Numbered from the stretch's first letter, positions 1 through 42,153 are shown. The stretch: DNA of 42,153 nucleotides from Rhodoferax sp. (GCA_031411175.1 JANOAP010000081.1:1-42153), one strand, 5' to 3'. Numbers and translations: made by a program. The notes: generated from the letters alone by a model not told the origin.

Positions 1-737
1 ACCCGGTCGAGACGCTGTTCGTCGTCGACGCGATGCAGGGCCAGGATGCGATCAACACGGCCAAGGCTTTCAAGGAGGCCTTGCCGCTGACCGGCATCGT
101 GCTGACCAAGCTCGACGGTGACTCACGCGGCGGTGCGGCGCTCAGCGTGCGGCAGATCACCGGCGCGCCGATCAAGTTTTCAGGCACCAGCGAAAAGCTT
201 GACGGGCTGGAGGTGTTTGACGCCGAGCGCCACGCCGGGCGCATTTTGGGCATGGGGGACATTCTGGCGCTGGTCGAACAGGTCACGGCAGGTGTGGATA
301 TGGCCGCAGCGCAAAAGCTGGCGGCCAAGGTCAAGAGCGGCGCGGGGTTTGATCTGAACGACTTCCTGGGCCAGATCCAGCAGATGAAGCAGATGGGGGG
401 GCTGTCCAGCCTGATGGACAAGCTGCCCGCCGCCATGGCCGCCAAAGCCGGTCAGGTCGACATGGACCGCGCTGAAAAGGACATCAAACGCAAGGAAGGC
501 ATCATTCACAGCATGACCCCGCTGGAGCGCCGCAAGCCCGACCTCATCAAAGCGACGCGCAAGCGCCGCATTGCCGCCGGTGCGGGTGTGCAGGTTCAGG
601 AAGTCAACCGCATGCTCAAGGAGTTCGAGCAGATGCAGGACATGATGAAAAAGATGAAGGGCGGCGGCATGATGAAAATGATGAAACGCATGGGCGGGAT
701 GGGGGGCATGAAAGGCATGCCGAAGATGCCGTTTTAA
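1..737 (+). CDS. ffh: Signal recognition particle protein Ffh (SRP54), C-terminal part; 5' end cut by the window edge
   Basis: Frame 3 is open from the first bases (PVETLFVVDAMQGQDAINTAKAF...). This is the end of the SRP GTPase domain, followed by the M domain and the typical Met-rich tail MMKKMKGGGMMKMMKRMGGMGGMKGMPKMPF. The ATG at 33 in the ORF track is internal. Confidence 0.95.
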   Translation, partial: PVETLFVVDAMQGQDAINTAKAFKEALPLTGIVLTKLDGDSRGGAALSVRQITGAPIKFSGTSEKLDGLEVFDAERHAGRILGMGDILALVEQVTAGVDMAAAQKLAAKVKSGAGFDLNDFLGQIQQMKQMGGLSSLMDKLPAAMAAKAGQVDMDRAEKDIKRKEGIIHSMTPLERRKPDLIKATRKRRIAAGAGVQVQEVNRMLKEFEQMQDMMKKMKGGGMMKMMKRMGGMGGMKGMPKMPF

Positions 738-763
738 CGTCCAGCACGGGTTCTGCAACAGGT

Positions 764-2950
764 TCAGCCAGGGAGTGGGGGTGTCGTTTGTGTCCGCCAC
801 ATGGCTCTGAATGCTGCGGCCAAACTGTCGGCAAATCGTTGTCCGTCAAAAACCGCGGAGTTCATCACCTGGTTGCGCAGACCCTGTCGCAACTTTGCCA
901 ATGAGCCCAGGTCGGAACTGAATGTGACCGCGCGTTGAGCGTAATCCTCTGCATCGCTTGCAACCCACTCCTCAAGACTGGCGTTTACCAGCAAACCGAC
1001 GCCCTGTCGGGATAAAAACCGTTGACCAGCCAACGTGAGTACCGGCACGCCCATCCAGAGCGCCTCAGCGGTTGTTGCACCGCCTGGGTAGGGGAATGGG
1101 TCCAGCGCGATGTCCACGCGATGATACGCCGCCAGATAGGCGGCGCGAGGCTCGTTGCCTTCAAGGATTAGCCGGTCAATGTGCACGCCTTGTGCGCCGA
1201 AGCGGTTGATGACACTTTGACAAACTGAAGTTTCACGCAGCTGCTTGGCTTTCAGAAACAGGCGGCTGTTCGGGACCCGCAGCAACACCTTGGACCAAAG
1301 TGCAACGACTTCATCGTTCATCTTGGCCAGGCTGTTGAAACACCCAAACGTGATGTAGTTGTTGTGCAGCGCAGGCAGGCTTGATATCGCGATGTCAACG
1401 TCGGGCGGTGTAAAGCACAGCCGGGTTTGCGGCAACCTCCAGATTTTCTCGGTGAAGTAACGCTCTTCGGACGCGGGCAGGGTCACCGGATCGGCGATCA
1501 GATAGTCGATTGCCGCCACCCCGGTGGTTGCAAAATAGCCCAACCATGAAACCTGCAGCGGTGCGGGTTTGAGTGCAAACAAGGGCAACCGGTTGTGCGC
1601 CGTATGCCCCGACAGATCTACGAGGATGTCGATCTGGTCGTGAACTATTCGTTGTGCGAGTTGTTCGTCCGAGATGCCTGCCACCTGGTGCCAGGCAGAA
1701 CAATACTGTTTGAGGCGGCTGGTCAGATCGTCTTCAAGAAAGTGGTTTGAGAAGCCGTAGAACTCGATTTTTCCGGCCTGCACGACAGACATTGCCTTCA
1801 GGGTGCTCTCCACAAAATACCCTACAGGGTGACTGCGGAAGTCACCCGAGACCAGTCCAATGCGCAGACATTTCTCAGGGTCTGGATTGACTGGCTCTGC
1901 AGATTGCGTCTCGCGGGAGGGGGCCACCAGACTGCCATATCTCATGGCCAGTGTCAGCATCTCATCCGGCGACGCACTGGGTAATAGGCTTTGAACAAAC
2001 AGCAGATTGCTGAAAGCCTGAAAATACGCGGGCTTCAATTCCACCGCCTGGGCAAAAGACGCATTGGACTCCTCATAGCGACCCAAATCCATCAGCAGCA
2101 TGCCCAGATTGTTATGGGCTGGGGCGTGGTGCGGGTTGATTTTTAGCGCCATTCGAACACTCGCTACCGCATCATCCAGCAGACCCAGATCACGCCACGC
2201 ATTGCCCAGGTTGTTGTGGGCTTCCGGAAATTTGGCGTTGATCGATAGGGCAGTGTGATAACAGGTCACTGCTTGACGGACCTCGCCCATATCCCTCAGC
2301 GTGTTGCCCATATTGCAATGGGCTTCAATATTTTTCGGACTGAACTGAATGGCAAGACGAAACTCAGCCAAAGCCTCATTCATTCGCCCCGCCTTTTGCA
2401 GAGCAACACCCAGGGTGTTGTGGGCGCTTGCATCACCCGGCAAAAGAACGGTGGCCCTCTGCAGCGCGTCAATGGCGTCCTTCTTCAGGTTCAGGCGTGA
2501 AAACCCCAAAACACTCCACAGGTAGCCGGATTCTGTGTAACGGCTCAGCAATGCTGCCACGTACTGCTCTACTTCCGCGTGACGGCCAGCACCCAGCAGC
2601 GTGTCCAGCCGGTCCAGCTCAGACGCGGTGGGCTCCTTCGGTTGGTTCTGCGATCTCAATAGTGCAGCCTGCGCATCCTGTCGCAAAGACAAAGCCACAG
2701 GAACCGTCAGGCCGCCGTCTATGGCCTTCTGGATGACGCTCAATGCAGCACCAGGGTTACCCGCTACCAGAAGTCCATGGGCATAGGAGAGCCAATACTG
2801 GCCGGTGCCAGGTTCGGCTTCCAGCGCCAGTTTGAGCAACGGCAGGCCCTGGCCAAAATGGCCTTGCTGCATGAGTGCCATGCCCCGGCTGTGATGGGCC
2901 ACGGCGTCCGGAGGTTGTGATGGCCCGGTGAAATGGGTTGACTCGGCCAT
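764..2950 (-). CDS. TPR-repeat protein fused to a GT41 (O-GlcNAc transferase / SPINDLY-like) glycosyltransferase domain, 728 aa
   Basis: ATG at 2948-2950. The N-terminal ~330 aa carry tandem TPRs with an Asn ladder (AHNTLG, AHCNMGNTLRDMG, AHNNLGNAWRDLG, AHNNLGMLLMDLG) close to the eukaryotic OGT repeat AYSNMGNTLKEM. The C-terminal ~365 aa (LRIGLVSGDFRSHPVGYF...DPFPYPGGATTAEALWMGVPVLT) is typical of GT41. Confidence 0.85.
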   Translation of the reverse strand: MAESTHFTGPSQPPDAVAHHSRGMALMQQGHFGQGLPLLKLALEAEPGTGQYWLSYAHGLLVAGNPGAALSVIQKAIDGGLTVPVALSLRQDAQAALLRSQNQPKEPTASELDRLDTLLGAGRHAEVEQYVAALLSRYTESGYLWSVLGFSRLNLKKDAIDALQRATVLLPGDASAHNTLGVALQKAGRMNEALAEFRLAIQFSPKNIEAHCNMGNTLRDMGEVRQAVTCYHTALSINAKFPEAHNNLGNAWRDLGLLDDAVASVRMALKINPHHAPAHNNLGMLLMDLGRYEESNASFAQAVELKPAYFQAFSNLLFVQSLLPSASPDEMLTLAMRYGSLVAPSRETQSAEPVNPDPEKCLRIGLVSGDFRSHPVGYFVESTLKAMSVVQAGKIEFYGFSNHFLEDDLTSRLKQYCSAWHQVAGISDEQLAQRIVHDQIDILVDLSGHTAHNRLPLFALKPAPLQVSWLGYFATTGVAAIDYLIADPVTLPASEERYFTEKIWRLPQTRLCFTPPDVDIAISSLPALHNNYITFGCFNSLAKMNDEVVALWSKVLLRVPNSRLFLKAKQLRETSVCQSVINRFGAQGVHIDRLILEGNEPRAAYLAAYHRVDIALDPFPYPGGATTAEALWMGVPVLTLAGQRFLSRQGVGLLVNASLEEWVASDAEDYAQRAVTFSSDLGSLAKLRQGLRNQVMNSAVFDGQRFADSLAAAFRAMWRTQTTPPLPG

Positions 2951-2991
2951 TCAGGATGACTGTTCGTGCCCTGCTCTCCAGCGGTTTGCTG

Positions 2992-4359
2992 TCAGGCTGC
3001 CATGGCTTCGTTGCGTACCAGCACCTCACCACGCAGCGAAAATGTGCGTGTCTCGGTGATGCTCACATCCACCAGTTGCCCAATCAGCCGCGCAGGTCCG
3101 GCAAAGTTGACGGCGCGGTTGCACTCGGTGCGGCCCATCAGCTCGGTTGCATCGCGTTTGGAGATGCCTTCTACCAAAATGCGTTGCACGCTCCCCAGCC
3201 GGCTTTCACTGATGCGTGTGATGCTGGCGTTGATGACGCCTTGCAAGTGGTGCAGGCGGCGCAGCTTGTCGTCATGTGGGGTGTCGTCATGCAGGTTGGC
3301 CGCCGGTGTGCCGGGGCGTGGGCTGAAGATAAAGCTGAAGCTGTTGTCAAAGCCCACGTCGTCAATCAGCTTCATCATCTTGCCAAAGTCGTCTTCGGTC
3401 TCGCCGGGGAAGCCCACGATGAAGTCGCTGCTGATGGCCATGTTGGGCCGTATGGCGCGCAGCTTGCGGATGGTGCTTTTGTATTCCATGGCCGTGTAGC
3501 CGCGCTTCATGGCCATCAAAATACGGTCGCTGCCGTGCTGCACGGGCAGGTGCAGGTGACTCACCAGTTTGGGGATTTTGTCGTACGCCGCAATCAGCGA
3601 CGGCGTGAACTCATTGGGGTGGCTGGTGGTGTAGCGGATGCGCTCAATGCCGGGGATGTCGGCCACGTACTCCAGCAGCGTAGCGAAATCAGCCATTTCT
3701 GAAGTGAGGGCGCTGAGGGAACTCTCTGAACCAATCATCCTGGCGCGGTAGGCGTTCACGTTTTGCCCCAGCAGCGTGACCTCTTTCACGCCCTGGTCGG
3801 CCAGGCCCGCCACTTCGACCAGCACATCTTCAAACGGGCGACTCACTTCTTCACCACGGGTGTAGGGCACCACGCAGTAGCTGCAGTATTTGGAGCAGCC
3901 TTCCATGATGCTCACAAAAGCGGTGGCACCTTCTACACGGGCTGGGGGCAAGTGGTCAAACTTCTCGATCTCGGGGAAGCTGATGTCCACTTGCGAGCGG
4001 TTTTGCAATGTGCGCTGGTTCAGCAGCTCGGGCAGGCGGTGCAGGGTTTGCGGGCCAAACACCACGTCTACATAAGGTGCGCGCTCAATGATGGCCGCGC
4101 CTTCCTGGCTGGCCACACAGCCGCCCACGCCAATCAGCACGCCCTTTTTCTTGAGGTGCTTCACGCGGCCCAGGTCGGAGAACACTTTCTCTTGTGCCTT
4201 CTCGCGCACCGAGCAGGTGTTGAACAGAATCAGGTCGGCCTCGTCCACGTTTTGTGTGGGCTCGTAGCCCTGCGCAGCGTGCATCACGTCAGCCATCTTG
4301 CCCGAGTCATACTCGTTCATCTGGCAGCAAAAGGTTTTGATAAAGACTTTTTTGCTCAT
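2992..4359 (-). CDS. miaB: tRNA-2-methylthio-N6-dimethylallyladenosine synthase MiaB (radical SAM methylthiotransferase)
   Basis: ORF 2992..4500 trimmed to the ATG at 4357-4359 ([19 protein letters not shown]...). Radical-SAM CxxxCxxC motif (CSKYCSYC) and a TRAM-like C-terminus are present. The 455 aa length is typical of MiaB. Confidence 0.95.
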
Positions 4360-4372
4360 GCGGGTCGCCTGC

Positions 4373-4831
4373 TTATTGCTTGTACTTGGGCAACTGGTCG
4401 AACGGCGTTTTGCCATCGTCCACCTTGGGCTTGTCGGCGTCTGAGCCAAAGCTGTAGTTGGTGACCGGGCCTGAGCCGGCGCGTTCCTGCAGGGCTTCAA
4501 GCTCGTTCAGAATCCACACGTCGTGGATTTGTCCCTGCGGCGTGCGCGTGTAGTTCACGACCACGCGCGCGCCAACCATCTGGCCCGACATCACCAGCAT
4601 ATTGTTCAGGCCGCGAATGCGTGCACCAGGCGACAGCCGCTCGGCGTTTCCGTCGATCAGGATTTCAGGCGGGGTGAGGACTTCGAGGGTTCCCCTTCGC
4701 GCTGCGGGTGGGAACTGGCGCACGGTCATCTGGGCCGATGCAACAGACGGCAAAAGTGCCATCGTGGCGGCAGAAATACAGATGCCAATTGAAAAAAGAG
4801 GGAGCAGCAGGGAGCGCATGCAGCGATTCAT
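4373..4831 (-). CDS. Hypothetical secreted protein, 152 aa, with N-terminal signal peptide
   Basis: [35 protein letters not shown] is a signal peptide with an A-S-A site. The stop lies 13 nt upstream of the miaB start on the same strand. I recognise no domain. Confidence 0.6.
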
Positions 4832-5073
4832 GGTGTTTGTCCAGAGGCTGAAAAAGACATTTTAGATCAATCACTTACGACCATCTTCAAACAGCGGACC
4901 AAACTGCGGACCAGTAGCGCCAGTGACCCGTACCATGAGATCGCATTTTGGTGACAGGGCATTGTGTCGACTTGGCGTAGGCTTTGTCACCTTGGTATGA
5001 CCTTGTTTTTCGGCGCGACGAGGGCCCGTCAAGGTCAGATTTGCAGTGAAACGATCACAAAATGGAGACTCAC

Positions 5074-6225
5074 ATGACCAGCGTTTTAACCTTCCCTCGC
5101 ACCGTATTCCGCGAAGATCACGAGGCCTACCGCGACACTGTGCGCCGCTTTATTGACCGCGAATGCAAGCCCAAACAGGCCGAATGGGACAAGGCCGGCC
5201 GTGTGGACCGCGAGACCTGGCTCAAGGCCGGGCGCGAAGGCCTGCTGTGCACGTCGCAGGCCGAAGCGTGGGGCGGTGCTGGGGGCGACTTTGGCCACTG
5301 CGCCATTTTGATTGAAGAAATTTCGCGCTCAGGCATCAGCGGCCCCGGCTTTTACCTGCATTCCGACATCATTGCGCCGTACATTGAGCGCCTGGGTACC
5401 GAGGCGCAAAAGAAGCGCTGGCTGGCCTCATGTGCGCGGGGCGAGACCATCCTGGCGATTGCCATGAGCGAACCCGGCGCAGGCAGCGACCTGAAGGCGA
5501 TTCGCACCACGGCCATCCGCGATGGGGACGAGTACGTGATCAACGGCTCCAAAACCTTCATCTCCAACGGGCTCAATTGCGACCTGGTGGTGCTGGTGGC
5601 CAAGACCCAGCCAGAGCTGGGTGGCAAGGGCGTCTCGCTGATTCTGGTGGAGGCCGACCGGCCCGGTTTTCGCAAAGGCCGCAAACTTGAAAAAATGGGC
5701 CAGGAGGCGGCCGACACCGCCGAGCTGTTTTTTGAAGACGTGCGCGTGCCGGTGTCCAACCGGCTGGGTGAGGAGGGCCAGGGGTTTGCCTACCTCATGA
5801 AAGAGCTGGCGCAAGAGCGCTTCATCATTGCCATCAGCGCGGCGGCCAAGATCGAAGCCATGCTGGATGAGACCATCCGCTACACCAAGGAGCGCATGGT
5901 GTTTGGCAAGCCACTGTTTGATTTTCAGAACACGCGCTTCAAGCTGGCCGAGATCAAAACCCGCGCCACCGCCATGCGCATGATGGTGGACCAGTACCTG
6001 GCCGAGCACCTGCGCCGCAAGCTCACGCTGGAAGAGGCCGCCATCGCCAAGCTTTTTTGCACCGAAGAGCTGGGCAAATGCCTGGACGAGCTGCTGCAAC
6101 TCTATGGCGGCTATGGCTACATGATGGAATACCCGATCTGCCGCGCCTATGTGGATTCACGCGTGAACCGCATCTACGGCGGTACCAGCGAGGTCATGAA
6201 AGAGCTGATCTCGCGTAACCTGTAA
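5074..6225 (+). CDS. Acyl-CoA dehydrogenase, LCAD/IVD-like subtype
   Basis: GGAGA at 5064-5068 sits 5 nt before the ATG at 5074; the ORF-track ATG at 5062 has no RBS. ACAD fold throughout. The C-terminal motif is IYGGTSEVMKELISRNL, with Gly where MCAD-type enzymes carry the catalytic Glu, and LAQERF matches the LCAD helix-G position. Confidence 0.9.
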   Translation: MTSVLTFPRTVFREDHEAYRDTVRRFIDRECKPKQAEWDKAGRVDRETWLKAGREGLLCTSQAEAWGGAGGDFGHCAILIEEISRSGISGPGFYLHSDIIAPYIERLGTEAQKKRWLASCARGETILAIAMSEPGAGSDLKAIRTTAIRDGDEYVINGSKTFISNGLNCDLVVLVAKTQPELGGKGVSLILVEADRPGFRKGRKLEKMGQEAADTAELFFEDVRVPVSNRLGEEGQGFAYLMKELAQERFIIAISAAAKIEAMLDETIRYTKERMVFGKPLFDFQNTRFKLAEIKTRATAMRMMVDQYLAEHLRRKLTLEEAAIAKLFCTEELGKCLDELLQLYGGYGYMMEYPICRAYVDSRVNRIYGGTSEVMKELISRNL

Positions 6226-6261
6226 ACCGCAAGTGATACAACCAACTGACAGGAGAATTTC

Positions 6262-7176
6262 ATGGGCAATATGGTGAAAGACAAAGTCGTCGTGGTCACA
6301 GGCTCGGGGGGCGGCATTGGCCGCGACATCGCCCTGGCCATGGTGCGCGAGGGGGCCAAGGTGGTGGTGAATGACCTGGGCGCTTCGGTGTCGGGCGAAG
6401 GCAATGACGCAGGTCCGGCGCAAGCCGTGGTGAACGAGATCAAGGCGCTGGGCGGCGAGGCCGTTGCCAACACCGACAGCGTGTCGGATGCCACGGGCGC
6501 TGGCCGCATCATCCAGACCGCGCTGGACACCTTTGGCCGCATTGACGTGGTCGTCAACAACGCGGGCATTCTGCGTGACCGCTTCTTCCACAAGATGAGC
6601 GCGGACGAGTGGGATGCGGTCATCAAGGTCCACCTCTACGGCGCGTACTACGTCAGCCGCGCTGCGGCCACCCATTTCAAGGAACAGGGCTCGGGCAACT
6701 ACATCCACATGACCTCCACCTCAGGGCTGGTGGGCAACTTTGGGCAGGCCAACTACTCGGCGGCCAAGCTGGGTGTGATGGCGCTGTCCAAGTCCATCGC
6801 GCTGGACATGCAGAAGTTCAAGGTGCGTTCCAACTGCATTGCGCCGTTTGCCTGGAGCCGCATGATTGGCTCCATCCCCACGGACACCGATGCTGAAAAA
6901 GCGCGCGTGGAGCGCATCAAGCAGATGACCCCTGCCAAGATTGCCCCGCTGGCTGTGTGCCTGGCCAGCGATGCAGCGTCTGACACCAATGGCCAGATCT
7001 TTGCGGTGCGCAACAACGAAATCTTCCTGATGAGCCAGCCGCGCCCCGTGCGCTCGGTGCACCGCAGCGAGGGCTGGAGCCCCGAGACGGTGCTGAGCCA
7101 CGCGTTACCCGCATTGAAGGCCAGTTTCTATCCATTAGATCGCTCCGGCGATGTTTTCAGCTGGGACCCAATATGA
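6262..7176 (+). CDS. Short-chain dehydrogenase/reductase, MFE-2 / Hsd4A-like (3R)-hydroxyacyl-CoA dehydrogenase type
   Basis: AGGAG at 6251-6255. Contains TGSGGGIG (TGxxxGxG), NNAGILRD and GNFGQANYSAAK (YxxxK). The overall pattern matches the N-terminal dehydrogenase domain of peroxisomal multifunctional enzyme 2. Confidence 0.85.
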   Translation: MGNMVKDKVVVVTGSGGGIGRDIALAMVREGAKVVVNDLGASVSGEGNDAGPAQAVVNEIKALGGEAVANTDSVSDATGAGRIIQTALDTFGRIDVVVNNAGILRDRFFHKMSADEWDAVIKVHLYGAYYVSRAAATHFKEQGSGNYIHMTSTSGLVGNFGQANYSAAKLGVMALSKSIALDMQKFKVRSNCIAPFAWSRMIGSIPTDTDAEKARVERIKQMTPAKIAPLAVCLASDAASDTNGQIFAVRNNEIFLMSQPRPVRSVHRSEGWSPETVLSHALPALKASFYPLDRSGDVFSWDPI

Positions 7177-7598
7177 CAGACACCTCCAGCGCGCCACCCA
7201 CAGGCGTGCAAATTCAGCATCAGACAGCGCTCGATGCGGGCCGCTTCCTCATCCAGCATTGCGCGGCCTGTGGCAATCACGTGTACTTTCCGCGCGAGAT
7301 ATGCCCGCACTGTGGCGCTGGCGATCTGACCTGGGTAGAGCCCAGCGGTGTCGGCACGGTTTACGCCGTGACCACGGTGCGCCGCAAGGCGGATGCAGGC
7401 GGCGACTACAACGTGTCGCTGATTGACCTGGCCGAGGGTGTGCGCCTGATGAGCCGGGTGACCGACCTGGCCCCCGATGCCGTGCGCATTGGCCAGCAGG
7501 TCAGGGCGCGGGTTCAAATGCTTGAGGGTAAGGGCGTAATTGTGTTTGATGCCCCCACACAGCGTGCTAACCCTGCTATAAAAAAGGAAGCGTCATGA
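7173..7598 (+). CDS. DUF35-family protein (rubredoxin-like zinc ribbon plus OB fold), thiolase/aldolase partner subunit
   Basis: ATGA start/stop overlaps with both neighbours (7173-7176 and 7595-7598). Has CAAC...CPHC (Cx2C-x~14-Cx2C) followed by an OB-fold-like segment (VYAVTTV...LIDLAEGVRLMSRV). 141 aa. Confidence 0.85.
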   Translation: MTDTSSAPPTGVQIQHQTALDAGRFLIQHCAACGNHVYFPREICPHCGAGDLTWVEPSGVGTVYAVTTVRRKADAGGDYNVSLIDLAEGVRLMSRVTDLAPDAVRIGQQVRARVQMLEGKGVIVFDAPTQRANPAIKKEAS

Positions 7599-8785
7599 GT
7601 GTTGCATCGCCTTCAGGCCTGCGCGCCCTGCGCGGCAAGACCGCCATTGCCGGTGTGGCCACCTTCGGCTGTGGTGAAGCTCCCGGCTTCACCGACATGG
7701 AGTTGCTGGCCCGCTCGGCCCGCGCTGCGGTGGCCGATGCCGGGTTGAAGATGAGTGACATCGACGGCCTTTGCACGGCCAGTGTGGCATCCACCATGTG
7801 GCCCATGCCGGTCATCGAACACCTGGGGCTCAACCCCCGCTACATCGACGGAACCATGCTGGGCGGCTCCAGCTTTATTGCCCACCTGCTGCCTGCCATG
7901 CACGCGCTGCAATCCGGGCAATGCAATGCCGTGCTGGTCTGCTACGGCAGCGCTCAGCGCTCGGGTGTCTTCAGCCGGGCCGAGATTGCCCGCGCACGTC
8001 GGGCGCTGGACCCGCAGCCTTATGAGGCACCCTACGAGCCGATGATGCCGGTGTCAGCCTATGCGCTGGCCACGTCGCGCCACATGCACCAATACGGCAC
8101 CACGCGCCGCCAGCTGGCCGAGGTGGCGGTGGCCGCGCGCGGCTGGGCTCAGCTCAACCCTGAAGCTTTCATGCGAGACCCGCTGAGCATTGACGACGTG
8201 CTCAAGTCCCGCATGGTGTCAGACCCACTCTCGGTACGCGACTGCTGTCTGGTGACTGATGGCGGTGGTGCCTACGTGCTGGTGCGTGCCGACCGCGCCA
8301 AAGACCTGCCTCACAAACCCGTGTATATGCTGGGCAATGCCACCGCCGTGTGGAACCGGCAAATCTCCAGCATGCCCGACCTCACGGTCACTGCAGCCAC
8401 CCAGTCGGGCCGTGAGGCCTATGCTATGGCGGGCCTGTCGGCCCATGACATCAACGTGGTGCAGTTGTATGACGCGTTCACCATCAACACCCTGCTGTTT
8501 CTGGAAGACCTGGGCTTTTGCAAGAAAGGCGAGGGCGGCGCGTTTGTGGAAGGCGGTGCCATTGCACCGGGCGGCAAGCTGCCGGTGAACACCAACGGCG
8601 GCGGCTTGTCTTGCGTGCACCCCGGCATGTACGGCATCTTTGCGTTGATTGAGGCGGTGCGCCAGTTGCGTGGCGATTGCGGCGCGCGCCAGGTGGCGGG
8701 TGCGCAGACGGCCCTGGCGCATGGCAATGGCGGCACGCTGTCCAGCCAGGCCACCGCCATTCTGGGGACTGCCGAGGCGCTTTGA
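7595..8785 (+). CDS. Thiolase-fold protein of the SCP-x / lipid-transfer (Ltp) type lacking the catalytic cysteines; candidate retro-aldolase
   Basis: 396 aa with thiolase-superfamily architecture (NTNGGGLSCVHPGMYG loop). The nucleophile position reads TMLGGSSF, the HDCF position reads LYDAF and the C-terminal CxG position reads AHGNGG. It is translationally coupled to the DUF35 gene. Confidence 0.8.
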   Translation: MSVASPSGLRALRGKTAIAGVATFGCGEAPGFTDMELLARSARAAVADAGLKMSDIDGLCTASVASTMWPMPVIEHLGLNPRYIDGTMLGGSSFIAHLLPAMHALQSGQCNAVLVCYGSAQRSGVFSRAEIARARRALDPQPYEAPYEPMMPVSAYALATSRHMHQYGTTRRQLAEVAVAARGWAQLNPEAFMRDPLSIDDVLKSRMVSDPLSVRDCCLVTDGGGAYVLVRADRAKDLPHKPVYMLGNATAVWNRQISSMPDLTVTAATQSGREAYAMAGLSAHDINVVQLYDAFTINTLLFLEDLGFCKKGEGGAFVEGGAIAPGGKLPVNTNGGGLSCVHPGMYGIFALIEAVRQLRGDCGARQVAGAQTALAHGNGGTLSSQATAILGTAEAL

Positions 8786-8888
8786 AGGCCGTACCGGCTG
8801 AACCCGGTAACGGATCTGGTTACTATTAAATTGGTAGCTACTCAAGCACGTAGTACAAAGGCTACAGGCCTATTTGAAGGAGATTTTT

Positions 8889-10055
8889 GTGATTCGAGAC
8901 CCCGAAACCCTGTCTGCACTGCTGGACACCGTGAACCGCTTCGTGCGCGAGCGCCTGGTGCCTGCCGAAGCCCTGGTGGCCGAGACCGATGAGATCCCCC
9001 CGGACCTGGTGCAAGCCATGAAGGAAATGGGTCTGTTTGGCCTGACGGTGCCCGAGGAATACGGTGGCTTTGCGCTAACCATGGAAGAAGAAGTGATGGT
9101 CATGCTGGCCATGGGCCAGACCTCGCCCTGCTTTCGCTCGCTGTTTGGCACCACGGTGGGCATCGGCTCGCAGGGCATTGTGTTTGACGGCACACCGGAG
9201 CAAAAGGCCAAATACCTGCCACGCCTTGCCACCGGTGATCTGGTGGCATCTTTTGCATTGACCGAGCCCGATGCAGGCTCAGATGCCGCGTCGCTGCGCA
9301 CCACCGCCATCAAGGGCACGGACGCGGATGGCGAGCACTACATCGTCAACGGCACCAAGCGCTACATCACCAATGCGCCGCATGCCGGCATTTTCACGCT
9401 GATGGCGCGCACCAACCCGGCGGACAAGGGCGCGGGCGGTGTTTCGGCCTTCATCGTGGAAGCCAATACGCCCGGCATCACGATCGGCAAGGTCGATAAA
9501 AAAATGGGCCAGCGCGGCGCGCACACGGCGGACGTGATTTTTGAGAACTGCCGCGTACCGGCCAGCCAGCTCATGGGTGGCAGAGAGGGCCAGGGCTTCA
9601 AGACAGCGATGAAGGTGCTGGAAAAAGGCCGCATTCACATTGCCGCCATCTGTGTGGGCGTGGCCGAGCGCATGCAGCGCGACGCGTTGCACTACGCCAT
9701 GGAGCGCAAGCAGTTTGGCCAGCCCATCGCCGAGTTCCAGCTGGTGCAGGCCATGCTGGCTGACAGCCAGGCCGAGCTGTATGCCGCAAAGTGCATGGTG
9801 ATTGATGCTGCCCGCAAGCGGGATGAGGGGCTGAACGTGTCGACCGAGGCATCCTGCTGCAAGCTGTTTGCGTCCGAGATGTGTGGCCGCGTGGCCGACC
9901 GCGCGGTGCAGATTTTTGGTGGCGCAGGCTACCTCAGCGAATACGGCATTGAGCGGTTTTACCGCGACGTGCGCCTGTTTCGCCTGTACGAAGGCACCAG
10001 CCAGATTCAGCAGATTGTGATTGCGCGTAACCTGGTGCGTGAAGCCAGGCGCTGA
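8889..10055 (+). CDS. Acyl-CoA dehydrogenase, MCAD-type catalytic Glu
   Basis: GAAGGAG at 8876-8882 sits 6 nt before the GTG at 8889; the ORF-track start at 8874 is a TTG inside the RBS. The C-terminus LYEGTSQIQQIVIARNL carries the canonical YEGT catalytic Glu. Confidence 0.9.
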   Translation: MIRDPETLSALLDTVNRFVRERLVPAEALVAETDEIPPDLVQAMKEMGLFGLTVPEEYGGFALTMEEEVMVMLAMGQTSPCFRSLFGTTVGIGSQGIVFDGTPEQKAKYLPRLATGDLVASFALTEPDAGSDAASLRTTAIKGTDADGEHYIVNGTKRYITNAPHAGIFTLMARTNPADKGAGGVSAFIVEANTPGITIGKVDKKMGQRGAHTADVIFENCRVPASQLMGGREGQGFKTAMKVLEKGRIHIAAICVGVAERMQRDALHYAMERKQFGQPIAEFQLVQAMLADSQAELYAAKCMVIDAARKRDEGLNVSTEASCCKLFASEMCGRVADRAVQIFGGAGYLSEYGIERFYRDVRLFRLYEGTSQIQQIVIARNLVREARR

Positions 10056-10098
10056 TTCCCCCAGTTGGCCGCAACCCCGCCTTTTCTTGAAAGACCCC

Positions 10099-11070
10099 AT
10101 GAAGCCCACTTTCTCCCGCCGCACACTCATCACCTCTGCCGTCGCGCTGGCCTGCGGTAACGCGCTGGCGCAAGGCACGGCCTACCCGGCGCAAACTATC
10201 AAGCTGATCGTGCCTTACCCGGCAGGCGGCGCCACAGATGCGCTGGCTCGCATGGTGGGCCAGAAGCTGCAGGAGTCATGGAACGTGACGGTGGTGGTGG
10301 ACAACAAGCCCGGCGCGGGCGGCACCATCGGTAACAACCTGGTCGCCAAGGCCGCGCCAGACGGCTACACCGTGCTCATGGGCATCACCGCCATCATCCA
10401 GCAGCCCACACTGATGACCTTGCCCTACGATGCCGTCAAGGATTTCGCGCCGGTGACCCAGGTGGCCAGAAGCCCCAGCATGTTTGTGGTACCGCTCAGC
10501 TCGCCCGCCAGCACGCTGAAGGAATTTGTGGCTTTGGTCAAGGCCAACCCAGGCAAGTACAACTACGGCACTTACGGTGCGGGCACGTCATCGCACATTC
10601 AGGGCTCGCTGCTGAACCTGCAAGCCGGGCTGGACATGGTGCATGTGCCGTTTGCAGGGGCTGCGCCACTGGTCAACAACATGGTGGGGGGGCAACTGAC
10701 CTCGGCGTTTGTTGACATGGCTTCGGGCCGCGCGCACCTCAAGTCATTCAAGGCGCTGGCGGTGACGGGTACGCAGCGCTTGCCTGCCTTGCCGGACGCG
10801 CCCACGTTTCAAGAGCAGGGCTATCACTCGTTTGACCCCTATGGCTGGTTTGGCCTTTTCATGCCCGCTGCTACGTCCGGTGCTGTTGTCAACAAGTTCT
10901 CGGACGAAGTCAATCGCATCCTGCGCCTGCCCGACGTGGTGGCCCGCATTGAAGGTCTGGGCCTGTGGGTGGGTGGCGGCAAGCCTGAAGAGTTCGGGCA
11001 GATGGTGAAGTCCGATGCGGCGGTTTACGCGAAGATCATCAAAGACGCGGGTATCAAGTTGAGCCAATGA
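10099..11070 (+). CDS. Bug-family (TctC-like) tripartite tricarboxylate transporter periplasmic substrate-binding protein
   Basis: Trimmed to the ATG at 10099 (MKPTFSRRTLITSAVALACGNALA, an RR-containing signal). The mature N-terminus YPAQTIKLIVPYPAGGATD and NKPGAGG are Bug hallmarks. Confidence 0.9.
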   Translation: MKPTFSRRTLITSAVALACGNALAQGTAYPAQTIKLIVPYPAGGATDALARMVGQKLQESWNVTVVVDNKPGAGGTIGNNLVAKAAPDGYTVLMGITAIIQQPTLMTLPYDAVKDFAPVTQVARSPSMFVVPLSSPASTLKEFVALVKANPGKYNYGTYGAGTSSHIQGSLLNLQAGLDMVHVPFAGAAPLVNNMVGGQLTSAFVDMASGRAHLKSFKALAVTGTQRLPALPDAPTFQEQGYHSFDPYGWFGLFMPAATSGAVVNKFSDEVNRILRLPDVVARIEGLGLWVGGGKPEEFGQMVKSDAAVYAKIIKDAGIKLSQ

Positions 11071-12269
11071 TGACGCGAGCACTATTGCCCTATACCGGGC
11101 CCTACACCGGCCTGCGCATTCTGGACATGAGCCAGGGCATTGCAGGGCCTTACTGCGCGCAAATCCTGTGGCAGCAAGGGGCTGACGTTGTCAAGGTCGA
11201 ACCCCTGAGTGGCGACTGGGGCCGCTTTGTGGGGGTCGTGCGCGGCGAGCACAGTGCGCTGTCGATCCAGTTCAATGCAGGCAAGCGCAGCGTGGCGATT
11301 GATGGCCGGGGCGAGGCGGGCAGGGCGTTGCTGCACAGCATGGCGGTGCAGGCAGACATCATCGTGCAGAACTTTCGCCCCGGCGTGATGGAGCGCATGG
11401 GTCTGGGCTACGCGGCGCTGGCAGCCCGCAAGCCTGATCTGGTGTACGTATCGATCAGCGGCTATGGTCCCGATGGCCCCTATGCCGATGCGCCCGCGTC
11501 AGACTCTGTCATGCAGGCCGACAGTGGCCTGATGGTCACCAACCAGGACGCGCAGGGTCAGCCCCGGCGCGTTGGCATGCTGATGGCCGACGTGGTCACC
11601 GGTCTGTATGCGGCGCAGGCCACATCGGCTGCGCTGTACCAGCGGCTGGCCCGCAAGTTGGGTAGCCATGTGGAGGTGAGTCTTTTTGAAGCCTGTGCCT
11701 CGTTTCAGGGCGTCAATTTCCTGGAGCACGCGATGGCGGGCCAGCGCCCCTTTGGTGCCGTCAGTGCGCCTAACGGCGTGTTTGCCACGGCAGATGGTCA
11801 GATTACGCTGCTGGCCTTGAACAACGACCATTTCGCCCGTGTATGTCGGGCGCTGGAGCGACCTGCGTGGCTGGCCGATGCGCGCTTTGCCGACAATGTC
11901 TCCCGCATGGCGCATTGCGATGTGCTGCATCGCGCTATTGACGAGCTGCTGATGCAGCAACCCAGCGCCTTCTGGATGGCCCGCTTGCAGGCGCATGATG
12001 TGCTGCACGCCCCCGTTCGCGGGTTTGATGCTGTCATGGCGCATCCGCAGGCCACGCATCTGAACATGTTCACGCCCCTGGCGCAGCCCGGCTTTGTCAA
12101 TCTGCCCCACATGGGGTTGCCGGCCACGGTGTTTCGTCGTGAGGCACTGTATGCGCCGCGCATCGGCGAACATTCAGTGCAGGTACTGCTGGATGCCGGG
12201 CAAGACGGAGCGCACATTCAGCGACTCATTAACGCTGGCGTCGTCGCTCAGGCCCCGGCACTGGTGTGA
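11067..12269 (+). CDS. Family III CoA-transferase (CaiB/BaiF/Frc type)
   Basis: ATGA overlap with the upstream Bug gene. Has GLRILDMSQGIAGPYCAQILWQQGADVVKVEP, NFRPGVMERMGLGY and a conserved Asp region MLMADVVTG. Confidence 0.9.
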   Translation: MMTRALLPYTGPYTGLRILDMSQGIAGPYCAQILWQQGADVVKVEPLSGDWGRFVGVVRGEHSALSIQFNAGKRSVAIDGRGEAGRALLHSMAVQADIIVQNFRPGVMERMGLGYAALAARKPDLVYVSISGYGPDGPYADAPASDSVMQADSGLMVTNQDAQGQPRRVGMLMADVVTGLYAAQATSAALYQRLARKLGSHVEVSLFEACASFQGVNFLEHAMAGQRPFGAVSAPNGVFATADGQITLLALNNDHFARVCRALERPAWLADARFADNVSRMAHCDVLHRAIDELLMQQPSAFWMARLQAHDVLHAPVRGFDAVMAHPQATHLNMFTPLAQPGFVNLPHMGLPATVFRREALYAPRIGEHSVQVLLDAGQDGAHIQRLINAGVVAQAPALV

Positions 12270-12315
12270 GACTCTGGCTGACCCTATTTTTTGGCTTTAC
12301 TAGGAAATTTGAAAC

Positions 12316-13356
12316 ATGAACCACTATCGGAATCACCAACACAGCTTTTCCCTGCTTGGCCGACGTGCCCTTTCTCTTTCCTTTTCCTTGTCTTTGCCTC
12401 TTTGCCTGGGCGTGCTGGCGTTGATCAATGCAACCGGCGTGCAGGCGCAACCGGTTGGCTCCTACCCCTCCAAAACCATTCGCATGGTTGTGCCTTACCC
12501 GCCCGGTGGCCCTACCGATTTGACGGCGCGCTTGGTTGCCGTGGAGATGAGCAAGACGCTGGGTCAGACGATTATTGTGGACAACAAGGCCGGTGCCAGC
12601 GGCATGATTGGCGCTGAAATGGTGGCGCATGCCGAACCTGATGGCTACACCTTTCTGGCCAACGCGTCTTTGCATGTCATCAACCCCAGCATTTACCCCG
12701 ACATGCGGTTTGATGCGTTCAAGGACTTTGTGCCCATTACCCAGCTGGCTGCCGTGCCGCTGGTGCTGGTGGTGCCTGCCAGCTCACCCATCAGATCCCT
12801 GAAAGACCTGGTCGAATATGGCAAGAAAAATCCTGCCAAGCTGAGTTTTGCGTCCGCGGGCAATGCATCGTCGCAGCAGCTTGCCGGTGAGTCATTCAAG
12901 ATTGCGGCGGGTATCGACATGCAGCACGTGCCTTACAAAGGCAGTGCACCCGCGTTGACCGATGTGATCGGTGGGCAGGTGCAGCTCATGTTTGACTCCA
13001 TGCCATCGGCCATGCCGTTCATCAAGTCCGGCAAGCTGCGTGCGCTGGCCGTCACCACCGAAAAGCGGGCGCAGGCATTGCCTGATTTACCCACCATTGC
13101 CGAGTCGGGCTACCCTGGTTTTGACATCAGTACCTGGTACGGCTTCTGGGCCCCTAAAGGCACACCCGCTCCCATCGTGGCCAAGCTGGCAGAAGCCGCA
13201 GCACGGGCTTTGAAAGTGCCGCAAATTGTGGATCAATACGGCGGCATGGGCGCGGAACCGGTGGGTTCCACGCCCGCCGAGTTCGCCCGCTACAACACGA
13301 CCGAGGGCGTGAAGTGGGCCGACATTGTGCGCAAGTCAGGTGCTAAGGCAAACTGA
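12316..13356 (+). CDS. Bug-family (TctC-like) periplasmic substrate-binding protein
   Basis: Long RR-containing signal (LLGRRALSLSFSLSLPLCLGVLALINATGVQA). Mature YPSKTIRMVVPYPPGGPTD and NKAGASG. Confidence 0.9.
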   Translation: MNHYRNHQHSFSLLGRRALSLSFSLSLPLCLGVLALINATGVQAQPVGSYPSKTIRMVVPYPPGGPTDLTARLVAVEMSKTLGQTIIVDNKAGASGMIGAEMVAHAEPDGYTFLANASLHVINPSIYPDMRFDAFKDFVPITQLAAVPLVLVVPASSPIRSLKDLVEYGKKNPAKLSFASAGNASSQQLAGESFKIAAGIDMQHVPYKGSAPALTDVIGGQVQLMFDSMPSAMPFIKSGKLRALAVTTEKRAQALPDLPTIAESGYPGFDISTWYGFWAPKGTPAPIVAKLAEAAARALKVPQIVDQYGGMGAEPVGSTPAEFARYNTTEGVKWADIVRKSGAKAN

Positions 13357-13410
13357 AGCAGTTCATCACGCCGAAACTCAATACGTTTCAAACAACAGGA
13401 GACCCACACC

Positions 13411-14409
13411 ATGTTCCCATTTCAGTCACGTCTTCAAACACCACTGTCATCGCGCCGCCGTGCGCTTGCCAAAGGCTTGTTGGGGTGGGCGGCGCTGGTT
13501 CCTCTGAGCGCTTTGGCGCAGTCCCCCCAGACCATCAAGCTCGTTGTCGGCTATGCCGCCGGTGGCCCGGTGGATGCGGCGGCACGGCTGTTTGCACCTG
13601 CTTTCGCCAAGGAGCTGGGCCAGCCCGTGGTGGTGGAGAACCGCCCCGGCGCGGGCGGTGCCATGGGAGGTGACTCGGTGGCCAAGGCGGTGCCCAACGG
13701 CTTGCTGATCTTCTTTGCAGCCAGCCCCACCATGACGATCAGCCCGCACATCCTCAAGTCCATGCCGTTTGACCCGGCCAAAGACGTGACGCCGGTGGCA
13801 CCGATCCTGAGCTATTCCAATGTGCTGGTGGTCAACAAAGACCAAGCTTTCAGGACGGTGCCCGAGCTGGTGGCCTACGCCAAGGCCAACCCGGCCAAGG
13901 TGGCGTATGGCTCGGCAGGAATGGGGGCATCCAACCACCTCAGCGGTGAGCTTTTTGCGGCCCGCACTGGCACCCAACTCACCCACGTGCCTTACAAAGG
14001 CAACGCCCCGGCCATGACGGACGTGATTGGTGGCCAGATCAACATGATGTTTGACATCATCGGCAGCGCCCGCAACTACGTTGCATCAGGCCGTGTGCGC
14101 GCTGTGGCAGTGACCTCGCGTGAGCGCAACGCATCCATGCCGGATGTACCCACCATGCGCGAGGCAGGCATTGCCGATTACGAGGTGGGCGGCTGGTACG
14201 GCTTGTATGGCCCGGCCAGGCTCCCCGCCGACATTGTGGCCCGCTACAACGAAGCTACGCGCAAGGCGCTGGCCAGTGACGAGTTGAAGAGCCGGCTGAT
14301 CGAACAGGGCTACGACTTGTGGACTGGCTCGCCCCAGATGCTCGCTGAGCGCGCTGCCCGCGAGCTGTCGCTGTGGGCCACCGTGACCAAGGGCATTCAG
14401 GTGGAGTAG
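13411..14409 (+). CDS. Bug-family (TctC-like) periplasmic substrate-binding protein
   Basis: AGGAG at 13396-13400. RRR-containing signal (PLSSRRRALAKGLLGWAALVPLSALA). Mature QTIKLVVGYAAGGPVD and NRPGAGG. Confidence 0.9.
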   Translation: MFPFQSRLQTPLSSRRRALAKGLLGWAALVPLSALAQSPQTIKLVVGYAAGGPVDAAARLFAPAFAKELGQPVVVENRPGAGGAMGGDSVAKAVPNGLLIFFAASPTMTISPHILKSMPFDPAKDVTPVAPILSYSNVLVVNKDQAFRTVPELVAYAKANPAKVAYGSAGMGASNHLSGELFAARTGTQLTHVPYKGNAPAMTDVIGGQINMMFDIIGSARNYVASGRVRAVAVTSRERNASMPDVPTMREAGIADYEVGGWYGLYGPARLPADIVARYNEATRKALASDELKSRLIEQGYDLWTGSPQMLAERAARELSLWATVTKGIQVE

Positions 14410-14429
14410 GGCGGCTAAGAATAAAGCGT

Positions 14430-14912
14430 TTAATTCAGCGTGGCAGCCAGCGCCGCAAGCTGGTCGGTGGCAATGCCCCAGCCTTCGTGAAACCCCATCT
14501 TCTCGTGGGCGGCGCAATCCTCAGCCGTCCAGTGGCGCGCCCGCGCGATGTAGCGGGTTTGGCCGCCTTCCTCCTCAAACGTCAGGATGCCGGTGAAGAA
14601 CGGTTTGCCCGACGGCACCCATGCCGAGGTGTAGGCGTCGGTGAAGACGATGCGCTCGTTTTTCACCACCTCAAGGTAAATGCCGAGGTTGGGCACCTTC
14701 GTGCCGTCGGGGCCCTGCATGGTGATGCAGCTGGAACCACCGGCGCGCACATCAATCTCAGCGGCGATGGTTTTCCAGGGCGGCGGCGTGAACCATTGCG
14801 TGATGAGCGCCGGCTCGGTCCAGCAGCGAAACAGCTTGGCGCGCGGCACGTTGATCAGGCGGTTGACGACGAGTTCGTGGACGGCAGTGGCGTCGGGTGC
14901 TGGCAGGCCCAT
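14430..14912 (-). CDS. SRPBCC-superfamily protein (AHSA1 / activator of Hsp90 ATPase homolog-like domain)
   Basis: 160 aa. NRLINVPRAKLFRCWTEPALITQWFTPPPW...FEEEGGQTRY...HEKMGFHEGWGIATDQLAAL is the typical AHSA1/SRPBCC pattern. Confidence 0.75.
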   Translation of the reverse strand: MGLPAPDATAVHELVVNRLINVPRAKLFRCWTEPALITQWFTPPPWKTIAAEIDVRAGGSSCITMQGPDGTKVPNLGIYLEVVKNERIVFTDAYTSAWVPSGKPFFTGILTFEEEGGQTRYIARARHWTAEDCAAHEKMGFHEGWGIATDQLAALAATLN

Positions 14913-15043
14913 GGTGGTGCTTCCTTCTAAAAGACTTGGTATTGGTGGGTGCCCAGCACGTTGGGACTATATCTACCGACGATGGGGTGTCAAGCTGGCG
15001 TCGGGCGCTCGGTGGACACATTGCTTCTCACACCTGCACACCA

Positions 15044-15083
15044 GAAAGCAAAAAGCCATTCAGGCATTTGGCATGAAAGGCTT
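15044..15083 (-). terminator. Rho-independent terminator downstream of the tRNA
   Basis: Minus-strand RNA reads AAGCC-U-UUCA-U-GC[CAAAU]GC-C-UGAA-U-GGCUU followed by UUUUGCUUUCU. That is 11 bp in three helical segments, a 5-nt loop and a U-rich tail, starting 12 nt after the tRNA 3' end. Confidence 0.6.
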
Positions 15084-15094
15084 CTTTGAAAATC

Positions 15095-15171
15095 TGGTGG
15101 TGATAGGTGGATTTGAACCACCGACATCAGCATTATGAATGCTGCGCTCTAACCAACTGAGCTATATCACC
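15095..15171 (-). tRNA. tRNA with CAU anticodon: elongator tRNA-Met, or tRNA-Ile2 if lysidine-modified; not an initiator
   Basis: Reverse complement: GGTGATA TA GCTC AGTTGGTTA GAGC G CAGCA TTCATAA TGCTG ATGTC GGTGG TTCAAAT CCACC TATCACC A CCA. It forms a perfect cloverleaf with an encoded CCA. G1-C72 is paired and there is no GGG/CCC anticodon stem, so it is not tRNA-fMet. Confidence 0.9.
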
Positions 15172-15182
15172 GTAAGCCCAAG

Positions 15183-15188
15183 ATTATA
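15183..15188 (-). promoter_or_regulatory. Candidate -10 hexamer (TATAAT) for the tRNA gene
   Basis: The minus strand reads ...ctgccaaatcggTATAATcttgggcttac followed by the tRNA 5' end. It is a perfect -10 hexamer 11 nt upstream of the mature 5' end, with no convincing -35. Confidence 0.3.
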
Positions 15189-15230
15189 CCGATTTGGCAG
15201 CCCGGCCCACTTCGGCTTATTCGTTTCGCG

Positions 15231-16025
15231 TTACTGGTGGGTGAATGCAGCCTTGCGCTTGTTCACAAACGCATCCATGCCTTCCTTCTGGTCCGCCGTA
15301 GAGAACAGCGCATGGAACACGCGGCGTTCAAACATGATGCCGTCAGACAGGGTGCCTTCAAAGGAACGGTTAACGGTTTCCTTGGCTGCCATCACGGCGA
15401 TTTGTGAGTAATCACTGATCATGAGCGCCGCGCCCAACGCCTCTTCCATGAGTTTGTCCAGGGGCACAACGCGGCTGACCAGCCCGGCACGCTCGGCCTC
15501 GGTAGCGTCCATCATGCGGCCGGTCAGGGCCAGGTCCATGGCTTTGGCCTTTCCCACGGCGCGCGGCAGACGCTGGGTGCCGCCTGCGCCGGGGATGATC
15601 CCCAACTTGATTTCGGGTTGGCCAAATTTGGCGTTGTCGGCGGCGATGATGAAGTCGCACATCATGGCGAGCTCGCAGCCACCCCCCAGCGCAAAGCCGC
15701 TCACCGCTGCAATCACGGGCTTGCGCACGCTGCGAATGGTCTCCCAGTTGCGGGTGATGTAGTCCCCCTTGTACACATCGGCAAAAGTGTAGGTGGCCAT
15801 GGCGCCGATGTCGGCACCGGCGGCAAAGGCTTTCTCATTGCCGGTAATGATCATGCAGCCAATGGCGGCATCCGCGTCAAACGCCTTGAGCGCATTGCCC
15901 AGCTCGGTCATCAGTTGCTCGTTCAAGGCATTGAGTTGCTTGGGGCGGTTCAGGGTGACGATGCCGACCTTGCCGCCTTCGGTGCGGACCGTGATCAGTT
16001 CATAAGTCTTTTGTGCTTCAGCCAT
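15231..16025 (-). CDS. Enoyl-CoA hydratase (crotonase family, ECHS1/PaaF-like)
   Basis: 264 aa. Has [57 protein letters not shown] and both catalytic Glu contexts. It is divergent from paaG. Confidence 0.9.
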
Positions 16026-16120
16026 ATCGTTCTCCGGTTTCAGGGTTGAAGGTTGACTATAACGAACCCCACACAGACCCTACTCAAGGGAAATCAGGGG
16101 GCACAATGGCATGCAAATTA

Positions 16121-16137
16121 ACCGACCGCTCGGTCGG
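16121..16137. promoter_or_regulatory. Palindromic operator candidate (PaaR/TetR-type) in the crotonase / paaG divergent region
   Basis: ACCGACCGCTCGGTCGG has 7-bp arms ccgaccg/cggtcgg around a 2-nt centre. The core fits ACCG-N2-CG-N2-CGGT and lies ~45 nt upstream of the paaG ATG. Confidence 0.4.
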
Positions 16138-16179
16138 GAGATGGTAAATTGTTGAAAATTCTTGAAAGTACCTACCGAA

Positions 16180-16974
16180 ATGACCGACTCCACCGTTCTG
16201 TATTCCGACCTGGGCAGCGTTGCCGTTGTCACGCTCAACCGGCCTCAGGCCCTGAACAGCTTCACCCGCCAGATGCACCACGACTTATGGGCTGCACTGG
16301 ACCAGGCCGAGGCCAACCCGTTGATCCGTGGCCTGGTCATCACCGGTGCCGGGCGAGCCTTCTGCGCGGGCGCTGACCTGGCGGAGTTTGACTTCGCACC
16401 CGGCCCTAACCGAATCGCCCGTGCCGACCCGGGGCCAGTCATTGACCAGGCATTCAACCCCACTGCGCGCCGCCTTCAAAACCTGCGCATGCCCACGGTG
16501 GCCGCCGTGAATGGCGTGGCGGCAGGTGCAGGTGCCTCATTTGCGTTGGGGTGTGACATCGTGATTGCGGCGCCCACCGCCAGCTTTATTCAGGCGTTCA
16601 GCAAGATTGGGCTGATCCCCGATGCGGGCGGTACCTGGCTGATGACCGAGCGTCTCGGCCTGGCCCGTGCCATGGCTTTGTCCATGACGGGCGACAAGCT
16701 GGGCGCAGCGCAGGCCAAAGAGTGGGGAATGATCTGGGATGTTGCTGACGACTGCGTGGCAGCGGCGACGGGCATGGCCCAACGCCTGGCGACCATGCCC
16801 ACCAAAGCGCTGGTGGCAACGCGCCACATTTTGCAGGGCAGCACGACACGCACGTTTAACCAGCAGCTCGACGTAGAGCGGGACACCCAGTCGGCCATGG
16901 GCAAAACCCATGATTATTTTGAAGGTGTCGCTGCGTTTCTTGAAAAACGGGCACCCCAATTCAAAGGGGAGTGA
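16180..16974 (+). CDS. paaG: 1,2-epoxyphenylacetyl-CoA isomerase PaaG (crotonase family)
   Basis: Trimmed from the TTG at 16162 to the ATG at 16180 (MTDSTVLYSDLGSVAVVTLNRPQALNSF...TGAGRAFCAGADL). It is followed directly by paaI and paaK. Confidence 0.8.
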   Translation: MTDSTVLYSDLGSVAVVTLNRPQALNSFTRQMHHDLWAALDQAEANPLIRGLVITGAGRAFCAGADLAEFDFAPGPNRIARADPGPVIDQAFNPTARRLQNLRMPTVAAVNGVAAGAGASFALGCDIVIAAPTASFIQAFSKIGLIPDAGGTWLMTERLGLARAMALSMTGDKLGAAQAKEWGMIWDVADDCVAAATGMAQRLATMPTKALVATRHILQGSTTRTFNQQLDVERDTQSAMGKTHDYFEGVAAFLEKRAPQFKGE

Positions 16975-16977
16975 GGT

Positions 16978-17412
16978 ATGGATGCTTTGGCTCTGGCCCA
17001 AAAAGTGGGGCAAACCATGTTCGCCGCAGACATTGCCTCCAAAGACACCATGGGCATGGAACTGTTGGGTTGTGAGCCGGGCCGAGCCACCATGCGCATG
17101 ACGGTGCAGCCGCTGCACCTGAACGGCCACCAGATTTGCCACGGTGGTTTTATCTTCACGCTGGCCGATTCAACATTTGCGTTTGCCTGCAACAGCCATA
17201 ACAAAAGCGCCGTGGCAGCCGGGTGCAGCATTGAGTTTCTCAAGCCCGGGCAGTTGGGCGATGTGCTGACCTGTGAAGGCATTGAGCAAACCCTGCTAGG
17301 CCGGCATGGCATTTACGACATGCGGGTGATCAACCAGCGCGGCGAAGTCATTGCCATGTTTCGCGGCAAGAGTGCACAAATTCAGGGCAGCGTGATTCCG
17401 GAATCATCATGA
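16978..17412 (+). CDS. paaI: Hydroxyphenylacetyl-CoA thioesterase PaaI (hotdog fold)
   Basis: 144 aa. HLNGHQICHGGFIFTLADSTFAFACN is the typical PaaI pattern. It sits between paaG and paaK. Confidence 0.85.
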   Translation: MDALALAQKVGQTMFAADIASKDTMGMELLGCEPGRATMRMTVQPLHLNGHQICHGGFIFTLADSTFAFACNSHNKSAVAAGCSIEFLKPGQLGDVLTCEGIEQTLLGRHGIYDMRVINQRGEVIAMFRGKSAQIQGSVIPESS

Positions 17413-18722
17413 ACCCTATGGCGACCAAAAACTTCCCGCTGGACCCCATTGAAAAAGCCAGTGTCGATGAGCTGCGCGCCCTGCAGTTGAAGCGGCTCAA
17501 ATCAACGCTGCAGCACGCTTACGCCAATTCGCCGGTGTACCGAAAGAAATTTGATGCTGCAGGTGTGCATCCGGATGATTGCAATTCGCTGGCTGATCTG
17601 GCGAAATTTCCGTTCACCACCAAGAAATATTTGCGCGACAGCTACCCCTATGGCATGTTTGCCGTGCCGCGTGAACAATGCGCGCGCATTCACGCGTCCA
17701 GCGGCACCACGGGCAAGCCTACCGTGGTGGGCTACACCAAAAACGACATCGATATGTGGGCCAACATGGTGGCACGCAGCATTCGGGCAGGTGGGGCCAG
17801 ACCGGGCGATCTGGTGCATGTGTCTTATGGTTATGGTTTGTTTACCGGCGGGCTGGGCGCGCACTACGGGGCTGAAAAACTGGGTTTGACCGTCGTGCCG
17901 TTTGGCGGTGGCCAGACTGAGCGGCAAGTGCAGTTGATTGCGGATTTCAAGCCCGACATCATCATGGTCACGCCCAGCTACATGCTGGCCATTGCCGAGG
18001 AGTTTGAACGCCAGGGTTTGAACCCGGCGGAGTCTTCATTGCGCGTGGGTATTTTTGGCGCGGAACCGTGGACCAATGACATGCGGGTGAACATTGAGCA
18101 GCGCATGGCGATCGACGCGGTGGATATCTATGGGTTGAGCGAAGTCATTGGCCCCGGTGTGGCCAGCGAGTGCCTGGAAACCAAGGATGGCCCCACCCTC
18201 TGGGAAGATCATTTTTACCCTGAAATCATCGACGCCCAAACCGGTGAGCTGATGCCCGACGGTGAGATGGGCGAGCTGGTGTTTACCAGCCTCACCAAGG
18301 AGGCCTTGCCCATCATCCGCTACCGCACCCGCGATCTCACGCGGCTGTTGCCAGGCACAGCGCGTACCATGCGGCGAATGGAAAAAATCACTGGCCGCAG
18401 CGATGACATGATGATCGTGCGGGGTGTGAATGTTTTCCCCACGCAGATTGAAGAACTGATCTTGAAGCGTGCCGAACTTGCGCCGCATTACCAGTGCATC
18501 CTGCGCCGCGAAGGCGTGATGGATGGCCTGCTGGTACTGGTGGAAACGCGTGCTGGCGTCATGCCAGAGAGCCTGGAAGCGCGGGCTGCCGCTAGGCAGC
18601 TTCAACATGACATCAAGGCCTATGTGGGCACCAGTGTCGAGATTGAGCTGCGCGCCGCGGGCGGTGTTGAGCGCAGCGTGGGCAAGGCCAAGCGGGTTGT
18701 TGACCAGCGGGGCGGATGCTAA
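17409..18722 (+). CDS. paaK: Phenylacetate-CoA ligase PaaK
   Basis: 437 aa with an ATGA overlap with paaI. Has IHASSGTTGKPTVVGYT (AMP-binding P-loop), the PaaK-type N-terminus LDPIEKASVDELRALQLKRLK, and ITGRSDDMMIVRGVNVFP. Confidence 0.92.
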   Translation: MNPMATKNFPLDPIEKASVDELRALQLKRLKSTLQHAYANSPVYRKKFDAAGVHPDDCNSLADLAKFPFTTKKYLRDSYPYGMFAVPREQCARIHASSGTTGKPTVVGYTKNDIDMWANMVARSIRAGGARPGDLVHVSYGYGLFTGGLGAHYGAEKLGLTVVPFGGGQTERQVQLIADFKPDIIMVTPSYMLAIAEEFERQGLNPAESSLRVGIFGAEPWTNDMRVNIEQRMAIDAVDIYGLSEVIGPGVASECLETKDGPTLWEDHFYPEIIDAQTGELMPDGEMGELVFTSLTKEALPIIRYRTRDLTRLLPGTARTMRRMEKITGRSDDMMIVRGVNVFPTQIEELILKRAELAPHYQCILRREGVMDGLLVLVETRAGVMPESLEARAAARQLQHDIKAYVGTSVEIELRAAGGVERSVGKAKRVVDQRGGC

Positions 18723-20650
18723 CCGTCGATCCAGCCTGAGACCCATTTGGCGTCACGTATCGCGAGCCGCCAGGTTATCACCGCTTTGGGCAGGGTAAGG
18801 GGTAGCTTCAGAAGCCGTTTGTCGCGTGCGACCAGCGCCTGTAATTTTGAAGCCGTTCCGGCATAAAGCGGCAAGTCATCCAGTTTGTGGATTCGCCAGG
18901 CTGAGAGAGTTTTGGTTTTCCCCTTGCCCACTTCTTGCCCTTCTCGTGCTTCCACTTCAACGCCCAGCCATTCATCGCCCGCCATAAAGCCGGCTTGCTC
19001 TGCCGCTCCGCCGCGCAGCACAGCCTTGACTTGCACGGTGCCTCCCTCGGCCACCCTCAAACCCAGGGCCTGTGCCAATTGCGCCGCATCCTCATGCACA
19101 TTGACCCCGGCCGCATCCAGCAGGGTCTTCAGGGGCAATTCAGCCGTGCTGTGCACCCATGCGGCAAGCTCGGTGGCAAATGAACGCCCACCCAGGTCTT
19201 GCAATACAGCGGCCAGGTCGTCTTCACGCATGGGGCCGGCTTTGCAACGCTGCCAAAGCCCGCGCATGATCTCGTCCAGGGTGGTTTTGCCTTCGGCGCG
19301 CAGCGTGAGGTCCAGGCACAGCGCGACCAGCGCCCCCTTTGTGTAATAGCTGACAGTCGCGTTGGGTGTGTTTTCGTCCTGCCGGTAATACTTGACCCAG
19401 GCATCGAAGCTGGCCTGAGCGACCGACTGCACCTCGCGGCCCGGTGTTTGCAGAACCTGATTGATGGTTTTGTTGAGCAGCTTGAGGTAGGCCGCGTCGT
19501 CTATCAATTTGGCCCGGCGCAGCAGCAAGTCGTCGTAGTAGCTGGTGAATCCCTCAAAAAACCACAACAACGAGGTGTAGTTTTCGGCCGCGTAATCGTA
19601 TTGGGCGAATTCGATGGGGCGCAGGCGCTTGACGTTCCAGGTGTGAAAGTACTCATGGCTGATCAAGCCCAGCAGGGTGGTGTAACCCTCCGGTTGGCGT
19701 ACGGCGCGGCCCTCTGGCTGATCGGTGGGTGCCAAACGCGGCAGGTCTTTGCGGTTGCAGATCAACGTCGTGGAATTGCGGTGCTCCAGACCACCGTAGC
19801 CATCGTCCACTGCGTTGAGCATGAACACAAAACTCTTGTGCGGCGGCCTGTACGTTGATTTCTTCGCTGCCTTTTCTCCAGGCCCTGAGGTGTGCCAGAA
19901 GTTGATTTCAGCTTCGCAAATTTTTTGCGTATCGGCCAGTAGTTTGGCCCCGTCAAATGAGGGTGGCGCACCCGCCACGACAAAGCGGTGCGGCACGCCG
20001 CAAGCTGTAAAGGAGCCGCTCCAGAACGTGCCCATTTCTACCGGGCAATCGGCCAGCTCATCGTAATGGACGGCCAGATAGGTGCCAAAACCGTTCTTCG
20101 TTACCTTGATGGGCAAGAGGCCCGTGGCGACATTCCAGTGCCGGATGGATGGCGCGGCGACAAGTTCCAACAACTGTGGCGAGTCTGTTTGCCCTTCGAC
20201 CCGCAAACACAGGCTGGTGCCGTTGAAAAACCCGCGCGAGGCATCCAACCAGGCGGTGCGCACCGAGTTGTCAAACGCGCAGACTTCATAGGTCAGCACC
20301 AATGACCTGGCCGTGTCGCAAGGGACCTGCCAGGTGCACTTGTCAAGCTGCGTGACCGGTACGGCGCGTTTGGATTGATGGGCCTGCAGGCGTTGCAGGT
20401 TTTTGGAAAACTCGCGAACCAGGTAACTGCCTGGAATCCAAATGGGCAAACTGACCTGTTGACTGGGGGCCGGGCTTTTAACCGTCAGCGTGACCTTGAA
20501 CAGGTGGGCATGCAGGTCGGCGACTTCAACGCGAAAGTGAACGGCTGGATGAACGGCAGATGCCGCCGCCGCTTTAATTTTTGGCCTCTGCAAGGAATTT
20601 TTCAACCTGGGCAGACCCAATGGCACCTGGCACACGTGAACCGTCGGCAA
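18719..20650 (-). CDS. M61 family glycyl aminopeptidase with C-terminal PDZ domain; start codon uncertain
   Basis: Has the HEYFHTWNVKRLRP (HExxH) zinc motif and a PDZ-like LGLRVAEGGTVQVKAVLRGGAAEQAGFMAGDEWLGV. The ORF-track start at 20650 is a TTG overlapping the upstream dsbC-like gene by 77 nt. In-frame GTG/TTG alternatives lie at 20635, 20626, 20620, 20605 and 20593. Confidence 0.8.
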   Translation of the reverse strand: MPTVHVCQVPLGLPRLKNSLQRPKIKAAAASAVHPAVHFRVEVADLHAHLFKVTLTVKSPAPSQQVSLPIWIPGSYLVREFSKNLQRLQAHQSKRAVPVTQLDKCTWQVPCDTARSLVLTYEVCAFDNSVRTAWLDASRGFFNGTSLCLRVEGQTDSPQLLELVAAPSIRHWNVATGLLPIKVTKNGFGTYLAVHYDELADCPVEMGTFWSGSFTACGVPHRFVVAGAPPSFDGAKLLADTQKICEAEINFWHTSGPGEKAAKKSTYRPPHKSFVFMLNAVDDGYGGLEHRNSTTLICNRKDLPRLAPTDQPEGRAVRQPEGYTTLLGLISHEYFHTWNVKRLRPIEFAQYDYAAENYTSLLWFFEGFTSYYDDLLLRRAKLIDDAAYLKLLNKTINQVLQTPGREVQSVAQASFDAWVKYYRQDENTPNATVSYYTKGALVALCLDLTLRAEGKTTLDEIMRGLWQRCKAGPMREDDLAAVLQDLGGRSFATELAAWVHSTAELPLKTLLDAAGVNVHEDAAQLAQALGLRVAEGGTVQVKAVLRGGAAEQAGFMAGDEWLGVEVEAREGQEVGKGKTKTLSAWRIHKLDDLPLYAGTASKLQALVARDKRLLKLPLTLPKAVITWRLAIRDAKWVSGWIDG

Positions 20651-21293
20651 AAATCAGCGTGGGGGTGCCTGTGATTTTGTACTTGCGCCCCAGCTCCACG
20701 TTGCGCATCAGCGCAGACGCGTCGCAGCCGGTGGCCGCCGCCGCAGCAGCCTGGTCCCGCACCATCCAGTCTTGCCAGGCTTTGGCCCGGTCTTTGGCAC
20801 ACCAGAGGTTTCGTGATCTCTCGGCGGAGTCAGCCCCCAGAATGGGGTATAGAAACATGCTGATGGTCACGTTGTCCACTTTTTGCAAATCCTTCTCAAA
20901 ACGCTTGCAATAGCCGCAGTTGGGGTCTTCAAAGACAGCTAGCTTGCGCTTGCCGTTGCCGCGAACGATGGTGAATGAATCCTTCATGGGGAGTGCGTCA
21001 AATGCGATGGCGGTCAGCTTGTCCAGCCGCTCTTCGGTCAGATTGCGCTTTTGCTTAGTGTCGATCAGGCTGCCTTGAATCAGAAAATTGGCGTCCGCAT
21101 CGGTATAAAAAATTTCCGTGCCATTTACCCGAATCTCAAACAAACCTGGCATGGGGCTTTTGGTGATCTCGTCAATTTTGAGGAATTGCGGAATGCGTTC
21201 GACAAGATTCTTGCGGATCGATGCATCGTCCGCCAGGGCACCCATACTGATGCAGGCCATGGCTGTGGCCAAAAGTGTTTTGATCTTGTTCAT
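20574..21293 (-). CDS. DsbC/DsbG-family periplasmic thiol:disulfide interchange protein
   Basis: Second ATG (21293) chosen because GGAAG lies upstream of it. Signal peptide MNKIKTLLATAMACISMGALA. CGYC active site inside a thioredoxin fold (VFEDPNCGYCKRFE), with an N-terminal dimerisation domain. Confidence 0.85.
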   Translation of the reverse strand: MNKIKTLLATAMACISMGALADDASIRKNLVERIPQFLKIDEITKSPMPGLFEIRVNGTEIFYTDADANFLIQGSLIDTKQKRNLTEERLDKLTAIAFDALPMKDSFTIVRGNGKRKLAVFEDPNCGYCKRFEKDLQKVDNVTISMFLYPILGADSAERSRNLWCAKDRAKAWQDWMVRDQAAAAAATGCDASALMRNVELGRKYKITGTPTLIFADGSRVPGAIGSAQVEKFLAEAKN

Positions 21294-21352
21294 CTTGCTT
21301 GCTTCCATTCAATCATTTCTATGTCTCATCGCTCGCCAAATCGTGCAACGAG

Positions 21353-22471
21353 TCAGACGCCCATCGCCTGGCGGGTAACCCAGTGCTTCAAGGGGCCGCT
21401 GCGGTCAAAGCCCCGCATGCCCATGTTACGCAGAGTTTGCCAACCGCTGCCACTCTGGGTGAACAGTCGTTGCAACCCATCGGTCGCCGAGGCCAGCATG
21501 GCTGCCTCTGCTTTGCGTGCCCGTTCGTAGCGGCGCAGCAGTTTTTCATCAGCCACGCTGCGCCAGTAGTCGCGCTGGCTGATGAGCGTAGCCAACTCAG
21601 CAACATCCCCCAGCCCCAGGTTCAAGCCTTGGCCGCTGAGCGGATGCACGGTATGGGCTGCATCCCCCGCCAATGCCCATGCTGCACCATTGGTGACGCC
21701 CGCCCAGCGATCTGTGCGCGCCAGTTGAAGGGGCCACAGGGCGCGCTCACCCGTCAGCGTCAGCTTGCCCAGGGTTTCATGGCTTTCAGCCTGCACCACC
21801 TGCGCAAATTCGGCTTCACTCATTTCCATCAAGGCCTGTGCACGTGCATCTTCTACTGACACCACTATCGCAATGGAGTTCCCTTGCGACCCATTCAGCG
21901 GCAAAACGCCCAGGATGCCGTTTTTGGAAAACCATTGCCTGGCAGTTTGCTCATGCGGTTTCTCACATAGAAGCCGTGCTGCAATCGCGCGCTGGCTATA
22001 AGGTGTGACCTCAAACTCAACCCCAAATTCTGAGCGTGAACGGCTGGTTTTTCCCTCACAGACCACCGTCAGCGCTGCCGGTTGGGCGGCTTCCAGCAGC
22101 TCAATTTGGGGCTGAAAACGGGTGGCCTGTGCCAGTTGAGCCTCCAGCAAAGGCACGTCCACAATCCAGGCCAGCGCCTGTGCGCCCGTGTCAGAGGCAC
22201 TGAAGACGACTTCGCCGCCGTCATCACCCTGTACCCGCATCTTGAGCACCGGCGTTGCAGCGGTTTCATCGGGCCAGCACCGGACGGATTCAAGCAGTTG
22301 CCGGGATTTGACATTGAGCGCGTAGGCCCTCACGTCTGCTTTGGCTACGGTGCTTTGGGCGGGGTCTTGCGCGACCAAACCCACCCGAAGGCGCTCCTGG
22401 GCCAATAGCAGCGCCAGGGTGCGACCCGTGATGCCACCCCCGCGAATACACACGTCAAAAGGTCTTGCCAT
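21353..22471 (-). CDS. FAD-dependent monooxygenase, UbiH/UbiF/VisC/COQ6 family
   Basis: FAD-binding N-terminus DVCIRGGGITGRTLALLLA. Has WALAGDAAHTVHPLSGQGLNLGLGD (the DG/GD flavoprotein hydroxylase motif). 372 aa. Confidence 0.8.
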   Translation of the reverse strand: MARPFDVCIRGGGITGRTLALLLAQERLRVGLVAQDPAQSTVAKADVRAYALNVKSRQLLESVRCWPDETAATPVLKMRVQGDDGGEVVFSASDTGAQALAWIVDVPLLEAQLAQATRFQPQIELLEAAQPAALTVVCEGKTSRSRSEFGVEFEVTPYSQRAIAARLLCEKPHEQTARQWFSKNGILGVLPLNGSQGNSIAIVVSVEDARAQALMEMSEAEFAQVVQAESHETLGKLTLTGERALWPLQLARTDRWAGVTNGAAWALAGDAAHTVHPLSGQGLNLGLGDVAELATLISQRDYWRSVADEKLLRRYERARKAEAAMLASATDGLQRLFTQSGSGWQTLRNMGMRGFDRSGPLKHWVTRQAMGV

Positions 22472-22552
22472 CTATCGATTGTAGAAGGCAGGGCAAAATC
22501 CCTGTCTACCCGTTCGTTAGCCCGTTCGTCCGTTTTCGTGAAGGAACTTCTC

Positions 22553-23461
22553 ATGGACTCAGTCCAGTCAGCAGGTCGCAATGTCAGCGCCCGCATTGCC
22601 CGTCTTATTGTGTATCCGGTGAAATCATGCGCAGGGGTGGAGGTCAAGGAAGCCGTTTTGACAGAGACCGGTCTGGATCTGGACCGTGCCTGGATGGTGG
22701 TTGACGGGGATGGCCTCTTTGTCTCCCAGCGGGAGCAGCCCCGCATGGCATTGATCAAGCCGCACCTCAAGATGCATGAACTGGTGCTGCGCGCACCTGG
22801 CATGCTGGCGCTGCACGTGAACATTGACGCGGTAGAGCTGCCCGCTACCGTCAAGGTTTGGGATGATGTAGTGCCTGCGTTTGACATGGGGGCCATTGCG
22901 GCGCAATGGGTCACCGATTTTTTGTCGCTCACGGATGTTGGTCTGCCGGGGGCCAATGCCCACAAGTACCGCATGGTGCGGTTTGACCCGGATTTCAAGC
23001 GGCTCTCCAGCCTGAAATGGACCCAGGGGCTGGAAGCACTCAATCAGTTTTCAGATGGCTACCCGTTGCTGGTGACCAGTACCGCATCGCTGGACGGCCT
23101 GAACCAGCGATTACTGGCGGCGGGGAAGCCCGAAGTAGGTATTGAGCGGTTTCGGCCGAATATTGTGCTGTCGGGTGTAGAGGCCCATGACGAAGACCGT
23201 CTGCTGGATTTGCACGTGGAGGTGGATGGCGACGAAGCAGTGCTGAAGATGGTCAAACCCTGCGCGCGCTGCCCGATTCCCGATATCGATCCGGCCACAG
23301 CCATTTCCAGCAATGATGTCGGCGATGCTCTGCAAGGCTACCGGCAAAATGCATTGATGAACGGTGCCGTGACCTTTGGCATGAATGCGATTGTGATCAA
23401 AGGGGCCGATACAGTGTTACGCGTCGGGCAGACCGTGAGCGCGGACTTCGATTTCCGCTGA
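22553..23461 (+). CDS. MOSC domain protein (YcbX-like, N-terminal beta-barrel plus MOSC; no ferredoxin domain)
   Basis: GAAGGAA at 22540-22546 precedes the ATG at 22553; the ORF-track start at 22538 is a GTG. Has IARLIVYPVKSCAGV, RFRPNIVL and the conserved Cys context KPCARCPIPDIDP. Confidence 0.85.
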   Translation: MDSVQSAGRNVSARIARLIVYPVKSCAGVEVKEAVLTETGLDLDRAWMVVDGDGLFVSQREQPRMALIKPHLKMHELVLRAPGMLALHVNIDAVELPATVKVWDDVVPAFDMGAIAAQWVTDFLSLTDVGLPGANAHKYRMVRFDPDFKRLSSLKWTQGLEALNQFSDGYPLLVTSTASLDGLNQRLLAAGKPEVGIERFRPNIVLSGVEAHDEDRLLDLHVEVDGDEAVLKMVKPCARCPIPDIDPATAISSNDVGDALQGYRQNALMNGAVTFGMNAIVIKGADTVLRVGQTVSADFDFR

Positions 23462-23466
23462 AGCAT

Positions 23467-23496
23467 GCGAATAGAGGCGAATAGAGGCGAATTAAG
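23467..23496. repeat. Three tandem decamers (gcgaatagag x2, gcgaattaag) enclosed by a gcatgcg/cgcatgc inverted repeat
   Basis: Read directly: aaGCATGCGaatagag gcgaatagag gcgaattaag gCGCATGCctt, starting 3 nt after the MOSC stop codon. Confidence 0.7.
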
Positions 23497-23571
23497 GCGC
23501 ATGCCTTACACTTGGCGGCCTGATTTTCGGGTGGTTTTGTGTCGTTTCGTCGGCTGCTTTTGGGGTATTGC

Positions 23572-24663
23572 ATGAGTTTGAAGTGTGGAATTGTGGGTTT
23601 GCCAAATGTGGGTAAGTCCACCTTGTTCAATGCCTTGACCAAGGCCGGGATTGCCGCGGAAAATTATCCGTTTTGCACCATTGAGCCCAATGTAGGCATT
23701 GTGGAGCTGCCTGACTCACGCTTGCAGCAACTGGCGAACATCATCACGCCCGAGCGCATCGTGCCTGCGATTGTGGAATTCGTGGACATTGCGGGCCTGG
23801 TGGCGGGTGCCAGCACCGGTGAAGGCCTGGGCAACAAATTCCTGGCGCACATTCGCGAGACGGATGCCACCATCAATGTGGTGCGCTGCTTTGAAGACGA
23901 CAACGTCATTCACGTGGCGGGCAAGGTGGACCCTATTTCAGATATTGAAGTCATCCAGACCGAGCTGTGCCTGGCCGATCTGGCTGCCGTTGAGAAAGCC
24001 CTGCACCGGGTCACCAAGACAGCGCGTTCTGGCGACAAGGAGTCCGTGAAGCTGGTGGCGATTCTGGAGAAATGCCAGGCGGCCCTCAACGAGGCCAAGC
24101 CGGTACGCACGCTGGAGTTCAGCAAGGAAGAGCAACCGCTTCTGAAACAGTTTTTCCTGATCACGGCCAAACCCGCCATGTTTGTGGCCAATGTGGCCGA
24201 AGACGGCTTTGAAAACAACCCGTTTCTGGATCGCCTGAAAGCCTATGCCGCCGCGCAGAATGCGCCGGTGGTGGCCATCAGCGCCAAGATGGAAGCCGAA
24301 ATGGCAGAGATGGGCGACGAGGATCGCCAGATGTTCCTCGAAGAGTTGGGCCAGACCGAGCCCGGCCTGAACCGGCTCATTCGCGCGGCCTTCAAGCTGC
24401 TGGGTCTGCAAACCTATTTCACGGCCGGTGTAAAAGAAGTTCGTGCCTGGACGATTCACGTGGGTGATACGGGGCCGCAGGCGGCTGGCGTGATCCACAC
24501 GGATTTTGAGAAAGGCTACATCCGCGCCCAGACCATTGCCTTTGACGATTTCATTGCCTTCAAGGGCGAGCAGGGTGCCAAGGACGCCGGCAAGATGCGG
24601 GCAGAAGGCAAAGAGTACGTCGTCAAGGATGGCGACGTGATGAATTTCCTGTTCAGTTCTTAG
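23572..24663 (+). CDS. ychF: Ribosome-binding / redox-regulated ATPase YchF
   Basis: Trimmed to the ATG at 23572 ([23 protein letters not shown]...). This gives 363 aa, the same length as E. coli YchF. TGS-like C-terminus ...[13 protein letters not shown]. Confidence 0.95.
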
Positions 24664-24681
24664 TGGGCGTCGTCTGCGTCG

Positions 24682-25164
24682 TCAAAACTTGAAGCCGCCC
24701 GGGAACACCCACAGCAGGGCGGAAGTCATCACCACATAGCGAGCGAATTTTCCAATGGCCATGTACAGCACACAGGGCCAGAATGACAGCTTCAGCCAGC
24801 CCGCTACCGCGCAGAGCGGGTCTCCCACGCCGGGCAACCACGACAACAGGCAGGCCTTGGGCCCAATCCGTTCCAGCCAGTCGAGCGCCCGCAGGTGCGT
24901 GGGAGAGTGGCGGTATTTGTCCACCACCCGGTGCGAACCCAAGCCCATGGCCCAGCTCACGGCACCGCCCAGCGTGTTGCCCGCCGTCGCGACCACAATG
25001 GTGGGCCAGAACAGGTCGGGGCGGAGTTTGATTAGGCCGAAAACAACAGGTTCAGAACCCAGTGGCAGCAAGGTTGCTGATATGAAAGAGACAACAAAGA
25101 CGGTGCTCAAGCCAAATTGAGGCAAGGCCAGCAGAGTGAGCAGTTGTTCTATCCAGGCTTCCAT
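24682..25164 (-). CDS. YqaA/DedA-related small inner-membrane protein
   Basis: Trimmed to the ATG at 25162-25164 (MEAWIEQLLTLLALPQFGLSTVFVVSFISATLLPLGSEPVVFGLI...). About four hydrophobic helices. 160 aa. Confidence 0.7.
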   Translation of the reverse strand: MEAWIEQLLTLLALPQFGLSTVFVVSFISATLLPLGSEPVVFGLIKLRPDLFWPTIVVATAGNTLGGAVSWAMGLGSHRVVDKYRHSPTHLRALDWLERIGPKACLLSWLPGVGDPLCAVAGWLKLSFWPCVLYMAIGKFARYVVMTSALLWVFPGGFKF

Positions 25165-25403
25165 GGGGAGGTGTGATGTTTCGGGCAAGATGTCGGGCGA
25201 GTATAGGCAGCCTGCTTGTGGACACCGTGCGGCGTCGCGCATTGCGCCGGCAAGGGCGACGACGAAGGGGAGGAAATCCTTCGCCGGAGGTTGCGAAAAA
25301 TTTCAATTGCTGAAATATTGGGCAGCTAGAATAGTGCCGCTGGCCTTTGCGCCTTCCAAACCGTATTCTTCGTCTCCACACATTTCTCGACCACGCAGCC
25401 CGC

Positions 25404-26471
25404 ATGAACATCGGCCACTTCGCATTGGCGAACTCCCTGTTTGTCGCTCCCATGGCGGGTGTGACCGACCGGCCTTTTCGCCAGCTTTGCAAAGCGCTGG
25501 GTGCGGGCTATGCAGTGAGCGAAATGGTGACTTCCCGGCGTGATTTGTGGAATACCCTGAAAACCTCACGCCGGGCCAACCACGATGGCGAGCCGGGTCC
25601 CATTGCCGTGCAGATTGCGGGCACCGATGCGCAGATGATGGCCGATGCGGCCGCCTACAACATCGACCGTGGCGCGCAGATCATTGATATCAACATGGGC
25701 TGCCCGGCCAAGAAAGTCTGCAACAAATGGGCGGGTTCGGCGCTGATGCAGGATGAGGCATTGGCGTTGTCTATCATAGAAGCCGTGGTGGGGGCCTGCG
25801 AGCCACACAAAGTGCCGGTGACGCTGAAGATGCGCACGGGCTGGAGCCAGTCCAACAAAAACGCCTCACGCATTGCCTTGTCTGCCCAGGAGGCCGGTGT
25901 GCAGATGATTACGGTGCATGGCCGCACCCGGGAGCAGGGGTATGGCGGCCACGCTGAATACGACACCATCACGGCGGTCAAGGCGGCTCTGCGTATTCCC
26001 GTGGTAGCGAATGGCGACATCACCACCCCCGAGAAAGCGCGTGATGTGCTGATGCGCACCGGTGCCGACGCCGTGATGATTGGCCGCGCGGCACAGGGCA
26101 GGCCGTGGATATTCCGCGAGGTTGCCCATTTTCTGACCACGGGGACCCACCTTGCACCACCCCTGGTCGCTGACGTGAAGCGCCTGCTGGTGGACCACTT
26201 GCATGACCATTACGACCTGTATGGCGAGTTTCTGGGCGTGCGTTCGGCGCGCAAACATATTGGCTGGTACGTCAAGACCTTGCCAGGGGGCGAGGCGTTT
26301 CGTGCCCGCATGAACCTGCTGGAAGACTGCCGCGAACAGACCCAGGCAGTTGCTGATTTTTTTGATGAGTTGAGTGAGCGGATGGATCGGATTCCGGCTG
26401 CACAGGCCAACGAAAATAACGAGGAAGACATGAAAAACACAAGAAATGCGCAGGCACTGGAAGCAGCATGA
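25404..26471 (+). CDS. dusB: tRNA-dihydrouridine synthase B
   Basis: Trimmed to the ATG at 25404: MNIGHFALANSLFVAPMAGVTDRPFRQLC parallels E. coli DusB [29 protein letters not shown]. TIM-barrel motifs are present and there is an ATGA overlap with fis. Confidence 0.92.
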   Translation: MNIGHFALANSLFVAPMAGVTDRPFRQLCKALGAGYAVSEMVTSRRDLWNTLKTSRRANHDGEPGPIAVQIAGTDAQMMADAAAYNIDRGAQIIDINMGCPAKKVCNKWAGSALMQDEALALSIIEAVVGACEPHKVPVTLKMRTGWSQSNKNASRIALSAQEAGVQMITVHGRTREQGYGGHAEYDTITAVKAALRIPVVANGDITTPEKARDVLMRTGADAVMIGRAAQGRPWIFREVAHFLTTGTHLAPPLVADVKRLLVDHLHDHYDLYGEFLGVRSARKHIGWYVKTLPGGEAFRARMNLLEDCREQTQAVADFFDELSERMDRIPAAQANENNEEDMKNTRNAQALEAA

Positions 26472-26704
26472 GCAAGAAGCACATTGAAGAATGCGTGCGC
26501 ACCAGTCTTGAAGGCTATTTCAAGGACTTGCGTGGTACCGAGCCGGACGGCATGCACGAAATGATGGTCAAGGCGATCGAAAAGCCGCTGCTCGAAGTCG
26601 TGATGCAACACGCCGAAAACAACCAGTCCAAAGCCGCCCAGTGGTTGGGCTTGAATCGCAACACCTTACGCAAGAAGCTGGTGGAACACCGGTTGATCAA
26701 ATAA
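26468..26704 (+). CDS. fis: DNA-binding protein Fis
   Basis: 78 aa. C-terminal [28 protein letters not shown]. Conserved dusB-fis operon arrangement. Confidence 0.92.
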
Positions 26705-26712
26705 TTTTTTTC

Positions 26713-28326
26713 ATGAATGCCACTGCCTTGAAACCATCCCTACTGACCGCCCTGATTTCCGTTTCAGACAAAACCGGCATTGTTGAATTCGCCAGGGAGC
26801 TGCATGCGCTGGGAGTCAAACTTTTGTCGACCGGCGGCACTGCAAAGCTCCTGTCTGAACAGGGTTTGCCAGTGACTGAAGTCGCCGAGCTCACCGGTTT
26901 TCCTGAAATGCTGGATGGGCGCGTCAAGACACTGCACCCCAAGGTGCATGGCGGGCTGCTGGCCCGGCGCGATATGCCCGAGCACATGGCTGCGCTGGCT
27001 GCACACGGCATCTCCACGATTGACCTGCTGATCGTCAACCTTTATCCGTTTGAATCAACCGTGGCCAAGCCCGGCTGCCTGCTTGCAGATGCGATTGAAA
27101 ACATCGACATTGGCGGCCCGGCCATGGTGCGCAGCGCGGCCAAAAACTGGAAGGATGTGGGCGTGTTGACAGATGCGTCCCAATATCCTGTGGTCTTGGA
27201 TGAGTTGAAGGCCAGTGGCAGGCTTGCCGACAAGACAAAGTTTGCACTGTCGGTGGCGGCTTTCAATCGCATCAGCCAGTACGACGGCGCTATTTCCGAT
27301 TACCTCTCCAGCATTCAGGAAGACGGCAGCCATGCCTTGTTTGCAGGCCAGACCAACGGGCGCTTCATCAAGCTGCAAGACCTGCGCTACGGTGAGAATC
27401 CGCACCAGAAAGCGGCGTTTTACCGTGACCTGTCTCCCGCCCCCGGCTCGCTGGTGACGGCCAAACAATTGCAGGGCAAGGAACTCAGCTACAACAACAT
27501 TGCCGATGCTGATGCGGCCTGGGAGTGCGTGAAGAGTTTCAACCCGGGCGTCGATGGCGCTGCCTGTGTCATCGTCAAGCACGCCAACCCCTGCGGCGTG
27601 GCATTGGGTGCTGACGCGCTGGGGGCTTACAGCAAGGCGTTCAAGACCGACCCCACCTCCGCCTTCGGCGGCATCATCGCGCTGAATTGCGCGCTGGATG
27701 AAGCGGCCGCCTTGCAAATTTCAAAGCAATTTGTCGAGGTATTGATGGCACCTGCCTTCACACCTGAAGCGCTGGCGGTGTTCAAGACCAAGGTGAATGT
27801 GCGTCTGCTGCAAATTGACCTGCCTTCCGGTGGCGCAAGCGCGTGGGCGCAAGGCCGCAATGCGGTTGATGTGAAGCGCATTGGCTCCGGCTTGTTAATG
27901 CAGACGGCAGACAACCATGAGCTGACGCTGGCTGATCTCAAAGTGGTCAGCACGGTTCAACCTACGCCTCAGCAGTTGCAGGACCTGCTGTTTGCCTGGA
28001 AGGTAGCCAAATATGTCAAGTCCAACGCCATTGTGTTCTGTGCCAATGGCATGACCATGGGCGTGGGTGCGGGTCAGATGAGTCGGCTGGACTCAGCCCG
28101 GATTGCGAGCATCAAGGCCCAGCATGCGGGCCTGTCTTTGGCCGGTACCGCAGTTGCCAGTGACGCATTCTTCCCGTTCAGGGATGGTCTGGATGTGGTG
28201 GTGGACGCTGGTGCAACGTGCGTGATTCAGCCCGGGGGCAGCATGCGCGATGAGGAAGTTATTGCCGCCGCCAATGAACGTGGTGTAGCCATGGTGTTTA
28301 GCGGCGTGCGCCACTTCAGGCACTGA
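26713..28326 (+). CDS. purH: Bifunctional AICAR formyltransferase / IMP cyclohydrolase PurH
   Basis: Trimmed to the ATG at 26713 ([47 protein letters not shown]). Has [12 protein letters not shown] and the C-terminus FSGVRHFRH. The ORF-track start at 26641 would overlap fis. Confidence 0.95.
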
Positions 28327-28397
28327 CCGTCATCCAAAAAAGCAGGCGACCCACACGGGATAAGACTTTACCGCTATATCTCTGGTAGCAAGCGTCG

Positions 28398-28425
28398 TGA
28401 TAAAAGGCGTAGATGCTAGTCGCCT
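28398..28425 (-). terminator. Weak hairpin plus U-tract at the end of the glycine-zipper gene
   Basis: Minus strand: AGGCG-actagcatcta-CGCCU followed by UUUUAUCA. It has a 5-bp stem only, and the TAG stop codon lies in the 5' arm. Confidence 0.3.
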
Positions 28426-29125
28426 AGCGCCAGTGCCTGTGGCCGTAGTTGCCGTTGGACCAGCCCAGATTCAGATTGACACCGATGGGAGGGTAGTAGG
28501 GGCGGGCATAGTAGGCCGGGTAGACCACCGTGGGCGCTACCGTCGCGATGTACACGGGCTGGATCACCGGCTGGGTGATGACCTGCTGCGAGATCACGGC
28601 CTGACCCTGATCGGGCTGAATGTAGGTGGTGTTGTTTGACACGGGCGGTTGGGGGGCACTCACCCCTACCGGCGTAATTTGCAGGCGGACAAATTGGCCC
28701 GGGTCATTGGGCATTTGCACCGAGTATTGCTTGCCTGCGTATTCATAAACCACGTTATACGCTGTGGTGCGGTTCTCATAGAAGGTTTGCGTGGTGCAGC
28801 TTTGCACGTTCTGGGTCTGGGTGGGGCCTTGCCCCTCAATGCGGTCGCCCAGGATGGCACCACCCACCAGACCAATCATGGTGGCGAGCGCGCGGCCTTC
28901 ACCACCACCCACCGCGTTGCCCATGGCCCCTCCCGCAATAGCCCCTATGACCGCGCCACCGCCCGACCTCTGGGATTGCACGGGAACAGCCTGAGTGGTA
29001 CAAACCTGCCGTGGCACGCCAGTCTGGCTGATGACGGGCGTACTGGAGATGACACGTCCCATTTCCTGAGCCCCGCAAAGGGCAGCGGTGCCTGAAAGAA
29101 CGGCCAGAAAAATGATCTTCTTCAT
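28424..29125 (-). CDS. Secreted glycine-zipper (Rick_17kDa_Anti / 2TM-type) protein with a Tyr/Pro/Val/Gln-rich C-terminal tail
   Basis: Trimmed to the ATG at 29123-29125 (MKKIIFLAVLSGTAALCGA signal). Glycine zipper GGGAVIGAIAGGAMGNAVGGGEGRALATMIGLVGGAILG. Low-complexity C-terminus QPVIQPVYIATVAPTVVYPAYYARPYYPPIG. Confidence 0.75.
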   Translation of the reverse strand: MKKIIFLAVLSGTAALCGAQEMGRVISSTPVISQTGVPRQVCTTQAVPVQSQRSGGGAVIGAIAGGAMGNAVGGGEGRALATMIGLVGGAILGDRIEGQGPTQTQNVQSCTTQTFYENRTTAYNVVYEYAGKQYSVQMPNDPGQFVRLQITPVGVSAPQPPVSNNTTYIQPDQGQAVISQQVITQPVIQPVYIATVAPTVVYPAYYARPYYPPIGVNLNLGWSNGNYGHRHWR

Positions 29126-29354
29126 AAAGTACTCCTTGTCGGTCAACAGGGGAATCTGCACCCAAGTGGATTCAGTTTAGCGCTGTACTCCCGCAATTTC
29201 AATGAATGCCCGGTAAAGCAGGGGTAACAATTTCACACATCTGCGCTTATCGTTGAAAGTGATCAAAATCGCTTGATCCCGATGATTTTTGGCCTAAAAA
29301 TTTAGGCTAAACGGCACTTTAACCAAGTGGAATGGGCTTGGAGAGCTATTAAAT

Positions 29355-30659
29355 TTATAGCGTCTTAAAAATGCTGCGGGCGATGTCCAGCGTTGCCGCA
29401 ATGTCTTCATCCGAGTGGGCGGCGCTTACAAACCCGGCTTCGTACAAGGCCGGCGCAATGTAGACGCCGTTGTCCAGCAACCCGTGAAACAGGCGATTGA
29501 ACCGGGGGCCATCAGTCTTCATCACCTGGCCGTAGTTCTGCGGCAAGGCATCCAGCAGGAAAAAGCCGAACATGCCTCCCTCGCTGTCACCGCAAAACGG
29601 CACGCCAGTCTCTTGCGCGGCGGTCTTGAGCCCTTTGACCAGAGATTGCGTCTTGCGCGAGAGGTTTTCAAAAAAACCCGGTTTCTGGATCTCCCGCAGG
29701 GTGGCCAGCCCGCAGGCCGTAGCCACGGGGTTGCCCGACAGCGTGCCAGCCTGGTACACCGGACCCAAAGGGGCCAATTGCTCCATCACCGCCCGTTTCG
29801 CCCCAAAGGCCGCCAGAGGCATGCCGCCACCAATGACTTTGCCCATGACGGTCATGTCCGGCTCAAAGCCAGGAATGTCACGGGCATACACGCTTTGGGC
29901 GCTGCCCAGTGCCACACGGCAGCCGGTCATGACCTCGTCAAACACTAGCAAGGCACCATGTTGCGTGCACAGTTCGCGGCAACGTTTCATGAACGGCACG
30001 GTGGCTCGCACGAAATTCATGTTGCCCGCAATCGGCTCGATCATGAGGCAGGCCAGCTCAGGGCCATGGAGCGAAAACGCCTCTTCAAGCTGCTCCAGGT
30101 TGTTGTACTCCAGCACCAGCGTGTGCTGCACGACCTCTGGCGGCACACCCGCGCTGGTCGGGTTGCCGAAGGTTGCCAGGCCGGACCCAGCCTTGACCAG
30201 AAGTGCGTCGGCATGGCCGTGGTAGCACCCTTCAAATTTGATGAGCTTGCTGCGCCCCGTCGCACCGCGGGCGAGGCGGATGGCGCTCATGGCAGCCTCT
30301 GTGCCAGAGCTCACCAGCCGCACCATGTCCATGCTGGGCACCAGCCGCAGGATTTCCTCGGCTAACTCGATCTCACGCTCCGTCGGCGCGCCGTAGGAAA
30401 AGCCTTCCAGCACCGCCTGCTGCACGGCCTGAACAACGGCGGGATGACCGTGACCCAGGATCATCGGCCCCCAGGAGCCGATGTAATCTATATAGCGTTT
30501 GTCCTCGGCGTCCCAGAACCAGGCCCCCTGCGCACGTTTGACGAACCGGGGTGTGCCGCCTACGGCTTTGAAGGCCCGCACGGGCGAGTTGACGCCGCCG
30601 GGAATCACGCGCCGGGCGCGGTCAAACAGAACTTGGTTGCGGTCAGTGTTTGGTGTCAT
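29355..30659 (-). CDS. hemL: Glutamate-1-semialdehyde 2,1-aminomutase
   Basis: 434 aa. Has [20 protein letters not shown] and a class-III aminotransferase PLP-Lys context ([15 protein letters not shown]). Confidence 0.95.
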
Positions 30660-31581
30660 GGGCGGGCAGGTCGAATATCAGGTCAGAGGTCAGGCCGTCA
30701 TCGGCTGGGTCGGCGTCTTCATCGTCAGCATCAGGTTGGGCCCAGAAGAGCCGGTCAGGCACAACATGCCCCATGCCGGGCCGAAAGCCGCCGTCAAGGC
30801 AGCGATCCAGGTAACCCAGCGCTTCGGTGACAGCCTCGGGCAGCGCGGTGCCGCTGGCCAGCAAGGCTGCCAGGGCGGCTGACAGTGTGTCGCCAGCGCC
30901 GGAGAACACGGCTTCAAACCGCTCGAATTTTTCGCTGGCCATCACGGCCTGCGGCGACGCCAGCACGTTGTCAATGAACTGATCAGGCAGGGGAATGCCG
31001 GTGACCAGCGTGTAGGGCACGCCAAACTCCTGGGCTGCACGGGCGATATCGCGGGCTGTTGGGTTTTTGTCGCCACTCCAGTCCGGAAGCAACCAGCGCC
31101 ACAGGGTACTGTGGTTTCCTGCCAACACCGTGGTTTGCGGCAAAAGCAGTTCCTTGAAGGCATCCAGATAGGCGTCGATTTCGGCTTCGGTCCACCAGGA
31201 AAGATTGGGCATGTACGCGACCAGCGGGACATCGGCGTAGTCGGCGGCGATCTCGGCGATGGCACTGACGTTCTCGGGCGACCCCACAAATCCAACCTTG
31301 AAAACCTGGACAGGAACATCTTCCAGAATGATGCGGGCCTGCTCGCGGACCGCTTCATCGTCAAAGGCAAAGTGATCATGAATTTCCGCAGTGTCACGGG
31401 CGTAAGCACCGGTCACCACGGCCAGCGCGTGAGCGCCTACGGACGCCACAGCCGTGACATCGCCTGACAGTCCGCCGGAGCCACTGGGGTCGCTGGCATT
31501 GAACACCATGACGCACGCGGGCTGGCCATCATCGGATGATGTGGCATCGTCTGTGCCGGGTTGGGGTGAGATGAGAGACAT
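30643..31581 (-). CDS. Ribokinase-superfamily kinase, divergent ThiD/PdxK-like (hydroxymethylpyrimidine kinase homolog) with an acidic C-terminal tail
   Basis: [29 protein letters not shown] parallels ThiD [29 protein letters not shown]. The anion-hole motif is [15 protein letters not shown], where ThiD has HGTGCTLSAA. It overlaps the hemL start by 17 nt. Confidence 0.65.
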
Positions 31582-31720
31582 CAGACAGGCCTGACGTTGT
31601 CATCAGGCAAAATATCAGGGGTTGAGTTGCTTTCAGCGTCAGTCATAACAACGGTTTTGACGTTTTCGCCAGCATCGCCTCTATACAATCGTTGCATTCT
31701 ATTCGAAGGCCCCTTAAGCT

Positions 31721-31894
31721 GTGCTTGATACTAAAACTTGGATGTGTCTGATTTGTGGGTGGATTTATGACGAAGTCGCGGGTGCGCCTGACCACGGCAT
31801 CGCGCCGGGTACGCCATGGGGCGATGTGCCAATGAACTGGACCTGTCCAGAGTGCGGTGCCCGCAAGGAAGATTTCGAGATGGTCCAGATCTGA
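31721..31894 (+). CDS. Rubredoxin
   Basis: Not in the ORF track because it is under 60 aa. Translation (V)LDTKTWMCLICGWIYDEVAGAPDHGIAPGTPWGDVPMNWTCPECGARKEDFEMVQI has CxxCG...CPxCG. The start is either the GTG at 31721 (just after an in-frame TAA) or the ATG at 31742. Confidence 0.88.
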   Translation: MLDTKTWMCLICGWIYDEVAGAPDHGIAPGTPWGDVPMNWTCPECGARKEDFEMVQI

Positions 31895-31956
31895 GATGTC
31901 CTGTTGAAAGTGTGCCGAATCTCCGTTGATCAATCCCAGCCCTGGAGCACTGTCTT

Positions 31957-32355
31957 GTGAGTACTACCGGATCAACCTTCAAAGTCCTGGTCATTGACGA
32001 CAGCAACACGATCCGGCGCAGCGCCGAGATTTTCCTCAAGCAGGGTGGGCACGAGGTGATGCTCGCGGAGGATGGGTTTGATGCTCTGGCGAAGGTGAAC
32101 GACTATCAACCCCATTTAATTTTCTGCGACATCCTGATGCCTCGTCTTGATGGCTATCAGACCTGCGCCATCATTAAACGCAACCTGAAATTTGCCACTG
32201 TGCCCGTGGTCATGCTGTCCTCCAAAGACGGTGTATTTGACAAGGCACGTGGACGCATGGTGGGGGCACAGGACTACTTGACCAAACCCTTTACCAAAGA
32301 TCAATTGTTGCAGGCGGTCCAGCAGTTTGGTGCTGCGCTGTCGGGAGGAGTCTGA
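31957..32355 (+). CDS. pilG: Twitching-motility chemosensory response regulator PilG (CheY-like)
   Basis: GTG start. KVLVIDDSNTIRRSAEIFLKQGGHEVMLAEDGFDALAKV...FCDILMPRLDGYQTCAIIK...VVMLSSKDGVFDKARGRMVGAQDYLTKPF is near-colinear with P. aeruginosa PilG. Confidence 0.9.
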   Translation: MSTTGSTFKVLVIDDSNTIRRSAEIFLKQGGHEVMLAEDGFDALAKVNDYQPHLIFCDILMPRLDGYQTCAIIKRNLKFATVPVVMLSSKDGVFDKARGRMVGAQDYLTKPFTKDQLLQAVQQFGAALSGGV

Positions 32356-32720
32356 TGTCAATTCAAAACGTGTTAGTCGTCGATGACTCGAAGACGGAGT
32401 TGATGTTCATGACGGACTTGCTTCAAAAGAGTGGTATGCATGTCAGAACTGCCGAGAGTGCAGAAGAGGCCTTTAAGCGTCTCGCAGAAGAAAAACCTGA
32501 CTTGATTCTGATGGATGTAGTGATGCCCGGGCAAAACGGATTCCAGCTCACCCGCTCGATCAATCGCACGCCTGAGTATTCAACTAGTCCCATCATCATG
32601 TGCACCAGCAAGAACCTCGAAACCGACAGGGTGTGGGCCATGCGCCAGGGCGCCCGCGACTACATCACCAAACCTGTCAATGCGGTCGAGTTGTTCGCCA
32701 AAATCAAAGCGCTTGGCTGA
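32355..32720 (+). CDS. pilH: Response regulator PilH (CheY-like)
   Basis: 121 aa single REC domain (VLVVDDSKTE...LILMDVVMPGQNGF...KP). It has a TGATG overlap with pilG and sits second in the pilGHIJ order. Confidence 0.85.
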   Translation: MSIQNVLVVDDSKTELMFMTDLLQKSGMHVRTAESAEEAFKRLAEEKPDLILMDVVMPGQNGFQLTRSINRTPEYSTSPIIMCTSKNLETDRVWAMRQGARDYITKPVNAVELFAKIKALG

Positions 32721-32742
32721 ACTGATCAAAACCGCATAGCCC

Positions 32743-33273
32743 ATGGTCAACCGCGTCGCTATCAGAGAGCTCCAAAACCGTCTGGCATCCCGACTGCTGG
32801 CCGCCCGGACTGAGGGTGTGTCAGTGTCCTGGTTGGCCGTGAAGGCCGGCGGAGGCAATTACCTTTTCCCCCTGGCTCAATCCGGTGAGATTTTCCCGCT
32901 GGCCAATCTGCAGCCAGTGCCCTACTGCCGCAGCTGGTTTTCGGGAGTCGTGAATTTGCGCGGCGGCCTGTTCGGCGTCGTTGATCTGGCCGGGTTCCTG
33001 GCACAGGGTCAAGCGCCGGCCCGGTCTGAGCTTTCGCTGTCCGAGGCGAGCGTGGTCACCTTGAATTCGGCACTGGAAGTCAATTGTGCGCTGATGGTGG
33101 ATAGCCTTGCAGGCCTTAGAAATGCCGAGGCCTTCGTCGCCTCTGAGCCGCCTGCACCCGACGCGCAAGTTTATTTTGGCAACCGTTATACCGATGCTGG
33201 TTCGCAGATGTGGCAGGAAATCAATCTTCAGGCTTTGTCCCTGTTCCCGCAGTTCCTGAGTATTAGTGCGTAA
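32743..33273 (+). CDS. pilI: CheW-like coupling protein PilI
   Basis: 176 aa CheW-domain pattern (YLFPLAQSGEIFPL...GVVNLRGGLFGVVDLAGFL), located between pilH and pilJ. Confidence 0.8.
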   Translation: MVNRVAIRELQNRLASRLLAARTEGVSVSWLAVKAGGGNYLFPLAQSGEIFPLANLQPVPYCRSWFSGVVNLRGGLFGVVDLAGFLAQGQAPARSELSLSEASVVTLNSALEVNCALMVDSLAGLRNAEAFVASEPPAPDAQVYFGNRYTDAGSQMWQEINLQALSLFPQFLSISA

Positions 33274-33294
33274 GTCAATCGTGAAGGCCTCATC

Positions 33295-35589
33295 ATGTCC
33301 GTTGTCGATCAGCTGAAAAATCTGTTTTCAAAGAAGGCGCCAGATTCCGAGCAGGATTCCCGGTTAAGCCTGGCCATGCCCGACATGAGTTTTGATCCCG
33401 CAAGTTCAGACGTGACGGTGGGCCGGTCAATTCATTCGCCGCTGGGCGGTCAACAGAGCGTTCACGGCAGCATTCAAGGTGGCTTGCATGGCACAACGAG
33501 TGGTGCTGAGCGCGGAGCCCAGGACTTGGTGTCGCTGCCTGTTTTGGGCAACCGCACGGTGGCGCAGCACCAGACCATATTGCTCGTCCTTCTGGGCGTT
33601 GCGATGCTGGTACTGGTGGTCGTTGCCATCTATGCCTTGAACCAGGCCGACAAGGTGGCTCAGCAGCTGAGTGCGACTGGTCAGTCGCTCATGCAATCCC
33701 AGCGGTTGGCAAAATCCGTGTCGCAGGCGCTGGTGGGTGGTGAGAAAGCGTTTCCGGACGTGGCAGAAAGTGCCGGGGTGCTCTCTAAAACATTGCGGGG
33801 CCTGAAGTCAGGCGACGATCAGCTGAAGGTAGCAGCGCTTGGGTCGGATTTTGATCCTGAGCTTGACAAGGTCATGCCACTGATGGAGCGGGCTGCAAAG
33901 AACGCGGCGACGGTGATGAGCCAACAGAAAATCCTCACCCAGATCAATGCTGCCTTGCGTCTCATTAACCGGCAATCATCCGATTTGCTGGAAATCGCCG
34001 AGTCCATTTCCTCATTGAAGCTGCAGCAAAACGCGGGTGCCACCGAAATCTCGGCTGCGGGCCAGTTGGTGATGCTGACCCAGCGCATTGGCAAGTCGTC
34101 CAACGAGTTCCTGACGTCGGAGGGCGTTGGTGCCGAAGCAGTTTTTCTGTTGGGCAAGGACCTGAATTCCTTCAAGGAAATTTCACAGGGGTTATTGCAG
34201 GGAAGCTCCGAGTTGCGGCTTCAGTCTGCGAAAGACCCCCAGACGCGGGAACAACTGAACGCCTTGATCAAGCTCTACGAGCAGACACGGGTCCAGGCCG
34301 GAGCGATTTTGGGCAATTTGCAGGGCCTGGTATCAGCCCGTGAGGCACAGTCCTCCATTCTGGCTGACAGTGAGCCTATGCGCAAGAACCTGGAGGAGTT
34401 GCAGGGCAAGCTGTCAGGGCGCGCCGGTCTGGGTGTTGGTTCGCTGCTGGTTTTGTTTGCCGCTGCCCTGCTGGTGGTGCTGTTTGCCGGTGGTTTGTCT
34501 TATGTGCGCTTGTTGGACAGCCGCGGACGCCAGACGGTTGCCGAAAACCAGCGCCTGGATGCCGAGCGGCAGGAGCAAGAAGCCAAACGGGTCAACGACG
34601 CCAATCAGGCAGCCATTTTGCGTTTGATGAATGAGTTGCAGTCGGTCGCTGAGGGCGATTTGACCCAGGAAGCGACGGTGACGGAAGACATCACGGGTGC
34701 TATCGCCGATTCAGTCAACTACACCGTGGAAGAGCTGCGGTCTTTGGTGGCCAACGTTCAAAACACGGCCGCGCGCGTGGCACAGACGACCGCCGATGTC
34801 GACTTGACATCGACCGAGCTGCTGGCAGCGTCGAATGAGCAGTTGCATGAAATTCGTGAAACAGGGCGATCTGTAGTGGATATGGCGGGCCGCATCAATG
34901 AAGTCTCAACGCAAGCCCAGGAGTCCGCTGCAGTCGCGCGCCAGTCGCTGCAAGCAGCAGAGACAGGTTTGCAGGCTGTGCAAAACGCTATCGGAGGCAT
35001 GAACTCCATTCGGGACCAGATTCAGGAAACTTCCAAGCGCATCAAGCGGCTGGGTGAGTCGTCGCAAGAGATTGGCGAAATCACCGAACTGATTTCGGAT
35101 ATTACCGAGCAGACCAATGTACTGGCTCTCAATGCCGCCATCCAGGCCGCCTCGGCGGGTGAAGCGGGACGTGGCTTTTCGGTGGTTGCAGAAGAAGTTC
35201 AGCGTCTCGCAGAGCGGTCTGCCGACGCCACACGCCAGATTTCGGCGCTGGTGAAGGCCATTCAAACCGATACGCAGGACGCAGTGGCCGCCATGGAGCG
35301 CTCTACCCAGGGGGTGGTTGAAGGTGCCAAGCTGTCTGATAACGCAGGTACCGCCTTGACCGAGATTGACCAGGTGTCTCGCAGGCTGTCAGAGCTGATT
35401 CAGCACATTTCAAACTCGACATCCCGTGAGGCGAATTTGGCCAATGTGGTGGCCGAGAATATCCAGCATATTTTTGCTGTGACTGAGCAAACGGGAGCCG
35501 GGACAAAGTCGACGGCCTCCCAGGTTCGTGAATTGTCCCGAATGGCGGAAGAACTGCGCCAATCCGTGTCGCGATTCAAGATCGCCTGA
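33295..35589 (+). CDS. pilJ: Methyl-accepting chemotaxis protein PilJ (twitching-motility chemoreceptor)
   Basis: GAAGG lies 7 nt before the ATG. TM1 is at ~res 95-117, followed by a periplasmic domain, TM2 ([18 protein letters not shown]) and an MCP signalling hairpin [38 protein letters not shown]. The N-terminal extension could shorten if TTG 33526 or GTG 33529 is the true start. Confidence 0.88.
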
Positions 35590-35626
35590 CTCGTTTTCAA
35601 TGTCATTCGCAGGAGTGCACGAATCC

Positions 35627-38600
35627 ATGCAAACGAACGAAGCTACCGCGGTCGACAATGAAATGACAGACAACGATCTGGGCCCACTGGCCTGGGTTCT
35701 TGACGAGCTGAAAAAATCGCTGGATGGTGCCTCCAAAGCCATGCGCCGGTTCGTGCGCGACGCAGAATTGGCACGCGGCTCGGATCTGGCAGAGCTGGAC
35801 GCGAGTCAGCTCCGCATTGCGCGTCAACAACTGCACCAGGCGGTGGGTGCGCTGGAGATGGTCGGGTTTACAGCCCCTGCCAAGGTGTTGCGCGCCATGG
35901 AGGCTGTGGCGCAAAAGTTTGTCCAGCGCCCCGAGTTGTGCAGCGACGATGCCGCGAATAAAGTGGAGCGTGCCAGTTTTGCGCTGACCGAATACCTCGA
36001 AGGCGTCCTCAAAGGCAAGACGGCCTCGCCGGTTGCGCTGTTTCCCCAGTACCGTGACGTGGTCGAACTGGTGGGCGGAGAACGTGTCCATCCTGCGGAC
36101 CTCTGGCCGATTGAGTGGTCGTGGATTGATGCTGTCATTCCGTTTGCCCTAGCACCTGCGGGCTACGATCCCAAAGTACGCAGCCAGTTCGACCAGTCGG
36201 TTCTCAGGGTGGTCAAAACGGGCGATGCGACTGCGGCCATGTCATTGCGCGATTTGTCTCTGGCATTGGCGGCCGGACAATCGGCCCTGGAGCCGCGTGT
36301 ATTCTGGAAAATATGTGCCGCCTTCTTTGAGGCGACGGCGAGGGGGCTGTGCCCGGCCGACGTTTATGCCAAGCGGGCTGCATCCCGTCTGCTTCTCCAA
36401 TACACCACCCTGGCCAAGGGCGACCAAAGCGTATCGGATCGGTTGGCGCAGGACCTGCTTTTCTTTTGTGCCCAGGCTGTGCCATTGCATGACGCTGAAG
36501 CACCCGTGCTGGTCGCAGTACGACACGCCTACGGCTTGACCCGTACGAAACCATTCGACTACGAAACACCCCAGTTCGGCCGTTTCGACCCCGCCGTGCT
36601 GGTTCAGGCCCGCAAGCGTATTTCTACGGCTACGGAAACCTGGTCTGCCCTGGCGGGTGGCGATACCAACCGCATTAGACAGGCTTCCGACCAGTTTGCG
36701 GCCGTGGCCGAGTCCATTCTGAAACTGCATCCAGAGAGCGGAGATCTTGCGCGGGCCTTGACGCGGGCCGTTGACCTGGCCGTTCGTTCTGGTGAACCGC
36801 CCTCAACACCCGTAGCCATGGAAGTGGCGACATCGATTCTGTACCTCGAAGCCGCCTACGAAGACCTGGACCCCACGGAATCGCATATGGCCGACAAAAG
36901 CAGGCGTCTGGCGCTGCGTCTGGAGCATGTCAGTGCTGGCGGGCAGTCTGAGCCGCTTGAAGGATGGATGGAGGACTTGTACCGTCGGGTGAGTGATCGT
37001 CAAACCATGGGAAGCGTGGTCGATGAATTGCGTACCTCGCTGGGTGAAATCGAGAAATCGCTGGACCAGTTTTTCCGCAATCCTCAAGACAAGCTGCCGT
37101 TGCACGAAGTGCCCAGCCAGCTCGCGCAGATGCGCGGCGTGTTTTCAGTGCTGGGTCTGGATCAGGCGTCACTCGCCACGTTGCGCATGCGTGACAGCGT
37201 TGAGAAAATTCTCGTTGACGACATCGTCGAAGGACCGGCGCGCACCACCACATTTGAAAAAATCGGAAGCAGCCTGGGCGCATTGGGCTTCCTCATCGAC
37301 ATGTTGAGCTACCAGCGTTCCATGGCGAAGAAACTGTTTGTCTACGACGAGGCCGAAGGCGAATTCAAACCCGTCATGGGGCGCGAAAAGGCGGTTGTTG
37401 CGCCGTCGGCCGTACCCGTTGCACCTATTCAGGCGTCACCTGCGGCCCCAGCATCGGTCGTCACAGAGATCCCGCATCCTGCTTCGCCCGTCGCACCCCC
37501 AAGCGGGGAAGTTAACGCGGAAGTTCTGCCGACGCTTGTGGCACAAGCTGCCAGCCTTGCACTTGAGGTACCGGCGCAGATACCCCTGCCGGTCGTGACT
37601 GAACCCGCTTTGGCAATGCCCGCGGCGGCGGTTGCGCTCGCAGCCGCCAAGCTTGCAGTACCAGAGCCTCTCGATGACGATGAAGCCGAGATTCGCGATA
37701 TCTTTCTGGAAGAAGCCCGCGAAGTTGTCCAGAATGGCCTTCTGGCGGTCAAGGCACTGCAGGCCAACCCGGTCAATCTGGGCGAGCAGACCACCTTGCG
37801 CCGCGCCTTTCACACGCTCAAGGGCAGCTCCCGGATGGTGGGCCTCAATGAGTTTGGCGAAGCTGCATGGGCTATGGAGCAGTTGCTCAACAGCTGGCTG
37901 GCGGAACAGAAGCCTGCCAGTGAGGATCTGATCAGCCTGTCCGGCAGGGCCATGAGCGGATTTGGTGGCTGGGTTGAAGATATTGCAGCGCGTACTGATT
38001 CCGCATGGAGCGCGCAGCCGTTTTGCCAGTGCGCCGATGCGTTACGGCTGGATAAAAAGCTCACGGTTCTGCGGTTCCCCGGATTACCCGACGCTGGTGA
38101 AGCGACCCCGATGCCCGTTGTGGCTGACCCTGCACCAATCGTTTTGGTGCCGGTCGACCTTATTGGGACGCTGGCTGATTCGGGTGCAAGTGAGCTGACC
38201 GATTCCAAAGCCGTGGATCACGAAGAATTCGCCCCGACCCAGACGTTTGATCCGCAGGCGACCCAGGTTCTCAGCGTTTCGGCAACCGACAGCGTGGTTG
38301 CTGCGGTTGAAGACCTTTTGCCCCTGGGACTGGACGATATTGATTTTGGCACGGCGGCTCAACCTGAATTTGAGCCAACCGGTTTTGTCGACGCGGACGA
38401 AGTGGAAACCTCTCCAGCCCCGCTGGAGTTTGCGAGCTCTGCGGCGGTCGCATCTTCACCATGGGTGAATGAAGTTCCGGTTAGCACAGCCGTTGAGGAG
38501 GAGCTCGATGAACAGGTCAAGATCATCGGCTCGCTGCGAATTGGTATTCCGCTTTACAACGTTTACCTGAATGAAGCCGACGAATGGTCACGCCGGTTGC

Positions 38601-41530
38601 TGACCGAATTGAGCGAGTGGTCGCTTGAGCTCTATCGACCGCTATCCGACTCCACCGTTGCGCTCGCTCATTCGTTGTCGGGCAGTTCTGCAACCGTCGG
38701 ATTCTCCGCATTGTCAGACATTGCCCGGGCGCTGGAGCAGGCACTGCAGCATGTGCAGTTGCACAATCGCAGCGAACCCGAGCATGCCCAGGCATTCATG
38801 GACGGTGCGGAAGATATTCGGCGCTTGTTGCACCAATTTGCTGCGGGCTTTCTGAAAGAGCCCGACGCTCGGATACTCGAGGCTCTCAGGGAGATTCTGG
38901 AGACTGAATTCGCAGCCAGTATGGCTGGAGCGCTGGACGATCTCGACTTTTCCCAAGCTGAAAAGTGGATGCCAGCCGAGGAGATTGAGCCGGAATCTGC
39001 AAAGCCTGACGACGCCCGCGTCGCACTGCCCGCCGAAACCAGTCCGGTTGAGCCTTCGACCTTGAGCCACGACGCAGTGCCGTTGTTGCCCATGGCGGTG
39101 GCCGCGGCAGCGGCTGTCACATTGCCCGCCGCAGGTCTCAATCTTGCTCCTGTGGCCGCGCTGGCTGACGACCATGATGACGATATCGATCTGATTGATG
39201 CGCTTGATGCAGATCTTTTCCCCATCTTCGAAGAGGAAGCGCTGGAGCTGCTTCCCCAGCTCGGTGGGGCATTGCGGCAGTGGTCTGCGCGTCCCGACAA
39301 TCTGGGGGCGCGCAACGAGGTGCTTCGCGTCCTGCACACCCTCAAGGGCAGCGCCCGCTTGGCCGGTGCGTTGCGGCTCGGTGAAATGACCCATCGTATG
39401 GAGTCGGTCATTGAGCAACTGGGCAAAGAAGATATTGAGACGTCCCAACTTGAACCTCTGTTGACCCGGTTTGATGCCATTCAGGAGAATTTTGATGCGT
39501 TGCGTGCAGGGCCTGAGCAGGCCATGGTGCTGCCAGAAGAGGCCAAAAAATTGGCGGGTGCCGAGTCGCAGCCACCCGCGAGTGCTGTTGCTGTGGCTGG
39601 CGCAGTCAGTCCGCAACGCCTGGCGCCACCCTCTGCGGCGCTTGCGCCATTGCGCCAGATTGCCAATCAGTCGGTGCGCGTGCGCTCCCAGTTGCTTGAT
39701 CGCTTGGTGAATCAGGCGGGTGAGGTCATGATCACGCGCTCACGGCTGGAGTCGAGGCTGGGCCAGTTGCGCGGCTCGTTGATTGACCTCTCTGGCAATC
39801 TGGACCGTTTGCGCCACCAGTTGCGCGACATTGAGGTGCAGGCCGAGTCGCAAATGCAGTCGCGAATGGCATTGGCCAAAGACATTGCGCAGGAATTTGA
39901 CCCGCTGGAGTTTGACCGTTTCACCCGGGTTCAGGAGTTGACCCGCATGATGGCTGAGTCTGTCAACGATGTGGCCACCATCCAGCGCAACCTGCAGCGC
40001 ACAGTCGAAGGGACTGAAGACGATCTGATCGCCCAGGGGCGTCAAGCCCGCGAATTGCAGCGCGACCTGCTGCGAACCCGCATGGTCGAATTTGAAGGAA
40101 TTTCTGAACGTCTGTATGGCGTGGTGCGGCAGGCCTCCAAAGATGCGGGCAAACAGGTCAAGCTTGACATCACGGGCGGCTCCATGGACATGGACCGTGG
40201 CGTGCTGGAGCGCATGGCTCCGGCGTTCGAACACATTTTGCGCAATTCGGTGGCCCATGGCATTGAGGATCCGGCCGGGCGTGTCCAGGCGGGCAAGTCG
40301 GCTGCAGGCTTGATCACCATCGATTTGCAGCACCAGAACAACGAAGTGTCAGTTGAGTTTCACGACGACGGGGCAGGTCTGGACTTGCAACGCATTCGCG
40401 ACAAGGCGGTTGCTACCGGCGTTGCCGCCGGGGCGCACGCCATGTCGGACGCCGAAGCCGCCAATCTGATTTTCATGCCAGGGTTTACTACGGCCTCCAC
40501 AGTCACCGAACTCTCGGGGCGAGGTATTGGTATGGACGTGGTCAGGTCCGAGGTAAACGCTTTGGGTGGCCGCATTGAAACCAGCACGGAAAAGGGTGTA
40601 GGTACCCGGTTCAAGCTGATCCTTCCTTTGACCACGGCCGTCACGCATGTCGTGATGCTGAGATTAGGCGAACTGGTGATTGGTGTTCCTGCCAATGTGA
40701 TCGAGATTGTGAGGCGGGTACCTGCAGCTGAATTGGAGCTGGCGTACCAGTCCAGTGCATTGACCTACGACGGCGCCCAAATTCCGTTTTTCTGGGCCGG
40801 TGCGTTGCTGCAAGCCTCTGCGCACAGCAGTGAGCCCGTTGCCAAAAACCTGCCAGTTGCAGTTTTCAGAAGTGCGGGCCAGCGGGTTGCTGTTCACATT
40901 GACGAGGTATTGGGCAACCAGGAGGTTGTTATCAAAAACCTGGGGCCTCAGTTGTCCCGGTTGCCCGGCCTGACAGGCATGTCGGTTCTGGCTTCAGGTG
41001 TCGTGGTGCTGATCTACAACCCGGTTGCTCTTGCTGCAGTCTACGGCGACCAGGCCCGGGCATTGCACCGCAAGGCGATGGATGCATCTGCTGAAATCAG
41101 TGTTGCCAAAGGCGGCGTGCTCTTGCCGGCGCTCATGGCGGGCGTCACCCAGGTGCCTTTGGTGATGGTGGTAGACGATTCCATCACGGTGCGGCGCGTG
41201 ACCCAGCGTCTGCTCAAGCGTGAGGGGTACCGGGTTGTCATGGCGGCCGATGGGTTGCAGGCGCTGGAACGCCTGCAGGATGAGAAGCCGTCTGTTGTTC
41301 TGTCAGACATTGAAATGCCCCGCATGGATGGCTTTGACCTGGCACGCAATATCCGCGCTGACTCTGCCTTCAAGGATCTGCCTATCATCATGATCACGTC
41401 CCGGATTGCTGAAAAACACCGTGAGCATGCGCGCGAGCTGGGTGTGGACCACTACCTGGGCAAGCCCTATTCCGAGGACGAGCTGCTCGGTCTGGTGCGG
41501 CAATATTGCTCGGCCGGTGCTGAAGTCTAG
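35627..41530 (+). CDS. chpA: ChpA-type hybrid CheA histidine kinase: multiple Hpt domains, dimerisation/HATPase core, CheW-like domain and C-terminal receiver
   Basis: Start taken at the ATG at 35627 (AGGAG at 35611-35615); the ORF-track start at 35528 overlaps pilJ. Hpt motifs are LHQAVG (His codon 35834), FHTLKGSS (37811), AHSLSGSS (38669) and LHTLKGSA (39335). N box HILRNSVAHGIE, G1 DDGAGLD, G2 GRGIGMDVV. CheW-like VVMLRLGELVIGVP. REC VMVVDDSITVRR...LSDIEMPRMDG...KPY. Confidence 0.9.
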   Translation: MQTNEATAVDNEMTDNDLGPLAWVLDELKKSLDGASKAMRRFVRDAELARGSDLAELDASQLRIARQQLHQAVGALEMVGFTAPAKVLRAMEAVAQKFVQRPELCSDDAANKVERASFALTEYLEGVLKGKTASPVALFPQYRDVVELVGGERVHPADLWPIEWSWIDAVIPFALAPAGYDPKVRSQFDQSVLRVVKTGDATAAMSLRDLSLALAAGQSALEPRVFWKICAAFFEATARGLCPADVYAKRAASRLLLQYTTLAKGDQSVSDRLAQDLLFFCAQAVPLHDAEAPVLVAVRHAYGLTRTKPFDYETPQFGRFDPAVLVQARKRISTATETWSALAGGDTNRIRQASDQFAAVAESILKLHPESGDLARALTRAVDLAVRSGEPPSTPVAMEVATSILYLEAAYEDLDPTESHMADKSRRLALRLEHVSAGGQSEPLEGWMEDLYRRVSDRQTMGSVVDELRTSLGEIEKSLDQFFRNPQDKLPLHEVPSQLAQMRGVFSVLGLDQASLATLRMRDSVEKILVDDIVEGPARTTTFEKIGSSLGALGFLIDMLSYQRSMAKKLFVYDEAEGEFKPVMGREKAVVAPSAVPVAPIQASPAAPASVVTEIPHPASPVAPPSGEVNAEVLPTLVAQAASLALEVPAQIPLPVVTEPALAMPAAAVALAAAKLAVPEPLDDDEAEIRDIFLEEAREVVQNGLLAVKALQANPVNLGEQTTLRRAFHTLKGSSRMVGLNEFGEAAWAMEQLLNSWLAEQKPASEDLISLSGRAMSGFGGWVEDIAARTDSAWSAQPFCQCADALRLDKKLTVLRFPGLPDAGEATPMPVVADPAPIVLVPVDLIGTLADSGASELTDSKAVDHEEFAPTQTFDPQATQVLSVSATDSVVAAVEDLLPLGLDDIDFGTAAQPEFEPTGFVDADEVETSPAPLEFASSAAVASSPWVNEVPVSTAVEEELDEQVKIIGSLRIGIPLYNVYLNEADEWSRRLLTELSEWSLELYRPLSDSTVALAHSLSGSSATVGFSALSDIARALEQALQHVQLHNRSEPEHAQAFMDGAEDIRRLLHQFAAGFLKEPDARILEALREILETEFAASMAGALDDLDFSQAEKWMPAEEIEPESAKPDDARVALPAETSPVEPSTLSHDAVPLLPMAVAAAAAVTLPAAGLNLAPVAALADDHDDDIDLIDALDADLFPIFEEEALELLPQLGGALRQWSARPDNLGARNEVLRVLHTLKGSARLAGALRLGEMTHRMESVIEQLGKEDIETSQLEPLLTRFDAIQENFDALRAGPEQAMVLPEEAKKLAGAESQPPASAVAVAGAVSPQRLAPPSAALAPLRQIANQSVRVRSQLLDRLVNQAGEVMITRSRLESRLGQLRGSLIDLSGNLDRLRHQLRDIEVQAESQMQSRMALAKDIAQEFDPLEFDRFTRVQELTRMMAESVNDVATIQRNLQRTVEGTEDDLIAQGRQARELQRDLLRTRMVEFEGISERLYGVVRQASKDAGKQVKLDITGGSMDMDRGVLERMAPAFEHILRNSVAHGIEDPAGRVQAGKSAAGLITIDLQHQNNEVSVEFHDDGAGLDLQRIRDKAVATGVAAGAHAMSDAEAANLIFMPGFTTASTVTELSGRGIGMDVVRSEVNALGGRIETSTEKGVGTRFKLILPLTTAVTHVVMLRLGELVIGVPANVIEIVRRVPAAELELAYQSSALTYDGAQIPFFWAGALLQASAHSSEPVAKNLPVAVFRSAGQRVAVHIDEVLGNQEVVIKNLGPQLSRLPGLTGMSVLASGVVVLIYNPVALAAVYGDQARALHRKAMDASAEISVAKGGVLLPALMAGVTQVPLVMVVDDSITVRRVTQRLLKREGYRVVMAADGLQALERLQDEKPSVVLSDIEMPRMDGFDLARNIRADSAFKDLPIIMITSRIAEKHREHARELGVDHYLGKPYSEDELLGLVRQYCSAGAEV

Positions 41531-41537
41531 TCAGCGT

Positions 41538-42153
41538 TCAACCCGCCTTTTTGACCACCGCATAACGCTGCAACGTGCGCGCGCGGGCTTCGTCGTGGGC
41601 GACGACAGGCAACGGATAGTTGTGCCCCAGCACGACATCAGCCGCCGCAAGTTCAACGGGGCTGGCTTTCCAGGGCGAATGAATTGCGGATGGGCCCAGC
41701 TTGGCAAGTTGCGGCAGGTAGCGGCGGATGAATTTGCCTTGTGCATCAAATTTCTCGCTCTGGCTGACCGGGTTGAAGATCCTGAAATAGGGCTGGGCGT
41801 CGCAGCCCGATGAACTGGCCCACTGCCAGCCGCCGTTGTTGGCCGACAGGTCGTAGTCGTTCAACTGCATCGCGAAATAGCGCTCGCCCCGGCGCCAGTC
41901 CAGCCCCAGGTCCTTGCACAGGAAGCTGGCCACCACCATGCGAAGCCTGTTGTGCATGTAGCCGGTCTGGTTGATCTGGGCCATGGCCGCATCCACCAGC
42001 GGGTAGCCGGTGCGCCCCTCGCACCAGGCTTTGAAAAGCGTTTCGGCATGCTTGCCGTGGTCCCACTGAATGGCGTCATATTCGCGCTTGTAGGCTCCCA
42101 CGGCGACGTGCGGGAAGTTGGCCAGGATCTGAAAATAAAAGTCGCGCCAGATC
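41538..42153 (-). CDS. phrB: Deoxyribodipyrimidine photolyase, C-terminal FAD-binding domain; 5' end beyond the window
   Basis: The minus frame is open to the window edge (IWRDFYFQILANFPHVAVGAYKREYD...). Has TGYPLVDAAMAQINQTGYMHNRLRMVVASFLCKDL and NNGGWQWASSSGCDAQPYFRIFNP. The ORF-track start at 42101 is an internal GTG. Confidence 0.9.
   Translation of the reverse strand, partial: IWRDFYFQILANFPHVAVGAYKREYDAIQWDHGKHAETLFKAWCEGRTGYPLVDAAMAQINQTGYMHNRLRMVVASFLCKDLGLDWRRGERYFAMQLNDYDLSANNGGWQWASSSGCDAQPYFRIFNPVSQSEKFDAQGKFIRRYLPQLAKLGPSAIHSPWKASPVELAAADVVLGHNYPLPVVAHDEARARTLQRYAVVKKAG

Follow-up and report, generated by a model that had tools for sequence, protein, structure and literature searches.

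A DUF35-partnered, cysteine-less thiolase-fold protein of Rhodoferax as a candidate non-covalent C–C lyase

A gene pair of Rhodoferax sp. encodes a DUF35 protein and a thiolase-fold protein in which every catalytic cysteine column of the thiolases is replaced, so that the latter is not a canonical thiolase. The sequence of the thiolase-fold protein places it in an uncharacterised clade (PRK06158/4U4E), the third next to those of the Sal and Ltp2 aldolases, and it is not an Ltp2 orthologue. Overlapping start and stop codons further indicate translational coupling between the pair and the gene for an MFE-2-type (3R)-hydroxyacyl-CoA dehydrogenase. The function that we tentatively favour, with confidence just short of even, is that of a non-covalent C–C lyase, most likely a retro-aldolase.

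Gene run and the DUF35 subunit

The window, that is, the whole 42,153-nucleotide stretch that was analysed, contains a nine-gene run on the plus strand (5062-14409). Besides the DUF35/thiolase-fold pair, the run holds three TctC receptors, one family III CoA-transferase, two acyl-CoA dehydrogenases and an MFE-2-type SDR (Table 1). Both open reading frames of the pair are present as first described, and so is the ATGA by which an earlier note on this DNA had joined them: the ATG that opens the thiolase-like gene, at 7595, runs into the DUF35 stop codon (TGA, 7596-7598) and is preceded by a GGAAG Shine-Dalgarno. A second ATGA overlap, at 7173-7176, joins the SDR stop to the DUF35 start, which raises the number of coupled genes from two to three. 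The coupled SDR also matches PDB 1gz6 and 1zbq (17beta-HSD4) with E about 1e-62; neither its coupling nor the thiolase-position context described below had entered the earlier reading. The family III CoA-transferase is the probable substrate-activating enzyme. No MaoC gene was found in the window and, as the earlier note had held, no steroid ring-degradation genes were found among the window ORFs scanned; the substrate is not a steroid. The mechanically assigned TTG start of the first TctC receptor overlaps the preceding gene by 35 nt and probably lies too far 5'.

Table 1. Features of the gene run and active-site codons of the thiolase-fold gene
Feature	Position	Strand	Basis
Acyl-CoA dehydrogenase, first in gene run	5062..6225	+	Pfam Acyl-CoA_dh_N/M/1, E down to 7.5e-42
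MFE-2-type (3R)-hydroxyacyl-CoA dehydrogenase (SDR)	6262..7176	+	PDB 2et6 (3R)-hydroxyacyl-CoA dehydrogenase, E 1.9e-102
Standalone DUF35 subunit, 141 aa	7173..7598	+	Pfam zf-ChsH2 and OB_ChsH2_C
Thiolase-fold protein, 396 aa, without catalytic cysteines, candidate C–C lyase	7595..8785	+	NF004811/PRK06158, PDB 4u4e
Gly90-Gly91 codons; Gly91 is the thiolase nucleophilic cysteine column	7862..7867	+	Alignment with CtSal Gly89, FabH Cys112
Tyr292-Asp293-Ala294-Phe295 codons, NEAF/HDCF fingerprint column	8468..8479	+	Alignment with TcLtp2, CtSal
His342-Pro-Gly-Met-Tyr346 codons, thiolase GHP loop kept	8618..8632	+	Alignment with TcLtp2, CtSal
Second acyl-CoA dehydrogenase	8874..10055	+	Pfam Acyl-CoA_dh domains, E 5.4e-49
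TctC/Bug-family periplasmic solute receptor	10021..11070	+	Pfam TctC, E 2.3e-62
Family III CoA-transferase (CaiB/BaiF type)	11067..12269	+	Pfam CoA_transf_3, E 2.2e-100
Two more TctC/Bug-family receptors	12316-13356 and 13411-14409	+	Pfam TctC, E 2.1e-81 and 2.1e-71

The zinc ribbon and OB fold attributed to the DUF35 product are borne out. A Cys4 ribbon is formed by Cys30/Cys33 (CAAC) and Cys44/Cys47 (CPHC; nt 7260-7313), and both Pfam matches lie above cutoff (zf-ChsH2, E 7.8e-13; OB_ChsH2_C, E 2.6e-17). With its ribbon, OB fold and adjoining thiolase-fold gene, the product has the features of a DUF35 (PF12172 and PF01796) partner, and in the PDB it matches the DUF35 chains of Shy (9myr_B, E 9.3e-15) and ChsH2 (6ok1_B, E 9.6e-15). 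The pairing that had been claimed recurs beyond this genome: of 81 orthologous loci, 77 have a DUF35 gene immediately 5' of the one for the thiolase-like protein, and natural DUF35/thiolase-like fusion proteins occur (P0065, with 969 member sequences, and P0069). By analogy with Sal-Shy(DUF35) and Ltp2-ChsH2(DUF35), the two genes probably encode the subunits of a predicted DUF35/thiolase-fold complex of alpha2beta2 assembly.

Active-site columns, clade and conservation

The thiolase-like product matches Pfam Thiolase_C_1 (E 2.6e-72), while no Thiolase_N match was found in the Pfam scan. Its AF2 model (pLDDT 85.9, pTM 0.90) superposes on thiolases with Foldseek TM values of 0.77-0.87. Four motifs were compared with thiolase fingerprints taken from PMC3406046 and with the Sal and Ltp2 catalytic residues given in PMC12329534: TMLGGSSF (87-94), LYDAF (291-295), CVHPGMYG (340-347) and AHGNGG (375-380). 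The nucleophile column (Z. ramigera Cys89 of the CxS fingerprint) is Gly91, which aligns with FabH Cys112 and with CtSal Gly89, itself at the position of the SCP2-thiolase nucleophilic cysteine (PMC12329534). The HDCF cysteine column is Ala294, and that of Z. ramigera Cys378 (CxG) is Asn378, as deduced from the correspondence of CtSal Gly391 with Gly380. With cysteines replaced at all three columns no acyl-enzyme is possible, and hence no ping-pong thiolase. Of the hallmarks of a canonical SCP2-type thiolase, the protein has the fold and the GHP-loop histidine (His342-Pro343 is kept, as in thiolases) but neither the nucleophilic nor the acid/base cysteine. The earlier note's view that all the catalytic cysteines are replaced and that the protein is no thiolase is thus sustained.

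Its proposed kinship with Ltp2 fared less well. Tyr292 does share a column with the catalytic bases TcLtp2 Tyr294 and CtSal Tyr302, so the first of two tyrosines said to match the Ltp2 catalytic pair stands. The second does not: the GHP-loop motif is in place, but its tyrosine is Tyr346 rather than Tyr345 and aligns with Ltp2 His346, while Ltp2 Tyr344 (and CtSal Gln352) falls on His342. As Ltp2 His296 is moreover replaced by Ala294 and the clade is a different one, the label 'Ltp2-type' has to be dropped.

A PDB sequence search returned 4u4e (E 1.8e-113), 9myr_A (E 1.8e-57) and 6ok1_A (E 8.1e-52). Foldseek gave the same order, with 4u4e first, followed by the Sal aldolase (E 1.3e-38) and the Ltp2 aldolase (E 3.0e-36), both of which outrank all true thiolases. 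By sequence and fold, the nearest characterised relatives are therefore the DUF35-dependent retro-aldolases CtSal and TcLtp2. The protein scores 685.2 bits against NF004811/PRK06158 (curated cutoff 421), and the family matches are strong, far above chance. In a neighbour-joining tree it falls in a clade apart from those of Sal and Ltp2, and it carries the PRK06158/4U4E signature GG / YD[AS]F / HPGM. The family name of NF004811, 'acetyl-CoA acetyltransferase', is contradicted by the family's own active site as read from these columns. The family is large and annotated "thiolase", and its only studied relatives are steroid-cleaving aldolases.

Conservation was followed in 106 diverse relatives (representatives clustered at 50% identity) and in 81 orthologues spanning 56-86% overall identity. 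A conserved cysteine at the nucleophile column, for which the earlier note had advised looking, was found in none of either set (0/106 and 0/81), and glycine occupies the column in 100 of the 106. The diverse relatives also keep Asp293 (106/106), Tyr292 (95/106) and His342 (81/106), with Tyr346 in only 10/106. Among the orthologous loci GG, YDAF and DCC are each present in 81/81, His342 in 80/81 and Tyr346 in 78/81. Such near-invariance of the GG, YDAF, HPGM and DCC fingerprints is what a functioning active site would show. As these columns indicate, the loss of cysteine is both ancient and selected.

Candidate chemistry and rival explanations

In the proposed retro-aldolase, Tyr292, the general base in both characterised relatives, would deprotonate the 3-OH of a 3-hydroxyacyl-CoA. 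The C2–C3 bond would then break to give an aldehyde or ketone and the enolate of acetyl- or propionyl-CoA. His342 would hold this enolate, and the proton would come from His342 itself, Tyr346 or water. The means of stabilising an acyl-CoA enolate are retained in the GHP-loop His342 and in the backbone NH of both Gly91 and Gly380. The gene run as a whole resembles a beta-oxidation-like pathway whose starting compound would be an imported carboxylic acid other than a steroid, perhaps a dicarboxylate or a branched acid. The replaced cysteine columns, the two closest characterised relatives, both aldolases, and the DUF35 partner argue for this reading. However, the second catalytic residue of both aldolases is missing (Ltp2 Tyr344 is His, Sal Cys304 is Ala). 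Further, the coupled (3R)-hydroxyacyl-CoA dehydrogenase would compete for the aldolase substrate or render the aldolase unnecessary, and a plain 3-hydroxyacyl-CoA aldolase has no need of such a dehydrogenase.

The neighbourhood of the pair in related genomes bears on both sides. An SDR orthologue of 58% identity or more is found no further than 10 kb from the pair in 23/81 loci, and MaoC hydratase-2 and FadB-type enzymes lie beside the pair in 25/66 and 10/66 loci, respectively; in two loci (L012, L024) the pair stands directly 3' of FadB-type hydratase/dehydrogenases. A FadA/PhaA-type thiolase was found within 10 kb in 0/81 loci by a regex search that would also miss SCP2-type thiolases. With hydratases and dehydrogenases present and no thiolase of this type, the protein occupies a "thiolase slot", which speaks against a retro-aldolase. 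So does the rarity of aldehyde dehydrogenases (4 to 8 of 66 loci), which retro-aldol cleavage of a secondary alcohol would make necessary. Clusters of P. aeruginosa and Roseovarius contain acyl-CoA dehydrogenases and hydratases (in P. aeruginosa also an SDR) and no other annotated thiolase. Family III CoA-transferases recur across the related loci, several of which carry multiple CoA-transferases or ligases, and several have PimCD-like heteromeric acyl-CoA dehydrogenases beside the pair. ScoAB-type 3-oxoacid CoA-transferases are present in some loci, as are acyl-CoA carboxylase subunits (biotin carboxylase, carboxyltransferase; 5 to 8 of 66). The carboxylase subunits, ScoAB-type and PimCD-like enzymes and aldehyde dehydrogenases are compatible with a lyase acting on tertiary or blocked alcohols. 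Both acyl-CoA dehydrogenases of the run have counterparts elsewhere: in another locus (L006) an 81% identical copy of the first precedes the pair by 5 kb, and in Comamonadaceae-type loci an orthologue of the second (74-88% identity) directly follows the pair.

The same context suggests that the substrate could instead be the product of the coupled dehydrogenase, a 3-oxoacyl-CoA whose C2–C3 bond is cleaved independently of cysteine and with no acyl-enzyme, a reading that is rather unlikely yet the foremost rival to the retro-aldolase. Either CoA thiolate would attack directly, which amounts to a one-step thiolase, or water would do so in a retro-Claisen C–C hydrolase yielding acetyl-CoA and a shortened free acid, which the numerous CoA-transferases or ligases encoded nearby would re-activate. 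The oxyanion hole for the thioester would consist of Tyr292 and His342, as it does of His/His in SCP2-thiolases. The two ATGA overlaps that link an MFE-2-type SDR, DUF35 and the thiolase-like gene favour such a route, as do the position after FadB-type enzymes, the beta-oxidation-like P. aeruginosa and Roseovarius clusters, the multiple CoA-transferases or ligases of several loci and the lack of a nearby FadA/PhaA-type thiolase. In peroxisomes, too, the MFE-2 dehydrogenase is followed by an SCP2-type thiolase. However, we know of no thiolase-superfamily enzyme that cleaves a 3-oxoacyl thioester without a nucleophilic cysteine, and in both characterised relatives, both aldolases, the loss of that cysteine is accompanied by the Tyr-for-His swap. 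Orthologous SDRs, moreover, are found near only the 23 loci, and a thiolase could be encoded elsewhere in the genome or escape the regex as an SCP2-type enzyme. A further point in favour is an archaeal complex in which a DUF35 protein staples together a thiolase, a ketoacyl-CoA reductase and a MaoC dehydratase (bioRxiv 10.1101/2024.07.05.601840). In a broader proposal, the PRK06158/4U4E clade with DUF35 would supply the 'thiolase' that is missing from an MFE-2-type beta-oxidation module widespread in bacteria and would cleave 3-oxoacyl-CoA without cysteine, by one of the two routes given above. We regard this as unlikely; if true, the mechanism would be without precedent in the thiolase superfamily.

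It is improbable that the enolate serves chemistry that leaves the main-chain C–C bond uncut, such as decarboxylation of malonyl-type or carboxylated acyl-CoA or a synthetic aldol- or Claisen-type condensation. Oxyanion-hole elements retained where cysteines are lost would suit this, as would the carboxylase genes of some loci and TctC receptors, which suggest carboxylate-rich substrates. The T. brucei SLP structures are close fold matches (Foldseek E about 1e-30), and the sole reported activity of this cysteine-less protein is a weak malonyl-CoA decarboxylation; its kcat of 0.005 s-1 is, however, very low, and the authors' successors suspect an aldolase (PMC12329534). Carboxylase genes also occur in few loci, and the catabolic setting of acyl-CoA dehydrogenases, CoA-transferase and uptake receptors speaks against biosynthesis. 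More improbable is a catalytically dead scaffold that merely organises a dehydrogenase, hydratase or CoA-binding site into a complex. The absence of all canonical cysteines, the role of DUF35 proteins as molecular staples and the precedent of MsTLP1, a cysteine-less thiolase-like protein without thiolase activity or assigned function (PMC3406046), point that way, but the near-invariant fingerprints of the orthologues do not, and the two cysteine-less relatives that have been characterised catalyse their reactions efficiently (PMC12329534). Scarcely credible is an ordinary thiolase, as the database names 'thiolase' and 'acetyl-CoA acetyltransferase' have it, or a true steroid side-chain aldolase orthologue, as homology with Ltp2 and Sal might suggest. 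The alignments contradict both: the catalytic columns lack any cysteine, neither Tyr344 and His296 of Ltp2 nor Cys304 of Sal is kept, and to this are added the missing Thiolase_N match, the separate clade and a window without steroid genes.

Comparison with known systems

Among solved structures, the second-best match by sequence and fold is CtSal-CtShy(DUF35), the bile-acid side-chain aldolase of Comamonas testosteroni (PDB 9MYR; PMC12329534). The two share the thiolase fold, the nucleophile-column glycine, the YDxx tyrosine, the backbone oxyanion glycine (Gly391, here Gly380) and a DUF35 partner, obligate in CtSal and likewise encoded here. However, of the Sal Tyr302/Cys304 dyad (YDCY) and Gln347/Gln352 only the tyrosine is kept: the essential acid Cys304 is Ala294, Gln347 is Gly337 and Gln352 is the thiolase His342. 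In CtSal the DUF35 forms part of a fusion with a MaoC hydratase and its zinc site is C3H1, whereas that described here is standalone and Cys4. The steroid context of CtSal has no counterpart here, and identity is about 35%. The third-best match, the steroid C3 side-chain retro-aldolase TcLtp2/Mtb Ltp2-ChsH2(DUF35) (PDB 6OK1), shares the cysteine-less thiolase fold, the YDxF tyrosine base, the DCC motif and the DUF35 partner, at about 31% identity. It differs in its general acid Tyr344, in His296 of YDHF, in a 2-3 residue deletion in its GHP loop and in a DUF35 fused to the MaoC hydratase ChsH2 within the igr/steroid operon.

A standalone DUF35 of ~140 aa also accompanies a cysteine-less thiolase-fold lyase and an oxidoreductase in Atf1-ChsH4 / MSMEG_6561; in M. 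neoaurum, chsH4-atf1 places the DUF35, a Sal-like aldolase and a reductase in one operon (PMC10398937). There, the Atf1 aldolase and the MFE-2-type dehydrogenase Hsd4A compete for a shared 3-hydroxyacyl-CoA. Unlike the protein described here, Atf1 is Sal-type (56% identical to Sal1) and acts on sterol side chains, and its partner reductase uses the aldehyde product and is not of the MFE-2 type of the SDR here (PMC10398937).

The SCP2-type thiolases (BbsAB benzoylsuccinyl-CoA thiolase, peroxisomal SCPx, archaeal thiolase/DUF35) belong to the same fold subfamily (Thiolase_C_1), and BbsA and the archaeal complexes likewise include a DUF35 subunit. The bbs operon, with a family III CoA-transferase, an acyl-CoA dehydrogenase, an SDR and then DUF35 and thiolase, resembles the run described here, as does the peroxisomal system with its MFE-2-type dehydrogenase upstream. 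However, these enzymes keep the nucleophilic cysteine and the HDCF cysteine and follow the acyl-enzyme route, in contrast to Gly91 and YDAF here. T. brucei SLP (5AB4-7) and M. smegmatis TLP1 (4EGV) share the nucleophile-position glycine and a tyrosine in the NEAF/HDCF column (YDCF, YSCF) but keep the cysteine of that motif where Ala294 stands here. TLP1 is, in addition, monomeric, without the GHP histidine and with an extra beta-barrel domain, and for neither protein has a separate DUF35 gene partner been described, whereas one is present here. The nearest counterpart is PDB 4U4E, an unpublished structure of a 'putative thiolase' of Sphaerobacter thermophilus for which a literature search found no citing paper. 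It belongs to the same clade at about 50% identity (Foldseek alignment) and carries the fingerprints GGSSF / YDSF / HPGMYG, which correspond to GGSSF / YDAF / HPGMYG in the protein described here.

A coupled gene triplet and its DUF35 protein

The 141-aa DUF35 protein and the 396-aa thiolase-like protein described in the earlier note are indeed encoded on the forward strand, and the ATGA reported at 7595–7598, where the ATG of the thiolase-like gene overlaps the TGA of the DUF35 gene, is present, with a GGAAG ribosome-binding site upstream of the ATG. The DUF35 start overlaps the stop of the preceding SDR gene in the same manner (ATGA, 7173–7176), so that SDR, DUF35 and thiolase-like protein are specified by three translationally coupled genes. 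By analogy with the archaeal thiolase/DUF35/reductase assembly, the two overlaps suggest that the three products might form a stoichiometric complex.

Gene run around the thiolase-like gene and other features of the window
Feature	Positions	Strand	Basis
TPR/GT41 protein	764–2950	-	
Acyl-CoA dehydrogenase	5062–6225	+	Pfam
SDR	6262–7176	+	Pfam
DUF35	7173–7598	+	Pfam
Thiolase-like protein	7595–8785	+	Pfam
Acyl-CoA dehydrogenase	8874–10055	+	Pfam
TctC receptor	10021–11070	+	Pfam
Family III CoA-transferase	11067–12269	+	Pfam
TctC receptor	12316–13356	+	Pfam
TctC receptor	13411–14409	+	Pfam
paa-like group	15231–18722		
Pil-Chp type chemosensory cluster	31957–41530		

The best structure matches of the SDR are 2ET6 (E 1.9e-102) and rat and human 17beta-HSD4 (about 1e-62), and judged from its sequence it is unmistakably an MFE-2-type (3R)-hydroxyacyl-CoA dehydrogenase. 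Farther along the run, the first TctC frame carries a mechanical TTG start that makes it overlap the end of the acyl-CoA dehydrogenase gene by 35 nt; its true start probably lies farther downstream, as the Pfam TctC match begins only at residue 76. A promoter and terminator scan of 4400–15300 gave counts at chance level and no operon boundaries.

With Pfam matches to zf-ChsH2 (E 7.8e-13) and OB_ChsH2_C (E 2.6e-17) and with Cys30, Cys33, Cys44 and Cys47 in place, the small protein has all the marks of a DUF35. It is equally close (about 1e-14) to the partners of two aldolases of solved structure: CtSal, the bile-acid side-chain aldolase of Comamonas testosteroni (9MYR; partner Shy), and TcLtp2, a steroid retro-aldolase (6OK1; partner ChsH2). 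Of 81 distinct orthologous genome loci, 77 have a same-strand DUF35 gene directly upstream, and one further locus has it downstream. Further, natural DUF35-linker-thiolase-like fusions of ~540 aa, 84–85% identical to the query, were found (P0065, P0069 and others), P0065 being a 539-aa protein with 969 member sequences; a Pro/Ala/Ser-rich linker of ~30 residues joins the two parts. These fusions are Rosetta-stone evidence for a predicted physical complex. A standalone DUF35 protein working with a cysteine-less aldolase has a precedent in chsH4-atf1 (PMC10398937).

Just ~54–55 of 78 orthologous DUF35 partners (L001–L082, aligned to window 7260–7313) retain the four cysteines of the zinc ribbon, the others having Ser, Thr, Ala or Glu at these positions, and zinc binding therefore seems dispensable in part of this family. 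The active-site motifs of the thiolase-like proteins are invariant despite this variation in their partners.

Active-site residues and nearest relatives

Thiolases are recognised by five fingerprints, namely CxS (Cys89), VMG, NEAF (HDCF in SCP2-thiolases), GHP (His348) and CxG (Cys378) (PMC3406046). The query matches Pfam Thiolase_C_1 (E 2.6e-72) and has no Pfam match to Thiolase_N. All motifs listed in the earlier note were located, namely TMLGGSSF (87–94), LYDAF (291–295), CVHPGMYG (340–347) and AHGNGG (375–380), although the loop tyrosine is residue 346 and not 345. In HMMER alignments to solved structures, Gly91 lies opposite CtSal Gly89, the position equivalent to the nucleophilic Cys of SCP2-thiolases (PMC12329534), and a weak FabH match likewise aligns FabH Cys112 to Gly91. 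Tyr292-Asp-Ala294-Phe lies opposite Y302-D-C304-Y of CtSal and Y294-D-H296-F of TcLtp2. Since Gly380 aligns with CtSal Gly391, Cys378 of the Z. ramigera thiolase corresponds to Asn378. Based on these alignments, all three cysteine positions are replaced (Gly91, Ala294, Asn378), which bears out the proposed loss of the thiolase cysteines.

The replacement extends through the family. At least 8,000 proteins were retrieved at E <= 1e-30, and 1,329 representatives of clusters at 50% identity reached the same threshold; the best 105 full-length representatives (37–58% identical to the query) were combined with the query into a diverse set of 106. The nucleophile column of this set holds Gly in 100 sequences and Cys in none, while Tyr292 is kept in 95, Asp293 in all 106 and His342 in 81; the nucleophilic cysteine is missing from all 105 representatives and all 81 orthologues. 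Across the orthologous loci (56–86% identity), GG, YDAF and DCC each occur in 81/81 and His342 in 80/81. Such conservation indicates that the loss of the cysteine is no lineage accident.

In TcLtp2, Tyr294 is the base and Tyr344 the acid, whereas CtSal relies on Tyr302 and Cys304, with Gln352 in place of Tyr344 (PMC12329534). The earlier note had matched two tyrosines of the query to the Ltp2 pair. Tyr292 is the counterpart of the base, but the column of Ltp2 Tyr344 and Sal Gln352 falls on His342 in every alignment, which rules out Tyr346 as its counterpart. The correspondence of 292/346 with 294/344 is thus half right; Tyr346 is Tyr in just 10/106 of the diverse set, with Phe, Leu, Asn and Arg seen in the close clade. 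Within the narrow orthologous group the same column reads 78 Tyr and 3 Phe over 81 loci, and Tyr346 may contribute to catalysis locally within this subfamily. By sequence, Tyr292, His342 and Ala294 make up a third active-site arrangement, having the base Tyr common to both aldolases and the acid of neither.

Cys217 and Cys218 of the DCC motif were considered as a replacement nucleophile and rejected, as the motif is also found in the aldolase Ltp2 and its register is that of the pantetheine-binding segment, which we take to be the NAS (Ser247) segment of the Z. ramigera thiolase.

The sequence search of the PDB was headed by 4U4E, an unpublished 'putative thiolase' of Sphaerobacter thermophilus with GGSSF, YDSF and HPGMYG as in the query (E 1.8e-113), followed by CtSal (9MYR_A, E 1.8e-57), TcLtp2 (6OK1_A, E 8.1e-52), BbsB (7PXP_C, E 3.7e-38) and an SCP2-thiolase (6HSJ_A, E 8.4e-34). 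Foldseek with an AlphaFold2 model (pLDDT 85.9, pTM 0.90) agreed with this ranking, placing 4U4E before Sal-Shy(DUF35), Ltp2-ChsH2(DUF35) and, behind them, true thiolases, the cysteine-less T. brucei protein TbSLP, BbsB and PhlC. A literature search gave no relevant paper on 4U4E, and the characterised cysteine-less relatives are just two steroid side-chain aldolases. A rough neighbour-joining tree of cluster representatives and three partial PDB sequences taken from HMMER output separated the clades of CtSal, TcLtp2 and query/4U4E. The CtSal clade has YDC[YF] and FGQ, in contrast to YD[AS]F and HPGM in the query/4U4E clade, while the TcLtp2 clade has lost three residues from the GHP loop and carries either Tyr or His at the key column.

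This large family is annotated throughout as thiolase. Its database names are 'thiolase' or 'acetyl-CoA acetyltransferase', the latter being that of NCBIfam NF004811/PRK06158, where the query's 685 bits exceed the cutoff of 421. Members occur in Beta-, Alpha- and Gammaproteobacteria and Actinobacteria, including Pseudomonas aeruginosa, with close homologues (85–93% identity) in Rhodoferax, Hydrogenophaga and other Comamonadaceae. Wherever a metabolic reconstruction counts such a protein as a thiolase, it therefore assigns a reaction that is impossible for the active site in the known way.

Genomic context in the window and in related genomes

The steroid genes said to be absent were not found in the window, and by gene content the pair appears to sit in non-steroid, beta-oxidation-like operons. 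Neighbours within 10 kb were counted over the 81 loci, or over the 66 that span 15 kb or more, with a heuristic GC3-weighted gene caller and tblastn, on whose thresholds the co-occurrence counts depend. An orthologous SDR (at least 58% identity) is present in 23/81 loci. Double-hotdog MaoC hydratase-2 was found in 25/66, AMP-forming ligase in 23/66, ADP-forming acyl-CoA synthetase in 13/66, ScoAB-type CoA-transferase in 11–12/66, FadB-type hydratase/dehydrogenase in 10/66, acyl-CoA carboxylase subunits in 5–8/66 and aldehyde dehydrogenase in 4–8/66. A FadA/PhaA-type thiolase was found in 0/81 by a motif search blind to SCP2-type thiolases. PimCD-like heteromeric acyl-CoA dehydrogenase pairs adjoin the gene pair in several loci. 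Rhodoferax ferrireducens has the same triplet in a different neighbourhood, and on a Roseovarius plasmid the OB-fold and thiolase genes are accompanied by MaoC, three CaiB-type transferases, acyl-CoA dehydrogenases and hydratases.

P. aeruginosa (L084; NZ_CP131792.1, 476066–497205) has an orthologue of 63% identity, situated in an IclR-regulated cluster adjoining wapB. The cluster encodes IclR, OB-fold, thiolase, an acetate-CoA-ligase-family protein (ADP-forming acyl-CoA synthetase), MaoC and an MFS transporter, as well as a PaaI thioesterase, two acyl-CoA dehydrogenases, a hydratase, the orthologous SDR and an NADH:quinone reductase. It is presumably PA1015–PA1024 with pauA, a pimeloyl-CoA synthetase. 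If the pauA identification holds, the cluster hints at dicarboxylate catabolism, and PA1015–PA1024 would offer a genetically tractable model; literature searches for PA1015–PA1024, pauA and AzeR gave nothing useful. The Cupriavidus H16_A1526–A1531 operon was discarded as a DUF35/thiolase case, as published accounts of it list an ECH-3HCDH fusion, a ketothiolase and an acyl-CoA dehydrogenase. A beta-proteobacterial RB-TnSeq study of dicarboxylate catabolism contains no mention of DUF35 or OB-fold proteins, and its 'thiolase' ABZR87_RS12575, picked by the thiolase Pfam model at E 5e-65, looks canonical (PMC12543098).

In Pollutimonas, Bordetella petrii and Noviherbaspirillum (L012, L022, L024, L025), the pair follows a TctC receptor, carboxyltransferase, biotin carboxylase and FadB-type hydratase/dehydrogenase, with ScoAB-like 3-oxoacid CoA-transferase genes nearby. 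This layout resembles the Liu/Atu-type handling of beta-branched acyl-CoAs, a route that needs an HMG-CoA-lyase-type retro-aldol step.

Outside the gene run, the window holds housekeeping genes, a small paa-like group and a Pil-Chp cluster. The paa-like group comprises two enoyl-CoA hydratases of the crotonase family, encoded on opposite strands, together with a 4HBT/PaaI-type thioesterase and a PaaK-like ligase (AMP-binding_C_2); as it was not co-conserved with the pair in other genomes, it is taken as a separate unit. The Pil-Chp cluster is complete, with two single-domain response regulators (PilG/PilH-like), a PilI-like CheW, a 764-aa PilJ-type MCP and a ChpA-like kinase of 2000 aa, in which at least three Hpt stretches were matched besides HATPase, CheW and receiver domains. 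A 728-aa protein with many TPR repeats and a GT41 (O-GlcNAc-transferase-like) glycosyltransferase domain is encoded between a truncated ffh (SRP54) and miaB.

Candidate reactions and known systems

An acyl-cysteine intermediate and a cysteine acid/base would be impossible for a protein with these residues, which keeps His342, the backbone oxyanion glycines, the CoA-pantetheine DCC segment and the base Tyr proven in Sal and Ltp2. The best precedented reaction, tentatively preferred by comparison with these aldolases, is retro-aldol cleavage of a 3-hydroxyacyl-CoA, that is, non-covalent C–C cleavage beside the CoA thioester. Tyr292 would be the base and His342 would hold the enolate, with His342, Tyr346 and water as candidate proton donors. 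Decarboxylase-type chemistry appears unlikely and a pure scaffold slightly more so; with the cysteines replaced and His342 in the Tyr344 column, a canonical thiolase, as the annotation has it, or a true Ltp2 orthologue is highly improbable.

The gene context makes cysteine-independent cleavage of a 3-oxoacyl-CoA a serious rival, albeit a rather doubtful one; the cleavage might proceed by thiolysis, or by hydrolysis followed by re-activation of the product by the abundant CoA-transferases. Translation of the pair is coupled to that of a (3R)-hydroxyacyl-CoA dehydrogenase, and the pair occupies the thiolase slot of clusters otherwise coding complete beta-oxidation cycles, and the aldehyde dehydrogenase required by a Sal-like route is rare in these clusters. 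Further, an archaeal DUF35 protein staples thiolase, ketoacyl-CoA reductase and MaoC dehydratase together (bioRxiv 10.1101/2024.07.05.601840). A mixed scheme is also possible, in which aldolase and dehydrogenase would act on the same 3-hydroxyacyl-CoA, much as Atf1 (an aldolase) and Hsd4A (a dehydrogenase) compete in mycobacteria for one 3-hydroxyacyl-CoA (PMC10398937).

If the protein is an aldolase, as preferred here, thiolase-fold retro-aldol chemistry would reach general carboxylic-acid catabolism and offer new C–C lyases for biocatalysis; if it cleaves 3-oxoacyl-CoA, a textbook reaction would have a new mechanism. The question is directly testable, the genes being small and co-expressible and a homologue crystal structure (4U4E) being at hand. 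No description was found in the literature of the clade's active-site arrangement, its non-steroid beta-oxidation context or its coupling to an MFE-2 dehydrogenase. The cysteine-less thiolase-fold lyase with a DUF35 partner is an already known kind, within which this clade, as read from the alignments, combines the Tyr with the kept thiolase His, and has neither the Cys nor a second homologous Tyr.
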